From Nitrososphaerota archaeon (GTDB lineage Archaea; Thermoproteota; Nitrososphaeria; Conexivisphaerales; UBA164), in contig JAMCTX010000002.1 in NCBI GenBank assembly GCA_023381255.1, forward strand, positions 2,477 through 66,476: 64,000 bases of DNA, given 5' to 3'. Each line of letters opens with the position of its first letter. The stretch's first letter is position 1. A program made the position numbers and the translations under genes. Positions 1-64,000 of this stretch are shown here, piece after piece. The notes under the pieces were generated by a model. It did no database searches and was not told the DNA's origin. It saw nothing but the letters and a program-made list of their open reading frames with translations.

Positions 1-200
1 ATAGAACATGTTATTTGTGTTATGATTGTTATAATTGGCAGAATAGGTTTCATAATATATGGGGCGGCTCGCCCATCCGAGGGGTGGCATTGCACTTTGT
101 CACTGCTTCCGCGGGCTGTTCCCCTGTCCCGTCTCGCTTTAGTGTCTTGCTGGATGCAATTGATGGGGTCATCGCCATAATGCCGTAACATATAGATAGG

Positions 201-773
201 TCAAATCAGCTTCTTCGACAGCAGGTTCCAGTAAATATCGAAAATTTCCCCATCGGTTATTGCATCTGAAATATCAATATCATGCAAGTGCTTCAATGAA
301 GCAACCTTCAGGGCTACGAGGGCGAACATTGCCAGGTGCGTCTTGCCTACCTTGTACTCTTTGTAGATTTCCCTGATATACAGTGCCGCGGTGTCCATCA
401 TTTCCCTGTTCGTGATGCTGTACATTCCCGCATAATGTATCATGTAATTCAATGCTTTCTTTAGCAACGGCGGGTCGGTCTTGCGCCACGTGAACTGGTT
501 GTCTGGAGGGCCGCCGTGGTTCCTGTGGTCGTCGATCTGGTTCACGTACATTGAAAGCCCCAACATGTCCTCGATTATCGGCATGATCCGTGCCATGGTC
601 ATTTTGTTTGGCTTAACCTTGCCATGCTGCCAATAATATACGGTTGTCTTTGACACGCCAAATATTTTCGCCATAGCCGTATAGCTCATCGTAGCGTGCA
701 GCTCGGTTATCAATCCATCAAACCCGGAAATTTCTTTTGCCATCATATTATATAGATATGCACCACCGTTCAA
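201..773 (-). CDS. HTH-domain protein (viral regulator-like)
   Basis: N-terminal HTH 'SYTAMAKIFGVSKTTVYYWQHG'; last gene of the minus-strand operon. Confidence 0.6.
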   Translation of the reverse strand: MNGGAYLYNMMAKEISGFDGLITELHATMSYTAMAKIFGVSKTTVYYWQHGKVKPNKMTMARIMPIIEDMLGLSMYVNQIDDHRNHGGPPDNQFTWRKTDPPLLKKALNYMIHYAGMYSITNREMMDTAALYIREIYKEYKVGKTHLAMFALVALKVASLKHLHDIDISDAITDGEIFDIYWNLLSKKLI

Positions 774-1033
774 TCATCATTGAACGCTTTGTTAAATTCG
801 TTCAATCTTATTCCGTTAATTTTGATGGTAATGCGCTCATCTATCTTTTTTTGGCCGTTCAGGTACGACCTTTCCTCCGCCGACAATAAGCGCATAAAGA
901 CCTGCTCGTTTATCTCCACTGCCGGGGCCGGCTGCTTGCCGTCGCGCTGCGTTGCGTGCTTTCTCCTGCCCTTCTTTGCGCCCCTTTTCATCAATCCAGG
1001 CTGCGCGGGCTTTGGCAATAGCTTCTTGCTCAT
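770..1033 (-). CDS. Hypothetical basic protein
   Basis: ATGA overlaps with both neighbours. Confidence 0.55.
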   Translation of the reverse strand: MSKKLLPKPAQPGLMKRGAKKGRRKHATQRDGKQPAPAVEINEQVFMRLLSAEERSYLNGQKKIDERITIKINGIRLNEFNKAFNDD

Positions 1034-1326
1034 TGCTTGACCAGCCTCACAAAGTCGTCAAGGTCAATCATGACTATATTCTTTTTTGTGCCCGCTTCGT
1101 GAAATATGACCATCGGGATTTTGTTTTCTTCTTTTGCCTTTGCCACCGTTTCATTGTATGTTTTGTAGAACGGTATCTGCTTCCGGTACTTGATTTCGAT
1201 AAAGAATTTATTATGCAGCGTGTCCGACTTTGTCATTCTGGAGTTGGAGCCGCTCAACGGTGTCCTTGTGGTGCCGAAAGCCTTGGCGATCCGCCGCTCC
1301 AGTTGTTTCCACGCCGGGTTTGTCAT
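1030..1326 (-). CDS. PD-(D/E)xK nuclease, viral Holliday-junction-resolvase-like
   Basis: 'WKQLERRIAK...PLSGS...SD...FFIEIK' pattern. Confidence 0.7.
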   Translation of the reverse strand: MTNPAWKQLERRIAKAFGTTRTPLSGSNSRMTKSDTLHNKFFIEIKYRKQIPFYKTYNETVAKAKEENKIPMVIFHEAGTKKNIVMIDLDDFVRLVKQ

Positions 1327-2024
1327 TCTTGCACCACCATCGGGAACTCCCTGATTCGCAAATCTTTTGGAAAATCATTCAGGTCGCCCCCAGGTCTTGC
1401 GCCACCAAGCTGCTTCATCCAGACCGCAACGCCCTGCTCCTTTGCCTGCCTGACGATTGAGCGCGCCCATTCGAGCCTCATTGGCCTGTGCCTCGGTCCC
1501 GATTCACCGCCGATGATTACGAGATTTATACCCGTAAGGTTCAAATCCCCAAGCTCCCCAAGCAGCGGCTCAAAGGATACGAACTTTGTCCTTGCCGATG
1601 TTGAAACCAGGCTGTCAATCCTTTTCAGGTACAAAGGCAGCTCCACGGACACGCCAAGCCAGAGGTTTTGCGGGAACGGTTCCCCTATCCATGTTTCATA
1701 GGCAACCATCCTTTCGGCGCGCTTTGTCAGCACCTGGAATGTCACGTCGGGCCTGCTCGCTATCAACCCCATTGTTTCCTTCACGAATTCAAATGAGACA
1801 TACTCGTGAAACAGGTCTGACATGCTGTTCACAAATACCTTTGCTCCTGCCGGCAGCTTTGAAACCTGCCCAAGCCTTTCCGGGTGTATCTGCACGTCAA
1901 AGCTCCTGCCGAACCTCCTTGACCACGTCTCTGCATAGCAATTCTGACAGCCAGGCGACACCTTGCTGCAACCGGTAACCGGGTTCCATGTTATGTCCGT
2001 CCATGAAATGCCTGTTTTGTTCAT
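1323..2024 (-). CDS. DUF5131 (phage Gp37/Gp68-like) radical-SAM-like protein
   Basis: 'ISWTDITWNPVTGCSKVSPGCQNCYA', 'FVNSMSDLFHE', 'LTKR', 'SFEPLLG', 'IIGGESG'. Confidence 0.9.
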   Translation of the reverse strand: MNKTGISWTDITWNPVTGCSKVSPGCQNCYAETWSRRFGRSFDVQIHPERLGQVSKLPAGAKVFVNSMSDLFHEYVSFEFVKETMGLIASRPDVTFQVLTKRAERMVAYETWIGEPFPQNLWLGVSVELPLYLKRIDSLVSTSARTKFVSFEPLLGELGDLNLTGINLVIIGGESGPRHRPMRLEWARSIVRQAKEQGVAVWMKQLGGARPGGDLNDFPKDLRIREFPMVVQE

Positions 2025-2353
2025 TCCGACTTGCCTCCTTTTGACCTGATTGTTCTCAGTATATTTTCAACCGGCCAGTCGAACATTCGTTCAATATCAT
2101 GCATGTGCTCAAATTCGGTGTACACACGGTGATTTTTGCGGTTAAATATCACGTCTATCGTTATGTCATAATAATTCATTTCATCGAAACCGTACTCAAT
2201 GAACCAGTACAATTTGTTTTTTTGAAATCTGTATATGTCCCATTGCCTGCCCCACCGTTCCTGCGTCTTTATCGGCTTTATTTCGTTGCCATCGGCATCA
2301 ATAATCTTTTCAGATTGGCGTTCAATCCACATTTTGTAATATATGTCGGTCAT
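2021..2353 (-). CDS. Hypothetical protein
   Basis: Operon-coupled ORF. Confidence 0.55.
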   Translation of the reverse strand: MTDIYYKMWIERQSEKIIDADGNEIKPIKTQERWGRQWDIYRFQKNKLYWFIEYGFDEMNYYDITIDVIFNRKNHRVYTEFEHMHDIERMFDWPVENILRTIRSKGGKSE

Positions 2354-2571
2354 TCTGAATCCTCCGTTATACCATCAAGCAGCTCGGATACTTTGGTAAG
2401 CGTGTTATCAACGTCATCAATAAATTTGGCATCAGTAGCCGGCTCCGGAAGGCTTTTTATCTCATCAAGGCTGTCACTTACACTTATGAGCTGTTCCTGT
2501 ATAAACTCAATAAAATTATCAAGCTCTTCGATTTTGGTCATCAATTCCTGTAAAGTTTTGCTCTCACTCAT
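2350..2571 (-). CDS. Acidic coiled-coil hypothetical protein
   Basis: Heptad pattern; operon-coupled. Confidence 0.55.
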   Translation of the reverse strand: MSESKTLQELMTKIEELDNFIEFIQEQLISVSDSLDEIKSLPEPATDAKFIDDVDNTLTKVSELLDGITEDSE

Positions 2572-3094
2572 TTTGTTCTGCCTCCCTGTTTATTTTCAAA
2601 ACTGCGTATGCCGCCAGGTTGCGTTCTGGCTCATTAAATTCTGTTTCATAACCCGAATTCCAGTATTCCAGAACAAAATCAGATATGTTTATTCTCCCAA
2701 GGTTTTTCAGGCCATGAACCCTTACTTTGCCGTCCTTGAATTGCGCATCAGATTGACCGTCAACCTTTGCGCGATAAAACTCCTGCACCATGACTGAACC
2801 GGTTTCGTATGAAATTTCTATTATTGCGTTGCATTTTGGAATCTGCTGAACCTCATCACAAAGCTCGTTTTCATAGGCATATATGTATTTTTTGAATTCT
2901 TTGCTGACAAGCTTTACCGGCACGGTGAAAGCTGTTATGTCATATTCCGCATCATTAGAAAGCTTCACATCATAATATTTGTCGGCAAAAAGCAGTATTT
3001 TAAGCACCTTTTCGCGCCTTATAATCAGGTCATAAACCAGCACGGCTATCAAGCCCGCGGTTGTAGTTGTTGCCATTGTTGAAATGAGATTCAT
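2564..3094 (-). CDS. Hypothetical protein with N-terminal membrane anchor
   Basis: Hydrophobic 'AGLIAVLVYDLII' followed by basic residues. Confidence 0.55.
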   Translation of the reverse strand: MNLISTMATTTTAGLIAVLVYDLIIRREKVLKILLFADKYYDVKLSNDAEYDITAFTVPVKLVSKEFKKYIYAYENELCDEVQQIPKCNAIIEISYETGSVMVQEFYRAKVDGQSDAQFKDGKVRVHGLKNLGRINISDFVLEYWNSGYETEFNEPERNLAAYAVLKINREAEQNE

Positions 3095-3249
3095 TCTGTC
3101 TCTTCCTCCAGTATTTCATTGATTATTTTCACGGAGTCGGTCTTAGCTTGGTTGTACATGGCTTTGTGGTATTCGCACAGCTCTATCCACGCATAGTTGC
3201 CTTCATCGTAGTAAAGGCAGCCGCATTTCAGGTAGGTGGCGATTGTCAT
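3091..3249 (-). CDS. 52-aa putative Zn-binding microprotein (not in ORF track)
   Basis: Manual translation MTIATYLKCGCLYYDEGNYAWIELCEYHKAMY...ETE*; ATGA overlap at both ends; CxC...CxxH. Confidence 0.6.
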   Translation of the reverse strand: MTIATYLKCGCLYYDEGNYAWIELCEYHKAMYNQAKTDSVKIINEILEEETE

Positions 3250-3725
3250 TCTGTTCCTGCCTCCCGCCGTATTTTTGTGACAAGGAAAACAAGCATTCCG
3301 TTGCCTGGGTGCGATATTGGCGTTCCAATTAATTCATATACATCATTGACCCTGATAACCGGAAGCGATTTCTGGAATACATATACCGGCATTGTATAAA
3401 GGAACGGATATATTTCATCACCAAAATGGCGGTTAGGTTGTTCAATGGTAACTATGCTGATTATCGCATATTGGTCTATTATAACGTCTCCTTCAAGCTT
3501 TTTTATAATTTGTTTCAGCCTTTTCATCGATACCGAACCGTACGTTCCCAGTAATTTGAGTAGTTGCGGGTCTCCGTCATGAAAACTGAAATCAGGGCCT
3601 GACAATGGAACAACGAAGTTTGCAGATATATAGATTATTTTTGCCTTAACGATCAAGGTTTTATTGATATATTTAGGGTCAAGAATATCGGACGGGTTTT
3701 CAAGCCTTATTGGTTCGCCGCTCAT
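3246..3725 (-). CDS. Hypothetical protein, possibly MCM N-terminal OB-fold-like
   Basis: Start reassigned to the ATG at 3725 (ATGA overlap); 'YINKTLIVKAKII' and 'RVNDVYELIGTP' resemble MCM OB-fold strands. Confidence 0.45.
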   Translation of the reverse strand: MSGEPIRLENPSDILDPKYINKTLIVKAKIIYISANFVVPLSGPDFSFHDGDPQLLKLLGTYGSVSMKRLKQIIKKLEGDVIIDQYAIISIVTIEQPNRHFGDEIYPFLYTMPVYVFQKSLPVIRVNDVYELIGTPISHPGNGMLVFLVTKIRREAGTE

Positions 3726-4000
3726 TCTATTCTCCCTCCGTGAAAATGCCATTCCGCATGGGCAAGCGCGTCTGAATAGGTCAATGACATGAAACCGCAC
3801 GGCTTTACCACGTTCTTTTTCTGCTCTTTGTCAAACCGTATTATTGGCTTTTTGCAGGTATATTCCTTCCATGTCCTGTCACTCATGTACATGATCCTGA
3901 TTTTGAAATTGAAGAGCAGTTTCTCGCTTTCTACCGGGCTGTCCTGCGAGTAGTATTCGTCTAATATGTATTTGCTGTTCTGCTGCACTTCCTCTGTCAT
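3722..4000 (-). CDS. C2H2-like zinc-finger protein, paralogous to the C-terminus of the 4380-6380 protein
   Basis: YTC...CGF...ALAHAEWH; start at 4000 follows GGAGG. Confidence 0.55.
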   Translation of the reverse strand: MTEEVQQNSKYILDEYYSQDSPVESEKLLFNFKIRIMYMSDRTWKEYTCKKPIIRFDKEQKKNVVKPCGFMSLTYSDALAHAEWHFHGGRIE

Positions 4001-4383
4001 GGCCGTGCCTCCTCCAAAAGGTGCATCGCATACCATGTGGCAAGCCCTTCCAGGTTGACCCTGATTTTAAGCCCGTGTTCAAAATCCTCGCTGAGGAGCA
4101 TTACAACGTCTATGTTAGGGTCGTCAACTGCGTAATATGCAAGCAGCTCTATCTTTGCCATGTCGTTTATGCTGTCAAGCCTGAAAATCAGCGGGTTGCC
4201 GTTTATTTTTATTGCTATAAGTTCGTAAAGGTCTTTTCCAATCATTAATGAATATTCCTGTGTCTCCCAGTCAACTTCCCCGCCTTCCGGCAGCGTTCCT
4301 CCAGGCACCTTTACTATGACTTTGCCTTCAATGAACGCCAGGTTCATCGGCATTGCCGTTTTAATTAACTCCTGATAATTCAT
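3997..4383 (-). CDS. Hypothetical protein
   Basis: Operon-coupled ORF. Confidence 0.55.
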   Translation of the reverse strand: MNYQELIKTAMPMNLAFIEGKVIVKVPGGTLPEGGEVDWETQEYSLMIGKDLYELIAIKINGNPLIFRLDSINDMAKIELLAYYAVDDPNIDVVMLLSEDFEHGLKIRVNLEGLATWYAMHLLEEARP

Positions 4384-6380
4384 TTCTTGCATGCCTCCAT
4401 GTGATTCAGTGCTTCAGCGATTGTTGTTGTCGCAAAGCCGCATTTCATGCACGTATAGAGCTTCACTTCTTTGCCTTCCACATCCTTTAGATATACCCTG
4501 TATCCGCTAAGTTGCCTCTCTTCCTGTTCTGTGCTATTGATAGCAAGATATGTGTCAATTGTACGAGCGATAACATATTTCTTGTTATCTTCCTGCAAGT
4601 TTGTGCCCGATCCGGCATTTGTGCCCGTTGTGCCCGTTGTTAACGGGGTTTGAGCGGGTATTTTATCGTCTTTTTTGACGTTGCCGTTATTTTCCTTTTT
4701 TGTTTCATTGACTTGGTGTTCAGGGTCAATGTTGTCTAAACTGCCTGTTTTTTGTTCTGTTTTCCCCTTATTGATGGGCACATCGGGCACTTTTGGCATA
4801 TCGGGCACAATTGACTTTAACGCCAATAGCTCATCCTTAGACCATATATATCCGTGGACTGTACTGGGGCCATCTCTCCATTTGGTTACATGCCCAAACA
4901 ACTGTTCCTTGATTATTGACCCAACCCAGTGTGTCGATATTACCCGGTTGTCATTTCCAATAAGCTTGGTTTCAGATTGCTTGCCTGTCTTGTCGATATA
5001 AGGCATCATCTCATCCTTAAGCCTTGACCATATTTGTTCAAACGGCACCCTTATTTTGTCATTCTCATACGAATAGTTGCTTTCCTTTGACATATCGAAA
5101 ATTATGTTAATTATTGCGGTAATTGCACTGTTCCCTGTTTCCTCGTCCTTTTCTTTTAGATATTCTTTTACAAATTCACGCATTTCCTGTTCAAGCTCCG
5201 GGGATATCATTTTTGCCAGCGTTATTATTCCGCCAAAGTGTTCCCAATCTCGCCCTTCCTCTATCTGGGAATCTTCGTCAGGAACCTCAAAGCTTGCATA
5301 ATTGGCAACTTTCCACAACAACAAATCGTTCCTGATCTGGTTAAGATTGGCCATAACGGCTTTGTTCCTGTAAAGCTGGCTCCTCGGTTTCTTTGGTTTC
5401 CCATGAATGGCGCGAATGAACATGTATCTGTCCGAATCTGCGTCATCGCCATGCAGCTTGTTTGACCCGACTATCCTTGACCCGTATATATGAAAATTGC
5501 GGACAACCATCCTGTCATATTCCTTGTCACTTCTTGGAACGGTTGCGCCGGGTATATCCCCTTCTCTTGCTATTTCTCTCATTGTGTCGTTTGCCTTTTC
5601 AAATTCCCTGATAATGATAAGCGGCGCATATTCAATTTCCCATCCAAGCGTCCTGTATATTGCGGGTTCGCTCGGTGTTACACCGCTGAACGGCCTGTAC
5701 CCGAGAGATTCTGAAATGATTTGCAACGTTGTCTTGCCTGACCTTCTTGCCCCTATCAACCACAGAAACACCGAACCTATGCTTCTTGTCAGCATGTATG
5801 AATGTATTATGTACAGCGAAAGGAACTTGTGGAGCCTCGGGTCGGAGTAATAGAAATAATCCGTTACAATTGAATGCACCTCTTCGTAAACACTTTTCAA
5901 ATCCGGGGATTTGTTCTGATTAATATATTCATTATTGTCGTCAAACGTGTAAGGCTTAATATACTGAACCGGATGCACCCTGACCGTGTTTGCGTCTATG
6001 TAGTCGGAGAACATATACTTCCCCTTTTCATAGTATATGAACATGTCCTTCCCGGCTGTCCTGATCGCCTCATAGCATGTGTCTCCGTCAACCCAGAACG
6101 GCACATAATACTTCTGTTTGACAACGGATTCATTGACAAGCTCAGGCATTATGGTGGCAAAGTTCCTGATTATTTCGGCGCGGGCTTCCTTCTTAATACC
6201 TAAACGGTTCAGCGTCTTGTCAATTGCGTCAAGATAATTTTCTATCGTTGATTCATGGCTAATAAGGAAACTGAACACCTGCCCGTTGACCTCTAACCTG
6301 AAAAGCAACCCGTCATTTGTGATCGTGACGGTGCCATAGTCCTTGATTTCATACTCCTTTTTCTTTGCATCAATAACCAT
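4380..6380 (-). CDS. P-loop NTPase, putative replication helicase/initiator with C-terminal Zn finger
   Basis: Walker A 'GARRSGKTT'; Walker-B-like 'LIIIREFE'; low-complexity linker; 'YTCMKCGF...H...C'. Confidence 0.7.
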   Translation of the reverse strand: MVIDAKKKEYEIKDYGTVTITNDGLLFRLEVNGQVFSFLISHESTIENYLDAIDKTLNRLGIKKEARAEIIRNFATIMPELVNESVVKQKYYVPFWVDGDTCYEAIRTAGKDMFIYYEKGKYMFSDYIDANTVRVHPVQYIKPYTFDDNNEYINQNKSPDLKSVYEEVHSIVTDYFYYSDPRLHKFLSLYIIHSYMLTRSIGSVFLWLIGARRSGKTTLQIISESLGYRPFSGVTPSEPAIYRTLGWEIEYAPLIIIREFEKANDTMREIAREGDIPGATVPRSDKEYDRMVVRNFHIYGSRIVGSNKLHGDDADSDRYMFIRAIHGKPKKPRSQLYRNKAVMANLNQIRNDLLLWKVANYASFEVPDEDSQIEEGRDWEHFGGIITLAKMISPELEQEMREFVKEYLKEKDEETGNSAITAIINIIFDMSKESNYSYENDKIRVPFEQIWSRLKDEMMPYIDKTGKQSETKLIGNDNRVISTHWVGSIIKEQLFGHVTKWRDGPSTVHGYIWSKDELLALKSIVPDMPKVPDVPINKGKTEQKTGSLDNIDPEHQVNETKKENNGNVKKDDKIPAQTPLTTGTTGTNAGSGTNLQEDNKKYVIARTIDTYLAINSTEQEERQLSGYRVYLKDVEGKEVKLYTCMKCGFATTTIAEALNHMEACKK
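4601..4810. repeat. Inverted clusters of TGTGCCCG iteron-like repeats (candidate replication origin)
   Basis: TGTGCCCG at 4602, 4620, 4629; inverted exact or near copies at 4775, 4784, 4802; perfect 10-bp IR 4601-4610/4801-4810; T-rich spacer between. Confidence 0.5.
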
Positions 6381-6696
6381 GCTTGCTCAACCACACACCA
6401 ACTTTTTGTTTCTGCCCTTCATGCTTCATTATTTCCGGCTTGGGATTATTCGACAGTTTCGAATTGATGCTTTGCCATGCAGTTCTTACCTTTTCAATTG
6501 CGTTTAACCGGTCATTAAAACCATCTATCGAATCAAAGGCTTTCATGGCCACCAGGTCGCCTAACGGTATGTCAAATGGTTGCCCCGGATTGTAATTCCA
6601 CCTTGTAGGTGTTCCGTTGAATTTTACCTTGATAAGGCCATATTCATTGATTTCTACTTCAATTGAATTCTGTCCGTAGAATATAGTTCTGTTCAT
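6370..6696 (-). CDS. Hypothetical protein
   Basis: Operon-coupled ORF. Confidence 0.55.
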   Translation of the reverse strand: MNRTIFYGQNSIEVEINEYGLIKVKFNGTPTRWNYNPGQPFDIPLGDLVAMKAFDSIDGFNDRLNAIEKVRTAWQSINSKLSNNPKPEIMKHEGQKQKVGVWLSKHGY

Positions 6697-7034
6697 TGCC
6701 CCATGACCTCCGCTATGTATTCAAGTGCTATTTCATCGCCTGCCTGCTTTGCTTCATTGATATTCTTCATGTTTGGAAAATTGTGAATTATCCTGTTTAC
6801 GATTTCTGTCCATGCTTCGTTTGCATCTATGCCCTTTCTCGCCAGCACCTGCAAGAATTTCTTTCTTATGTCGATCCTGCCGACAGGGCCGACGTAACAA
6901 TTCTTGGTCTCCGCCTGCCACTTGTGGTGGATGTACCAGTATTGCCTGTTGCCGCGCGCAAGCACTACAAGCTCGCCTACGGCATCATGCTTCACGCAGT
7001 AGCCGTGCTTCACTGTTTTTTGCTCGGCGATCAA
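6693..7034 (-). CDS. Putative DNA-binding protein of archaeal mobile elements
   Basis: 'RGNRQYWYIHHK...KNCYVGP' resembles SSV1 D-335 N-terminal-like motifs. Confidence 0.45.
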   Translation of the reverse strand: MIAEQKTVKHGYCVKHDAVGELVVLARGNRQYWYIHHKWQAETKNCYVGPVGRIDIRKKFLQVLARKGIDANEAWTEIVNRIIHNFPNMKNINEAKQAGDEIALEYIAEVMGQ

Positions 7035-7276
7035 TGATACATGCCTCCCTGTTTTCCCTGAGGTTGCTTCACAAGGCCCTGCGGAACCTGGGCCAATCTC
7101 ACCACGTTTGTAGTTTGCACCGCGTAGATTGGAATCCCGGTGTTCGGGTCGTTGCCCATCCTCATTACGCCGGCTATCTCCATTTTCACCTTCAGCACAG
7201 TGCCGTCCTTGAGCTTCAGCGTGACCCAGTGGTCCGCCCCTTCATCGGCAAAGTCAACCAATTCAGGCGCGCTCAT
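7031..7276 (-). CDS. Small conserved-looking hypothetical protein
   Basis: 'WVTLKLKDGTVLKVK...DPNTGIPIYAVQTTNVV'. Confidence 0.6.
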   Translation of the reverse strand: MSAPELVDFADEGADHWVTLKLKDGTVLKVKMEIAGVMRMGNDPNTGIPIYAVQTTNVVRLAQVPQGLVKQPQGKQGGMYH

Positions 7277-7515
7277 ATTTTTGCCTCCGCCTTCATTTTC
7301 TTATACAGTTCAAGCGCGCCAATTTCGGCCGCTTCAATATAACCGTGCTTATGCTCTATTCGTGAAGCGAAAGAATAATGTATTGAATGCTCAAATTTGC
7401 GGCGCAAACTGTCTATTTGGTTGCATGTTTCGTTGTCTAAGCAGTCGAAATTCTCAAGAATGTCTATGAGGAAATCTATTTCATCCGTTTCTAAGCTGAC
7501 CCTAATTTTACTCAT
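7273..7515 (-). CDS. Hypothetical protein
   Basis: Operon-coupled ORF. Confidence 0.5.
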   Translation of the reverse strand: MSKIRVSLETDEIDFLIDILENFDCLDNETCNQIDSLRRKFEHSIHYSFASRIEHKHGYIEAAEIGALELYKKMKAEAKI

Positions 7516-7892
7516 TCCTGCACCACTTCCTCCTCTGTTTTGGGAACGAATGAATCCGGCACCCTGTATTTGATTTTATACATGTCATGCCATATGCGTG
7601 AAACACAATGGCTTGTGTCTAATTTGTCGATGGCCTTATGAACCAGGCGCGCTCCCCTCGTTTTATAGTCAAATATTATTGGGTACGGTATGAACAACGC
7701 CCTCTGGTAATTGCTTTCATCCGTAAAGTATAACCCCAATAGCCAGTAGTACCTGTCATCATTGATTTCGCATTCATCAAATTTATCTATGAGAACATAT
7801 AGAGACTGTTCTAAGATATCACGCTCTTTAAGCAGCACCGCCGTGTCAAAGAACAGCTTGTTTTTTAGGTATAGGTATCCTTTTTGTTTCAT
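7512..7892 (-). CDS. Hypothetical protein
   Basis: Operon-coupled ORF. Confidence 0.5.
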   Translation of the reverse strand: MKQKGYLYLKNKLFFDTAVLLKERDILEQSLYVLIDKFDECEINDDRYYWLLGLYFTDESNYQRALFIPYPIIFDYKTRGARLVHKAIDKLDTSHCVSRIWHDMYKIKYRVPDSFVPKTEEEVVQE

Positions 7893-8365
7893 ATTTGCGC
7901 CACCTCCACAAGCCTCAGCACGCGATCCGCAAGCCTGGGGTAGGTCTTTGACGTGTAGTGCGCCAAAGTCTGCATGTATGCTTCATCGCAAAGGTCGCAA
8001 AGGTATCCGTGTATCCTGCCGCTGACTACGTGAATGTTGACATGGTAGCCGCCCCTTTCCAGGGTGAATTCGTGCCCGCATAGCTCACACGCTTGGGGCT
8101 TATATTGAATTGCCGCCGAAAGCATGAATTCCTCTGACGGGAATCCCGCATTCTGCCTCCAGTCAAGCGGGAACGGGTTCCTTATCAAATCCCCTGAAAT
8201 GCGCTGGTAGTAATACCACGTGTTCTTGATTAGCTGCGTCGGCTCGTTGTAGAACATGCATGCAATTTCAAAAGGCACGTAATTGTGGTCCACCACCTCC
8301 GCGCGCCTGTAAGCGTCATTCTTGGCCTTTAACGGTCTCCACGGCAGGCTTTCGATGTTGGTCAT
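7889..8365 (-). CDS. Endonuclease VII-like (His-Me finger) Zn-binding protein, catalytic residues apparently degenerate
   Basis: 'CELCG...YHVNIHVVSGRIHGYLCDLCD' versus the EndoVII consensus CxxC...VDHDHxTGxVRGLLCxxCN. Confidence 0.5.
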   Translation of the reverse strand: MTNIESLPWRPLKAKNDAYRRAEVVDHNYVPFEIACMFYNEPTQLIKNTWYYYQRISGDLIRNPFPLDWRQNAGFPSEEFMLSAAIQYKPQACELCGHEFTLERGGYHVNIHVVSGRIHGYLCDLCDEAYMQTLAHYTSKTYPRLADRVLRLVEVAQI

Positions 8366-8619
8366 TGCATGTGAACCTCCTTAGAAATGGAATCAGGCTG
8401 AATTTCATCTGTAATTTCGTGTGTATATTCCACCTTTGCAGAAACGTATTTGACCCAATCTTCTACAACTATTCCATTTTTGTTCCTGATCTCTATTTCG
8501 TAATCCTGTATGTTCCATTTGTAATATTCGCTGCTGTATGCATGCATCGTTGTTCCGTCATATATTTCGAGAACCATTCCAATCAGTTTTATTTTTTTGT
8601 ATGTTTGTTCAGGGTTCAT
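8362..8619 (-). CDS. Hypothetical protein
   Basis: Start reassigned to MNPEQ (ATGA overlap, GGAGG upstream). Confidence 0.5.
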   Translation of the reverse strand: MNPEQTYKKIKLIGMVLEIYDGTTMHAYSSEYYKWNIQDYEIEIRNKNGIVVEDWVKYVSAKVEYTHEITDEIQPDSISKEVHMQ

Positions 8620-8906
8620 TGCTTGCAGCCTCCTTTTAAAAACCATTCTAAAGCGTCAATCTTTCCGCAGATGTACATTTCTTTTGCAAAGTCAGTTCCG
8701 GGGGTCGAGCTTCGCAAGATTTTATACTCCCTTTCCAACGCCATTTCAGCCTGCCAATCGTCGCGAAATTTGAGAGATTCGTTTAAACCGTCGATCCACC
8801 CCTTGTATTCTTGCTCCCCTTCGGGCGCGGGAAGCGCGCTTTGGTAGTCTTGCAGGTTTTTACCCACATTGCCTATTAATTTGTTTATTTCGCTTTCGCT
8901 TCTCAT
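8616..8906 (-). CDS. Hypothetical protein
   Basis: Operon-coupled; internal 'GWIDGL'/'GKIDALEW' repeat. Confidence 0.55.
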   Translation of the reverse strand: MRSESEINKLIGNVGKNLQDYQSALPAPEGEQEYKGWIDGLNESLKFRDDWQAEMALEREYKILRSSTPGTDFAKEMYICGKIDALEWFLKGGCKQ

Positions 8907-9238
8907 TGTTCAATTGCCTCCTTTCTTACGATGAATATTCTCTGGGCTCCTATCGCCCCAAGCACATTCACGCTTCCCCTTCCCCGATATTTTTCAAAGT
9001 CGTGGCTGTATTTGCTTGCGAATAAACAAAAATCGTCGGTATCCAAGCCGGGATTGTTTTTGAAATAATCGGCGACACTCCTGATTAAGCCCCTGAATTC
9101 ATCAACTTTCAATTTCATTTCAATTGGCAGTGTCAGCACTATTCTTGTTGATGCTTCATAAAGCAGGAGATACGGCACTGCTGACTGCTTCATTGTGGTT
9201 TGGTTCGTTAATTTATTTTCGATTTCCGATAACTTCAT
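8903..9238 (-). CDS. Hypothetical protein immediately downstream of tas
   Basis: ATGA overlap with the tas stop codon. Confidence 0.55.
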   Translation of the reverse strand: MKLSEIENKLTNQTTMKQSAVPYLLLYEASTRIVLTLPIEMKLKVDEFRGLIRSVADYFKNNPGLDTDDFCLFASKYSHDFEKYRGRGSVNVLGAIGAQRIFIVRKEAIEQ

Positions 9239-10086
9239 TGCTTATTCTCCTCCTTGGTGTGGTTCAGGATCGCAACCGCGTATGGTTCATCCGGCGGCTG
9301 CCCGTTGACTTTACGCCAGTTTTCGTAATAGTCTGCGAGGAAGCGTTTAATCATCTTGCGCATAGCCCTCCTGTGCGCATGGAGCGGTGGCGACTTGCAC
9401 CTGCCTACAATCCAGGCCTTTTGTTCCTTATCCCAGATTATTTCTGTGTAATTGGGGTTTTCGTGCATTTCAAGCACGCGCTTCTTCTCTTCGTCGTATA
9501 TCTTCCTGTACGGCTGTGTCCTCTTTTTTAGCAGTGAATCGCCGACTTTCCAGCAAAAAGTCCTGAAATCGGGGTTGTAGTTGATTCTTCTGCCTTTCAT
9601 CGGTTTTACGGTGTGCCCGTCAACCGGCGCAAGACCGGCGTATTTCCATATCGAGCTCGCATGGTGGACTTTGGTCATGTCGATGTAGTATATCAGGCCC
9701 GCAGACAGGACAGGCCCAAGCCCCTTGATATATTTAAGGTATTGCTGGTAAATCGGCACCGTGCCGATCCAGTCCATCATAAGCGGCTTGTATTTCTCCT
9801 CGAATTTCTTCTCCTCTTTTGCCACGTTGAGCAGGTTGTTGATGTATTCGTATTCCTCGGCTGCTATCTTGCCCTCGTTCTTGAGCCTCAGCAATATCCC
9901 AGGCAGCTTTTTGTCGGCGTACTTGTCGGCAAAGTCCTTTTCGTCCTTCTTCTTCTCAACTTCACGCAGGCTCTTACCTTCAGCCCTTGCCTTGATTATC
10001 GCCCTTATCCTGTTCATTGAGCGTATGCGCAGGTCCTGGTGGTCATAGTATGACTGTATTGCGAGGTAACCTTCATCGTCCAGCAA
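9235..10086 (-). CDS. tasA: TIGR-associated Nop-domain protein (TasA-type; IS110/Nop5-related RNA-binding domain, no RuvC or HNH)
   Basis: Coiled-coil 'YYDHQDLRIRSMNRI'; 'IKGLGPVLSAGLI..ID...HASSIWKYAGL'; 'YNP..RTFCWKVGDSLLK'; 'HAHRRAMRKMIKRFL...WR...G...PY'. No DEDD domain. GGAGGTG RBS before a TTG start. Abuts the dual-repeat array. Confidence 0.85.
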   Translation of the reverse strand: MLDDEGYLAIQSYYDHQDLRIRSMNRIRAIIKARAEGKSLREVEKKKDEKDFADKYADKKLPGILLRLKNEGKIAAEEYEYINNLLNVAKEEKKFEEKYKPLMMDWIGTVPIYQQYLKYIKGLGPVLSAGLIYYIDMTKVHHASSIWKYAGLAPVDGHTVKPMKGRRINYNPDFRTFCWKVGDSLLKKRTQPYRKIYDEEKKRVLEMHENPNYTEIIWDKEQKAWIVGRCKSPPLHAHRRAMRKMIKRFLADYYENWRKVNGQPPDEPYAVAILNHTKEENKQ

Positions 10087-10089
10087 GGC

Positions 10090-11169
10090 TCAGGCACCTC
10101 CTGCGCACGGAAAGAATGGGTATCTTTTGCGATTTGGCTCGCTACGTCTCGCTGGATATCTCCGGTCTTTTGGCTCGCTAGGGCTATCTGGATATCTGAC
10201 ATTTGATGGCTCGCTAGGCCTTAATGGGTATCTAGCGCATTCTGGCTCGCTGGTGAGATTTGGGTAACTCGCATTTAGTGGCTCGCTAAATGTACTTGGG
10301 TATCTTTTTCGTTCAAGCTCGCTTCTGGAGAATGGATATCTTTCTGACTTTGGCTCGCTGTTTTTAGATGGATAGCTTACTATAATTGGCTCGCTAACTT
10401 CAGTTGGATATCTTTTCGTAAATGGCTCACTGATGCACAATGGGCATCTTTTTATTATTGGCTCGCTTGATTTTGCTGGGTATCTGGAGTTTGATGGCTC
10501 GCTAGTTATTGATGGATATCTTGCAAACATTGGCTCGCTAACTATTTTTGGGTATCTTGCGGTCCTTGGCTCGCTATTACCAAATGGGTACCTTACACAC
10601 TCTGGCTCGCTGTTGACCCCTGGATATCTCTTTTTTTTAGGCTCGCTATTTATCGCAGGGTATCTTGCAAGACCTGACCCGCTGAATGCAACTGGGCAAC
10701 TTGGATCATACGGCTCGCTAACGAAATATGGGCATCTTTCATAAAATGGCTCGCTAGCCTTTAATGGGTATCTTCGATAACATGGCTCGCTTTCTATAAT
10801 TGGGCATCTTTGGTCAATTGGCTCGCTATCTTTCAATGGATAACTTGCGGAGAGTGGCTCGCTAGGCGTATCTGGGTATCTTGCTTCATGTGGCTCGCTG
10901 ACCGAGTTTGGGTAACTTTTGACAGTTAGCTCGCTACATAGATGGCTCGCTATGAGGCTGTGGGTATCTTCCCCGCAGTGGCTCGCTACTAACTGATGGG
11001 TATCTTTAGTTTTATGGCTCGCTTCATACAATTGGGTATCTTCTTCATAATGGCTCGCTATAATAGATTGGATGTCTTTTAGGTGATGACCCACTGGATA
11101 ACATTGGGTATCTTTGCCTTTCTGGCCCGCTTCATACAATTGGGTATCTAACCCCTGTCCGCCATTCAT
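10090..11169 (-). other. Stop-free 359-codon ORF spanning the whole guide array (translation uncertain)
   Basis: (SEPxxxRYPxxx)n product; ATG overlaps the upstream stop; TGA lies between the tas RBS and the tas start. Confidence 0.35.
10104..11158 (-). repeat. TIGR-like tandem interspaced guide RNA array (29 x 36-nt units plus one 16-nt half unit)
   Basis: Plus-strand TGGGTATCT-like repeats every 36 nt from 10117 to 10909 (23 copies) and from 10961 to 11141 (6 copies), alternating with TGGCTCGCT and separated by variable 9-nt spacers. Sense unit: AGCCA-N9-AGATACCCA-N9-AGCG. Confidence 0.92.
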
Positions 11170-11816
11170 TGCTTTGCCCTCCTCCTCAGATATTTGTTAT
11201 CGGTCGTGAATTCTTCCCCGCCGTGAATGTATTTTTTGTCCGGCGCGGTTTCAATCAGTGCTAATAGTGTCTCAACTTCAGGTATTTTTGATCCGTCCTT
11301 GTTAAGTGTGTAGGCCCATAAACTTCCGTCGTTGTTTTTGTTCCACTTGATACGGTTTATCATTTCGCCAATGTCGTCAGTTTCCTGCCTTTGCTCTATA
11401 AATTCCTCAGCGGACACTTCACCGCCACCTACCAGGTTGCTTATGGCCCTGTTAATTGCCCTTGTAGCGGCTTTGGTCTCTATATTGTGGACAGTTGCGG
11501 CAATGGCTCCTGAAAATTCGCTGCTGTCGCACGCCCCTATCTCTTCAGAAACCCTTCCCGATGGGGCGGTTGCCTTTGCCCTTGCCCTGACTATGTATAT
11601 TCCATCCCGCGTTTCGTGTTCGATTGAAGTTATTTCCACAGAAATGTTAAAAGCGAGGGCGATCTTGCGCCAGCCCGACCTCTTGATGTAGCGTTTTCCC
11701 GAAATGGTCACCGTGTCGTTGTCGTCAAGCAGCCTGGTCTTGAGCTGCTGGAATGCCTGCATGCTTTCCACCGCTTGAGCTACGTTAGGCATTACAACCG
11801 CAATGTCGTCAGTCAA
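11166..11816 (-). CDS. Putative Rad52/Sak-like single-strand annealing protein
   Basis: 'YIKRSGWRKIALAFNIS', 'RAKATAPSGR..E.IGAC', 'KAATRAINRAISNLVGGGEVSAEE'. Confidence 0.6.
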   Translation of the reverse strand: MTDDIAVVMPNVAQAVESMQAFQQLKTRLLDDNDTVTISGKRYIKRSGWRKIALAFNISVEITSIEHETRDGIYIVRARAKATAPSGRVSEEIGACDSSEFSGAIAATVHNIETKAATRAINRAISNLVGGGEVSAEEFIEQRQETDDIGEMINRIKWNKNNDGSLWAYTLNKDGSKIPEVETLLALIETAPDKKYIHGGEEFTTDNKYLRRRAKQ

Positions 11817-12193
11817 TATGGCTCCCTCATTTCTTTTAGCTGCATGAATGCCAATGTTTCATCCTGCTCCCTGACCTTTTGCTCAAGCTCCTTTTGCCTT
11901 TGTTTGATTTCAAGATATTCTTCCTTTGACACTATCACGAACCCGTCATTCATCCTGTATAAGTACCCGTTCCTGCCCGCAAGCAACTTGCTGATTTCAC
12001 CGGGATGCAAAGTCGCCACCTCAACTGTCTCCCTTACTCCGCGCGCAAAATAGGACCTGGTGAAGCGTATCATGCCGTCATCTTCTACCTTGTATGCGCT
12101 AACCCAGTAGCGCATGTTTCTATTCGTTATAACGGTGTGATAAAAGTGCTTTTGCTGTGATTCCCATTTTTCCTTGAATTCATCAAGGTTCAT
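11813..12193 (-). CDS. Hypothetical protein with C-terminal coiled coil
   Basis: Operon-coupled ORF. Confidence 0.55.
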   Translation of the reverse strand: MNLDEFKEKWESQQKHFYHTVITNRNMRYWVSAYKVEDDGMIRFTRSYFARGVRETVEVATLHPGEISKLLAGRNGYLYRMNDGFVIVSKEEYLEIKQRQKELEQKVREQDETLAFMQLKEMREPY

Positions 12194-12339
12194 GCCGCGG
12201 ACCTCTCCAGGAGTAGCTTTATGCTATTGACCTTTTCCTCGATCCTTGCAAGGTCCTTGATGACCTGGCTTCTCAGCTCTGCATTTTCCTGCTTCAGCCT
12301 CCTCAGCTCTGCCTTTTCAATTAGTGATTGTTGTGCCAT
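12190..12339 (-). CDS. 49-aa coiled-coil microprotein (not in ORF track)
   Basis: MAQQSLIEKAELRRLKQENAELRSQVIKDLARIEEKVNSIKLLLERSAA*; fills the gap exactly; GGTGA upstream. Confidence 0.6.
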   Translation of the reverse strand: MAQQSLIEKAELRRLKQENAELRSQVIKDLARIEEKVNSIKLLLERSAA

Positions 12340-12777
12340 TTATGCACTCACCATTAGAAATTCGTGTAACAGTTTTTGCAAGAAAGCTGGCACTGCGTTT
12401 ATTGATCCTTCAGTATAGGGTAATATTTCACCGCCTAAACTTGTAGTTTCTGAATGATAATACAGGGTTATTTCATCATACCCATTTTTACTTGCCGGAT
12501 TCCTGTTAAGCAAAGTTACAGAGCCATATAACGAGTTTTGTGAGGTTTCTTCATATTTGTAAAGAAATACTGTCTGGTCATATATTACCCATTCAAGTAT
12601 GCGGCTGTCCATGGTAGTTAGTCCGTCTATTTTATTCTCAAATTCCGGCTTAATCTCCTCGCCATTCAGGCGGAAGATTCTGTTCTCCTCATAATTTATT
12701 ATGTCTGAAAATAAGCTCTTTGTGGTTATGCCTTTATATTTAAAGAACGTGTTTTTTGCCGATTTCGCTTGCATCAT
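12340..12777 (-). CDS. Hypothetical protein
   Basis: Operon-coupled ORF. Confidence 0.5.
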   Translation of the reverse strand: MMQAKSAKNTFFKYKGITTKSLFSDIINYEENRIFRLNGEEIKPEFENKIDGLTTMDSRILEWVIYDQTVFLYKYEETSQNSLYGSVTLLNRNPASKNGYDEITLYYHSETTSLGGEILPYTEGSINAVPAFLQKLLHEFLMVSA

Positions 12778-12980
12778 GCTTCTGCCTCCTCAAGTTTTTC
12801 GAGTGCCTTTTTCGTGTCCTTAAGACTCCGGTTCTCCCCGTCTTTGGACGCAGAGCCGGCAACCGCACTTTTCATCAAACGTTGGACAAGCTGGTCGTAT
12901 GTCTCTCGCTGATACAACTTCAATGTATCAAGCTTCTTTTTTGTGGCTGGTTTTACGGGAACGTTAACATATCTGCTCAT
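12774..12980 (-). CDS. Ribbon-helix-helix/antitoxin-like regulator, first gene of the operon
   Basis: 'YVNVPVKPATKKKLDTLK...RETYDQLVQRLM'; TTTATATA about 23 nt upstream. Confidence 0.7.
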   Translation of the reverse strand: MSRYVNVPVKPATKKKLDTLKLYQRETYDQLVQRLMKSAVAGSASKDGENRSLKDTKKALEKLEEAEA

Positions 12981-13082
12981 TGCAATCTGTTGCAACACGG
13001 AGCTATATAAATATTGCTATTTGCGGCTACGAAAAGCTCATTGTTGCAACAAAAATATATATTTATACTACTGTTGCAATAG
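12979..13082. promoter_or_regulatory. Divergent promoter region with four TTGCAA-core palindromic operators
   Basis: ATTGCAAT 12979-12986, TGTTGCAACA 12988-12997, TTGTTGCAACAA 13041-13052, CTGTTGCAATAG 13071-13082; TATA-like boxes on both strands. Confidence 0.7.
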
Positions 13083-13092
13083 ATTATTTGTA

Positions 13093-13302
13093 ATGAAGGA
13101 GGAAATAATTGGGTTGAGCAAAGTTAATAGGGCAAATAAAACAAATTCGTTACGCATAATTATCCCAGAAAGAATAGGCAAATTTCTCAACGTTACAGCA
13201 GGCGATTCCATCGCGTGGTATTTAGCGGAAACTACGGATGAAAATGGAAATACGGTAAAAATACTAACCATCAAAAAGGCTATGGGTCTTGAACGTCTGT
13301 AA
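13093..13302 (+). CDS. AbrB/MazE-type DNA-binding regulator
   Basis: 'SKVNRAN..NSLRIIIPERIGKFLNVTAGDSIAW'; start reassigned to 13093. Confidence 0.75.
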   Translation: MKEEIIGLSKVNRANKTNSLRIIIPERIGKFLNVTAGDSIAWYLAETTDENGNTVKILTIKKAMGLERL

Positions 13303-13588
13303 TGTCTATTAATGTATATTTTATTTTATGTTTGCTTATTTTCTCTTTTAGCTCTCCGTTTTCCTTTTCAAGCTGTTTTATGCGCGCCTCCAAGTCCTCA
13401 TTTTCCAGCCTGAGCCTTTTGTATTCGCGGACAATAGGTTCAACTTTCTCCGCCGCAAGCCTTTCAATCCTTTCGTTTATCTCATCCGCATGTTCCTCAT
13501 AATAGAGTTTTGCATCAAAATCTTCGCGCATCTCCCTTATCCGCTGCTCCATGACCTGCTCAAAAACACGGCCATAATAATCAGGCAT
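13280..13588 (-). CDS. Coiled-coil hypothetical protein
   Basis: Heptad-rich charged sequence. Confidence 0.55.
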   Translation of the reverse strand: MPDYYGRVFEQVMEQRIREMREDFDAKLYYEEHADEINERIERLAAEKVEPIVREYKRLRLENEDLEARIKQLEKENGELKEKISKHKIKYTLIDITDVQDP

Positions 13589-13699
13589 GATATGGGTAGT
13601 GGAATTTCCGGCTTATAAACTGTTATCGCCACAAAGGGGGGAGGGGGTATATTTTGCGTTTTTTTGCAAAAAAATTGAAATTCATTAGAAAATTACATT

Positions 13700-14836
13700 T
13701 CATTTTTCCACTTTTTTCTTTAATTCCGCAATGTCCTTGAGAATGTCTGCCAACTTTTCAAGCAAATCCGCGTTAGGGATTGCGGACTTTGCAATTTCCT
13801 CCGGGTTCAGCGGCGACCCGCATTTGCCACAATATCTTTGCCCCGGCGTGTTCTCCGCGCCGCACCTGGGGCATTTCAGGGGCACGAATTCGGGTGCCTT
13901 GGGCTTGGTTTCCTTCCCCTTGTAGATTGCCGCCAGCTTGTCGTCAAGGTCCGCGCTTGCCATGTGGACATACCTGGAAGGTGTATCGCTGCCGGAAGCC
14001 CAGCCGTAGCGCAGCCTCATTTCATACTCGGTCAGATAACGGGCGTTCGCGGTTGCGCTTGAATGCCTGAAAAGGTGCGGATAAATCCGTTTCTTTACCC
14101 CAGCCCTTTTCGCTGTCCTTTTCAGCATGACCCTGAGCTTCACGTATGACAGGTGCTTCCCCGGCAGCGATTCCCAGAGCCACGCATCGGGGTTCCCTTT
14201 CCCTGGGTGCTGGTCAAGCCATTGCGAAAGCAGCGGCACCGAGGTTATCAGCCTTTCCGTCCTGCCCCCGGTCTTGCCTGAAACGCGTATTTTGGCTCCC
14301 ATGTCGTCAAAACTCACATCCCCTATTTTTGCCGGCAAAATCTCGCCTATCCTGAACCCGCCGTCGTACAAGACCGCTATTATCGCCTTGTCTCTCGCCG
14401 TTTTTGCGCTGCTTATCAACGCCTTCACCTCATCCTCCGTGAGTATTTCCGGCTCCTTTGTTTCGTTTCGCTTGACACCGGTCCTGATCCACTTTACGAT
14501 GTCGGGGTAGGGCGCGCTCTTTTCTATGCTCCCCGTAAGCAGCCAGCGGTAGAATATCTTAACGCCCCTGAGAGTCGTATCCCTTGTCCACGGGGTCTTT
14601 GTTTCCGTCATTTTCATGACAAACCTTTCTAAGTCATCCTTTGTTGCATCGCGCAGCGGCCTGCCGAGAAACCGGGAAAGTATGATCAGCGTTTCAATGT
14701 GCCTGTATATCCTGCTGATTGAGTAATTGGACTTTTGCAGCGTCCTGACAAACTGCACGGCATCGGGGTCAAGCTTCAGCATCTCCCTTTCAACCTTGGT
14801 CTTGAAATAATAAATGTCGCTCATTATGCTTGCCAT
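13700..14836 (-). CDS. Tyrosine recombinase/integrase with C-terminal zinc ribbon
   Basis: 'YDGGFRIGE', 'GKTG', 'PHLFRHS', 'YGW', 'RYVH'; CPRC...CGKC. Confidence 0.93.
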   Translation of the reverse strand: MASIMSDIYYFKTKVEREMLKLDPDAVQFVRTLQKSNYSISRIYRHIETLIILSRFLGRPLRDATKDDLERFVMKMTETKTPWTRDTTLRGVKIFYRWLLTGSIEKSAPYPDIVKWIRTGVKRNETKEPEILTEDEVKALISSAKTARDKAIIAVLYDGGFRIGEILPAKIGDVSFDDMGAKIRVSGKTGGRTERLITSVPLLSQWLDQHPGKGNPDAWLWESLPGKHLSYVKLRVMLKRTAKRAGVKKRIYPHLFRHSSATANARYLTEYEMRLRYGWASGSDTPSRYVHMASADLDDKLAAIYKGKETKPKAPEFVPLKCPRCGAENTPGQRYCGKCGSPLNPEEIAKSAIPNADLLEKLADILKDIAELKKKVEK

Positions 14837-14859
14837 GGGATGCGTACCTTTTAATCTTT

Positions 14860-14876
14860 AGCCCACCCCCGGCTCC
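14860..14876 (+). other. Candidate att site: tRNA 3'-end fragment
   Basis: AGCCCACCCCCGGCTCC reads as T-stem 3' strand (CCCAC) + acceptor strand (CCCCGGC) + discriminator T + CC; lies next to the integrase start. Confidence 0.5.
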
Positions 14877-14944
14877 TTAATTAAAATATTTTCAGCTGCA
14901 AAAAAGGCAAATAATTTATATTTTAACAATTAATTACTTTCAGC

Positions 14945-15277
14945 ATGAAAGTGAAAGTTCACGTGCACGCATTTGAAGAAAGGAACTCCTTGATTGTATG
15001 GCTAAACGGAAGGCCTGTGCTTGTTGCAAAAGAAGGTGATAAGTTCTATGGTATGGATGCCGTGTGCGCTCACATGGGATGTGCCATTTTAAGCGAAGTT
15101 AACGGGACAACTGCAGTATGCCCTGCCCACGGGGCCAAGTATGATATAACCAATGGCAAAATGATAGAAAAGCCAATGATCAAGCCCGAGATACAGTGCG
15201 AACAGGAAGAAATCAGGCTTCCGTTAAAAACCCACTCGGTCAAGGTGGGGCCTGACGGGCTACTTGACATAGAGTGA
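14945..15277 (+). CDS. Rieske [2Fe-2S] ferredoxin-like protein
   Basis: CAH...CPAHG. Confidence 0.88.
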   Translation: MKVKVHVHAFEERNSLIVWLNGRPVLVAKEGDKFYGMDAVCAHMGCAILSEVNGTTAVCPAHGAKYDITNGKMIEKPMIKPEIQCEQEEIRLPLKTHSVKVGPDGLLDIE

Positions 15278-15413
15278 GCTCTAGAGTGCCATATAATTAA
15301 TGCTCCCCCAAACGCCGGCTGCTGTAGGGGCCAGCAGAAAATAACAATTTAAGGTCACGTTGCAGGCGCATAAAAAATATTTATATAGTATTTGCTATTA
15401 TCTAGCATATGGC

Positions 15414-17435
15414 ATGAATAAAAAATACCTTCAATTAAGTTCCTTGGCTTTTATAATACTTATATCTGTTTCAGGTCCTGTTTCATTTGCTTTTGCGCAG
15501 CCAAATTCCACTACTCCCATTAAGCATGTGATATACATTATGAAGGAAAACCAGTCGTTCGACGATTACTTTGGCGTTTATCCATACGGCCCCAATAATA
15601 TGCTGGTTAACAATTCAATTGTAAAGGAACTTTCAGTCCCCTATGGGATCCAAAATGACACATCAAGCATAAAGGTCCCAAATTACCCTGGACTCGGATG
15701 GCTTTTGGGTTATTCACACTTATCTTACCTAAATTCGTCAACTCAGGTTGATCCGGGCGAAGGCTGGGTTGATTACCACGGCGACTGGGACTGGGGAAGA
15801 AACAACGGGTTTGCTGCATACTCTGGTTCCGCAAGCCTTGTATACGTTTCATACCAGCAGATCCCATTTTACTGGGATTATGCAGAGGAGTACGTGCTTG
15901 CAGACAACTACTATACACCTGTGCTGACAGAAACCCTTCCTAACAGGCTGGCTTCATTATCAGGCTATACTCCCGTATCAAACGACTTCGGGCCGCCTCC
16001 ATACGTGAACCTTAACCAGACAATATTTTACCAGTTAAATCAAAAAGGGGTAAGCTGGGGGTATTTTGAGCTTTTCAGCTCCGCAACCAATCCGCCTTCA
16101 AGCGAAATCTATCCATTAAACTCTATTCAGGGATTCACCAACAATCCGGCTTACATGAACAACGTTGAGAATCTTTCAGTGTTTCTAGCTGAAGCAAAGA
16201 ACGGCACCCTGCCAGCGGTTTCATTTGTTATGCCTTTTGGCCTTGCGGGTGAGGGAAATGTTCCTGATGTTTCAGAGCATCCACCGGCAAACATTACACT
16301 GGGGCAGGATTGGACGGTGAACTTGATTAATGCCGTAATGCAAGGACCAGACTGGAACAGCTCTGCTATATTTATAACGTGGGATGAATGGGGCGGCTTT
16401 TACGACAGCGTACCGCCTCCACAGATGAATGCGTTTGGTTACGGGGGAAGGGTGCCACTTTTAATAATATCGCCATATGCGAAAGAGAATTATGTCGATA
16501 GCACAGTGCTAAATCATGACAGCATACTGAAGTTTATAGATTATAACTGGAACATCCCATATCTCAGTTCTTGGGTTGCGCAATCCGGGAGCGTGCTAAG
16601 CGCGTTTGACTTTAACCAAAATCCAAGGCCGCCTATAATTCTTGGGCCGACTACCACCGTAGCGGGCACAAATGGCAACAGCGGTGGTTATATACAATTT
16701 GAAAACGGCAGCAAATTGTCATTAACTGCTGAGCTAACTTCCGAGCAATACCCAATACCGCTGCAGATCCCATTGAGCTCTTTAAATTACACATCACCTC
16801 CGTTCAAGATGCCTGTATCAACATATGCTTTCAGCGTTCCACCAACATGGCTGTCATCTGCTCAGTTGTTCCTGATATTATTCTCCCTCATAGCGCTGAT
16901 TGTGGCTTTGGTGATCAACAGGTTCAGCAACAGGCTGGGCCTGAGGCAGGTGCTGCTTATAATCAGCGTATTGTTCGGGTTGATTACTTCCGTACTAGGC
17001 ATGATATGGACAGCCATACCTGCACCGCCAGTGCCTCCCACAGAACCAACTTATTCATTTATAACCGATCTGGGTTTCATCATGATAGCCCTTGGAATAA
17101 TAATTTTTGCATTTCCATACATAAGGAAGTACCTGCCCAAGGCTGAAAGCAACCCAATTCCAGACAACATTAAAATGGTGGCAAAGCTTGTAATTATAGG
17201 AGGAGCAGCTGCAGTAATAGCAAGCATAATGGCCACTCCGGGGATAATATTTCCAGTGAGCACGCTTACGCCGAGCCCCCTGAATCCACCTCAGACAGTG
17301 CTGCAGATGTTGCTTGCCACTTTAAGCCCTCTTACAGGAATTGGCGTTTTAATAACAGCAGCATCGCTGAGCGCGCTTTTAATACATACCATGAATATGC
17401 ACAGAAAAGAAATGAAATTAAATCTAACCAATTAA
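15414..17435 (+). CDS. Membrane-anchored phosphoesterase (phospholipase C/acid phosphatase family)
   Basis: Signal peptide; 'IKHVIYIMKENQSFDDYFG', 'TWDEWGGFYD', 'GGRVPLLIISPY'; several C-terminal TM helices. Confidence 0.88.
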   Translation: MNKKYLQLSSLAFIILISVSGPVSFAFAQPNSTTPIKHVIYIMKENQSFDDYFGVYPYGPNNMLVNNSIVKELSVPYGIQNDTSSIKVPNYPGLGWLLGYSHLSYLNSSTQVDPGEGWVDYHGDWDWGRNNGFAAYSGSASLVYVSYQQIPFYWDYAEEYVLADNYYTPVLTETLPNRLASLSGYTPVSNDFGPPPYVNLNQTIFYQLNQKGVSWGYFELFSSATNPPSSEIYPLNSIQGFTNNPAYMNNVENLSVFLAEAKNGTLPAVSFVMPFGLAGEGNVPDVSEHPPANITLGQDWTVNLINAVMQGPDWNSSAIFITWDEWGGFYDSVPPPQMNAFGYGGRVPLLIISPYAKENYVDSTVLNHDSILKFIDYNWNIPYLSSWVAQSGSVLSAFDFNQNPRPPIILGPTTTVAGTNGNSGGYIQFENGSKLSLTAELTSEQYPIPLQIPLSSLNYTSPPFKMPVSTYAFSVPPTWLSSAQLFLILFSLIALIVALVINRFSNRLGLRQVLLIISVLFGLITSVLGMIWTAIPAPPVPPTEPTYSFITDLGFIMIALGIIIFAFPYIRKYLPKAESNPIPDNIKMVAKLVIIGGAAAVIASIMATPGIIFPVSTLTPSPLNPPQTVLQMLLATLSPLTGIGVLITAASLSALLIHTMNMHRKEMKLNLTN

Positions 17436-18263
17436 TTTTTTTAAATAATTTATTTTTTCTTCAGGTGTATAATTTGATGTAAAATACGGGTATATAACTG
17501 GCACGTCTACCCCATTACTGACAAAAAAGTTTAAGGCATAATTGACCTCAGAAGCGGAGGGATTTACCAGCAGTACCCCCTTTTCCTGCAGCATCTTCAT
17601 GTCTTTCCCTGTAATTTCCCTTGGCAAACCCGTAAGTATTTTTTCCTTCTCAAAAAGCGACGCGTACTGCGGCAGGTTGCTGTACTTGATAAATTCTTCC
17701 TTCGCCAAATTTTCAGCCCTTTCCCTTGACCAGGATACAAAAATTTTGAGGTAGGAAAACACGATTTTTCCACCCCCACTTTTGAATGTCCTGGCCATTC
17801 TGTTTGCATGGCTAAACGTGCTGAAGTTCAGAATTATGCCGTCAGCGGTTCCAGCAACCATTCTTGCGATTTTTTCTCTCAATGCCGCTGCATATATTTC
17901 GAGTCCAGCATTGGTAGAACGTATCGAGTTTATCACGTTAACAAATCGCTTTATTGCTGCAGACGGTGCATCGGCTACAGTACCGGTTCCAACACCAAGG
18001 AAAAAGCGATTGTCAGTCAGGCTCTGAACAGTTTTAACCTGTTTGGTAAGATAGGAAAGGTCATGTTCAAACACTCTTATAACCCCGCTTCCGGCACGGC
18101 AGTCATCTCTTTTTGAAAGTATTGAAAGTGAAAGCGCTATCGGGTCAACTTCATTGGAAACATCCGGTATTAAAAAATACGAAAATGACCGCAATTCTGC
18201 TGACAGTTCAACCGATTCCTTGGGTGTAAATATATTTGACCGTAAAGCCAGTCCCAAATTCAC
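17424..18263 (-). CDS. Luciferase-like (LLM-class) flavin/F420 oxidoreductase
   Basis: 'DPIAL', 'RFFLGVGTG', 'IYAAAL...A..VAGTADGIILN'. Confidence 0.7.
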   Translation of the reverse strand: MNLGLALRSNIFTPKESVELSAELRSFSYFLIPDVSNEVDPIALSLSILSKRDDCRAGSGVIRVFEHDLSYLTKQVKTVQSLTDNRFFLGVGTGTVADAPSAAIKRFVNVINSIRSTNAGLEIYAAALREKIARMVAGTADGIILNFSTFSHANRMARTFKSGGGKIVFSYLKIFVSWSRERAENLAKEEFIKYSNLPQYASLFEKEKILTGLPREITGKDMKMLQEKGVLLVNPSASEVNYALNFFVSNGVDVPVIYPYFTSNYTPEEKINYLKKLIG

Positions 18264-18314
18264 ATCAAAATACTATATGCAGCAAATTTAAACTTATTCT
18301 GCGCTTCCACAGTT

Positions 18315-18944
18315 TCAGCCCTCTATAATTTCCCTTTGTTCCCGTTCCATTTTTACCTTGAGGAACTCGGGCATTCTGCTTTCGTATTGAGCTATTTTTG
18401 CATTATAATCCATTGTCACTTCAATTTCGCTTTTGCCGCTCATCAGCCGTTTTCTGACCGATTCATCCATTTGAAATTCTACTGACTTGCCGCCATAGCT
18501 TACGCGTTTCTTTTCCAGATCTACGGTAACTTCAAGGTTGCCGCTTTTTGCCATTTCCCCAATTTCCCTCAGTGTGTTAATGTCAAGCCTGACCAGTATA
18601 AGGCCATTTTTTACGGCATTTTCATAAAATATATCACCGAAGGACTCTGCAAGCACGACCCTGAAGCCGTAATCGACCAGCGCCCAAACGGCATTTTCCC
18701 TTGACGACCCTATCCCGAAATTTCTAAGCCCTATCAGCACCGTGCCGTCCCTGAATTTGCTGTTGTTAAGCAGAAAGCCGGTGTTTTCATTGCCTTTTTG
18801 ATCATATCTCCACCTGTAAAACAGATACTTGCCCAATCCCTTTTTTTCCAGAAGCTTGAGAAATTCAGCGGGAATCAACTGGTCTGTGTCAACGTTGTCC
18901 ATCAAAAGGGGAACCGCCTTTCCGCTGTACGACTTTAATGTCAT
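18315..18944 (-). CDS. leuD: 3-isopropylmalate dehydratase small subunit
   Basis: 'NVDTDQLIPA', 'NFGIGSSRENA', 'SFGDIFYEN'. Confidence 0.93.
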   Translation of the reverse strand: MTLKSYSGKAVPLLMDNVDTDQLIPAEFLKLLEKKGLGKYLFYRWRYDQKGNENTGFLLNNSKFRDGTVLIGLRNFGIGSSRENAVWALVDYGFRVVLAESFGDIFYENAVKNGLILVRLDINTLREIGEMAKSGNLEVTVDLEKKRVSYGGKSVEFQMDESVRKRLMSGKSEIEVTMDYNAKIAQYESRMPEFLKVKMEREQREIIEG

Positions 18945-18946
18945 TT

Positions 18947-20347
18947 CTAATTCATCTCACTTACATCCACAAAATGACCATATATGGCCGCCGCTGCTGC
19001 CATTGATGGACTTACAAGGTGTGTCCTGCCACCCACTCCCTGGCGGTTTTCAAAGTTTCTGTTGGATGTAGATGCCCCATGCTGTCCCGGGCGCAGCGAG
19101 TCACCGTTCATTGCTATGCACATGCTGCATCCGGCATGCCTCCACTCAAAGCCAGCCTCCATAAATATATCATGAATGCCCATCCTTTCCGCCTGTCTTT
19201 TTACCCACTCTGAGCCAGGAACTGCTATTGCCCTGACGCCTTCCTTGACCTTTTTGCCCCTTAATATTTTTGCCGCCTCAACCAGGTCATTGAGCCTGGC
19301 ATTTGTGCATGATCCAATGAAGACCACGTCAACGTTTATATCTTCAATTTTAGTGCCTGGTTTTAACCCCATATAAGTAAGAGCCTTTTCAACTTCCTCC
19401 CTCTTGTTTTTATCGCTGAATTCTTCCGGGTTTGGCACGTAACCATTTATCTCGCTGGCCATTGACGGGTTTGTGCCCCACGTTACCATTGGTTTTAGTC
19501 CCGATACATCGAATTTTATTTCCTTATCATATTTTGCGCCGGGGTCTGTTTTCAGCTTGTCCCATTCCTGCACTGCCATGTCAAATTCCTCCCCTTTTGG
19601 CGCAAACGGCCTGCCCTTCACATAATCATACACCTTCTGGTCTGGAGCAATTATTGCACTCCGGGCTCCTGCTTCAATTGACATATTGCACAGCGTCATT
19701 CTTCCTTCAACGTCCAGGTTGGCTATTGTTGTTCCATCATATTCAATTATATGCCCCAGCGCGCCACCCGTACCTATTTTGGTGATCAGGTAAAGCGCCA
19801 GGTCTTTTGCTGTTACACCGTTTCTGAGTTCTCCGTCCATGCGAACCCTGAACTGCCTGGGCTTTTTCAGCCACAACGTCTGAGTCACAAAAACATGCTC
19901 AACTTCGCTCGTGCCTATTCCAAATGAAAGTGCTCCCAAGGCTCCGTGAGTGCTTGTGTGACTATCGCCTGCAGCGACTGTTGCCATCGGTATCGTAAGT
20001 CCAAGCTCCGGGCCTATCACATGGATTATCCCCTGATATGGGCTGTAGAAGTCAAGAAGAGGCACGTTAAAGAACCTGCTGTTTTCCCACAGGGCGTCCA
20101 TTTCCTTCTTTGATAGCGGTTCCATCGTGGGCCTTTCCTTAGAATTTGTGGGAACATTGTGGTCCATTACCGCCAGCGTCAGGTCGGGCCTTCTCACACT
20201 GTATCCTCTTGCTTTCATGTCGCTAAACGCGACCGGGGATGTAACTTCATGGGTATAATGCCTGTCAATATATATCAAAGACCTTCCATCCTCATCAGTG
20301 GTTACCTGATGAAAATTCCATATTTTATCAACTATAGTGCTACTCAT
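18947..20347 (-). CDS. leuC: 3-isopropylmalate dehydratase large subunit
   Basis: 'HEVTSP', 'DHNVPT', 'GDSHTSTHGA', 'IGSCTN', 'GCSMC', 'STSNRNFENRQG'. Confidence 0.95.
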   Translation of the reverse strand: MSSTIVDKIWNFHQVTTDEDGRSLIYIDRHYTHEVTSPVAFSDMKARGYSVRRPDLTLAVMDHNVPTNSKERPTMEPLSKKEMDALWENSRFFNVPLLDFYSPYQGIIHVIGPELGLTIPMATVAAGDSHTSTHGALGALSFGIGTSEVEHVFVTQTLWLKKPRQFRVRMDGELRNGVTAKDLALYLITKIGTGGALGHIIEYDGTTIANLDVEGRMTLCNMSIEAGARSAIIAPDQKVYDYVKGRPFAPKGEEFDMAVQEWDKLKTDPGAKYDKEIKFDVSGLKPMVTWGTNPSMASEINGYVPNPEEFSDKNKREEVEKALTYMGLKPGTKIEDINVDVVFIGSCTNARLNDLVEAAKILRGKKVKEGVRAIAVPGSEWVKRQAERMGIHDIFMEAGFEWRHAGCSMCIAMNGDSLRPGQHGASTSNRNFENRQGVGGRTHLVSPSMAAAAAIYGHFVDVSEMN

Positions 20348-20467
20348 CGTAACTGCTGATTTTAAAATAGTATAAAAACTTTGCTAATATTGTAAAAAAA
20401 CGAAAAAACATGTGCGAATTAAGTACATTGATAATTTTGGCTACATTTGCCAGCAGGAGCAAAAACA

Positions 20468-20567
20468 TTTCCGATATGTTATTAAAAATCAAATTTTAGG
20501 AAATATTTGGCATAGATGCAACTTTGTTTCATGCTAATTATTTCCTAAAAGTAATCTTTGAGGAAAA
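20468..20567. promoter_or_regulatory. Conserved upstream element with 28-bp palindrome (copy 1)
   Basis: ATTTCCTAAAAG-taat-CTTTGAGGAAAA at 20540-20567; region aligns with the reverse complement of 50143-50243. Confidence 0.6.
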
Positions 20568-20611
20568 TGGCACTAATAATATTAATATTTGAACAAATCA
20601 ATCAGCAAATT

Positions 20612-21541
20612 ATGGTTTGGCTGTTAATAGCCGTTATCGGCATGGCGTTCTTCTCATACCTTCTAGTAACTGGAATAGAATCCCTTGCTGGGATATTAAA
20701 TTTAAGGGATTATACATTTATGTTAATCGCTTTTCCCGTATTTTCCAGCCTGCCGGACCTGATAATAATTTTGCTGAATTTGGTTTATGGCGGAACACTT
20801 GGGCCTGGGATGGCAATTTCAGCAGCAGTTGGTGAACCGTTTATAGTGGTTGTCATGGGAATCCCTGCGGTTTTAACCCTAAGCTTGGTCAGATACGGCA
20901 GGAGAGGTTTAAGGCTTTTCAATGATTCTAAAGAAAGAATAAACCGGATTCTGTATATCCCAATCATAGTTTCGGTATTTGCGTATATAACCATGATTTT
21001 TTTAGCCAAAATTTATATTGTAATCGCTCTTGTTGCAATCATAATTACAGCATTCTATATCTATGCAAGGAATTTAAAAAAGGAGGTTTCTGAAAGCGTT
21101 AAAAAAATGTCCGTAATGCTTGCCATTATATTTATTATTGCAGGATTTGCCGGGTTGGTCTTGTTTGGAAAATTACTTGTTGAATCTGTGATCGAGGTAT
21201 CATCGATAACCAAAATAAGCCCATTTGCGCAATCGTTTATAGTTTTTCCACTATCAGCAGCGATGCCGGAATTTTTCGCATCATTTTCTTTGATATTAAA
21301 GGGAAAAAGGGAAGCGGCTATAGCTTCGCTGCTAGGTGAAATAGTGATTACTGCAACGTTGTACCCAGCGCTTATTTTTGCATTTGTAAATCCCGTGCTT
21401 TCATTTGCAGTGGTTTTCGGGATGGTTTTGGAAATTATTTCTGCCATAGCTACAATCCTAATAAGCATAAAGACTTCCATGATTTACATTATGCCATTGG
21501 ATTTGGCCGTGATTTTTTTATTTGCAATATTTATTCTGTAA
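20612..21541 (+). CDS. Ca2+/Na+ antiporter (CaCA family)
   Basis: Two alpha-repeats 'SSLPD' and 'AAMPE'; about 10 TM helices. Confidence 0.75.
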   Translation: MVWLLIAVIGMAFFSYLLVTGIESLAGILNLRDYTFMLIAFPVFSSLPDLIIILLNLVYGGTLGPGMAISAAVGEPFIVVVMGIPAVLTLSLVRYGRRGLRLFNDSKERINRILYIPIIVSVFAYITMIFLAKIYIVIALVAIIITAFYIYARNLKKEVSESVKKMSVMLAIIFIIAGFAGLVLFGKLLVESVIEVSSITKISPFAQSFIVFPLSAAMPEFFASFSLILKGKREAAIASLLGEIVITATLYPALIFAFVNPVLSFAVVFGMVLEIISAIATILISIKTSMIYIMPLDLAVIFLFAIFIL

Positions 21542-21590
21542 AGTAGAATACGGCAAAAGTTAAAAATATAGCAGTTAAAAATTAGCATGC

Positions 21591-21665
21591 GCGGTTGTCG
21601 TCTAGCCTGGTTTGGACGTCAGCTTCCCAAGCTGAAGGCCGCGGGTTCAAATCCCGCCAACCGCA
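21591..21665 (+). tRNA. tRNA-Gly(CCC)
   Basis: Cloverleaf; anticodon arm TCAGC-TTCCCAA-GCTGA; GGTTCAAATCC. Confidence 0.95.
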
Positions 21666-21731
21666 ATTCTTTTTAGATATGTTTGATTCAATTTGGTAAG
21701 TATTTTATAAAAAATATTTCGCTAATTAAAT

Positions 21732-22208
21732 TTAAAGGAAACCGGCTGCAACCATGGAGCTAACAGCCAGTAGCATAAATACTAACTCGATTATGGATGT
21801 AATCCTGAATTTTTTGTTAGTATTGGCTAGCTGGTTTATCAGCTTAAAATTCTGAGGTTCGTTTTGCAGCATTTTTAACAATCGGGTAATGCTTCTTGTA
21901 AGCGGTGTCATGCCTGCTAATCCGATTAAATATGCTGTAATACCAAATGTAGCACCAAAAATTATAAACAAAGAAAATTCTTGAAGCGAAAAAACAAGCA
22001 GCACACCGAACAGCACAGTCATAGTCGAAACCACAAGCTCAAACACCTCGATTCTTTTCATTGAGCTTAGCAGCAGCTCACCACGGCTTTGCGGGGAAAG
22101 GCTTGAAATAACAGGCCCTAATACAACGGCAAAAAACAGGGCAGAGCCCAACCAGCATATTGCAAAGAATATATGAAACCATGCAATAACTGCTGCTAAT
22201 GCTGCCAT
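21732..22208 (-). CDS. Four-TM membrane protein (CopD/DUF2269-like)
   Basis: 'WFHIFFAICWLGS'; hydrophobic helices. Confidence 0.6.
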   Translation of the reverse strand: MAALAAVIAWFHIFFAICWLGSALFFAVVLGPVISSLSPQSRGELLLSSMKRIEVFELVVSTMTVLFGVLLVFSLQEFSLFIIFGATFGITAYLIGLAGMTPLTRSITRLLKMLQNEPQNFKLINQLANTNKKFRITSIIELVFMLLAVSSMVAAGFL

Positions 22209-22361
22209 TCCTTATCACCTTGCTTTCTTTTAGCAACGTTATGTTTTATCATAACTTGTTGCAAGCAGCCCCATTTATTTTTGTTAGGTTTACATGCTAT
22301 TGGTAAACCCGGAAATTTTGATAATTAATTTTAAAAGCGCTGGCCTATCATAACAGCAGTA

Positions 22362-23729
22362 ATGATTATACGCAATTATAAACAGCTGATCGGCAATTCT
22401 TATGATGAACGTGTGCTAAATGCAAGAAAAGCGGTTATTGATGCACTTGAAAAGGCGATTATTTCAGTAAAGCCGGATAAACTCATTACGGATTACATGA
22501 CATATAATGGTAATTTTCTTAGAATAAATGGTGATTCGTTTGATCTAAATAAGTTTGACAATGTTTACGTTATTGGAGCAGGCAAGGCTTCCGGTGGAAT
22601 GGCCGAGTTTATTGAAACTATAATTGGGGATAAAATTACTGCCGGCATTATAAACGTCCCAGAGGAGCTCACAAGGCAATATAAAACGCAAAAGATAAAG
22701 TTACATCCAGCCACTCATCCCTTGCCATCGGAAGAAGGAATGGAAGGAACAAAGGAAATGATAAGCATGGTTAAGAACTCTGAAAAAACTTTGGTTTTAT
22801 GCCTGATATCTGGCGGGGGTTCTGCATTGATGCCATTACCAAAAGAGGAAATAACCCTTGAAGAAAAGGTGGAAACCACGGAAGCTCTGCTCAATTCCGG
22901 TGCTGACATTCATGAGCTAAATACTGTAAGAAAGCATTTATCCGAAATAAAGGGTGGCCAGCTTGCAGAAAAACTTTATCCGTCTACCGTAATTGGTTTA
23001 ATAATATCTGATGTAATGGGAGACGATCTGGACACCATAGCCTCTGGCCCGCTTACCCCTGATAAAACCACATATGCAGAAGCCTACAGGATCATTGAAA
23101 AATATAACCTGGTTCATAAATTATCACCGGGTGTTATATCGCTGATAAAGAATGGCGTTGCGGGTAAAATAAGCGAAACGCCAAAGCCAGGCAATAGAAT
23201 ATTTGACAGAATTCACCAATATATAATAGGAAATAATAAAACTGCGATTGAAGCTGCAAAGAATTACCTGGAGTCCAGAGGCATAAAACTGCATTTGGAA
23301 GCTGAACTTTCTGGTGATGCGCGTTTAACCGGCTTAAGTCTGGGCGAAAAAGCAAATTTAATGGCCGGGCTGACAGAAAAGGACGGCCTTCCAAGATATA
23401 TCATAGCTGGCGGTGAAACCACCGTTAAAGTAACCGGAAACGGGAAGGGCGGTAGAAACCAGCATGCGTCAGCAGCCGCAAGCCTTGGGCTAAAAAGAAA
23501 AGGGGTTGCGCTTGCGTTCATGGGAACAGACGGAATAGATGGCCCTACCGATGCAGCTGGGGCAGTAGTTGACAAGTCAACCGTTTTAAGGGCCGGGGGC
23601 AAAGCCGTGGTGTTAAAATACTTGGGTGACGATAACACATACACGCTTTTTAAAGGGCTCAATGACTTGGTAATAACAGGCTACACGGGCACAAACGTCA
23701 ATGATATTTTTGTAGCAGTATCCTTTTAA
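22362..23729 (+). CDS. Glycerate 2-kinase (MOFRL family)
   Basis: 'GAGKAS', 'HPLP', 'LISGGGSAL', 'GGETTV', 'GGRNQ', 'TDGIDG', 'TGTNVND'. Confidence 0.92.
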   Translation: MIIRNYKQLIGNSYDERVLNARKAVIDALEKAIISVKPDKLITDYMTYNGNFLRINGDSFDLNKFDNVYVIGAGKASGGMAEFIETIIGDKITAGIINVPEELTRQYKTQKIKLHPATHPLPSEEGMEGTKEMISMVKNSEKTLVLCLISGGGSALMPLPKEEITLEEKVETTEALLNSGADIHELNTVRKHLSEIKGGQLAEKLYPSTVIGLIISDVMGDDLDTIASGPLTPDKTTYAEAYRIIEKYNLVHKLSPGVISLIKNGVAGKISETPKPGNRIFDRIHQYIIGNNKTAIEAAKNYLESRGIKLHLEAELSGDARLTGLSLGEKANLMAGLTEKDGLPRYIIAGGETTVKVTGNGKGGRNQHASAAASLGLKRKGVALAFMGTDGIDGPTDAAGAVVDKSTVLRAGGKAVVLKYLGDDNTYTLFKGLNDLVITGYTGTNVNDIFVAVSF

Positions 23730-23743
23730 GAAACTCAATATTA

Positions 23744-24199
23744 ATGAAGGGTATGAGTCTTGACCAGATGGATTACAAAATAATAGGCGCACTTACGGAA
23801 GATTCGCGCAAGCCCCTGAGAGAACTTGCAAATGAACTGGGAATACCATTCAGCACTCTGTACAGCAAAATCAAGCGGCTTGAAAATATGAAAATAATCA
23901 CAAAATACGTGGCTGTGTGCGATTATAGCAGACTTGGATACGCCTTAACCGCAATAACAGAGATCACTGTTTCCAAGGGGAAACTTGTTGAAATAGAAAA
24001 AAAAGTGGCTGTGATGAACAACGTAATTTCAGTTTACGATGTAACCGGTGAATCAGACATTATGATTGTAACTAAATTTAGAACCCCTGAAGAATTAAGC
24101 GCTTTCACAAAAAAGCTGTTGTCGCTTGAATATGTTGAGAGGACATACACTCACGTAGTATTAAATATAATAAAGGAAGATTTAAAGATGAATATTTAA
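23744..24199 (+). CDS. Lrp/AsnC family transcriptional regulator
   Basis: N-terminal HTH; 'YDVTGESD'. Confidence 0.9.
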   Translation: MKGMSLDQMDYKIIGALTEDSRKPLRELANELGIPFSTLYSKIKRLENMKIITKYVAVCDYSRLGYALTAITEITVSKGKLVEIEKKVAVMNNVISVYDVTGESDIMIVTKFRTPEELSAFTKKLLSLEYVERTYTHVVLNIIKEDLKMNI

Positions 24200-24256
24200 A
24201 CCAAAAATTTTGGTTTATGATAAAATTTATTAAATGCCATTATTTTAAGTAAAAAT

Positions 24257-25459
24257 GTGGAATATCTCAGTATATTTTACATGGCTATAGAGACTCTGCT
24301 TACTGTGTTTGGCCTATACTGGGGTATAATTATTGTGGCGGGATTTTTACATAACACTGGAAACAAAAATGCCGGTTTAGCTGGCAACACAGAAATCCCC
24401 TTTTCTGTGATAATACCTGCTAAAAACGAAGAAAAAACACTGGGAAGGCTGCTGGAAAGGCTAACCAGGGTCAATTATCCTAAGGATAAACTGGAAATAA
24501 TAGTTGTCGAAGATGGGTCAACAGATTCAACCCCTGAAATAGCAGGCTGGTATTCAAGGGAATTTTCCAATGTCAAATACTATCATCTTGAAAAAAACAG
24601 GGGCGGCAAGGCTGCAGCTCTTAATTACGGCGTAAATGCCTCGCATGGTAGCATAATAGCATTTTTTGATGCTGATGCGCTTCCTGAATTGGACTACTTC
24701 AGAAAAGCGGTGAAGGGCTACCTTGAAGGAAAGGAAGTGCAAAATGGCTTTTACAGGTTCATAAATACAAGAGAAAGCTGGCTGCCTACAATATCTTCGC
24801 TTGAAGCGGAAGTAGCCAAGTACATTGCGCGGGGCAGCGAAAGGCTGGGTCTTCCGGTTCCGATTTTCGGGTATAACCTGATAATAAGCAGGCGCGCGCT
24901 TGATGAAGTGGGCTCATTTAAAAAATCGCTTACGGAAGACATAGACCTCTGGGTGAGGCTTGTCAAGGCCAAGATTAAGCCACATTACTTTGACGGCGAA
25001 GTTCTTATTGAATCTCCGTCATCGGTAAAAGATTTTGTCAACCAAAGGATCAGATGGTACAGGGGTTTCCTGGATACTATAACGCTGTACAAGCTTAATT
25101 TCAGCAGCAAGAATGAGCTGCATGTATGGTTGTATCTGACAATGCCATTATTTGCGGCAATATCGTTCACGATGTACCTTGTAGCCCCAACCGCAATAAT
25201 GCTTTCCCATCATCTTTACGGTTTACTTATGCTTGGAGGGGTGACTTCAAACATAGTGGGCATGTCCTTGGGCGCGGCCATTTACCTGTATTACGTTTAC
25301 AGGGATAAGAGTGTCAGTTTTAAAGGCCCATTGTCCGTGGTTTACACTTTTGCACTGCTGTATTCCAGCTTTTTGGCTCTTGTATCAAAAATATTTAAGA
25401 CCAACATCAGCTGGAATGTAACAAAGAAAACCGGGTACATGGATGTCAAAAAATTATAA
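24257..25459 (+). CDS. Processive GT2 glycosyltransferase
   Basis: 'DGSTD', 'GKAAALN', 'DAD', 'TED', 'QRIRW'. Confidence 0.9.
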   Translation: MEYLSIFYMAIETLLTVFGLYWGIIIVAGFLHNTGNKNAGLAGNTEIPFSVIIPAKNEEKTLGRLLERLTRVNYPKDKLEIIVVEDGSTDSTPEIAGWYSREFSNVKYYHLEKNRGGKAAALNYGVNASHGSIIAFFDADALPELDYFRKAVKGYLEGKEVQNGFYRFINTRESWLPTISSLEAEVAKYIARGSERLGLPVPIFGYNLIISRRALDEVGSFKKSLTEDIDLWVRLVKAKIKPHYFDGEVLIESPSSVKDFVNQRIRWYRGFLDTITLYKLNFSSKNELHVWLYLTMPLFAAISFTMYLVAPTAIMLSHHLYGLLMLGGVTSNIVGMSLGAAIYLYYVYRDKSVSFKGPLSVVYTFALLYSSFLALVSKIFKTNISWNVTKKTGYMDVKKL

Positions 25460-25570
25460 AAAGCTCTCCTGTTATTTGATATTGTTAGAAATATAACACA
25501 TTGAACTTTCGAAATATAATTCAAAATGTGTAATTAAGGTTATATACTAGCGTTTTATGGCTATCATAAA

Positions 25571-26143
25571 TTGAACGCCAACGTCGCCATAGCGATTAAT
25601 ACGAAAAGGGCCGGAAGGAAGCCGTATTATTCAAAGGATAGCGGATATATTAGCAGGCTTGTCAGCCTCTACAACAGTGGTGCTAGTGTTTACCAGATAT
25701 CGGAACAATTGGACGTATCTGTTCCCACAGTTTACAGATGGCTAAAGGGCATAGGCCTGTTTAAGGGCAGAGAAAGGGACCTTGAACGGATCATGCTTGA
25801 AGTAGAGCTTAATGGTTTTGCTAAAATAGACAAATTTATCGAAGGAAAGAGGCTGGAAAAGGCCGAACCCGGATTAAGAACAGTCAGGGTCAATTTTGGC
25901 GTAGGAATGGAAGGAAGGAAGTTTTCCAGCACGGCGTTTTTTGGCAGCAGACCGCCCGTAATGTTTTTTGTGGTAAAGGACGAAAACCAGTTTAAATTTC
26001 ACATATCAAAGCTAATGGAGGGGCTGTTTTACGAGCACAACCCTAAGCCCGAACAAAACCTCAAAAAGGCATTTACGCATTTTGTACATTCATTCGGATT
26101 TCCCAGAACAATAAATAACAGCCCATTTGAAAATATCGTTTAA
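25571..26143 (+). CDS. HTH-domain protein
   Basis: 'SVYQISEQLDVSVPTVYRWL'. Confidence 0.6.
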   Translation: MNANVAIAINTKRAGRKPYYSKDSGYISRLVSLYNSGASVYQISEQLDVSVPTVYRWLKGIGLFKGRERDLERIMLEVELNGFAKIDKFIEGKRLEKAEPGLRTVRVNFGVGMEGRKFSSTAFFGSRPPVMFFVVKDENQFKFHISKLMEGLFYEHNPKPEQNLKKAFTHFVHSFGFPRTINNSPFENIV

Positions 26144-27114
26144 CCGCCAAGCTTATACATGGACCTTATGTAACTTGGCAAATCGTTCTTTTCAATGTAC
26201 TCTATAACACCTCTAAATTTACCATTTACTGCGCCCTTGATTATCTCCTTTATTTTATCATCATCCAGGCCGCTTTCCAGCGGCTTTTTTAGATCAACTT
26301 CAAAATGAGAATACATGCACGGGACAAGTTTGCCGTCTGCCGTAACCCTCAATCTGTTGCAATCCTGGCAAAATGGCGCAGAAACTGACGGTATTATGCC
26401 TATTTTGCCTGAACCGTTAACATCGTAATAGGTTGACGTGCTATGCAGCTCCCTCAGAGAGTGTGTCAGCCGGTATTTTGCTGAGATTTTATCCAGTATT
26501 TCCTTGGCGCTTACAAATTCAGATGACGCCCACGCCTCCCTGCCATTAAAGGGCTCATACTCAAGGAACCTGACTATTATGCCCCTCTTCAGCCCAAAAT
26601 CCACAAAATCAAGTATTTCGTCATCGTTGAAACCCCTCATTACAGTCATATTTACCTTGAGCGGGACCATTCCAAGGTCAATCGCGGTGTTTATTCCATC
26701 CATTGCAACCTTTAAATTTCCGCCGCCGGTTATTTTCCTGTATTTATTTTCGTTCAATGAATGCACGCTTACGTTTAACCTTGAAAGCCCAGATTTTTGC
26801 AGTTCAGGTAGCCTTCTGGCCAAGTAATATCCGTTTGTTGTCATGCTTATTGCCTTTACATGAGCGTGAACAGCTTCAATAATGGACGGAAGGTCGTTTC
26901 TGGCAAGCGGCTCTCCCCCGGTAAGCTTTACCTCGTCAACGCCCATTGAAGAGAATAATTTTACTAGCCTGTCAATTTCGGGTACTGTAAGCAATTCTTC
27001 CTTTTTAAAAAACTTGGGATTGGCTGGCATGCAAAAAATGCATCTATAGTTGCACTCATCAGTAACAGAAAGCCTCAGCTTTGTCATGGTCCTGCCATAG
27101 GTGTCGTTAAGCAT
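26140..27114 (-). CDS. moaA: GTP 3',8-cyclase MoaA
   Basis: CNYRCIFC; 'LTGGEPL'; 'FCQDCNRLR'; C-terminal GG; start at MLNDTYGR. Confidence 0.95.
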   Translation of the reverse strand: MLNDTYGRTMTKLRLSVTDECNYRCIFCMPANPKFFKKEELLTVPEIDRLVKLFSSMGVDEVKLTGGEPLARNDLPSIIEAVHAHVKAISMTTNGYYLARRLPELQKSGLSRLNVSVHSLNENKYRKITGGGNLKVAMDGINTAIDLGMVPLKVNMTVMRGFNDDEILDFVDFGLKRGIIVRFLEYEPFNGREAWASSEFVSAKEILDKISAKYRLTHSLRELHSTSTYYDVNGSGKIGIIPSVSAPFCQDCNRLRVTADGKLVPCMYSHFEVDLKKPLESGLDDDKIKEIIKGAVNGKFRGVIEYIEKNDLPSYIRSMYKLGG

Positions 27115-27256
27115 TAAATGCAGTATAAAATAGCCCTTAATTAATCCTTTTTGATTAATTTTTAGGATAATTTTATTGATTTTAAATGATTGAAAGCAAA
27201 TGTTTTCATTCAAAGCACGGAAAATTTTTTAAATCAGCCGCATTTCTCTTAGCTGA

Positions 27257-28072
27257 TTGAAATCACCAGTAGTGGTAAAGGTTGGAACCTCTGTCCTATC
27301 GATTGACGGCAATTTAGATAAAGCCGCCATAGATTCCATAGCCAGGCAGGCAAGCCTGTCAATCAGTGAAACAGGGTTGCCAATTGTCATTGTAACTTCA
27401 GGTGCTATACTTGCCGGAATTTCGCTCCTTGGCTGGAATGCTAAACCCAGGGACCTTGACCTTACGCAGAAACAGGTTTCAGCAGCCGTTGGCCAGCCAA
27501 TTTTGATAAAAATGTACATAGACAGTTTTGGGGCTAACGGGCTTACCGTGGCCCAGATCCTGATTACGGAAGAAGATTTGATGATAAAGAACTGTTACAA
27601 CAATTTTTTACACACAATCGAGTCACTTCTAAGGCTGAATATAATCCCGATAATAAACGAAAATGACGCGGTGTCAGTGAAGGAACTTCTTAATTTAAAT
27701 AATATAAAAAACGAGGTTCAGTTTGGGGACAACGACAGGCTCTCAGCCATTATAGCAAAGGGGATAGGAGCCAAAAAGCTGGTTCTCCTGACAGATGTTG
27801 ACGGCGTATACATGATTGACGGCAAGGAAAAGAAAACTTTGGATATTATAGAGCCAAATGATAAAAAAATATATGATGAAGTGGAGGGTATGAGCGAATT
27901 CGGGAGGGGCGGGATAAAATCCAAACTGGATGCCGCTTTTATTGCTTCGTCAGCAGGCATTGAAACCTATATAGTAAATGGTAAAAAAGAAGGCTCAATG
28001 CTCAGAGCGATAAAAGGAGAAAAAGTGGGAACAAAAATAGTCGGTAAAAAACAAGAGTTTATTAATAAATGA
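27257..28072 (+). CDS. proB: Glutamate 5-kinase (no PUA domain)
   Basis: 'VVKVGTS', 'VTSGAI', 'AAVGQ', 'INENDAV', 'GDNDRLS'. Confidence 0.92.
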   Translation: MKSPVVVKVGTSVLSIDGNLDKAAIDSIARQASLSISETGLPIVIVTSGAILAGISLLGWNAKPRDLDLTQKQVSAAVGQPILIKMYIDSFGANGLTVAQILITEEDLMIKNCYNNFLHTIESLLRLNIIPIINENDAVSVKELLNLNNIKNEVQFGDNDRLSAIIAKGIGAKKLVLLTDVDGVYMIDGKEKKTLDIIEPNDKKIYDEVEGMSEFGRGGIKSKLDAAFIASSAGIETYIVNGKKEGSMLRAIKGEKVGTKIVGKKQEFINK

Positions 28073-28088
28073 AGGTTAAATTACATGC

Positions 28089-29600
28089 ATGCAACTTATA
28101 GCACAAATACTTGATATCGAAGCCAATAAGAAATCTGCCATAATAAATGAGCTTGACGCTGAAAAATTCGGCTTGGCTCTGAATGACAGGCTGCGCATTT
28201 CTTCTCAGAAGGGCAGTATAACCTGTATCGTAGAATTGTCTTCATCCCTTGTTAAACCGGGCACAATAGCCCTTTATAAAAATGTTGCGAAGTCAATTTT
28301 AGCGGATAACGGCGAAAGATTGGAAGTGAATTACGAACCCACACCACAGTCGGTGGAATTTATAAGGAAAAAAATGAATGGTGGAAAGCTCAGCGAGGGA
28401 GAAATTAAAAGCATCATAAGCGACCTTGTCAAGATGGAACTTAGTGACCTGGATATCTCGGCTTTTTTGCTGGCCTCCAATTATGTCGGGTTAGATCAGG
28501 AAGAAATAAAAAATATTACCGTATCAATGGCTGAAACAGGGCAAAAGCTGAATTTGGGGGGTTTCACAGTGGACAAGCATTCTATCGGAGGGGTACCCGG
28601 CAATAAAGTGTCACTGCTGATAGTTCCCACTGTAGCTCTGACAGAGCTTTTAATACCAAAAACAAGCAGCAGGGCAATAACCAGCCCTTCAGGCACCGCT
28701 GATACAATGTCAGTGCTGGCTAACGTAAAGTTTGGGTTAAATGAGATAAAATCCATTGTTGAAAAGGTTCACGGATGTATTGTTTGGGGAGGAGCGCTCA
28801 ACATTGCGCCGGCGGATGACTTGCTTATAAGGATTGAAAATCCTCTGAGGATTGATCCAAGGGGGCTAATGATAGCAAGCATTTTGTCAAAAAAGCTGGC
28901 AGTTGGTGCTAAAGTGGTAGCACTTGACATTCCGGTGGGAAGGGGGGCAAAAATCAGCGGTTCAGCTGAGGGGGAAAGGCTTGCTAAAGAATTTATAGAG
29001 ATAGGGAAGGCCTTGGGAATTAATATAAGAGCCGGGATAACGTATGGCGGCCAACCTGTTGGAAAAGCTATTGGGCCGGCGCTTGAGGCCAGGGAAGCAC
29101 TTTCAGCGCTGATAGACCCTGGTTCGGCAAGCATGAGCCTGCTTTCCAAAGCATCTTCTTTGGCGGGGATTCTGCTGGAAACAGCCGGGTTGGCGCCAAA
29201 CAATACAGGATACGATATCTCCATGGGTAACATATTAAACGGCAAGTCGTACAATAAAATGAAGCAAATAATAGCGGAACAGGGTGGTAACCCGGAAGTA
29301 AAGCCTGATCAAATACCCGTGGGTAATTATAAGCATGAATTTAAGGCTGACAGCGACGGCTATATCACTCTGGTGGATAATGAATCGATAGTGAGGATTG
29401 CCAAAGCTGCAGGAGCTCCAGTTGACAGCGGTTCGGGGATTATTTTACATCAAAAGCAGGGTTATAAAGTCAAGAAGGGAGACATTTTATTTGAGATATA
29501 TTCAGACAAGAGCTCAAAGCTCTCTGAGGCAGTCAACATAGCAAATTATGACCCGCCCATTATAATAGAGGGGATGCTGCTGAAGGTTTACCCGTCATGA
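28089..29600 (+). CDS. deoA: AMP phosphorylase
   Basis: 'DKHSIGGVPGN', 'PKTSSRAITSPSGTAD', 'GPALEAREAL'; N-terminal extension. Confidence 0.92.
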   Translation: MQLIAQILDIEANKKSAIINELDAEKFGLALNDRLRISSQKGSITCIVELSSSLVKPGTIALYKNVAKSILADNGERLEVNYEPTPQSVEFIRKKMNGGKLSEGEIKSIISDLVKMELSDLDISAFLLASNYVGLDQEEIKNITVSMAETGQKLNLGGFTVDKHSIGGVPGNKVSLLIVPTVALTELLIPKTSSRAITSPSGTADTMSVLANVKFGLNEIKSIVEKVHGCIVWGGALNIAPADDLLIRIENPLRIDPRGLMIASILSKKLAVGAKVVALDIPVGRGAKISGSAEGERLAKEFIEIGKALGINIRAGITYGGQPVGKAIGPALEAREALSALIDPGSASMSLLSKASSLAGILLETAGLAPNNTGYDISMGNILNGKSYNKMKQIIAEQGGNPEVKPDQIPVGNYKHEFKADSDGYITLVDNESIVRIAKAAGAPVDSGSGIILHQKQGYKVKKGDILFEIYSDKSSKLSEAVNIANYDPPIIIEGMLLKVYPS

Positions 29601-29704
29601 ATATGCAGGATGCAGGACAAAAATCGATTTTTTTGGAGTATCGCAGTTACAGTGCAACAAGCCAGCTGGAAAAAGTAAATTAACTCATCTTTTTAATACT
29701 GGCC

Positions 29705-30247
29705 ATGGATGGCAACAAAGCGCCTAAATTAATAGAAAGAGAAGAAATCTATAAGGCAAGAACTTTCAAACTCTTTAAGGAGATATACCGCGGCGAAAAC
29801 GGTGATGTTCTTATTGAAGCTGTGCGGCACAGGGGTGCCGTGGCAATACTTCCGCTTCTGCTTGATGGTAAAATTATCCTCGAAAGGCAATACAGGTACA
29901 CCATTGCAAAATGGATAATAGAGGCTCCGGCCGGAACTTTGGAAGAGGGGGAAAGCGATGAAACCTGTGCATCAAGGGAGCTCATGGAAGAAACCGGTTT
30001 CAGGGCAAAAAAGCTAATAAAAGTGGGGTCAATAGTAATGACACCTGGATACGACGACGAAATGATAAGGCTGTTTGTGGCGTTTGTAGATGATAAGCCC
30101 GAATCAACCAATCTTGACGAAGATGAATTGATTAGCATTGTTCCATTTAGTGCTCAGCAAATAACTGACATGATAAAAAAAGGAGAAATATTTGACGCAA
30201 AAACAATAGCTTTATTTTTTATGTCCAGAGAACTAGGTGTTTTCTAG
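29705..30247 (+). CDS. NUDIX hydrolase (ADP-ribose pyrophosphatase-like)
   Basis: 'EAPAGTLEEGE...ASRELMEETG'. Confidence 0.9.
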   Translation: MDGNKAPKLIEREEIYKARTFKLFKEIYRGENGDVLIEAVRHRGAVAILPLLLDGKIILERQYRYTIAKWIIEAPAGTLEEGESDETCASRELMEETGFRAKKLIKVGSIVMTPGYDDEMIRLFVAFVDDKPESTNLDEDELISIVPFSAQQITDMIKKGEIFDAKTIALFFMSRELGVF

Positions 30248-30981
30248 ATTTCCACTTCTAGTTTTTCGGTTGGTTTTAGCGGATATGTTTTCTTAAGCAC
30301 TTCCTCTGATACCGGCCTTTCTCCGAAGAGGTTTCTTTCCTTTAACTTTGGTTTAACTACATTGTTCCATGTTTCCCTGTCGATGTAATACACCCTTGAC
30401 CCTCCGAGTTCATGCTGCACCTGTGGCCATGGCTTGGTTGTATGAACATACCTGAACCCCATTCTGAAACCGAACGGGCTTTCAAAGGTGGCCCACCATT
30501 CATTGACTCCCACAAAGTCAAAGGCGTGCTCTATTTTTGACGCATAAGCCATTATCCCCAAATTGGATTTCCTCTTGAATGTGATTGTGTGCAGGCTTAT
30601 TGCAACATTATCATCCCAGAACCTGTGGTTCACTATTGACTGCCGTTCGCCGTCAGGAGAAGTAACTACAATGACATATGAGTCTTTAATCCTGTTTTGA
30701 GCCCAGGCCAATATTTCGGAATACGTTCTGACTCCTACAAGATGATAGAAGTCCCTGTCATATTTGTGATCAATCAGCTGTTTTAGGGTCTGCAGCATTG
30801 CTTCAGCTTCTTCTTTCTTTGCTTCCCTTATTATAACTTCGTCTCCGTCCTTGGTTTTCCATAGCTTTGGCACGTACGGCGTTTGAAATTTTGGGTTTAC
30901 TGGACCGCTAAGAAAATCTTCAATATCCTCTATCGAAAACTTTAGATCAGTTACAGAAATCGGAACCTGTGGTTTTCCCAT
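30244..30981 (-). CDS. GNAT-like protein
   Basis: 'KDGDEVIIREAKKEEAEAM' typical GNAT N-terminus. Confidence 0.45.
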   Translation of the reverse strand: MGKPQVPISVTDLKFSIEDIEDFLSGPVNPKFQTPYVPKLWKTKDGDEVIIREAKKEEAEAMLQTLKQLIDHKYDRDFYHLVGVRTYSEILAWAQNRIKDSYVIVVTSPDGERQSIVNHRFWDDNVAISLHTITFKRKSNLGIMAYASKIEHAFDFVGVNEWWATFESPFGFRMGFRYVHTTKPWPQVQHELGGSRVYYIDRETWNNVVKPKLKERNLFGERPVSEEVLKKTYPLKPTEKLEVEI

Positions 30982-31046
30982 TGCGCTTTATATTCTTGTT
31001 TTTAATTTAATAAACTTTTATTTTGACAAGTGCCTGCTAAATCATG

Positions 31047-31121
31047 CGGGCCCGGCGGGATTCGAACCCGCGACCTCCGGCTTCGCAGGCCAGCGCTCTA
31101 TCCATGCTGAGCTACGGGCCC
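31047..31121 (-). tRNA. tRNA-Arg(GCG)
   Basis: GGGCCCGTAGCTCAG...CTGGC-CTGCGAA-GCCGG...GGTTCGAATCC. Confidence 0.95.
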
Positions 31122-31130
31122 CCTATAAGC

Positions 31131-32429
31131 TCAACTCATTGAGCCCAGAACATATATATTGGGCTTGCCGTAGAGCACGCCCCTTGCGTCAAACACTATT
31201 GGCGAGTTGCCTGTCATTTTGGAAATTTTTTCGTAATCAAGATTCTTGTACAATGAATGGTCTGTGACAATTATTACGCCGTCGGCGCCTGCTAGGGCTT
31301 CATTTATGTTATCTGTAAGGTAGATGTTGGCGCCTGTGGATTTTACAAACGGGTCATGCACTTTTACATTGACCTGCAGGCTTTTCAGTCTCTTAACGAT
31401 TTCGTATGTTGGTGAAAGCCTGTCGTCATCAACGTCCCCCCTGAATGCAAGCCCCAGAATAGACGCTGTCTTCAGACTTTTTTTGCTTGTTATAAAAAGC
31501 TCTATAAACTCACTTACCACTACGGTGGGCATCCTTTCGTTCATTTTTCTGCTTACTTCTGTCAATCTTAGTTGGGAGCCAACGGTGCCCGCTGAATAAA
31601 TAAGAAAGTACGGGTATACTGGTATGCAGTTGCCCCCAACCCCGGCACCAGGCTTGTGTATATTGCAGTATGGCTGAGAGTTTGCGGCATTCCTGACTTC
31701 CCAGAAATCGATTTTCATTTTACCGCACAGCAATGCCAGTTCGTTAGCCAGTGCTATATTTACATCCCTGTATATTCCTTCAGCCAGCTTTTCCATTTCA
31801 GCCGCCTCTATTGACGACATTTTCACTACTCCCTTCTTGGCTATTTTTCCGTAAAATTCAGACACAACTTTCAGGCTCCTTTCTCCGGATCCAGATATGA
31901 TTTTTGGGTAGTTTTCTTCTATATCCTTTATAGCCCTTCCTTCATAAATTCTTTCAGGGCTGTATGATACATAGAAATCTTTTTCCACCTTCATTTTGAG
32001 GCTCTTCTCAATGGCTGCTATCACCTGCCTCCTTGTGGTGCCTGGAGGCACGCTGGATTCAAGCACTACCAGGTCGCCTTCCTTTATACCCGAGCTTATT
32101 GCCCCCACGGCCGACTTTAGCGCGCTGAAATCTGGTATTTTATCCATCAAAAATACCGGAACCGTTATTATCTTAAACCTGGAATCGCTTGAAGCGCCCT
32201 TGCCGTCAACTGTAAACCTGGCGCTCCCATTTTTTAACGCCCGGGCAAAGGTTTGATCCACTTCCGGTTCATTGGGCAAGATTGGAACGCCTTCATTTAT
32301 CATTTTTATTTTCTCCGGGTCAACATCGACGCCTATGACGTTGTATCCTGCTCTGATTAGAGCGGCAGCAAGGGGACCCCCCACCTTCCCTATTCCAAAT
32401 ACGGCCGCCGTATTTTCTCGCATATCCAT
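31131..32429 (-). CDS. Nucleotide-sugar dehydrogenase (UDP-ManNAc/UDP-Glc dehydrogenase family)
   Basis: 'GIGKVG', 'ESSVPPGTT', 'SPER', 'GVGGNCIP'. Confidence 0.9.
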   Translation of the reverse strand: MDMRENTAAVFGIGKVGGPLAAALIRAGYNVIGVDVDPEKIKMINEGVPILPNEPEVDQTFARALKNGSARFTVDGKGASSDSRFKIITVPVFLMDKIPDFSALKSAVGAISSGIKEGDLVVLESSVPPGTTRRQVIAAIEKSLKMKVEKDFYVSYSPERIYEGRAIKDIEENYPKIISGSGERSLKVVSEFYGKIAKKGVVKMSSIEAAEMEKLAEGIYRDVNIALANELALLCGKMKIDFWEVRNAANSQPYCNIHKPGAGVGGNCIPVYPYFLIYSAGTVGSQLRLTEVSRKMNERMPTVVVSEFIELFITSKKSLKTASILGLAFRGDVDDDRLSPTYEIVKRLKSLQVNVKVHDPFVKSTGANIYLTDNINEALAGADGVIIVTDHSLYKNLDYEKISKMTGNSPIVFDARGVLYGKPNIYVLGSMS

Positions 32430-32481
32430 CTAAATTATTGATTAAATTTAAATGTATCTTAATGCTAATGTGTGGTGGTAT

Positions 32482-32793
32482 ATGAAATATAAGCTTGTAG
32501 ATATACTGGCATGCCCTGAATGCAAAAATTATCCCCTTGAATTGCATGTGAAAGAAGTCACAGGGCCTTCCAATAAAGGCGGGTCCAGCGCAAAACCTGA
32601 ATGCGAGCTGTTTTGCAGTTACCTGAATAAGGAAGTTAAAAGCCTGTCAAACGCCCCCTGCGATGAATGCAATTCTGTAAAAATAAAAGAAGGCTATTTT
32701 GTATGCAGTAAATGCAACAGGTGGTATCCCATTGTAGATGATATACCCGAACTGCTGCCGGACTACATGAGGGAAACAAAGCGGAATCTGTAA
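32482..32793 (+). CDS. trm112: Trm112 family methyltransferase activator
   Basis: 'LVDILACPECK', 'CSKCNRWYPIVDDIPELL'. Confidence 0.88.
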   Translation: MKYKLVDILACPECKNYPLELHVKEVTGPSNKGGSSAKPECELFCSYLNKEVKSLSNAPCDECNSVKIKEGYFVCSKCNRWYPIVDDIPELLPDYMRETKRNL

Positions 32794-32829
32794 TAGCAAG
32801 TTCTCTTGGAATAAGAGTTAAAGGGCCAT

Positions 32830-33591
32830 TCATTGAACGCTGAATTTCACGCCGTTCTGCTTTAACCATGTTTCTATTTCATTATATTCAGCATCAATCG
32901 CGTTATCGCTGAACTGGGTTTTCAGCTCTATTTTTACACGCGAGATCCCGCTTTCAGAAGCTGGATGAGTTTTAATGTACACCTGAGGGTATTTGTCGGC
33001 CATTTTAGCGACCAGCGGCGCAAGTTCCGCTTCATATATATTTTCAGTCAAAATCACGATTTCCTTTGATTTGTTGCTCCCAAACATGGGTTCCACGTAT
33101 CTGGTAAACATGTCCTGCATCTCGGCAGGCACGCCTGGCATTATTACGATTTTTGTGTGCCCCCTTTCAATAAGTGCGCCTGGCGCGGAACCGGCATAGT
33201 TAAACAGTGGCGTGCTTCCTTCGGGAAGCGTTGCCATTTTTTCATATGCCAGCCTTACATTTTCGCTTTCAGGCGTTCTTCTCCCTGTCATGAATTTCAC
33301 TGCTTGATCATTTAATTTCATTTTTAACCCAAGTGCGTGCGCTACCGAGCCCATGGTAATGTCATCATACGTTGGACCGAGCCCGCCGGTTGTCAAGATC
33401 AGGTCTGGGCCTTCCCCGACTGAAGCTGCAATTGCTTCCGCGATGTCACTCTTTATATCTCTTATAATAGTTGCCCGTTTCAGGTAACCGCCAAGGTCAA
33501 AAATTCTTGCGCCAAGCCAGAACAGATTCTGGTTGACAGTTCTCCCTATAAGAAGCTCGTTGCCCACGTTTATTATTTCTACTTTCAGCAT
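32830..33591 (-). CDS. CinA-like molybdopterin-binding-domain protein
   Basis: 'VGNELLIG', 'TGGLGPTYDDIT', 'MPGVPAEM'. Confidence 0.88.
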   Translation of the reverse strand: MLKVEIINVGNELLIGRTVNQNLFWLGARIFDLGGYLKRATIIRDIKSDIAEAIAASVGEGPDLILTTGGLGPTYDDITMGSVAHALGLKMKLNDQAVKFMTGRRTPESENVRLAYEKMATLPEGSTPLFNYAGSAPGALIERGHTKIVIMPGVPAEMQDMFTRYVEPMFGSNKSKEIVILTENIYEAELAPLVAKMADKYPQVYIKTHPASESGISRVKIELKTQFSDNAIDAEYNEIETWLKQNGVKFSVQ

Positions 33592-33644
33592 ACAGTTATC
33601 AAAAAACACATTAATAAATAAATAAATCTAAAAAAATCAAATAT

Positions 33645-34670
33645 TTAATGCGCATTTCCAGCCAGAAGTGCAAGCACTGATGCCCTTGTGTAAAGAAGGT
33701 TCTCTGCCTGATCCAGTATCACGCTGTGGGATCCATCCATCACGTCGTCGTCAGCTTCCTGCCCCCTAAAAACTGGTAGAACGTGCGTAACAATTGCATT
33801 CTTATCCATTACGTCTACTAGTTGTTTCGTCAGCTTCCAGTCGGTGTACTTTTTATGCAGTTCAACTTCCTTGTCCTTCCCGAATCTGTTCATGCCAGTT
33901 GTAACACAGGCATGGCTTGCCCAGCTTCTTGGAAATACCACTTGGGCTCCTTCCAGCGCGGACTTCAAATCGTGTGATATCTCAACCTTGGCACCTGTAT
34001 TTGAAGCGTTCTGCTTGGCCGTTTCAACCATTTTTTCGTCAATGTCGAATCCGGGCGGATATGCAAGCGTGACGTCCATCCCAAATTTGGATGCGATAAG
34101 CATTTCATCCTGAACGCTTCCCCAGCTTCTTACGTGATCGCTGTACGCCCACATTATAACGTATTTTTTCTTTTCGTATTTTCCGTACAGCTTTTCGTCC
34201 ACAGTCATCATGTCTGCAATTGCCTGTGTTGGATGATACATGTCGTCCGCCATGTTAATTACCGGAATCTTTGAGTGCTGTGCGTACTCCCTGATAACTG
34301 AATTGCCGGCGCCGTAAACGTAGTCAACCGCATCTTCCAGTATCCTTACACCGAGTGCCTGTCCTAATCTTTCATACATGTGGGCTATATCAGCCCTGCT
34401 TTCTCCCTCAGAGCCCCTTGTAGTTTTGAAATCAATAAACTGCGCGTGGCCCCCTAGCATTGTTGCTGCTGCTTCGAAACTTGACCTTGTGCGTGTGCTT
34501 GTATTGTAGAACAGCATGAAAAATGTTTTGTTCTTGAAAAGCTCAGGAACGTTCCCCGAATAGTATCCCCTCTTGATATCTTTGGCTGTGTCTATCGCAA
34601 ACTGCAGTTCTTCTCTACTCCATTCTTGTGTTGAAATCAGATCTTTTCCATGTAAGTCATAAATTGACAT
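33645..34670 (-). CDS. Ornithine/N-acylornithine carbamoyltransferase family protein
   Basis: 'STRTRSSF', 'HPTQ', 'HVLP', 'DQAEN'. Confidence 0.85.
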   Translation of the reverse strand: MSIYDLHGKDLISTQEWSREELQFAIDTAKDIKRGYYSGNVPELFKNKTFFMLFYNTSTRTRSSFEAAATMLGGHAQFIDFKTTRGSEGESRADIAHMYERLGQALGVRILEDAVDYVYGAGNSVIREYAQHSKIPVINMADDMYHPTQAIADMMTVDEKLYGKYEKKKYVIMWAYSDHVRSWGSVQDEMLIASKFGMDVTLAYPPGFDIDEKMVETAKQNASNTGAKVEISHDLKSALEGAQVVFPRSWASHACVTTGMNRFGKDKEVELHKKYTDWKLTKQLVDVMDKNAIVTHVLPVFRGQEADDDVMDGSHSVILDQAENLLYTRASVLALLAGNAH

Positions 34671-34874
34671 TCTTGATCGCTATGGCTTCGGCAGTGTGCC
34701 TTTTAACATTTTTGATGGAATGCTAATGAATGCAACGGCCTTCACAAAGTTAAACTGCACTGATTGCGAAAGGGATTACGGAAATCGTAGAACTCTTCCA
34801 CTGAAGAAAATGGTTAGCAAGTAGCCAGAAAAAGGTTCAGCAGACGGCTTGCAGGGCCCATATTTGCGCGCCGT

Positions 34875-35612
34875 TCATTCTTTCTTGTCTTCGCCGCCCT
34901 TGAAAATCCTTGATATTTCAGCCTTTAATTCCAACATTCCGCTGCCAGTGGCTGCTGATGTAAAAAACGCCGGAGATAATAAACCGCTGGACCTGGCAAC
35001 CCTGTACACCTTGGAAAGCGCCTGGGCGTTTTTGCCCAGATCGTCGGTTGGCAGCTCTGGTTTTAGAAACCATTCCTTTACCCTTTTTGCAGTGGCTTCA
35101 TCAAGGTCAATTTTATTGATAACCTGCAATGCTGGGCTGTTGTACTTGGAAGACATTGCGGAAAATAAAATTTGCATCATCAAAAAATTGCTAATTTCTG
35201 ACAAAAGAAAAATGTCAGACACAAACATCAGGGCTTTATTTTCACCGCCTATTCTCTGGAACAGGTATTGACCGCTCTGCCTGAACATAAACAGTTCAAG
35301 CTGCCCGGCTGTATCCACGATCAGGTAGTCGGCATCTTCAACCTCGCTTAACACCCCATCTATTATTGTCGCAAGCATATCCATTGAAAATACCATGGCG
35401 CCGTTGGCCCCCAGCCCGTATTTTCGTGATAGGTCATTGTAATCAATGTAATTTCTTACATCGACAGTAGGTTCATACGTTAAATTGTCAGAAAACGGAT
35501 CCAGGTTAAGCGTGGCTGAGCTCCAGCCATCATCACTAAGTGATTTGCTGATTGCGCTTGTCATCATGGATTTGCCAGATCCGGCTGTCCCCACAATAAA
35601 AATGACGTCCAT
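34875..35612 (-). CDS. GPN-loop GTPase
   Basis: 'GTAGSGKS', 'NLDP', 'YGLGANG', 'DTAGQLELF', 'NKID'. Confidence 0.88.
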   Translation of the reverse strand: MDVIFIVGTAGSGKSMMTSAISKSLSDDGWSSATLNLDPFSDNLTYEPTVDVRNYIDYNDLSRKYGLGANGAMVFSMDMLATIIDGVLSEVEDADYLIVDTAGQLELFMFRQSGQYLFQRIGGENKALMFVSDIFLLSEISNFLMMQILFSAMSSKYNSPALQVINKIDLDEATAKRVKEWFLKPELPTDDLGKNAQALSKVYRVARSSGLLSPAFFTSAATGSGMLELKAEISRIFKGGEDKKE

Positions 35613-35618
35613 GCAAAT

Positions 35619-36746
35619 TTATTTTCGAACCACGTTAAAAACACTGCCTTTGGCAAACTCAATTAAGAATACAATCAGGTTCAATGAAAGAAAAAACACG
35701 GCAAATGCTGAAATACCGGCTATATAATTGAGCTGGCTAATCAGTATTCCGCCTATGACGGATGAAAGGATTTCACTGGCTCCTGAAGACGCATTGTAAA
35801 CAAGGTAGCCCATGAGCTTGTCATTTGAATTCTTGAGAAAGCCGTACAGCAGTAGAGGGGAAAAAATGCCATGAGCCAAACCCAGAATGAACATTGAAAC
35901 AAAGAAAATCAGCGGTTGCCTGAAAATCACGCCAGTAAAAATTGAAATTCCATAAAGCACGACAGAAAATTTCTGAACCCTGCTGCCCGGCATTTCATGC
36001 AACTTATACACCACCATCCTGATAATCGCGGAAGTCAGGACTGAAATTAAGAACGCAATTGACACCATTATGAGTGAGAAATTTAGAAATTTGTATGCGT
36101 ACACCCCCAAAAATGAGACGGCAAAAGGCCATGCCATTGAGCCAGAAACGGAATTAATTATATTTTCCATAATATCCTTGGAAGATAGCAGCTTTTTAAC
36201 TCCTGAAATGCTCCATTCGCCAGAAGAGCTGGCTTTTTTAAATGGATAAAACACGGCTGTCAGTAAAATTAACACAAGCACGATCAGCGATAACGCAATA
36301 AAATTTTTTATATCAAAAAACAAAAGTTGCGCCAGCATTGCTACTGTGAGTCCGAAAGCCAGTCCGGCGCTGTATATTGAAACCCCCCTGTGCCCGGAAC
36401 CTTCAACGTAGGAACTGGATCCGCTACCTGCGCTGAAGGCAGAAACCATCATAAAAATTATGTAAATTGAAAGGAGCAGCAATATCTTTATGTCAGAGGC
36501 CAGCAAAACTGCCATGATTATAGTAATAAAAAATGAGATGGTGACAATCAGCCTGTTACCTAGGAGCTTGGAGTAAAGCGCGCCCAGCAACCCGAAGATC
36601 CAGAGGACCAGTATGAAATACCAGTATGACCTTGCAGAAGCCATGTCAAAGTAAATCAGGATCAGGGGCAACGTTGCCTGGAAGAAAAAGCTTATAATCC
36701 TTAAAGAAAAAGCTGAAACAAAAAGTTTCAGATTATATTTTATCAT
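35619..36746 (-). CDS. MFS-like transporter
   Basis: About 12 hydrophobic helices. Confidence 0.7.
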   Translation of the reverse strand: MIKYNLKLFVSAFSLRIISFFFQATLPLILIYFDMASARSYWYFILVLWIFGLLGALYSKLLGNRLIVTISFFITIIMAVLLASDIKILLLLSIYIIFMMVSAFSAGSGSSSYVEGSGHRGVSIYSAGLAFGLTVAMLAQLLFFDIKNFIALSLIVLVLILLTAVFYPFKKASSSGEWSISGVKKLLSSKDIMENIINSVSGSMAWPFAVSFLGVYAYKFLNFSLIMVSIAFLISVLTSAIIRMVVYKLHEMPGSRVQKFSVVLYGISIFTGVIFRQPLIFFVSMFILGLAHGIFSPLLLYGFLKNSNDKLMGYLVYNASSGASEILSSVIGGILISQLNYIAGISAFAVFFLSLNLIVFLIEFAKGSVFNVVRK

Positions 36747-37758
36747 AAACCTCCTTTACCATCTTTGATATTTTAACCGGATCGTGAGCAGTTGAAACCT
36801 TTTCAAGTGCACGCTTTGACATGTCGGATCTTAGACTGTCGCTGTCAATTAGCTTTAGAAGCCTATCATGCAATGCATCATCGCTACTGCCGGAAAATCC
36901 ATTTACTCCATCATCAATAATTTCTCCTAGCGCACCGGCTCTTGAGCTAACAACCGGAACTCCGTGAGCAAGAGCCTCAAGGGCCGCAATCCCGTAAGCC
37001 TCTTCCCTTGTTGGGAACAGAAAAATATCAGCAATAGGAAATATCCGGTTGTCAAGAAAGGCAGATGAAACTGATGAATAATATTTCAGCCATTCATGCT
37101 TGTCCGGAACGCCTTTTCCAACGTAAAGCATCCTAACCCCTTTTCTTTCCCGGGAGATTCTTTCCATTATTTTTAAAGCGGAATCGCCACCTTTTCTCTT
37201 CAAGTCCCTGCCAATGAACAGCACATTTATTCCGTCATGCTCCGATTTGAACGGTTTGGTTTCATAAGGCAGGGGTATGATTTTTATCTTTTCCTTCCCA
37301 ACCCCATCGTTTCTAAATCCTCTGCCTGCCCACTGTGACCAAGTGATTATAAATTCCGCCTCGTTCAGAACAGCACCCAGCATGCTTGCCACCTTTTCGC
37401 CGAACCCGTTCTTTATTTTCATATAATCCATTATTGCCTGCGATGGCGACTGGTCATTTTCATGTATCCAAGGCCTTCTGTACCTGTAAAACGTCCAAAA
37501 AAAAGAATGTATGAATTTTGCGTCAGTATTGACAACCTGTGAGCGCAAAAAAAGGGCCTTTACCAGCATGTAAAAGCTGGTCATTTTATTAAACGTGATG
37601 TTCCTGATGTAATTTGATTGGGAGAATTTATCTGTCATTATTTCATACGTATACCCGGGCACTCCATACTTTATTCTAAGGCCAGGTCCGCTTTTCAGCT
37701 TTCCAGTGATTGTATCTCTTTCTGTAACCAACAGGACTCTTGTGCCCAAGCTATGCAT
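36733..37758 (-). CDS. GT4 glycosyltransferase
   Basis: 'EAYGIAALEALAHGVPVV', 'RKGG'. Confidence 0.88.
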   Translation of the reverse strand: MHSLGTRVLLVTERDTITGKLKSGPGLRIKYGVPGYTYEIMTDKFSQSNYIRNITFNKMTSFYMLVKALFLRSQVVNTDAKFIHSFFWTFYRYRRPWIHENDQSPSQAIMDYMKIKNGFGEKVASMLGAVLNEAEFIITWSQWAGRGFRNDGVGKEKIKIIPLPYETKPFKSEHDGINVLFIGRDLKRKGGDSALKIMERISRERKGVRMLYVGKGVPDKHEWLKYYSSVSSAFLDNRIFPIADIFLFPTREEAYGIAALEALAHGVPVVSSRAGALGEIIDDGVNGFSGSSDDALHDRLLKLIDSDSLRSDMSKRALEKVSTAHDPVKISKMVKEVYDKI

Positions 37759-37866
37759 ACCACATAAATCATCCGTTTATAAATAATTTTATGAACGTGA
37801 TAATGCCTCGGACCTTTCAGCAAAATCGCTCGTAAAGCTTATTATTATGTGCTTATTCAAGAGCTT

Positions 37867-38118
37867 ATGCTGGTATTTGTAAATATATTCGTGGAGTCCC
37901 CAATGATGGACACAGTGCTGTCTTCGTTAACCAGTATACCTGAAGTTGTGGAACTGTATGAAGTCACAGGCGAATTTGACATAATATCCCTTGTGATGTG
38001 CAGGGACATAGAGGATTTCAGGCATATACTTAAGGACAAAATATTGAAAATAAACGGCGTCAAGAGCACCGTAAGCGCCGTTGTGCTGCATGTTCACAAG
38101 GGCGACAAAGAAGAGTAA
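37867..38118 (+). CDS. Stand-alone Lrp/AsnC ligand-binding domain protein
   Basis: 'YEVTGEFDII'; no HTH. Confidence 0.85.
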   Translation: MLVFVNIFVESPMMDTVLSSLTSIPEVVELYEVTGEFDIISLVMCRDIEDFRHILKDKILKINGVKSTVSAVVLHVHKGDKEE

Positions 38119-39038
38119 TGAGCGTGCAGAAGGCATGTTCCAGATGCGGGAAGCCGGCCTTCTACTTTAAGCCATACTCAGGGGAGTATCTGTGCAAAAA
38201 ATGCTTCGTAAAATCGATTTATGAACTGACGCTGAAAGCGATAAGAAAGCACCAGATGATAAAATACCATGACAGGATAGGAATTGCCGTATCTGGGGGC
38301 AAGGACAGCATATCGCTTCTTTATATAATAGCCAAGTTCTTCAAGGACAATGAAATAGTGGCCATAACTCTTGATGAAGGAATAGAGGGTTACAGGAATG
38401 AAGCCATCATGATAGTGGAAGACATGGTGGCCAAATTAAACATAAAAAACGTCGTGTATAAGTATAAGGACATGTTTGGCTATACCGTTGATGATGTCCA
38501 ACCCATTAGAAAAGAAACATCTTCATGCACAATATGTGGAATATTCAGGAGGAGGGGGCTTGATATGGTTGCAAAGGAACTTGGCCTGGATGTTTTGCTC
38601 ACTGCGCACAACCTTGACGACTTGCTTCAGAGTTACCTTATCATGCTATTTAACGGTGATATCAATAAAATGATGACGTTTTCTCCGGCTGTAGAGGCTT
38701 CGGAAGCCTTTGGGATAACCAAGGCCCACCCCCTTATGTATGTTTATGAAAAGGAAATGAGCATGTTCACATACCTAAAGGGATTCAAAATGCAGACGGT
38801 AACGTGCCCGTACATGAATCAGGGGATAAGGTCAGAAGTGAGGGAGTACCTCAACAGAATGGAAGAGGAACATCCGGGGATCAAATACCAGATGCTGAAT
38901 TCTTTTATCAGGCTGAGAAATGCTAACGGCAGCGCTTCTGGCGGATTCTGCAAAAACTGCGGGTGGCCAGCCAGGGGCGGTGTATGCCAGGTATGCAAAA
39001 CAGTGGAAAAGCTGAATATGAATAAATTGAAGGTGTAA
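38118..39038 (+). CDS. tRNA 2-thiolation enzyme (Ncs6/TtuA family)
   Basis: 'SGGKDS', 'CTICGIFRR', 'HNLDD', 'CPY'; terminal Zn fingers. Confidence 0.9.
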   Translation: MSVQKACSRCGKPAFYFKPYSGEYLCKKCFVKSIYELTLKAIRKHQMIKYHDRIGIAVSGGKDSISLLYIIAKFFKDNEIVAITLDEGIEGYRNEAIMIVEDMVAKLNIKNVVYKYKDMFGYTVDDVQPIRKETSSCTICGIFRRRGLDMVAKELGLDVLLTAHNLDDLLQSYLIMLFNGDINKMMTFSPAVEASEAFGITKAHPLMYVYEKEMSMFTYLKGFKMQTVTCPYMNQGIRSEVREYLNRMEEEHPGIKYQMLNSFIRLRNANGSASGGFCKNCGWPARGGVCQVCKTVEKLNMNKLKV

Positions 39039-39044
39039 AGCAGG

Positions 39045-40013
39045 TTGTCCATCCTCCTTGCGCTATTTTCCATCGTGTTGACTTTTTTTGTAGTGCTACT
39101 GCTCTCGATTTTTTTTGAGAAATTGCTTACCAGAATGGGTTTGATGGTGCCTGACGCCCATAAGCCGGATAAAAAAATGGTGCCAAGACCCGGGGGACCG
39201 GCTATCTACATAGGAATCATAATTGTAATATTCATCGTTGTCAGGAATATAACTGTAATAGCCTTGGTTGCATCGGCATCAATAGCCCTGCTTGCCGGGC
39301 TGTTTGATGACTTTTTCAGGTTTGGCGGCATTGAAAAACCAGTGCTTACGGCCATAGCTGCAGCGCCGTTTATAATACTTGGAACCTACAATCCTAACCC
39401 GTATGTTCCATTCGTGGGGACAGTGACAATCAAAATACTTTACCCGTTGCTTCTTATAGCCGGATTTTCGATATATTCTAACGCCACAAACATGCTTGAC
39501 ATATACAACGGGCTTCTCACAGGAAGCATGATACTGGCCACGGTGCCGCTTTCCTTTTATTTCTACATAAGGGGGGAGTACCAGATACTTCTCATTTCTT
39601 TGATTTTTATTGCAGGCCTTTCAGGGTTCCTCGTAAGGCATGTATATCCATCCAAATTGTTCCCCGGGGACAGCGGCACGCTGTTTATCGGGGCATTTTA
39701 CTTTGCATTGATGGTTTTAGGCAGGGCGGAAATTATCGGTGTTATTGCAACTCTGCCACTGATCTTTAACGGATTTTTCATACTCACTTCAATAAGGGGA
39801 TTCAAGGAGCATTCAAAAGTCCAGCGCCCGGTCATTATTACAAACGAAGGAAAAATCCTTGCCGTTAAAGGCAGGGGAGTGCCAATAACCCTTGCCAGGC
39901 TTTTTGCCTCCGAAGGCGCAGTCACTGAGAAGGAAATTATTAACGGCGTATGGCTGATGTTTGCTGTTTCAGCACTTCTTTCAATATTTACGGCGCTGGT
40001 GTTCTTCAAATGA
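39045..40013 (+). CDS. UDP-GlcNAc:dolichol-phosphate GlcNAc-1-P transferase (AglH/MraY family)
   Basis: 'DAHK', 'GLFDD', 'NATNMLDIYNGL', 'FPGDSG'. Confidence 0.85.
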   Translation: MSILLALFSIVLTFFVVLLLSIFFEKLLTRMGLMVPDAHKPDKKMVPRPGGPAIYIGIIIVIFIVVRNITVIALVASASIALLAGLFDDFFRFGGIEKPVLTAIAAAPFIILGTYNPNPYVPFVGTVTIKILYPLLLIAGFSIYSNATNMLDIYNGLLTGSMILATVPLSFYFYIRGEYQILLISLIFIAGLSGFLVRHVYPSKLFPGDSGTLFIGAFYFALMVLGRAEIIGVIATLPLIFNGFFILTSIRGFKEHSKVQRPVIITNEGKILAVKGRGVPITLARLFASEGAVTEKEIINGVWLMFAVSALLSIFTALVFFK

Positions 40014-40234
40014 AAAAGCCGGCGCTGGTGCTAATTGCTGTAGTAGTGGTTTCATGGATGCTTTTGCTCCTATCTTTTTTTGGAATGGCAATGGCGTTTA
40101 AACTGACGGCCGGCCTTCACGGCCTGAGTATAACAATTATAAGGGACCTGCTGGGGCTTTTACTCTTTGCCATATGGGCGGCCCTTTTCTTCATAATGAG
40201 GCAGCTTGCTGCAAAGGCATTAAAGCTGTATTGA
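40010..40234 (+). CDS. Small membrane protein
   Basis: Two TM helices; overlaps the upstream stop. Confidence 0.6.
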   Translation: MKKPALVLIAVVVVSWMLLLLSFFGMAMAFKLTAGLHGLSITIIRDLLGLLLFAIWAALFFIMRQLAAKALKLY

Positions 40235-40465
40235 GGTTGCAAATTTTGAACTGGATGGCCTCAGAAAAGTGCCATCATAAATTGCTTAAATATCGGCGAG
40301 ATATAGCGGTAGTTATGAACAGGAAGGGGCAGGATACAATTTCAGGTGCGTCAAAGCTTCCAGCCGGTTATCGTGCAAAATTGGCGTCTAAATTTGATAA
40401 CTTCATGCCGCAGCCATTTTTTGGCGCAGGATGGCAGCCCCCATTAACATCCCAGGTGATAGCCT

Positions 40466-41347
40466 ATGCCCCATTATAGAAAGCTCCAAAAAATAGGGGG
40501 CTCATCGTATTTTATAACCCTCCCCAAGAGCTGGGTTCAGAAAAATTCGCTTGATAAAAACGCAATAATCTCGCTTACAGAAAGCGCAACTGGTGATCTG
40601 ATAGTTACGCCTCAAAATTTTACAGAAAGTGTCAGGACAGCCAATTTGACCTTAAATAAAACTAATTATGATGTGATGGTCAGGATGGCAGCTTCAGCAT
40701 ATATAAACGGATGCACAGAAATGACCATCTCGTCTCCAGATAAACAAAGCCTGAAAAACATTGAAAAATACATACAGAGCAGGTTTCCCGGCTTTATACT
40801 GACCAGGGAGGGGGATGACTTCTTTTCAATGAAGTTTGTGGTGGATTTAACCTCTGTAAATTTTATGGAGCTTTTCGAGCGGATGGACAGGCTGACCTCG
40901 TTCATGTGCGACGAAATAGCCGATGCAGGCGCGTTAAAGGATTATGACATAGAGGTTGACAGCCTGTACTTTTTATTGATAAGGATACTCAGAACGGCCA
41001 TAATGGACAGCTCCCTGGTCAAGGTGATAGGCCTCACACCGGTTCAAATACTTGATTTCAGGCTTGTGCTCCACGCTTTAGAGAGATTCGGAGATGAGCT
41101 TGTAGTTTTGTCCGGCCGGCCTGTTGAACAATCGATGCAAAAAATAAAGGAATTAAAGGAAGGGGCCATAAAGGCATTCAACGGAAATCCGGGCATTGTC
41201 CCAAGCAAAATTGAAGATTTAAAGGCAGATGCTTATAGCTCGCTCGATGCCGCTGACCATGACAGCAAACCCCACCTGTGGAGACTGATAGAGCTGGCCT
41301 CTGACATAGCTGATCTTTCAGAAACTCTTTACAAGTTCAACGTTTAA
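40466..41347 (+). CDS. AbrB-PhoU phosphate-uptake regulator
   Basis: 'RKLQKIGGSSYFITLPKSWV', 'EVDSLYFL', 'LERFGD'. Confidence 0.85.
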   Translation: MPHYRKLQKIGGSSYFITLPKSWVQKNSLDKNAIISLTESATGDLIVTPQNFTESVRTANLTLNKTNYDVMVRMAASAYINGCTEMTISSPDKQSLKNIEKYIQSRFPGFILTREGDDFFSMKFVVDLTSVNFMELFERMDRLTSFMCDEIADAGALKDYDIEVDSLYFLLIRILRTAIMDSSLVKVIGLTPVQILDFRLVLHALERFGDELVVLSGRPVEQSMQKIKELKEGAIKAFNGNPGIVPSKIEDLKADAYSSLDAADHDSKPHLWRLIELASDIADLSETLYKFNV

Positions 41348-41381
41348 TCACAGATATTCAGAAATCTTTTTAATCACATAC

Positions 41382-41951
41382 ATGAATGGAGATAACGTGC
41401 AAGCGTATCCCGGTGATAATCTGGCAGTGATCGAGGAATTTGAGCCATTGGGCGATTATTTTATTGAAAATGGTCAAATAATTGCGTCCAAGGTTTCCAA
41501 GGTAAAAAAGGATAAAACAAATAAACAAATAGAAGTGCTGGGGCTGGTCAGGAAATATATCAGGAAAGGCGATATTGTAACAGGGCAGGTAGATTATATG
41601 CAAAAGCCGTTCGCGCACGTTATAATATTTAGGGTAAACGACAAAAAACTATACGGGGACATCAAGGCAATGCTTTACTTTGATCCAGACCTGAGATTGG
41701 CACCTTTTAATGAAGGAGCCATAATCCGGGCCAGAGTGATAGGGCTTACAGCAGGCCATTTGATGATTGACATACAGGATGAGGAGATGGGCGTACTTGA
41801 AGCTAAGTGCCCAAATTGCGGGGGGCCGCTGGTAAAAAGGGGTAGGAACATGCTGCGATGCTTAAAATGCGGAAAGAGCTCGTTCATGAAACTGGCACCT
41901 GATTTCTATTCAAGCAAAGCAAGGCACATTAATTACAGCAATATTTTTTAA
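41382..41951 (+). CDS. csl4: Exosome complex RNA-binding protein Csl4
   Basis: 'YPGDNLAVIEEF'; S1 domain; 'GVLEAKCPNCG...CLKC'. Confidence 0.88.
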   Translation: MNGDNVQAYPGDNLAVIEEFEPLGDYFIENGQIIASKVSKVKKDKTNKQIEVLGLVRKYIRKGDIVTGQVDYMQKPFAHVIIFRVNDKKLYGDIKAMLYFDPDLRLAPFNEGAIIRARVIGLTAGHLMIDIQDEEMGVLEAKCPNCGGPLVKRGRNMLRCLKCGKSSFMKLAPDFYSSKARHINYSNIF

Positions 41952-41973
41952 AAGGCGGATTTAAACACATATA

Positions 41974-43047
41974 ATGAGCGACGATCAGAACGATATTATC
42001 GAAAGGCTCAAGAAAGTTATCGACCCCGAGCTGAACAAGGACATTGTTTCGCTGGGATTTATAAAAAATGTAAAGGTTGATGCAAAACAGGTGAGCATTG
42101 ATCTTAACCTTACTTCCCCAGCCTGCCCGTTTCTGGAAACCATAGTATCAGATATCAATAAAACACTAGAAGGGTATTTTGTAAATATCAACCTGGGGTA
42201 CATAGTGCCTTCAGGGGCACTGACCAGAAAGCAGGGCATCCAGAAGGTGAAAAATATAATAGGCATAGGCAGCGGCAAAGGCGGGGTTGGAAAATCAACA
42301 ATTGCAATTTTAACCGCACTGGCACTGAAGGAAACGGGTGCCAGGGTTGGAATCCTTGACGCTGATTTTTACGGGGCCACCATTCCTTCAATGCTTGGAG
42401 CAATAGAGCAGCCAAACGTTAATGAAAACCAAATGGTTGAACCGGTGGAATATTATGGAATGAAGATAATTTCGATGTCTTATTTTCTACCCCCCGGTGC
42501 AAGCCTGATCTGGAGAGGACCGCTCCTTGCCAAGGCGATAGATGATTTTGTTACAAAGGTGGAATGGGGCGAACTGGATTACCTTGTTATTGACATGCCT
42601 CCCGGCACGGGGGATGTGCCGCTTACCTTCTCGCAGGAAAGGTTGATAAACGCGGCGGTAATTGTAAGCACACCCCAGCCAGCCGCGTTGAACGTGGCAT
42701 TGAAAATGGTGGACGTTTTCAACAAGCTCAATGTCCCGATTGTCGGCATTATTGAAAACATGAGTTACCTGATTTGCCCGGGAAGCAATGAAAGGGTTGA
42801 CCTGTTTGGCCAGGGTGTAGTTGAAAAGAAGGCAAAGGAGATCGGCATAGATTATCTCGGTTCCATGCCATTGCTTCCCAAGTTAAGGGAGGCTGAGGAT
42901 GTGGGCCTCAATCTGGATCAGATGGCGGATGTGATTAAAATGTATGTGCCAATTGCCAAAAAGATGGCCGGAAGGATAAGCATAATAGACTTTAACGCCA
43001 AAGACAAGCCGTTTTTCCTGAATCTGCAGAAAAAGCCCAAACAGTGA
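41974..43047 (+). CDS. Mrp/Nbp35 (ApbC) Fe-S cluster carrier ATPase
   Basis: 'VIDPEL', 'SGKGGVGKST', 'WRGP', 'DMPPGTGD', 'ENMS'. Confidence 0.92.
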   Translation: MSDDQNDIIERLKKVIDPELNKDIVSLGFIKNVKVDAKQVSIDLNLTSPACPFLETIVSDINKTLEGYFVNINLGYIVPSGALTRKQGIQKVKNIIGIGSGKGGVGKSTIAILTALALKETGARVGILDADFYGATIPSMLGAIEQPNVNENQMVEPVEYYGMKIISMSYFLPPGASLIWRGPLLAKAIDDFVTKVEWGELDYLVIDMPPGTGDVPLTFSQERLINAAVIVSTPQPAALNVALKMVDVFNKLNVPIVGIIENMSYLICPGSNERVDLFGQGVVEKKAKEIGIDYLGSMPLLPKLREAEDVGLNLDQMADVIKMYVPIAKKMAGRISIIDFNAKDKPFFLNLQKKPKQ

Positions 43048-43058
43048 TGCCTCAGGGA

Positions 43059-44426
43059 TTATTTTTCAGTTTCAGACATAATTTTCTCAGCAGCTTCAAT
43101 GCCAGATACCCCGCTTGAGGCCACGCCAACGCCGTTGTAAGGCGCTCCAGCGAGATACATGTTCGGTGGTACAGTTTCGTTTATTTTTTTAATTAATTCG
43201 GAATGGCCTATTGCGTAAACGGGAAGGGCTGAATCCCAGACCTTTACAGAGGATTTTTCAGGATAGCCTTCTGTTATTCCTATTTGAGCCAATTCCTCGG
43301 CGGCGCTTTGCGTATAATATTCCTCCGGTTTTAAAGGATCCCTGTTTATAAAACACCTTATCAGTTCATGGTCTTTCATCCTGGCATAGCTCCATTTGCG
43401 GCTCATCAGAGTGCACCCGCGAAGTTTAAACCCAGAATTGCTTGGCACCAAAAAGCCAGAAAACTTTTCGTGCAATCTGACAGAAGCCTCTTTGTAAACC
43501 AGATTTGCAGTGGTTATGCCCGAATATTTTATAGACGACAGCAAAAAGCTTAGATTTTTATCAATGTCACGCACAAGTTTCGAGGCAACATAAGAAGGGA
43601 CGGCCATGATCAGCCTGCTGCATTTTATTCTATCTGTCTCGGTGTTTATATTCCAGTTGCCGTTCATATATTCAACGCTTTTAACTGCCATGCCGGTAAT
43701 TATTTTAACCCCGTTTTTTTCAGCATACTTTCTGAGCATTTCGACAATGCCACGCAGGCCATTTAAAGTGGATGTTATTTTGAAGTGCCTGGTTCCCCGT
43801 TTCCTGCTAAAGTAAATTGAAAGGCTCTTGCCATCCTTTGCAACCTGGTAGATGTATGGAACATAAGACCTGGAGCTTATTATCGAAATATCTGCTCCCA
43901 TTATGCCCCCAAACAGGGGGTCAATCACGTTTTTTGTGAATTCCGACCCGAATTTTTTTTCGAATAATGCTCTGATGCTCAGATCGTCTGAAAGGCCGTT
44001 TATTTTAAAAAACGGCTCTAGCATGGCGCGGGCATATCCTTTTGGCGAAAGAAGACCTGAAGTTACAAAATTATATATATCGTTCAAATTAAATGACGGT
44101 ATGCCGGTTATCAGCGATTCTGGGAATCTCCTTAGCCTGTTTCTGGAATATATATAAAATCTTGACGTTTCCGGGTATATTAAACTGTCAAATACATTCG
44201 CACGAGTTAAAAGCTCGTCAAATTTTTTATAACCGGTAATCAATTCGTCAGGGCCTTCCTCAGTCAGGGTTTCTGTTAAGCTCAAAGTCCTGATTTTGCC
44301 GCCGAGCTCGTTTTGGGATTCCAGTAACAGGATTTTTCTGCCAGCTTCAGCTAGCTTTATTGAAGCCGACAGGCCTGATATCCCGCCGCCTATTACTACA
44401 GCATCATATTTCTGATTGCCCAGCAC
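43059..44426 (-). CDS. hemY: Protoporphyrinogen/coproporphyrinogen oxidase (HemY-type flavoprotein)
   Basis: 'IGGGISGL', 'GGKIRT', 'EEGPD', 'GFLVP', 'ALPVYAIGH', 'YNGVGV'. Confidence 0.8.
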   Translation of the reverse strand: MLGNQKYDAVVIGGGISGLSASIKLAEAGRKILLLESQNELGGKIRTLSLTETLTEEGPDELITGYKKFDELLTRANVFDSLIYPETSRFYIYSRNRLRRFPESLITGIPSFNLNDIYNFVTSGLLSPKGYARAMLEPFFKINGLSDDLSIRALFEKKFGSEFTKNVIDPLFGGIMGADISIISSRSYVPYIYQVAKDGKSLSIYFSRKRGTRHFKITSTLNGLRGIVEMLRKYAEKNGVKIITGMAVKSVEYMNGNWNINTETDRIKCSRLIMAVPSYVASKLVRDIDKNLSFLLSSIKYSGITTANLVYKEASVRLHEKFSGFLVPSNSGFKLRGCTLMSRKWSYARMKDHELIRCFINRDPLKPEEYYTQSAAEELAQIGITEGYPEKSSVKVWDSALPVYAIGHSELIKKINETVPPNMYLAGAPYNGVGVASSGVSGIEAAEKIMSETEK

Positions 44427-44490
44427 AGAAGCTTATCCAAATATATGGATAAAAAGTTTCCAATCATCGATTGCCATTGTGCACCGGGGC

Positions 44491-44524
44491 TGCATATCTT
44501 GCTAGATATCTAGCAAGATATGCA
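44491..44524. repeat. Perfect 34-bp palindrome
   Basis: TGCATATCTTGCTAGAT|ATCTAGCAAGATATGCA. Confidence 0.85.
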
Positions 44525-44541
44525 ATAAAGATGATCTTTAA

Positions 44542-45024
44542 CTACCTTTTATACCCTATTTTTCTTAAAAATTCCCTTCTTTCCTCTTTGTCCTGTGATT
44601 CTTCTATGCCCTTGGGCTTTATGCCGTCTATAATGCCCATTATGCCGCGCCCCTTTCCGTTGTCTGCGATTAAAATGGTTATCGGATTTGCAGTGGCTGC
44701 GTAAACATTCACGACTTCCTGAACGGCCTTTATCCGGTCAAGTATATTTATTGGGAAGCTGCCGTTCAAATAAATTATAAATGAATGGCCTGCCCCGATT
44801 AAACTGGCGCTGCTTACGGCCAGGTCAATACATTCTTTATCTGTCCCGTCAAATCTTATAAGTGCCTTCCCGCTTGATTCGCAGAAAGCCATGCCAAATT
44901 TTATTCCGGGCGAAGCGGTGACCACTGCTTCGTATATGTCCTCGACCGTTTTTATAAAGTGGGATTGGCCCAGAATTATATTATAACCCTCAGGGACGCT
45001 TAATTCCACTTCTTCTATATTCAT
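44542..45024 (-). CDS. Adenosine-specific kinase family (DUF355)
   Basis: 'NIILGQSHFIKTVEDIYE', 'FCESSG', 'GAGHSF', 'ATANP'. Confidence 0.88.
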   Translation of the reverse strand: MNIEEVELSVPEGYNIILGQSHFIKTVEDIYEAVVTASPGIKFGMAFCESSGKALIRFDGTDKECIDLAVSSASLIGAGHSFIIYLNGSFPINILDRIKAVQEVVNVYAATANPITILIADNGKGRGIMGIIDGIKPKGIEESQDKEERREFLRKIGYKR

Positions 45025-45122
45025 GAAATATAAAAACAAGCACAATTTAATATCCTTTGCGGAATCAATTAAAGTTCATAGAAAGGTTTAAGTTTATATA
45101 CGCAACCCTTTTAAAGAAGGAT

Positions 45123-45377
45123 ATGAGTGAAGAATTTGCAGTTAAAATCGGTCCCCCCAGGTTAACAAAATATGAATTTGCCAGAATTGTCGGTGCAAGG
45201 GCACTGATGCTGTCTTTTGGAGCCCCCTCATTTGTTCAGGGGAACTTCAAAAACACCTTTGAAATGGCAGAGTATGAAATAAGGCAGAAGGTATTGCCCA
45301 TAATAATAAGAAGGTCCCTGCCGACAAATGAATACCAGGATGTGCCGTTAAGGTTTCTCAACGTGCCCATTATTTAA
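45123..45377 (+). CDS. rpoK: RNA polymerase subunit Rpo6 (K)
   Basis: 'LTKYEFARIVGARAL.LS.GAP', 'LPIIIRR'. Confidence 0.92.
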   Translation: MSEEFAVKIGPPRLTKYEFARIVGARALMLSFGAPSFVQGNFKNTFEMAEYEIRQKVLPIIIRRSLPTNEYQDVPLRFLNVPII

Positions 45378-46163
45378 TATCGATTTTGTAAAAAAGTTTT
45401 TGATGTCGGATACATCATTTGGCCCCAGCTCCTTTTTGCTTCCAGCATCGGTAATGAGCTCTGAAATAAAAGACAGGGGCACCCTTTCAAACAATCCTAT
45501 GTTTATGCCCCTGTAATCAACCTTTAACGGCGGAGGCGGGAACCCTTCTGTTGCTTTATAGGATTCACCAACCGCCACCACCGGTAATTTTAGATGATTT
45601 GAAATGCAAACCAGCGGGAGGGAACCGACCTTGTTTGTGAGGTATCCGCCTGAATACAGGCCGTCAAACCCGATGACGGCATAATCGGAAAACTCAGCGA
45701 ACTGGGAAACAGATGAATCCGGGATGACGGTCACGTCCGCAAACTTGGAAAGTTCAGTTTTGGCTGTTTGAACTTCGTCCCCCGGGACTGATTCCATGAG
45801 GTAAATCCTCTTTATTCCGCTTGCCATTAAAAGCTCTTTAACTGCAGATGAATTGCTGATTGTGATTACGGTGTTTGCTTCTATCAAATTCTCAGAAATT
45901 TTCTTCCTGGCAATTTTTCCAAAGGCCTTTAAGTTATTTATAGCTTCTTTCAATCTGTCAGTGGGCATGGCGGACAGTATTTCAATTATATTTGATATTG
46001 AAGCCATTCCTGGCCTGACATCAGACAGGTTGTCTAGCGCTGCACTGATGTTTCCCACATATTTTTCAACATATTCTATGGACATCTCATAGTACCACGA
46101 TGAGCCGTGCACGTAATCCTTTTTCATGGATTCCAGCAATTCTTCTGCACTGAGCGAATTCAT
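45348..46163 (-). CDS. eIF-2B/ribose-1,5-bisphosphate isomerase-like family protein
   Basis: 'RPGMASI', 'TISNSSAV', 'ES.PG', 'NKVGS', 'FERVP', 'LITD.G'. Confidence 0.75.
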   Translation of the reverse strand: MNSLSAEELLESMKKDYVHGSSWYYEMSIEYVEKYVGNISAALDNLSDVRPGMASISNIIEILSAMPTDRLKEAINNLKAFGKIARKKISENLIEANTVITISNSSAVKELLMASGIKRIYLMESVPGDEVQTAKTELSKFADVTVIPDSSVSQFAEFSDYAVIGFDGLYSGGYLTNKVGSLPLVCISNHLKLPVVAVGESYKATEGFPPPPLKVDYRGINIGLFERVPLSFISELITDAGSKKELGPNDVSDIKNFFTKSILNNGHVEKP

Positions 46164-46747
46164 CAGTAGCTTCCTCCATTTTCATACGGAATTGTGCCCA
46201 GATTTAGCGTTTCAAGCAATGATTTTAATATCCTGTAAGTCATGCCCCATACGGTAATTCCGTCATACATGAGGGTCCAGTTTTCGTATGATCCTTTCAT
46301 TTTTTGTTTTAAAAGTGTTGTATCACGCAGGTCTAGCGGAAGCCAGTGAAAGCTTTCCAGCTCCTCCCTGCTTATTTTTACATCGCCGACTTCATGCGCT
46401 GTGAATACCACAGGTAAAACTCTTACCGAAAGTTCATTGGACGGCTTGTAGATTTCCATTACGCCCATAAAATTGGAACTGCCAAGGTCGATTCCCGTTT
46501 CTTCCAGCGTTTCCCGCATAGCTGTTCCTACAAGATCCCCATCAACGCTGCTGTATCTCCCGCCTGGAAATGCCACATCGCCGCTCCACGGGTCATCCTG
46601 ACGAGCAATTCTTTTGATCACCAGCGTGCTTTTCCTGCTGTCATCAATTATTATGGCAACAGCTGCCCACTGTCCTTCATTTGTCGGAATCGGTCTAATG
46701 CGCGATAATTTTTTAAAATCCAATACCGCCAAATTGGTTTTCACCAA
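46163..46747 (-). CDS. NUDIX hydrolase, CoA pyrophosphatase-like
   Basis: 'DPWSGDVAFPGG', 'RETLEETG', 'VWGMT'. Confidence 0.88.
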   Translation of the reverse strand: MVKTNLAVLDFKKLSRIRPIPTNEGQWAAVAIIIDDSRKSTLVIKRIARQDDPWSGDVAFPGGRYSSVDGDLVGTAMRETLEETGIDLGSSNFMGVMEIYKPSNELSVRVLPVVFTAHEVGDVKISREELESFHWLPLDLRDTTLLKQKMKGSYENWTLMYDGITVWGMTYRILKSLLETLNLGTIPYENGGSY

Positions 46748-46762
46748 ATAAAAGCATTTATC

Positions 46763-47860
46763 TTAAATGTGAACCGGGGAATTTAAAATGCAGGCCGGGT
46801 CAGACCCAAGCGGGTCTCCAAAGTACGCGAATGACCTTGCTCTGCTGCCACCGCATTCCCACCTATATTTGCATGTGCCGCAGTTGCCATTGAATGACCT
46901 GTTTCTGATGCTTTTCAGTAGCGAAGATTCTCTGTACACCTTAACCAGATCGTCATTTCTTACATTTCCAATCGGCAAGGGCAAAAATCCACCAGGATAA
47001 ATTGTCCCCTTGTGGTCAATAAAAATTATCCCGTCGCCGTCAAGCGTCCCCCTCTGGCCCAGCGTTGATTGTGATATGGGTTCTCCCATTTGTTTTACCA
47101 GTTCCTCATTCAGCTTTCTATATATGGGCGACGTGCACTTCTTTCCCTCGCTTCTTTCCTTCAGCACTCTTCTTATGAACGGACATTCAACGGTCCTGAT
47201 CTGTACATTATACTGCGATGCGTCGTAAAGGAAGTTGCAAACTGCCTCGTATTCTTCGGGCGTAAGGTCAAGAAGTTCCGAACCCCTTCCTGTCTGTATA
47301 AGGAAAAAAACTTCCCAAATCTTTATTCCGAGGTCATAAATTACCTTAAAAATCATGGGCAGCTCCATATAATTGATTTTCATGACTGCAGTGTTTACCT
47401 GAACCGTAATACCAGATTTAATTCCGTCATTTATCGCTTTGATTGTTTCCTGGTACACTCCGCTTATGCCCCTTATTTTTTCGTGTGTCGAGGATAGGCC
47501 GTCCAGGCTGATTGACATAAATTTTGCCCCAGCGTTTTTCATTATTGTCAGCGAATCCTGATTTAGCTTTTGGGATACAGCGGGCGATATCGCGACCGGC
47601 AACCCTGCCGACGACGCGCTTTTTATTAATTCATATATGTCGTCCCTTATCAACGGGTTGCCGCCAGTCATAATTAAAACCGGGGGCCTGGCAAGTTGGG
47701 CAAGCTGGCCAAACAAGTTTTTTGCCTCTTCAGTTGTAAGCTCTTCAGGGGACCTTGACTCGATTGCAGAGGCCCTGCAGTGAATGCACTTCAATTCGCA
47801 GGCCTTGGTGGTTTCCCAGAAAACTATAAGCGGTCCGTTATCGTATGAAAGTTTTAACAT
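46763..47860 (-). CDS. Radical SAM/SPASM protein, NirJ/Ahb-like (heme biosynthesis)
   Basis: 'WETTKACELKCIHCRA'; 'CGTCKY..ECGGSRAR...DPAC'. Confidence 0.82.
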   Translation of the reverse strand: MLKLSYDNGPLIVFWETTKACELKCIHCRASAIESRSPEELTTEEAKNLFGQLAQLARPPVLIMTGGNPLIRDDIYELIKSASSAGLPVAISPAVSQKLNQDSLTIMKNAGAKFMSISLDGLSSTHEKIRGISGVYQETIKAINDGIKSGITVQVNTAVMKINYMELPMIFKVIYDLGIKIWEVFFLIQTGRGSELLDLTPEEYEAVCNFLYDASQYNVQIRTVECPFIRRVLKERSEGKKCTSPIYRKLNEELVKQMGEPISQSTLGQRGTLDGDGIIFIDHKGTIYPGGFLPLPIGNVRNDDLVKVYRESSLLKSIRNRSFNGNCGTCKYRWECGGSRARSFAYFGDPLGSDPACILNSPVHI

Positions 47861-47975
47861 ACGCTGTAAGCATAATTTAATTTTAAATATATTGTTTGCT
47901 GAGTTTTTTAGGCGGCATAATTCTCATGCCTTTTCGCTATAAGCAAATTGTATGTGAGGAAGCCTTTTCCAGCAT

Positions 47976-48809
47976 TCAGTAGATCCTCAACAGCATATAG
48001 ATGCCTACCAAAATTATGATGGCGCCGTATACTAATCGTAATGTATTGCGCGGCGCCTTTACCGCAAGGCTTGTTCCCGCGTATCCCCCCACAACGCCCC
48101 CCACAACATAAAGAATGGCTATCGCAATCAGGGATTCGCCAAAAGCGGCATATTCAAGCCCGCTGGCTACGCCAAATGTGCCCACGCTCAGCAGGCTTGT
48201 TCCTATGGCCCTGGTAATGCAGAGCCCAGAAGAAAACATCAGACTTGGAACTATGAGGAACCCGCCTCCAATCCCGAAGTATCCGCTCAGCAATCCAACC
48301 AAAAACCCAAGACCGCCGACCTTCATGGACGTATTCTTTGTTAATTTTGGGCACTTCTTTAACGAATCATTTAGCCTGTCAGATTCAGCAACCGTGCCGG
48401 CTGAAGCTGACTCCTTCCTTATTGTCATGTAGGCCCCCAAAACTATCATTGCAATTGCAAAATATGTCAATAAATCACTGCCAGGGGTGATCCTGCCCAT
48501 ATATGCGCCTATAAGAGACCCTATTAAGCCAAGCACAGCAAACACTGATCCTACCCGGAGTGCCACGTTCTTCTTTCTCAAGTGCATGTAAGAGTTTATA
48601 TACGCATTGATTCCAACCGCCAGTGCTGTGGTGCCGATGGCTATGTGAGCGGCATTGGGCAGCGTATCGAGGCCGACAAAATACAGAAACAGCGGCACAG
48701 CAAGTATCGAACCCCCTCCGCCTATCAAGCCAAGCGAAAATCCCACAAGTATGCCTGATATCACCGCCAGCAAAAACTGGATAGTCGTTATCATTTCTAA
48801 ATATATCAT
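47976..48809 (-). CDS. TauE/SafE (TSUP) family exporter
   Basis: 'GLIGGGGSILAVP', 'GIGGGFLIVP', 'AIGTSL'. Confidence 0.9.
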   Translation of the reverse strand: MIYLEMITTIQFLLAVISGILVGFSLGLIGGGGSILAVPLFLYFVGLDTLPNAAHIAIGTTALAVGINAYINSYMHLRKKNVALRVGSVFAVLGLIGSLIGAYMGRITPGSDLLTYFAIAMIVLGAYMTIRKESASAGTVAESDRLNDSLKKCPKLTKNTSMKVGGLGFLVGLLSGYFGIGGGFLIVPSLMFSSGLCITRAIGTSLLSVGTFGVASGLEYAAFGESLIAIAILYVVGGVVGGYAGTSLAVKAPRNTLRLVYGAIIILVGIYMLLRIY

Positions 48810-48921
48810 TGATACATTTTATAAATATTGCTAAAAAATCAATTATAAGAATTTGTATCTTAAATTAGAAGATGCGCGGTTTAGTTAAACTTATATTAAT
48901 TGATATTTAAAACAATGCAGC

Positions 48922-48997
48922 GCGGTTGTCGTCTAGCCTGGTCTAGGACGTCAGCCCTCCAAGCTGAAGATCGCGGGTCCAAATCCCGCCGACCGCA
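48922..48997 (+). tRNA. tRNA-Gly(TCC), with atypical C33 and C55
   Basis: Cloverleaf close to the tRNA-Gly(CCC) copy; anticodon loop CCTCCAA; T-loop TCCAAAT. Confidence 0.85.
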
Positions 48998-49039
48998 TGC
49001 GCGAACTAAAAATTTCTCAGAAACGATTATCAACGCTAA

Positions 49040-49597
49040 ATGGAGCTGATTTTCATGGTTGAAGATAGGGTACTGGGACCCACGCTCCTTAAAAACCCAG
49101 TCAGAAAGCTCGTAGAACCAAGGAACAGGGTATTGAAAAGGATAAAAAAATACATAGGTGATGGCATGTCGGTGCTTGACGCCGGCTCTGGCCCGGGCTA
49201 CTATACGGAAGAGCTGCTGAAGGCGGTTGGGATGAGCGGCACTGTAGCCGCCGTTGACCCAAATCCAAAATCAATAAGCGAACTCAAAAAGTTAAATTAC
49301 GGCAATCTCACGGCTGTCGTGGGGTCAGCCACCGACCTGAAATTTGAAGACAACTCCTTTGATTTTGTATTTTCAAACCTGCTTTTGTGTTGCGTATACA
49401 ATTATAAAAAAGCTTTAGAAGAAATGATAAGGGTGTTGAAACCCAATGCCACGTCATACATAAGCGTTTCACGCTCATTCATAAACGTCAAACCGGGCAT
49501 AAATGCTGATGAATGGAAAGAAATACTGTCAAAATTCAAAGTGCTTGAAACTGGGGAAGGCATTACTGACAGGTGGGCTGTCGTTCAAAAAATTTGA
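49040..49597 (+). CDS. Class I SAM-dependent methyltransferase
   Basis: 'VLDAGSGPG', 'FEDNSFDFV', 'RVLKP'. Confidence 0.88.
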   Translation: MELIFMVEDRVLGPTLLKNPVRKLVEPRNRVLKRIKKYIGDGMSVLDAGSGPGYYTEELLKAVGMSGTVAAVDPNPKSISELKKLNYGNLTAVVGSATDLKFEDNSFDFVFSNLLLCCVYNYKKALEEMIRVLKPNATSYISVSRSFINVKPGINADEWKEILSKFKVLETGEGITDRWAVVQKI

Positions 49598-50106
49598 TTG
49601 CCATATTTGGAGCTCTTTTCAAGGTCATACTTTATCTGCCGCATTTTTTCAAGAGTTGATTTATCAAGCATGACCCTGCAGAACGAATCGAGGGTATTGT
49701 ATATTGAATAATCAACTATGTTTTTAACAGATGCCGGCACCTCGTTTGGCGACATGATGTTAGCTATTATTGCCTGCTGAATTTCAACATATAATTTGAG
49801 CGCCTCCTTGAGCGTTTGGTCCTTGGGTTCAAAGCTCATTGGCTTGGCCGGTTGATATGAAAGCGCAGCAGCCCTGTAAAATTTTTTCTGCATGTTTTTC
49901 ACGTTTTCGGATTTCACCAATTCTATTATTCCAGATTCTGATAATTTTACAATCCTTCTCCACAGCTTCACCGTGGGGAGTTTCAGCTTTCTCGACAGGT
50001 CAGTTACCGAATACTCATTAAACACAAGTTCCTTTAAAATGCTCTGATTTATAGGGTCAAGCAACAACTTGTGACGCTTGTCGTCCAGCATCATGATTTT
50101 TTTCAT
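49585..50106 (-). CDS. Winged-HTH (ArsR-like) regulator
   Basis: 'DPINQSILKEL', 'SVTDLSRKL', 'KFYRA'. Confidence 0.75.
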   Translation of the reverse strand: MKKIMMLDDKRHKLLLDPINQSILKELVFNEYSVTDLSRKLKLPTVKLWRRIVKLSESGIIELVKSENVKNMQKKFYRAAALSYQPAKPMSFEPKDQTLKEALKLYVEIQQAIIANIMSPNEVPASVKNIVDYSIYNTLDSFCRVMLDKSTLEKMRQIKYDLEKSSKYGNQIF

Positions 50107-50142
50107 AATCTGTTTTTGCCAGCGCGCTATTTAAAGATAAAT

Positions 50143-50243
50143 ATTTCCTAAAAGTGTTCTTTTGGGAAATAGTTTAATGAAAGCAAACCGAACTTTTGCT
50201 GTATTTTCCTAAAACTTCGCATTTTTTACAATTATAGGAAAAA
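50143..50243. promoter_or_regulatory. Conserved upstream element with 28-bp palindrome (copy 2)
   Basis: ATTTCCTAAAAG-tgtt-CTTTTGGGAAAT at 50143-50170, just upstream of the TTTAAATA box of the wHTH gene. Confidence 0.6.
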
Positions 50244-50475
50244 ACTATGCTTATAATTATCGATGATTGGTCTTAAATACCGGTTTAAGCATCTGTAGTT
50301 TGTTAGCCGCATAATAGCAATAATCCCTTAACGAGGATCAAGACAATATTTGCTTATTGCAAAGCCATAGCTTAGCTTCTGATGGAATTTAAAAAATCCC
50401 GTACATGGAAGCGCAATTTGCGTGGGTGAAGCTGGACGTGATGCACTTTGGCAAGACATAGTTCACAGATTTTCA

Positions 50476-51768
50476 TTAATGGCGCTTTTTTGCATATCTA
50501 ACCAGCAAGACCGTGGAGATGGCCGCTACAGTAACTATTATAGGCACAGAATAGGGATAAGCTATATACCATGGGCTAACTACCTTCCAATTATTTATTA
50601 TGATGACATGATGAATATATTTCACGAGTATTGTGGTGCCAGAATTTATAACTCCATCATTCCCTTCCAATTTAGCAGATGACTCCGTCGATATGGATGA
50701 AAAATTTATTACATGCACCAGGCTGGTCTCAAGAGGCACCAGCGCACTGTGAACAAAATTCCCTGCTAAAATTGTGTTCAAGATTGCCAAATCTGTGCCT
50801 GGCATTTGCGTATATACTTCAAATTGGGTGAAAGAGCGAATACCGTTTGGAGTATCAAATGAATGCGCATACTCTGTAGCTCCGGTAGGCGGATAAAACG
50901 TTCCACCGCTTCCTGCCATTGTAGAAGGTGGATATGTAGCCCCTGCCATAAACCCGTTGTCAGCACTTGAACTTGAACTATTGGCATAATATACATTGTT
51001 TAGATAATTGTTTCCAGCAAAGAATGAACCATATACTACAAATGCCGAGTTTGTAAAGTCTCCATAATTACTTTCATTTATCTCAAGTCCGATCGATGGA
51101 TAGAAGTAATTGCCATTAACATCTATACCAGCACCTACGTTCCCTATGCTAGTAACGCCAACTAAAGTTCCTTTAATAATATATCCATTAATAAAAGCAT
51201 ATATATTTCCTGAAGGTGTAATTACTGCCAAATAATATACAGTAGTAGGCAATGTCCCTGTCCCAAGACCCAATATGTACCACCATCCAGTATACCCATC
51301 ATATGTAGTATAATTTAATTGCATAAAAGCTATCTGCCCATTCGGTGAAATTTGTATTGAAGTCCAAGCAATAGGAGAAATACCAGTTATATAAGTTGGT
51401 GAAAATGCCCATACTTGAAATGAAGGATAATATTCCCCTGTGTTAGTTATAGTAACCACCGCTTGAATCCATACTTCAATCGTTTGGCTACCGTCAGGCA
51501 TAGTACCCGTAGCTTCTACAGGCACATTGAGCAGTACTCCACCATAATTTATACTTGATGAATTTATATCACTTGGAATCCATTGAAATTGATATTGGCT
51601 ATATCCCGTGGCCTCTGAGTATCCACCTATTGCCCAATCTATTGAATTTGACGAAGATTGAATCTGCGCATTGGCAACATTTGGTGAAATATTATGGAAG
51701 ACTGTCAGCCCATCCAGTGCAATGGTGGCAGTCAATGCAATTACCAATACCAGCGATAAGGCCTTCAT
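50476..51768 (-). CDS. Secreted, C-terminally anchored surface protein
   Basis: Signal peptide; S/T/N/Y/G-rich body; C-terminal TM plus basic tail; AT-rich coding sequence. Confidence 0.7.
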   Translation of the reverse strand: MKALSLVLVIALTATIALDGLTVFHNISPNVANAQIQSSSNSIDWAIGGYSEATGYSQYQFQWIPSDINSSSINYGGVLLNVPVEATGTMPDGSQTIEVWIQAVVTITNTGEYYPSFQVWAFSPTYITGISPIAWTSIQISPNGQIAFMQLNYTTYDGYTGWWYILGLGTGTLPTTVYYLAVITPSGNIYAFINGYIIKGTLVGVTSIGNVGAGIDVNGNYFYPSIGLEINESNYGDFTNSAFVVYGSFFAGNNYLNNVYYANSSSSSADNGFMAGATYPPSTMAGSGGTFYPPTGATEYAHSFDTPNGIRSFTQFEVYTQMPGTDLAILNTILAGNFVHSALVPLETSLVHVINFSSISTESSAKLEGNDGVINSGTTILVKYIHHVIIINNWKVVSPWYIAYPYSVPIIVTVAAISTVLLVRYAKKRH

Positions 51769-52071
51769 ATTTTTATTATTATATTTTTGATTATTAAGCA
51801 TAAGGTGAAATTTGTGTTTTACCTTTTAATGAATACTCCATTGTTAAAGCATTATGAATGTTTTATTAGTATACATAGAGTCAGTTTGCTGGCGCATTAT
51901 TATATAAAATTCCATCTTACCTTCATATCAGTTACATGCTATACCGCTAAGCATATATTCTCTAACATTTTTTGCAATTACAGGAAAAAATTTAGCATGT
52001 AAAAATTGTTGTTGGTTTGACAGATTTTTTTAAAAAATGGGATGCAAAAAATATGAGATAAATTGCTTATT

Positions 52072-52767
52072 TTATATATTAATTGATAATCCGCCGCGCT
52101 GGCCGCCTGAATTTGGCAAAAATGGTATGAGAGCCTGAGCCAATTGCAACGCAGTAAGCGAGTGCACCCATACGCTGCCCGGCCCCTCAATGTCAACGAA
52201 AAAGAGCCCCTCATGCGAAAACAGCATTGATTTTAGCCCGCCTACTCTGCTTATTCCATATTTCATGTTTGACTGAAAGGCAAGAAGGTGGGCTGCTTCA
52301 ACCTGTATTTTCTGCCCGGGCTGCAGAGTTATCTGATCAAGTGCCCCGTATGCATGCAGAAACAATTTTCCTGATCCGGTGAACCTGGCAAGGAAAAGGC
52401 CTTCGCCACCAAATATGCCGGCTGAAAGTTTTGCCATCTGCGAATCATAATTTACGCTGTTTTCTGCCACCAAAAATGAGTGCGCTTCCGCCAATATGGG
52501 TTGGTCAACATCAATTTGGAAAACCTTCCCCGGAAATATCCCAGCAAATGCTGCTTCTCCTGGGCCGCTTACCTGTGTCACAAAAAAGGTGGAACCCGTT
52601 ATTTCTCTTTTCAGTGCTCCAAATAACCCCCCCTTCATTATGGTTTGCATCGAGACCGTTTCAGATTTGGTTAGCATATGACCTGCATCGCCGTAGACGC
52701 TTTCTCCTGGGCCCAGTTTCACCTTGACATACTGCAAATCATTTCCTTGAATGTTAAATTCGACCAT
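52072..52767 (-). CDS. AIM24 family protein
   Basis: 'IQGNDLQ', 'GIFGGEGLF', 'EGLF..IEGPGSVW'. Confidence 0.88.
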   Translation of the reverse strand: MVEFNIQGNDLQYVKVKLGPGESVYGDAGHMLTKSETVSMQTIMKGGLFGALKREITGSTFFVTQVSGPGEAAFAGIFPGKVFQIDVDQPILAEAHSFLVAENSVNYDSQMAKLSAGIFGGEGLFLARFTGSGKLFLHAYGALDQITLQPGQKIQVEAAHLLAFQSNMKYGISRVGGLKSMLFSHEGLFFVDIEGPGSVWVHSLTALQLAQALIPFLPNSGGQRGGLSINI

Positions 52768-52897
52768 GCAATTTAATAATCAATTTATTGTTTTATATAA
52801 TTTGCGTTTTATAAAGATGGTTTAATTAAATCAGCAGTCAGGCACATAAAATATATCTAACTAGATATCGAGCTAGAATACCACCAAGAACCTTAAA

Positions 52898-53692
52898 TTA
52901 CCTACCTTTGATGATATTAATTATGTCATCAATTTTTGCGGGTTTGAACCCGTTAATGCTGTTGCCAGACAGTGTCATGTTATAAAGCTCAATGTTGCCA
53001 TGCATTATGGCAAATTTTTCCAGCAGCTGTTTGCCTATTCTGAGCTTTGCGATTTTCCTTGCCTTATCCTTTTTTGATATATTTGAAAAATTGCCGATTT
53101 CCTCCCCAAAATCCATGCCTATCAGCACGATCATTTCCGGGCCAAGTACGAGCGCGAATTGAGCACTCCTATCGCCATCAGTGAATCCCCCGAAATTGTA
53201 AAGATTTCCGCGGGGCTCGCATTGCGTGGTTCCGATTAAACTTTTTAGCTGGTGCACGTAACTGGTTAATGCATCAATGTTGTCTCCATGAGAATGCACA
53301 ACAGTCACGGAGCCGTCGTTTGACATTTTGACCTCCTCTTCCGGATAACCGTCAAGGTCAGTGACTATGAAATCTGGATTGGTGCCGGTTATTTTCTTTA
53401 ATGCGTAAGAAGCCCCATCCGCAGCTATCGTCACAAAATTTTCTAGGATGGAGTTTGCCATCAAAGATTCCAGGTCGGCTTCCAGGGAAGGGCCTGCACC
53501 CAAAACCAGAACTTTCCTGCCGCCATACTGCTTAACGATTTTTCTCAGATCGATTGCCGGCTTCCTGTCCATAAGCCGGTTAAGGTATGACGAACTCATG
53601 TAATCCTTGCCGATATCCAACCCGAGTTTGTCGGCTATTTCAAAATAAGAACCTGCGTCCCATCCGTTAAGGTGAAAGTACTGCCCGTCCAA
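52898..53692 (-). CDS. mptE: 6-hydroxymethyl-7,8-dihydropterin pyrophosphokinase MptE-like
   Basis: 'GAGPSL', 'AADGA', 'VTDLDG', 'HSHGDN', 'NFGGFTDGDR'. Confidence 0.85.
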   Translation of the reverse strand: MDGQYFHLNGWDAGSYFEIADKLGLDIGKDYMSSSYLNRLMDRKPAIDLRKIVKQYGGRKVLVLGAGPSLEADLESLMANSILENFVTIAADGASYALKKITGTNPDFIVTDLDGYPEEEVKMSNDGSVTVVHSHGDNIDALTSYVHQLKSLIGTTQCEPRGNLYNFGGFTDGDRSAQFALVLGPEMIVLIGMDFGEEIGNFSNISKKDKARKIAKLRIGKQLLEKFAIMHGNIELYNMTLSGNSINGFKPAKIDDIINIIKGR

Positions 53693-54677
53693 CTATCCTT
53701 CCATCCTTCATCATTTTTAAAACTTCATTGGCTTCAGCCACTTTAAACCTTGTGGTTTTAATTTTTATTTTACCCTTTGATGCCAGGTACAAAACTTCAT
53801 TCATGTCGCTGCGAGGCCCAATCATGGACCCCCTGACCTTAATCTCCTTTACAAACCTGAAATCGTGAATATCCCCGAAGACGCCCATCACAAACGTTCC
53901 CCTCTTTTTTACAAGCCTGAGGGAAGCGTCAATTGCTTTTTGCGATGGCGAAAACACTATCACAGAACCTGCACTATCATGGTATTTTTCAAGATTATCA
54001 TAGTTCCTGTTTGTCATTATTACATCGTCAGCCCCCATTTCCTTTGCCAGCTGGGCATGTTCATCACTTGTAGACACCGCGATCACGCGGGCACCAAACA
54101 GTTTGGAAGTCTGTATTGCTACATGCCCCACTCCCCCTATACCAACCACATAGACCGTGCTTTCTGGGCCAAGGGCTGCCATCTTTGAGGCCCTGTAAGC
54201 CGTTACGCCAGGGCAGAACAGAGGCGCATCCGACTGCAAGTCTATCCCTTCCGGTATGCTGTACACGTAGTTTGCCTTTGCAAGCACGTATTCTGCATAG
54301 CCTCCGTCAACGGTTTCGCCAGTTATCTGCGCGCTGTCACATAAATGCTCATTGCCTGTAAGGCAGTGTTCACACCTTCCGCAGCTGTTCCATAGTGGTG
54401 ACAAGCCCACGGGCTGGCCAGCCTTCAGGTTATTCACCCCTTCCCCAAGCTCAGCAACTTTGCCTATTATTTCATGCCCGGGAATTATTGGCAATTTAGC
54501 GGGCACCCCGTACTGAACCCAGTCGCCCTCTATCATATGAAGATTTGAATGGCAGACGCCGGTTGATATGATCTTTACCAGGATTTCGCCGGTTGAAGGT
54601 TTGGGGGTAGGATAATCTTCGTATTTTAGCGGATTAGATTCAATTTTTCCAACATCATGCAGGACCATCGCTTTCAT
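53667..54677 (-). CDS. Zinc-dependent alcohol dehydrogenase
   Basis: 'GVCHS', 'PGHE', 'CGRCEHC...C', 'GIGGVG'. Confidence 0.92.
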   Translation of the reverse strand: MKAMVLHDVGKIESNPLKYEDYPTPKPSTGEILVKIISTGVCHSNLHMIEGDWVQYGVPAKLPIIPGHEIIGKVAELGEGVNNLKAGQPVGLSPLWNSCGRCEHCLTGNEHLCDSAQITGETVDGGYAEYVLAKANYVYSIPEGIDLQSDAPLFCPGVTAYRASKMAALGPESTVYVVGIGGVGHVAIQTSKLFGARVIAVSTSDEHAQLAKEMGADDVIMTNRNYDNLEKYHDSAGSVIVFSPSQKAIDASLRLVKKRGTFVMGVFGDIHDFRFVKEIKVRGSMIGPRSDMNEVLYLASKGKIKIKTTRFKVAEANEVLKMMKDGRIVGRAVLSP

Positions 54678-54830
54678 GCATATTATTTGATGCCATTAAT
54701 TTAAAAAGCTATATGAAGATGTTAAACCTGTGCACAGGCGGTTTTCATACCAAAAATTTATCGCAAACCAGGCATTCACGTTGCGCACAACCTGAAATGT
54801 GCACTCGGTCATTATGTTTATTTAGATGGT

Positions 54831-55169
54831 ATGAAAATAATATATAAAATGACAAAAGCGAAAAATCCAAAGGGCCTTCTTGAAGCCTGCGCGCTTTATC
54901 TTTCATCCAAGTATCCATTTACAGGGAAAGATCTAATGGACTTCACAAGTAAAATCACCGCCGGCGCCTGGAAACCAAGTCCGGGTTCTGTCTACCCTCT
55001 GCTGGAAAGGCTTAAGATGCGGGGGTTAATTTATTCGGTCTCTTCTGAAAGATATATAATTACGGACAGCGGCAAACAGGAACTGAATAACCTGGTATTG
55101 CAGCTTAAAAATATCAAAGGCATGATAGATGCAGTACTGGATAATATCAAAACTGACCAAACAAAATAA
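54831..55169 (+). CDS. PadR family regulator
   Basis: 'WKPSPGSVYPLL', 'YIITDSGK'. Confidence 0.88.
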   Translation: MKIIYKMTKAKNPKGLLEACALYLSSKYPFTGKDLMDFTSKITAGAWKPSPGSVYPLLERLKMRGLIYSVSSERYIITDSGKQELNNLVLQLKNIKGMIDAVLDNIKTDQTK

Positions 55170-55183
55170 GGCGCAAGTTAAAC

Positions 55184-55243
55184 GCGACTCAGACAAATGC
55201 CTTCATATCACTGATCACCATAACTCTGAATCATCACAGTCGC
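55184..55243 (-). ncRNA. Box C/D methylation-guide sRNA (dual guide, probable 23S rRNA H69-H70 targets)
   Basis: GCGACT-GTGATGA(C)-TTCAGAGTTATG-GTGA(D')-TCA-GTGATAT(C')-GAAGGCATTTGT-CTGA(D)-GTCGC; terminal stem; AT-rich TATA-like box upstream. Confidence 0.85.
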
Positions 55244-55401
55244 TGACCGGTATATTATAACCAAACTTAATTAATTTACCTGAGTCACAACACGGAAAAA
55301 TCATACCAAACAGGCCTCCTATACATCAACCAATTCAGTTGGTAAATTGAAACATAAATATTTATTAACACTTAAAACAAGTGTTGGGAAGGTGAAGGCT
55401 T

Positions 55402-56304
55402 ATAGGCCACAGAAAGCATCATGCACCACATAGAGGATCTTTGGCGTTTTATCCAAGGGTGAGGACGTCTCACATTATGCCCAGGATAAGATACGTTAGT
55501 CAGGATAGTAATCTTGGACTAGCGGCAGCTGTTGGATTAAAGGCTGGTATGGGCCACGCTTTAATTGTCGATGACAGGAGCGGGAGCCCAAATTTTGGCA
55601 AACCGCTTTTTGTTTCTTATACGGTTGTTGCAATTCCTCAAATCAAGGTGGTTGATGCGAAAATTTACAAGGAAATTGACGGGTATCTCAAAAACACCGG
55701 TAAGCTGGGACAGGATTCTGATATCAAGGGCGCTGATGAAATAAGGGCAATAGCCCAGATTGTCCCCAAGGATTCTGGTTTTTCGCAGAAAAAACCGTTT
55801 GAAATTGAAATCCCCATTACAGGAAAAAACAACGAAGAAAAGGCCGAATTTGTAAAAAAGTATATCGGGCAGTCTTTTGACCAAAACGAGGTTCTGTCAA
55901 AATGGAGCTATGTAGATATAGTCGGGATCACTAAGGGCAGAGGGTTTCAGGGACCAGTAAAGAGGTTTGGGATAAAGAGGAAGCAGCACAAATCCAGGAA
56001 AAGCGTCAGGGCTGTAGGGACAATAGGTCCCTGGCATCCCGCATCCGTAATGTATACTGTTCCAAGAGCCGGGCAAATGGGATACCACAGAAGGACGATA
56101 TACAACCTGAGAATCATGGGCATTTCCAAAGAGCCCGGAATTCAGCTTACGACCAAGACAGTAAAAGGCAACTATCTGCTGCTGAAGGGCACCGTGCCAG
56201 GACCGGTTGGAAGGCCAGTGGTGATAAGGAAGGCAGTGAGGATAAAGGCGCAGGCAAAAATGCCATCCATAATAAATTTAAGCTTAAATGGTGTTAAAAT
56301 ATGA
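55402..56304 (+). CDS. rpl3: 50S ribosomal protein uL3 (apparent ATA start)
   Basis: (M)GHRKHHAPHRGSLAFYPR; 'KAGM'; 'TKGRGFQGPVKRFG'; 'RAGQMGYH'. Confidence 0.93.
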   Translation: MGHRKHHAPHRGSLAFYPRVRTSHIMPRIRYVSQDSNLGLAAAVGLKAGMGHALIVDDRSGSPNFGKPLFVSYTVVAIPQIKVVDAKIYKEIDGYLKNTGKLGQDSDIKGADEIRAIAQIVPKDSGFSQKKPFEIEIPITGKNNEEKAEFVKKYIGQSFDQNEVLSKWSYVDIVGITKGRGFQGPVKRFGIKRKQHKSRKSVRAVGTIGPWHPASVMYTVPRAGQMGYHRRTIYNLRIMGISKEPGIQLTTKTVKGNYLLLKGTVPGPVGRPVVIRKAVRIKAQAKMPSIINLSLNGVKI

Positions 56305-57050
56305 AAGCTCCTGTATATGATTTGGAAGGAAAAAAGGGAAGAAAAACTGAACTGCCGGAAATATTCGATTCAAGGGTCAATTCCACGCTGATAAATAGGG
56401 CATTTTGGATAATGTTTACCCATAATTTGCAGCCTCAGGGCAGGGATCCCATGGCAGGAATGAAGGTAAGCGCTTTGTCATGGAATACCGGACATGGCAT
56501 GTCAAGGATTGCGAGGATAAAAGGCGCAGGAACCAGAAGGGCAGGGCAGGCCGGCGGGGTTGCCGGCGTCGTAAAGGGAAGGCTAACCCATCCGCCTACT
56601 TCATTAAAGGTAGTGTATAAAAAAATAAATAAAAGGGAAAAAATCTCGGCAACAATGTCGGCTTTGGCAGCTACCGCAAGTTCAGATATGGTTAGCTTGA
56701 GGGGCCATAAGATAGATCAGGACATTTCCGTGCCAATCGTTTTAGTAGACGAATTTGAATCGTTATCCAAGACCAAGGATATAATCCAGGCACTTCTAAA
56801 GCTAAAGCTAAATGAAGAGCTTGAAAGGGTAAAGGAAAAAGGCGTGGGGCCGCTGATAGTTACCTCTACCAGGAACAGTTTATACAGGGCTGCCAATAAC
56901 ATATCAGGCCTTGAAGCTGTTACTGCAAGCGACGTCAGCGTTCTGCACCTGGCTCCCGGAGGAGTGCCGGGAAGGCTTGCGATATACACAAAATCTTCAT
57001 TAAAAGCATTGGCAAAGAGGTTTGATGGGGTGGGCGCATATGGACGTTGA
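56301..57050 (+). CDS. rpl4: 50S ribosomal protein uL4
   Basis: '[10 protein letters not shown]', '[13 protein letters not shown]', '[10 protein letters not shown]'. Confidence 0.95.
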
Positions 57051-57306
57051 CACAGCTCATAACATAATAAAAGGAGTATACAAGACAGAAAAGAGCGTTG
57101 ACCTTATTTCAAAGGAGAACAAGCTGGCCTTTGTTGTTGACAGCAACGCTAATAAACGGCAAATAAAAGAGGCAATTGAATTGTTATACGATGTAAAGGT
57201 TGTTCAGGTAAATGTATTGAAGGGAATAAAGGGTAAAAAGGCCTATGCAAAGCTGGCGCCGCAGAATCTGGCAAGCGAGCTGGCAACGAAATTAAGCGTG
57301 ATTTAA
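57040..57306 (+). CDS. rpl23: 50S ribosomal protein uL23
   Basis: 'TEKS', '[11 protein letters not shown]', 'KKAY'. Confidence 0.93.
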
Positions 57307-57307
57307 A

Positions 57308-58021
57308 ATGGGAAAGCATATTCTAACCCAAAGAAGGGGAAGGGGGACACCCCAGTTCCGTTCAAGAAAAACTGCAAAGGTAAGTTCAACCAGGTACCCG
57401 ATAACTGACCCCTCTAAGACCGTGGAATATACGGTAAGAAACATAATACATGAAAGCGGAAGGCTTGCCCCATTGATGGTTGTATATGGGCAGGGTCATA
57501 CGTACTATCTGCCGGCGGTAAAAGGACTGGAAGAAGGCAGAAAAATATTCATAGGCCCGGGGGCGCCTGTAAAGGACGGCAACATAATTCCTGTTGGCAA
57601 TTTGCCTGAAGGAAGCCTCGTTTATAATATTGAGAAAGTGCTGAACGATGGCGGCAAATTTGTTAAAAGCGCCGGGGGATATGCCATTATAATGGGCCAT
57701 GAAGCAGGGTGGACAAGCATCAAAATGCCATCAGGAAAAAAGATAACGTTTCCATCAAGCGTCAGGGCAACTGTCGGGATAGTCGCAGGGGGCGGAGTAA
57801 ATGAAAAACCCATACTCAAAGCCACACTGCACAAGATGACTATGAGGGCAAGGGGAAGGAAATATCCAACCGTAAGGGGAATTGCGATGTCTGCAGTTTA
57901 CCATCCGCATGGCGGAGGGAGGCACCAGCATCCAGGCAAATCTACAACAGTTTCAAGGCTAACGCCGCCAGGCAGAAAGGTCGGCAACATTGCAGCCAGG
58001 AAGACAGGCAGGGGCAAGTGA
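57308..58021 (+). CDS. rpl2: 50S ribosomal protein uL2
   Basis: 'MGKHILTQRRGRG', 'VRGIAM', 'HPHGGG', 'GRKVG'. Confidence 0.96.
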   Translation: MGKHILTQRRGRGTPQFRSRKTAKVSSTRYPITDPSKTVEYTVRNIIHESGRLAPLMVVYGQGHTYYLPAVKGLEEGRKIFIGPGAPVKDGNIIPVGNLPEGSLVYNIEKVLNDGGKFVKSAGGYAIIMGHEAGWTSIKMPSGKKITFPSSVRATVGIVAGGGVNEKPILKATLHKMTMRARGRKYPTVRGIAMSAVYHPHGGGRHQHPGKSTTVSRLTPPGRKVGNIAARKTGRGK

Positions 58022-58067
58022 ACATGACAGAAATATTTTTATTTAGCGCGGTTTGGAGTGGGTCTTA

Positions 58068-58457
58068 ATGCCAAGGGAATTCAAATACCGCGGATACTCT
58101 GCAAATGACCTGGTTAATATGCCGTATGATCAGCTTTTTCAGATACTCCCCTCCAGAGCCAGAAGAAGCCTGAACAGGCTTGGTTCAGAAATGAATCCGG
58201 GCAAAAAGGTTCTTTTTGAAAAGCTCAAACTGGAGAGGGAAACGACAAAAACCCATGACCGCGACACAGTAATTTTGCCGTTCATGATCGGCAAGAAGCT
58301 GTCCGTATATACAGGCAAGGAATTTGTTCAAATAGAAATAAAACCTGAGATGATAGGGCACTATCTTGGGGAATACGTAAGCCCGATAAAGAAAGTAGTT
58401 CATGGAACGCCAGGAATCGGTGCAAGCAGAAGCTCGCTATACGTTCCGCTCAAATGA
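58068..58457 (+). CDS. rps19: 30S ribosomal protein uS19
   Basis: 'FKYRG', 'KTHDRD', 'EMIGHYLGE', 'SSLYVPLK'. Confidence 0.95.
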   Translation: MPREFKYRGYSANDLVNMPYDQLFQILPSRARRSLNRLGSEMNPGKKVLFEKLKLERETTKTHDRDTVILPFMIGKKLSVYTGKEFVQIEIKPEMIGHYLGEYVSPIKKVVHGTPGIGASRSSLYVPLK

Positions 58458-59373
58458 TTTCATAAACGCCGCCTGCAACTTCCGTCTTTTTTACAGTTAC
58501 ACTTATGTTAAATTTGCCATAGATTTTTGCTATTACGCTTTCAAAATTTTCATTTGACGATAAAATTAAGAGAGAAGGCCCGGCACCGCTCAAACAGACG
58601 CCGTCGGCGCCATTGCTTATGAGCCCCGCCTTTATTTCATCAAAAAAAGGAATCAAAGATGCCCCTGCCCTCATTTTCTGGTGGTAGCTATCTTCGTTTA
58701 TTGCTGCTGCAATGTCAGCATAGTCCCCGTACAGGACGCCCTTTACCAGCTTTATGAGCGCATATTTCTCATTTACGTACTGCGCAAAATCAACAGGCTG
58801 GCCCAGCGACGCCCTGGCCTTTTTTGTTTTTGATTCGCTGATTTTGACGTCTGGAATGGCAACGTAGAACCTCATGTTTCTGTATATTGAAAAGGCGTTA
58901 AACGGGTTTTTTGAATAAACAAACGAAAAGCCTCCCAACAGGCTTGCCGAAACGTTATCGGCATGGGGCGTTCCCGAAAATGCGCCCTCCGCTTTCGCGG
59001 CTATGTCCACAAGCTCGTTTAAATCCAGCCTGGAATTTATCATCAGGTTCGCCGCAAACGCGCCTGCCGCGGCCGAAGCGCCGCTTGAACCCAGCCCCCT
59101 GCCTGCTGGTATTCCTTTGATGAGCTTTACATCAATTCCAAAACCAGTTCCGGCCCTTTCGAAAACCTCCCTGGCAGCTATTGTGGCTGTGTTCTCAGCC
59201 GGAACTTCGCCCATTCCCGTTACTGTGCTGTTTATTTTATCGCTTCCGTTGTAGGCCATTTCAACTTCATCATAGAACGCATCAAGCGCGACGGCAGCCG
59301 TGTCAAATCCGGCAGAAAGGTTGGCCGAACTGCTGTACGCCCTTACTTTTACCCTTTTCCTTGAAGGCTTCAT
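58450..59373 (-). CDS. thrB: Homoserine kinase
   Basis: 'SSANLSAGFD', 'GRGLGSSGAS', 'HADNV', 'SGAGPS'. Confidence 0.92.
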   Translation of the reverse strand: MKPSRKRVKVRAYSSSANLSAGFDTAAVALDAFYDEVEMAYNGSDKINSTVTGMGEVPAENTATIAAREVFERAGTGFGIDVKLIKGIPAGRGLGSSGASAAAGAFAANLMINSRLDLNELVDIAAKAEGAFSGTPHADNVSASLLGGFSFVYSKNPFNAFSIYRNMRFYVAIPDVKISESKTKKARASLGQPVDFAQYVNEKYALIKLVKGVLYGDYADIAAAINEDSYHQKMRAGASLIPFFDEIKAGLISNGADGVCLSGAGPSLLILSSNENFESVIAKIYGKFNISVTVKKTEVAGGVYEII

Positions 59374-60290
59374 TTGCTGCTCACCCCTATCCTGTCCAGA
59401 ATTTCAGTTGCGACTTTCATGTCAGCCAGCCCTTCATCGATGCCTGCGGGGAACTTGCCTCCGCCGAGATATTTAATGAAAGCCTGGTCTTCGTCTTTTA
59501 GCAGATCGTCCTCGTTTCCGCCCTTTGTTATTTTTTTGCCGCCCATCGTGCAGCTTGACTCACGAGATATAAAATTGGAGGAGACAACGGCGTCAGAACA
59601 AACGCCTATCCCCATCCTGAGCCTTTCCCTGGATGCCCACGAGGCCACCAGGTGCGCGGTTCCCCCGCTGCCTTCAAGGGTTGATGTTACAAAGACTTCC
59701 CTTCCGCCCTCATCCTTTTCACTCCACGCGCTCAATACCGTGAGCTGGCCGAAAATGCGGTTTGCTATGTTGATATCATGAATCATCGTGTCCAAAACAA
59801 CCCCCACGTCCCTGATTCTTTCGGGGCGCCTTCCAACCCTGTAGAGTGCAACGGATTTGGCGTCTTTGCGTTCAAGGCAGTCTATCAGAGATATAACGGC
59901 CGGGTTAAACCTTTCTTCATAGCCAATTGCCAGCCTGCTTTCGCTATTCATCGCATTTTTTATTGCAAGCGCCTGTTCCAGGTTTACGGCAAGGGGTTTT
60001 TCAATCAGGAGGCCCTTGCCGGCTTTTAGAATTTTTACGGCGATCTGCGAGTGGGTTGAGGCCGGCGTGGCCAAAACTATTCCATTAACATCCGATCTGA
60101 GCATTTCATCAAGATCCTGCAGCGCCCTTACACCGTATCGGTCTGCAATGGTTTTTGCCCTGCTGAAGTCAACATCGTAAATGCAGCAAAGTGCTTTGAG
60201 GTTGCTGAGCGCATTTGCATGGTTAGACCCCCACATTCCCGCACCTATTACACCAATTTTGGTCATTTTTTCCATAATAGTTTTACACAT
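59370..60290 (-). CDS. Gfo/Idh/MocA family oxidoreductase
   Basis: 'IGAGMWG', 'EKP', 'DTMIHD'. Confidence 0.9.
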   Translation of the reverse strand: MCKTIMEKMTKIGVIGAGMWGSNHANALSNLKALCCIYDVDFSRAKTIADRYGVRALQDLDEMLRSDVNGIVLATPASTHSQIAVKILKAGKGLLIEKPLAVNLEQALAIKNAMNSESRLAIGYEERFNPAVISLIDCLERKDAKSVALYRVGRRPERIRDVGVVLDTMIHDINIANRIFGQLTVLSAWSEKDEGGREVFVTSTLEGSGGTAHLVASWASRERLRMGIGVCSDAVVSSNFISRESSCTMGGKKITKGGNEDDLLKDEDQAFIKYLGGGKFPAGIDEGLADMKVATEILDRIGVSSK

Positions 60291-60309
60291 GGTTTAATAA
60301 AGCTTCACC

Positions 60310-60795
60310 ATGGACCCCGTTGATCTGTTGCTTTACGAACATTCAGCGCTGAGAGTTCTCAAATCCGAATGGGAAGGCGGATATCAGAGAGTGGACTTTA
60401 AAATGTTGAACGACTTTGTGGTCAACCATCATGCCAGGGTGGAGGACGTTTATGTCTTCCCCATGATCAAGGCCTCCAATCCGGATGACCTTGAACTGGC
60501 AAAAAACGTTGACAGAATAAGCGCCGACCATAAATTAATCGAGACGCTAGGAAGCAACATAGTAAAGTGGATCAGCAGCAACGATACAGATATGCTGAAA
60601 AGGAGAATCCCGGTCTACTGGAAAATACTTTCGGAGCACAACATGACAGAAGAAAAAACTGTATTTTACAGGCTGAAGGGCACCCTGGACAGCGTAAACG
60701 GCATAGTCGAAAGCATAAAATCATTTGGAATAGATGAATACATTAAAATTACAGGCATTTCCAGTTCAATGCTGGAGATGTATTTTTCGCCATGA
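60310..60795 (+). CDS. Hemerythrin-domain protein
   Basis: 'EH', 'HHARVED..FP', 'DH', 'EHN..EE'. Confidence 0.8.
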   Translation: MDPVDLLLYEHSALRVLKSEWEGGYQRVDFKMLNDFVVNHHARVEDVYVFPMIKASNPDDLELAKNVDRISADHKLIETLGSNIVKWISSNDTDMLKRRIPVYWKILSEHNMTEEKTVFYRLKGTLDSVNGIVESIKSFGIDEYIKITGISSSMLEMYFSP

Positions 60796-61382
60796 GCAAG
60801 GAAGTAAATATTGACATAGACGGATACAACGTAAGGTATTTTGAAAAGGGCACGGGAAAGCCGGTTGTAATCCTGCACGGGGCTTCTTTCAACGCCGAAA
60901 TATGGGTTAAAACCGGAACCCTGGATGCGATAGCCGGTTCCGGCTGGAGGCCGATTTCCGTGGACATGCCAGGGTTCGGGAAAACCGAGCGCGGCGGATA
61001 TGACACCGTTGCGTCGTTTCTTGACAGGCTTTTCGGGAAACTCGGCATAGAGAAGGCGGTTATCGCAGGGGCGTCGCTGGGGGGAAGGGAGGCACTTGCA
61101 TTCTCGGTCAAATACCCGCAGAGGGTGACCGGGCTGGTTCTCGTTGGCGCGGTAAGCGTGTGGATGTATGAGGACATGCTTGAAAGGATAAAGGGGGTGC
61201 CCGCGCTGCTGATCTGGGGAAGCGAAGATAACATATCGCCAAAGGAGAATTACCAGATAATCATGAAGCATCTGACGAATTCCAGGCTTGCTATAATAGG
61301 AAAAATACACCCCTGCTATCTTGAAGAGCCCGCTAAATTTAACATGGAACTGACGGATTTTCTAAAATCCATTACTGCTTAG
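60792..61382 (+). CDS. Alpha/beta hydrolase
   Basis: 'LHGAS', 'DMPGFG', 'GASLGG', 'WGSED', 'HPCY'. Confidence 0.9.
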   Translation: MSKEVNIDIDGYNVRYFEKGTGKPVVILHGASFNAEIWVKTGTLDAIAGSGWRPISVDMPGFGKTERGGYDTVASFLDRLFGKLGIEKAVIAGASLGGREALAFSVKYPQRVTGLVLVGAVSVWMYEDMLERIKGVPALLIWGSEDNISPKENYQIIMKHLTNSRLAIIGKIHPCYLEEPAKFNMELTDFLKSITA

Positions 61383-62331
61383 CTGCCAGTTTATTTTTTA
61401 TGGAACAAAACGAGCATATTTCCCTGTCCTTCGTAGTCGGCCTGCCGCACAGCTTGCACCTTCCCACATCTTCATCCCTTGAATATATGTCATGAAGGGC
61501 AGGCCTTATCTGCTTTTCAAACGTCTTGACCATATTCATCATTGTGCCAGGCATTTTGGCCTCCATGCTTTTCATCATGTCCCCGATCCTTTCCTGGCTC
61601 ACTGACCCGAATTCAGAAGAATAAGGACACGGGTCGTAAATGAACGGATACCCCCTTAAAATGGCATAGTGGAGTATTTCGCCTTCGGGCGTAAAGAAAA
61701 GCGGCTTGACCTTTTTTACGCAGTACCCCCTTTCGGGCGGGTTTACCATTGAGTTTCTGGAAAGGCTTTCTAGGTTGCCGTACACATACCCAGAAAATAT
61801 GAACTGTGCCATATCGTCCAGATTATGCCCGGTGGCAAGCGTGTCCGCGTCCATTTCCTCAGCAGCAGCATTGAGTATGTACCTTTTGGACAGCCCGCAT
61901 ACACTGCATGCCGGCCTGTTTGTGCCACGTTTAGCCTTGTCGATTGTAAAATTATAATCGCTGCCAAGGTCTATTACCTTGTATTTTACGTGCGCGATCT
62001 CAAAGTTCTTGACTGCAGTTTCCACGCTCTTCCTTGAATAGCCCGTGCCGTTATCTATTCCAAGGTCAATTGTAAGGCCTACAATTTCTATATTAAGCTG
62101 TTTTGACGCCTGGCTGAGAAGGTGAAGCATGGTGGTGCTGTCCTTTCCGCCTGATACCGCTACGGCGACCCTCTTCGAGTTTTCAAACAGCCTGTACCTT
62201 TTGGAATCCCTGATGAACCGCTGGTCGAACCATTCAATAAAATGTTCACGGCACAGGTACATTTTCATGTAGGGAATTTCTCGCACAGCTTCCTTATCGC
62301 ACAGGCTGCATTTCATTACAGGTTTAGACAA
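61372..62331 (-). CDS. Second TtuA/Ncs6-family tRNA thiolation enzyme
   Basis: 'SGGKDS', 'CSVCG..KR', 'GHNLDD', 'CPY'; terminal Zn fingers. Confidence 0.88.
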   Translation of the reverse strand: MSKPVMKCSLCDKEAVREIPYMKMYLCREHFIEWFDQRFIRDSKRYRLFENSKRVAVAVSGGKDSTTMLHLLSQASKQLNIEIVGLTIDLGIDNGTGYSRKSVETAVKNFEIAHVKYKVIDLGSDYNFTIDKAKRGTNRPACSVCGLSKRYILNAAAEEMDADTLATGHNLDDMAQFIFSGYVYGNLESLSRNSMVNPPERGYCVKKVKPLFFTPEGEILHYAILRGYPFIYDPCPYSSEFGSVSQERIGDMMKSMEAKMPGTMMNMVKTFEKQIRPALHDIYSRDEDVGRCKLCGRPTTKDREICSFCSIKNKLAAKQ

Positions 62332-62409
62332 GGCCGGATATTAAAACATCTCTGTCATTTTGAAAAAAATCGTGAAATATATAAATACTCTTGGTGTCAA
62401 TATACATGT

Positions 62410-63708
62410 ATGAGCGAAGAAAAGGTTGATTGGTATCTGGACTTTGTGGACAGCAAAAGGGAACCAAGGAAGGATGAAATTCAGCTGCTTTTCAAGGTTA
62501 CCCCGGCGAAGGGGTTCAGCATTGAAGAGGCGGCCGGAAGGATTGCAAGCGAAAGCAGCGTGGGAACGTGGACAACGCTTTCCACCCTGACCCAGGAAAC
62601 CATAAACAGAATGGCCAAGGCGTACAGAATATCCAATGACCTGGTATGGGTTACATATCCGCTGGAACTGTTTGAGCTCGGAAGCATACCGCAGCTGTTC
62701 TCGTCGGTATTTGGGAACATTTACGGAATGAAAGCAGTATCAAGGTTAAGGATCATGGACATAAAGTTCCCCGAGGAATACGTGAAAAGTTTCAGGGGAC
62801 CCCAGTTTGGCCTTGAGGGGGTTCAAAACATACTGAAGGTAAAGGGAAGGCCGATACTGGCCACCGTGCCAAAGCCAAAGCTGAGCCCCAGCCCTGAAGC
62901 GCACGCAAAGATAGGCTATGAAATATGGATGGGCGGGGAGGACCTCTTAAAGGACGACGAAAACCTGACGAGCCAGCCCTTTAACAAATTTGAGGACAGG
63001 GTCAGGGAGGTTTTAAAATACAGGGACAAGGCGGAAAAGGAGACAGGCGAAAGGAAGAGCGCCCTGATAAACATCACGGCTGAAACCGAAGAAATGAAAA
63101 GGAGGGCAAAGCTGGTGAAGGACTACGGCGGGGAGTTCATAATGATAGACATACTCACCGTCGGATGGGCAGCGCTTCAAACAATGAGGGAGGTCGCAGA
63201 AGACCTTGGGCTTGCGATTCACGCACACAGGGCATTCCATGCAGCATTCGACAAGCTGCCAGATCATGGGGCTACAATGCTTGTGCTTGCAAAAATGTCA
63301 AGGCTGATTGGGGTTGACCTGCTCCATATAGGAACCGGTGTTGGAAAGATGGAAGGAACAAAGAGCGAAGTAATCCGGCACAAGGAAGCCGTAACTCTGG
63401 AGGACGTGCCCCAGGAAGACATTTACTTTTCACAAAAGTGGTACGGGCTCAAGCCTGTTACCCCGGTGAGCTCGGGCGGGCTGCATCCGGGATTAATACC
63501 GGCGCTGCTTGACTATATGGGACCTGATATCGCTGTCCAGATAGGCGGAGGCGTGCTTGGGAATCCTCTCGGGGCCAGGGCCGGAGCAAAGGCTGCAAGG
63601 GACGCAATAGATGCATGGCAGAAGAAGATCCCGCTGGAAGAATATGCGGAGAAAAGCAAGGAACTCAAGGCAGCCCTTGAAAAGTGGGGAACAAAGAGCT
63701 TCGAATGA
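62410..63708 (+). CDS. rbcL: RuBisCO form III large subunit
   Basis: 'ESSVGTWT', 'PKPK', 'DLLKDDE', 'HAHRAFH', 'GKM', 'SGGLH', 'QIGGG'; start at MSEEK. Confidence 0.93.
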   Translation: MSEEKVDWYLDFVDSKREPRKDEIQLLFKVTPAKGFSIEEAAGRIASESSVGTWTTLSTLTQETINRMAKAYRISNDLVWVTYPLELFELGSIPQLFSSVFGNIYGMKAVSRLRIMDIKFPEEYVKSFRGPQFGLEGVQNILKVKGRPILATVPKPKLSPSPEAHAKIGYEIWMGGEDLLKDDENLTSQPFNKFEDRVREVLKYRDKAEKETGERKSALINITAETEEMKRRAKLVKDYGGEFIMIDILTVGWAALQTMREVAEDLGLAIHAHRAFHAAFDKLPDHGATMLVLAKMSRLIGVDLLHIGTGVGKMEGTKSEVIRHKEAVTLEDVPQEDIYFSQKWYGLKPVTPVSSGGLHPGLIPALLDYMGPDIAVQIGGGVLGNPLGARAGAKAARDAIDAWQKKIPLEEYAEKSKELKAALEKWGTKSFE

Positions 63709-64000
63709 TCACGCCAGGCCGCTTTTGATTTCCTGAATTTCCCTTAACAATTTTTCTTCAATCCTTTCCTTTCTTTCTGCATAGTATTCGTATATTTTCA
63801 ATGCCTTATGCTTCATTTCTGCGGTGTTTTGGAAGGGTACCCCAGCCCTACCGATGCTTGCCTTAGATACAAGCCACGCAATGAACGATTCCGGGGATTG
63901 GTCATTTATATCCATGTAAATGGCTTCCCTTACCTTGTTATACGCAAGCGTTGCAATCATCTTCCGTTCAATTTCATCATATAGCCCGCCATCCTCGTCT
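63709..64000 (-). CDS. Hypothetical protein, 5' end outside the window
   Basis: Frame stays open upstream of the tracked ATG to the window edge (…DEDGGLYDEIERKM…). Confidence 0.5.
   Translation of the reverse strand, partial: DEDGGLYDEIERKMIATLAYNKVREAIYMDINDQSPESFIAWLVSKASIGRAGVPFQNTAEMKHKALKIYEYYAERKERIEEKLLREIQEIKSGLA

Follow-up and report, generated by a model that had tools for sequence, protein, structure and literature searches.

A TIGR-TasA guide array maintained as a translatable cistron in an integrated element of an archaeal chromosome

The RNA-guided TIGR-Tas systems became known only recently. Among them the dual-repeat TIGR-TasA systems, for which FpTasA of Flavonifractor plautii and MbTasA serve as examples, come closest to the locus studied here (Faure et al., 2025, PMC12045711; Xu et al., 2026, bioRxiv 10.64898/2026.09.09.750476). 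In these systems a stand-alone Tas protein with Nop domain, coiled coil and C-terminal Tyr/His loop is accompanied by an array of 36-nt units, each with an edge repeat, a loop repeat and two 9-nt spacers. The repeats carry box D and box C motifs which may diverge but co-vary, and the systems are carried by mobile elements. [quoted passage not shown] TIGRFinder counts 4,126 published dual-repeat arrays. MbTasA represses transcription and binds its target DNA (Xu et al., 2026, bioRxiv 10.64898/2026.09.09.750476). In intragenic arrays, e.g. that of BlTasA, the guide units lie within an unbroken reading frame. [quoted passage not shown] Natural targets, regulation and the origin of the spacers are named as open questions in the Discussions of both papers.

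Here we describe a TIGR-TasA locus in the window, i.e. the whole 64,000-nt stretch of archaeal DNA which was analysed. With FpTasA and MbTasA it has in common the protein architecture, the unit structure, the co-varying motifs, the Tyr/His loop and the carriage on a mobile element. It differs in the host, which is archaeal, in the number of units (29) and in the layout. The array is upstream of tasA, lacks a terminator and is embedded in a translationally coupled operon. Over its full length it is a distinct cistron, free of stops and sharing the frame of tasA. The unbroken frame is shared with the intragenic arrays; in contrast to those, a dual-repeat array of 29 units is here a cistron of its own which stops one codon before tasA. 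The system is a known one and the stop-free, dual-coding side of the array is partly precedented. A literature search found arrays inside reading frames mentioned only in Xu et al. (2026), whose supplements and TIGRSafari may list the locus, the clade or the property; in the text of this preprint, as distinct from its figures, supplements and TIGRSafari, a statistical test of stop depletion was not found. Because an NCBI family model already names the protein, the locus is ordinary as an instance of its class, and the earlier note on this DNA was right to call the class published. What the locus adds is a long and clean TasA example from nature, located in an archaeal integrated element of known chromosomal context, and quantitative evidence that in one clade upstream arrays are preserved as translatable stretches in the tas frame. 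The account as a whole, a TIGR-TasA system on an integrated element with an array that is kept translatable and is coupled to tasA, is given a probability of about 0.8.

Table 1. Coordinates of the TIGR-TasA locus and of the surrounding element in the window.
Feature	Position	Strand	Remarks
Dual-repeat TIGR array	10108-11167	minus	1060 nt; 29 units of 36 nt and one truncated 16-nt unit
Truncated 16-nt unit	10936-10951	minus	Edge repeat plus 7 nt; moves the repeat phase by one base against the reading frame
Array ORF	10090-11169	minus	359 codons, covers the whole array; ATG overlaps TGA of the upstream gene (ATGA)
Shine-Dalgarno-like purine-rich run GAGGAGGAGGG	11177-11187	minus	7 nt upstream of the ATG of the array ORF
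tasA	9235-10086	minus	283 aa, TTG start; nuclease-less TIGR-associated Nop-domain protein (NF052498, PDB, Foldseek)
Shine-Dalgarno of tasA, GGAGG	10097-10101	minus	Read as Gly-Gly codons in the array ORF
Codons of Y269-H276 (YAVAILNH)	9259-9282	minus	Aligned with Y289/H296 of SpTasH, the catalytic pair for pre-tigRNA processing
Chain of 20 ORFs including array ORF and tasA	3091-13588	minus	13 of 19 junctions are 4-nt start/stop overlaps
Upstream cistron	11166-11816	minus	216 aa; stop overlaps start of array ORF; phrog_22961 (unknown function), E 4.8e-8
666-aa ORF	4380-6380	minus	Atlas structure neighbours DUF3631/Toprim primase-helicase-like, TM 0.47-0.61
Tyrosine integrase, C-terminal zinc ribbon	13700-14836	minus	Pfam PF00589 (E 2.3e-20), PF13495, PF13240
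att-like 13-nt copy of the tRNA-Cys(GCA) 3' end	14862-14874	plus	Between integrase and first host gene (Rieske protein)

Each unit of the array runs from the edge repeat AGCGAGCCA via the 9-nt spacer A and the loop repeat AGATACCCA to the 9-nt spacer B. Six units of 36 nt (11167-10952) precede the truncated unit and 23 units of 36 nt (10935-10108) follow it. The earlier note had reported 29 units of exactly 36 nt, beginning at 11158; the array, which is on the minus strand, and the 29 full units were recovered, and the truncated unit, which it did not mention, has to be added. The first unit is without a recognisable edge repeat and the first loop repeat is at 11149; therefore, the array starts at 11167. 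The repeats of the third unit (11095-11060) are degenerate, and after the last unit GCG is the sole remnant of an edge repeat. Column counts over the 29 units gave a conservation of 25–29/29 at each position of the edge repeat. In the loop repeat positions 1, 2, 7 and 8 were invariant (29/29), position 9 was conserved in 28 units, and position 6 was C in 20 and T in 9. Edge and loop repeats alike start with AG (28–29/29) as a box D and end with CCA (25–29/29) as a box C, in agreement with the initial description; in TasR arrays, as published, the start is UG (UG...CCA). All spacers A are distinct and a single 9-mer is present twice among the spacers B, i.e. nearly all spacers are unique, as had been stated. 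The ninth position is A in 22 of 29 spacers A, and T or C in 23 of 29 spacers B. The last unit ends 21 nt upstream of the tasA start on the same strand, and the array leads directly into the ribosome-binding site of tas, which again had been seen correctly. A scan of the minus strand from 8800 to 12500 yielded no terminator-like site. Tandem Repeats Finder detected the array in fragments only, with a period of 36, and Rfam at gathering thresholds reported three tRNAs and nothing else in the whole window. The edge repeat is also the consensus in the arrays of many relatives.

The protein encoded downstream was matched by the NCBIfam model NF052498 (TIGR-Tas) with 168.6 bits at a cut-off of 100 bits (E 1.8e-49; profile positions 3-215 of 215). 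A phmmer search of the PDB identified TasR (9mty, E 2.1e-22) and TasH (E 4.4e-18). The AlphaFold2 model was helical from residue 3 (pLDDT 92.4, pTM 0.86). In Foldseek ranks 1-10 were all occupied by TasR/TasH chains (E 1.7e-10 to 1.5e-8, TM 0.53-0.62), IS621 came next (E 5e-3), and Nop5, Nop56 and Prp31 appeared at E about 1 only. Neither HNH nor RuvC was found by Pfam at E≤1, where the matches were Transposase_20 (24 bits) and a chance match at 0.19. Residue 13 aligned with residue 121 of TasR, past its RuvC domain, so that TasA begins where the coiled coil of TasR begins. The family match, the Tas fold and the lack of a nuclease domain define a TasA system; thus, the locus is a TIGR-TasA system of the published class. 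This is what had been proposed from the letters alone, a dual-spacer array next to a Nop-domain protein with a coiled coil and no nuclease, and the comparison with family models and structures which was suggested at that time came out in its favor. A TasA homodimer was predicted with a score of 0.49 compared to 0.00 for the best control, a value attained by 20 of 30 solved homo-pairs and by 1 of 23 single chains. The predicted interface comprises residues 1-40 and 77-106 of both copies, with a contact agreement between runs of at least 94% and a partner pLDDT of at least 75. Because solved Tas dimers exist, this prediction may mirror the likeness to those. Y269 and H276, which align with Y289 and H296 of SpTasH, did not vary among 14 close relatives, and among 54 relatives their conservation was at least 90%. 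TasA keeps the Tyr/His pair which cuts pre-tigRNA in SpTasH.

TaTasR from a Thermoproteota archaeon (PDB 9mty) and SpTasH from Salicola phage CGphi29 (PDB 9vzx, 9w03, 21kl) are the best matches in sequence and fold. The Nop fold and the coiled-coil dimer are common to them and TasA, as is the Tyr/His dyad in the case of SpTasH. Both have an N-terminal RuvC or HNH nuclease and cut DNA, whereas TasA starts at the coiled coil. Nop5 of the archaeal box C/D sRNPs and the IS110/IS621 bridge-RNA recombinases likewise use a Nop-type RNA-binding fold and a tandem-guide logic; here, however, the guides are arrayed, and neither a fibrillarin/L7Ae partner logic nor a DEDD recombinase domain is present. 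Arrayed guides on a mobile element and binding without cutting are also features of CRISPR systems with nuclease-free effectors (type IV, V-M; dCas9-like repression). In contrast to CRISPR, the locus has two alternating 9-nt repeats and guides split into 9+9 nt for both DNA strands; cas genes and a PAM are lacking, and the protein fold is unrelated.

The initial reading of the array as a TIGR array was correct, yet it overlooked the intact ORF which the array forms in the tas frame. The TGA of the array ORF (10092-10090) is located one codon ahead of the tasA start and the frame is common to both; the gene following tasA is at 8903-9238. Shine-Dalgarno-like sites similar to that of the array ORF precede nearly every cistron in the operon. 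Internal stops were absent, compared to 13.4 expected, and 0 of 20,000 within-spacer shuffles were free of stops. Column-preserving shuffles had 8.3 stops on average and again 0 of 20,000 were stop-free. When intact spacers were swapped between units 6.65 stops were expected and 2 of 20,000 arrangements stayed open. The remaining five frames contain 11–31 stops each. At the truncated unit the translation switches from ASHxxxDTQxxx to SEPxxxRYPxxx, i.e. the open frame tracks the phase shift. The blocks flanking the shift are each open in the frame of the ORF only (p 0.007–0.008, and 0 of 2000/1000). These statistics show that, besides its guides, the array preserves a cistron which can be translated. 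In their fit to local codon usage the spacer codons did not surpass stop-free shuffles (z about 1); therefore, stop avoidance is the sole sign of array translation. The product was disordered in the Atlas model (pLDDT 0.31) and an Atlas look-up gave no credible relatives. In this model the array-encoded peptide looks like disordered filler.

An intact ORF with translation signals could also be a plain gene for a protein with 12-residue repeats (SEPxxxRYPxxx), its likeness to a guide array being incidental. This is scarcely credible. It is the nucleotides that are conserved, third codon positions included, and arrays of relatives which have stops in every frame contain the same 9-nt edge repeat. 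Further, the repeat phase shifts against the frame inside the ORF, the product is without fold and relatives, and the ORF adjoins a Tas gene bearing the processing dyad. Conversely, the array might solely be a non-coding guide precursor. The open frame would then be a by-product, or a remnant of an array-tas fusion that split recently, and untranslated today. The lack of a codon-usage signal past stop avoidance and the predicted disorder of the product are consistent with this, and the sequence around the TGA is like the Gly-rich linker of fused relatives (L080, L093). We nevertheless consider it unlikely. Without selection, an open frame with 174 free spacer codons, none of which is a stop, should decay fast; the ORF has a Shine-Dalgarno site and an ATGA overlap as have the neighbouring cistrons. 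The closest relative (P0003, 68% identity) begins at the same position as tasA, which argues that the split is not brand new.

Related loci were found by alignment queries; single-sequence searches returned nothing in viral or genome contigs. Among 23 non-redundant upstream arrays of relatives 7 were stop-free in the tas frame compared to 0.85 expected. In the other two frames of the same arrays 1 was stop-free at an expectation of 1.01, and of 57 downstream arrays 1 was stop-free in the tas frame (0.64 expected). Array-encoded 12-aa repeats were present in 22 of 153 related predicted proteins and in none of the shuffled controls. One relative, P0011, has a frame change within the array like the one seen here, and in L151 the layout is also array ORF, stop, tas. 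The arrays of the majority of relatives, including 16 of the 23 upstream ones, are not open. Thus, an open frame is dispensable for TIGR function. In 7 relatives the array and tas form a continuous frame; from the array to the first conserved helix of Tas, none of 6 fused loci offers an ATG, GTG or TTG in this frame. Together with the common frame of array ORF and tasA, which are a TGA plus one codon apart, these fusions would fit a partial read-through of the in-frame TGA, resulting in an array-TasA fusion protein. We regard this as improbable, because tasA has its own Shine-Dalgarno site and TTG start, a common frame has a chance of 1 in 3, and TGA is the usual stop in this DNA, ending 38 of 83 greedy ORFs, often in ATGA overlaps. 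An alternative genetic code as explanation of the in-frame TGA was discarded on the same count, as most of these TGAs lie in ATGA overlaps.

How might such a locus operate? By homology, the array would be transcribed together with the operon. A TasA dimer would bind the AG...CCA (box D/box C) motifs of edge and loop repeats, and Tyr269/His276 would cut the precursor at the edge repeats to give 36-nt tigRNAs. Each guide would recognise an 18-bp site by pairing its spacers A and B with opposite DNA strands. As a nuclease domain is absent, the complex should bind DNA rather than cut it. Most likely it would block transcription or replication of a target, probably a competing element, which the host assembly does not contain. 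Ribosomes would traverse the array, and translation of tasA and of the following genes would thereby be coupled to it. As TasA would cut an RNA which also encodes TasA, feedback on its own synthesis may result. The stop-free frame of the array hints at a link between guide-making and protein-making. A tentative proposal, which we rate at somewhat less than even odds, is that the array is a dual-coding RNA, traversed by ribosomes for tasA and the dozen genes behind, and that TasA by cutting this RNA sets the balance between message and guides. Since a ribonuclease would then cut its own message, each transcript would be either message or guide precursor. Every spacer would be doubly constrained, by target pairing and by the avoidance of stop codons in the local frame. 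Routes to new spacers would be limited, favoring in-place mutation or duplication of units over capture of foreign DNA. Models of spacer origin are constrained because the spacers fit the local reading frame (2 of 20,000 spacer permutations open).

The earlier note had envisaged silencing of host genes or of competing elements and suggested a search with 18-mers. In all, 58 18-mers (spacer A plus reverse complement of spacer B, both orders) were compared with the 1.28-Mb host assembly. One match with one mismatch and four with two mismatches were obtained, compared to 0.29 and 7.3 in mispaired controls; reversed controls gave 0.5 and 6.0 per 58 queries. Thus, matches in the host were not enriched and the proposed silencing of host genes gained no support. 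The lone one-mismatch match (44282-44299 of the window) is in a protoporphyrinogen-oxidase-like gene. In a set of 156 loci (1.06 Mb) the 18-mers had 0 matches with at most one mismatch and 7 with two (controls 0.72 and 8.55). Spacers as short as these give many false-positive matches, as stated in the preprint (Xu et al., 2026, bioRxiv 10.64898/2026.09.09.750476).

The TIGR locus is part of an integrase-bearing mobile element inserted beside a tRNA-Cys-derived site in the archaeal chromosome. The integrase gene lies 3.6 kb upstream. This vicinity would suit an RNA-guided adaptor, i.e. TasA and its guides might recruit or position another enzyme such as the integrase, a host nuclease or a partition protein instead of acting as a simple repressor. 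Help for an integrase via DNA bending has been proposed and ParB-linked TasA loci have been noted in the text of Faure et al. (PMC12045711). However, a ParB or nuclease family was not detected by Pfam in the 20 ORFs of the element region, and the single TasA tested in the preprint represses and binds DNA alone (Xu et al., 2026, bioRxiv 10.64898/2026.09.09.750476). An adaptor function is thus distinctly unlikely, and binding of DNA by TasA and its guides as such is the preferred reading. A sigma-70 promoter scan remained at chance level, the sigma-70 model being ill-suited to archaea. The 666-aa ORF, which had no match in Pfam or PHROGs, is possibly the replication protein of the element; its structure neighbours provide a lead only.

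The element had been termed an archaeal provirus. The archaeal host is supported and so is integration, by the integrase and the tRNA-derived att-like repeat. Pfam, run on 20 ORFs from the region of the element, and PHROGs, run on 10, detected no capsid, portal or terminase gene, and none of 50,697 phage records matched at the DNA level. Without a virus hallmark gene 'provirus' is unproven; archaeal virus proteins are poorly covered, and the element may be a virus despite the missing hallmark genes. An array of this kind was reportedly first described in an archaeal virus, by Hochstein et al. in 2016 as Faure et al. relate. Among the contigs of four DNA runs compared with positions 1-18000 none spanned the element, and neither an empty site nor a circular form was seen; several of these contigs end at 4009, 8194-8219, 14276 and 14874. 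Exact copies of the 13-nt tRNA-Cys end exist in the genome only at the att-like site and in the tRNA itself (contig C8), and a tRNA end on contig C22 deviates by one base. The intact tRNA-Cys on contig C8 is followed by further ORFans and a second integrase. In a genome of the same genus (G001) tRNA-Cys is located directly upstream of the Rieske gene, uninterrupted.

The array follows the plan set out in the earlier note, 36-nt units with two repeats and 9-nt spacers, and reading it unit by unit gave the same 29 full units. Each alternates two 9-nt repeats, edge (AGCGAGCCA) and loop (AGATACCCA), with two 9-nt spacers, A after the edge and B after the loop. Two details required amendment. The array starts at 11167 instead of 11158, and a 16-nt truncated unit (10951-10936) had been overlooked which, read 5' to 3', separates 6 units of 36 nt from the following 23. 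The first unit is devoid of an edge repeat and the last is followed only by the GCG of an edge. Each position of the edge repeat is conserved in 25-29 of the 29 full units, and positions 1, 2, 7 and 8 of the loop repeat in all of them; both repeats have AG as their first and CCA as their last bases. No A spacer occurs more than once in the 29 units, and a single B spacer sequence is present twice. According to the accessible text of the 2025 description of the class (PMC12045711), arrays of 5-15 units are most common, compared to 29 here. At its ninth base (unit column 18) spacer A has an A in 22 of 29 units; at the corresponding base of spacer B (column 36), 23 units have T or C. Several relatives have repeats that can be taken as 10-mers, with an A preceding the loop and a T preceding the edge; possibly only 8 nt of each spacer are free to vary.

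Features of the TIGR locus, its carrier and the host (window positions; L169 is an extract of host contig C8)
Feature	Position	Strand	Remarks
ORF chain holding array and tasA	3091-13588	-	20 small ORFs
Array ORF	10090-11169	-	359 codons, spans the entire array
TIGR array	10108-11167	-	regular dual repeats
tasA ORF	9235-10086	-	283 aa, TTG start 10 nt after GGAGG
Tyrosine integrase with zinc ribbon	13700-14836		comes after the ORF chain
AMP phosphorylase	28089-29600		630 bits (NCBIfam cut-off 535)
Type III RuBisCO	62242-63708		584 bits (NCBIfam cut-off 497)
Second tyrosine integrase on C8	L169:13377-14354		
DNA methylase-Mrr fusion on C8	L169:16609-18216		

Array and tasA belong to an operon in which start and stop overlap by 4 nt at 13 of the 19 junctions, TGA being almost always the stop, and in which a GGAGG-like site precedes nearly every start. 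The array ORF is built alike. It begins with an ATG that shares an ATGA with the stop codon of the gene before it and, as in other cistrons, a GAGGAGGAGGG run lies ahead of this start; its own TGA stands one codon ahead of the tasA start, in the same frame. Shuffling bases within spacers introduced a mean of 13.4 stops into the array frame, and shuffling column by column, so that the base bias of each position was preserved, 8.3; in neither case was any of 20000 sequences stop-free. The remaining five frames of the array contain 11-31 stops. When intact spacers were swapped among the 29 units the frame was still open in only 2 of 20000 trials; thus, the spacers suit the reading frame at their place in the array. 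The truncated unit displaces the phase of the repeats by one base, so that they read ASH...DTQ upstream of it and SEP...RYP downstream. Each of the two flanking blocks is open only in the frame which keeps the ORF continuous (single-frame openness: p 0.007-0.008 for the 5' block, 0/2000 and 0/1000 for the 3' block). Such a fit of spacers to the frame is hard to explain by a constraint on the RNA only. The array is under selection to stay open and in frame. Does the cell need the peptide or merely the passage of ribosomes? Codon usage of the spacers resembled that of local genes no better than stop-free random sequence did (z ~1), and the product is predicted to be disordered (model from the predicted-structure resource Atlas, pLDDT 0.31; nearest clusters at noise level). 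The absence of stops is the only visible constraint, and it is more in keeping with a requirement for ribosome passage than with one for the peptide.

For comparison, 156 related loci were fetched and scanned with our own period-36 detector. On the tas strand, most of their arrays are interrupted by stops whichever of the three frames is read. An open array is therefore not a general property, and the relatives can serve as a control. Among 23 non-redundant upstream arrays (within 200 nt 5' of tas) the tas frame was stop-free in 7 against 0.85 expected from shuffles, whereas the other two frames yielded 1 against 1.01. For 57 downstream arrays the numbers were 1 against 0.64 in the tas frame and 5 against 1.62 in the others, a small excess. 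ORFs behind tas may overlap with these arrays or be formed by them. One downstream array of 15 units (L126:1012-1551) has 36, 0 and 17 stops. Six of the seven open upstream arrays are fused to the tas ORF (loci L002, from a Hadarchaeum MAG, L079, L080, with 19 units, L093, L107 and L112). In six fused loci no in-frame ATG, GTG or TTG was seen between the last repeat and the first conserved helix of Tas; therefore, the array has to be translated for a complete Tas protein. An IMG/VR contig (L015) carries a largely fused array-tas with one stop at the array start, and L151 has the layout found here, i.e. array ORF, stop and tas in the same frame. Array-encoded 12-residue repeats were detected in 22 of 153 related proteins and in none of the composition-shuffled controls, with the SEP frame represented 11 times and ASH/ASQ 12 times. 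P0011, a 589-aa protein among the closest relatives, changes from ASH to SEP inside one ORF. The third frame, in which any repeat after a T would read TAG, was never met among the array-encoded repeats of the relatives. In some relatives, among them L107 (3311-3562) and the proteins P0059, P0091 and P0098, the tas ORF contains in-frame array units either internally or at its 3' end, and the C-terminus then shows ASH/ASQ-type repeats. Arrays placed within a reading frame are thus not confined to the 5' side.

The product of tasA had been proposed to be a nuclease-less Tas-type protein, to be checked by HMM and structure comparison, and both checks bore this out. It scored 168.6 bits against NCBIfam NF052498 ('TIGR-Tas system RNA-guided endonuclease'; cut-off 100). 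The sole Pfam match was an IS110-type Transposase_20 domain (24 bits); HNH or RuvC domains were not found in this search. The top PDB sequence matches were TasR (9mty, E 2.1e-22) and TasH (E 4.4e-18), with residue 13 aligned to TasR residue 121, past the N-terminal nuclease of TasR. An AlphaFold2 model (alignment of 54 sequences; pLDDT 92.4, pTM 0.86) retrieved exclusively TasR/TasH chains at Foldseek ranks 1-10 (E 1.7e-10 to 1.5e-8), next the IS621 recombinase (5e-3) and, weakly, Nop5, Nop56 and Prp31 (E ~1). Tyr269 and His276 aligned with Tyr289 and His296 of SpTasH, which are catalytic in pre-tigRNA maturation according to the accessible text of a 2026 report (NAR, PMC13421893); neither varies among 14 close relatives, and in a set of 54 their conservation is at least 90%. 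In every respect that could be tested the protein is a TasA of the nuclease-free form. Folding of two copies scored 0.49 compared to 0.00 for the best of three controls. Of 30 solved homo-pairs 20 reached this mark, and of 23 single chains one did. Separate runs shared at least 94% of the contacts, the partner had a pLDDT of 75 or more, and the predicted symmetric interface comprises residues 1-40 and 77-106, the coiled-coil helices. Because solved Tas dimers exist, this prediction is a likeness and not a proof. The host genome contains one tas gene, and none of 40 related genomes had a match over the family cut-off.

By analogy to the family, as presented in the accessible parts of PMC12045711 and of a 2026 preprint (bioRxiv 10.64898/2026.09.09.750476), the transcript would be cut into 36-nt tigRNAs, one of which would be held by a TasA dimer. 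The two strands of an 18-bp site would be recognised separately, one by pairing with spacer A and the opposite one with spacer B, and the nuclease-free complex would block transcription, as the preprint demonstrates for MbTasA. Since the array lies within a translationally coupled operon, we infer that the need for ribosomes to arrive at tasA and the genes downstream keeps the array translatable. TasA, by cleaving the same RNA, may limit its own synthesis. The search for targets suggested in the earlier note was negative: 58 candidate 18-mers matched the host assembly and the fetched loci at the level of mispaired controls. The only match with one mismatch in the host assembly (44282-44299, in a protoporphyrinogen-oxidase-like gene; 19th full unit, 10503-10468) is compatible with chance because controls gave 0.29 such matches per 58 queries.

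The TIGR-Tas class was published in 2025 (PMC12045711), its protein already has an NCBI model, and the accessible text of the preprint covers 6,685 arrays and reports that TasA represses transcription. The present locus adds a very long array of 29 units, an array that is a cistron of its own, and a quantitative case for a selected open frame that tracks a phase shift; its relatives add a clade-level excess particular to upstream arrays and the tas frame. A comparable open-frame analysis was not found in print, with figures, supplements and TIGRSafari outside the search.

The host assembly has 1.28 Mb in 25 contigs with an estimated completeness of 85%. AMP phosphorylase and type III RuBisCO are part of the archaeal AMP-salvage route. 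Of the designation 'archaeal provirus' the first word stands, as the rRNA genes of the assembly match archaeal Rfam models best. The second found no support: capsid, portal and terminase families were absent among 20 ORFs of the element region (Pfam) or 10 (PHROGs), and DNA similarity to 50,697 phage records was not detected. The carrier of the TIGR locus is an integrated mobile element. The first host gene starts at 14945, and the gap between it and the integrase holds 13 nt identical to the 3' end of tRNA-Cys(GCA). Besides the intact tRNA gene on contig C8, this is the only exact copy in the genome. In a same-genus genome tRNA-Cys is located directly upstream of the same host gene. Behind the tRNA gene on C8 (32263-57542; extracts L169 and L170) come some 25 kb of minus-strand ORFs, most of them unknown, among which are the second integrase and the methylase-Mrr fusion. 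This stretch is likely another integrated element; therefore, the tRNA looks like a hotspot with more than one of them. A 666-aa ORF of the operon (4380-6380, minus strand), a candidate for a replication protein, had no Pfam or PHROGs match; its Atlas model has DUF3631/Toprim primase-helicase-like proteins from viruses and plasmids as neighbours.

Contigs from four public DNA runs, belonging to three studies (mine-tailings, mine-drainage and sediment metagenomes), were identical to the window over 8194-14276 or 4009-14276, and the host flank had variants in one of the four. The array may thus be stable, but the hint is weak, as the source sample may be among the runs. In all four runs 1014-2395 formed a separate 1382-nt contig. 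In run X1 the depth in bin 1201-1800 was 1281 compared to about 33 nearby, and X2 and X8 also contained a form with 21 other letters in place of 1296-2343. The ORFs at 952-1701 and 2099-2797 had no Pfam match. Probably, this is a repeated or mobile segment. One X2 contig diverged from the window past 14719, inside the integrase gene, and contigs of X2 and X6 stopped at 14874, the att-like repeat. Judging from these breaks, the population may contain variant elements or a junction of another kind.
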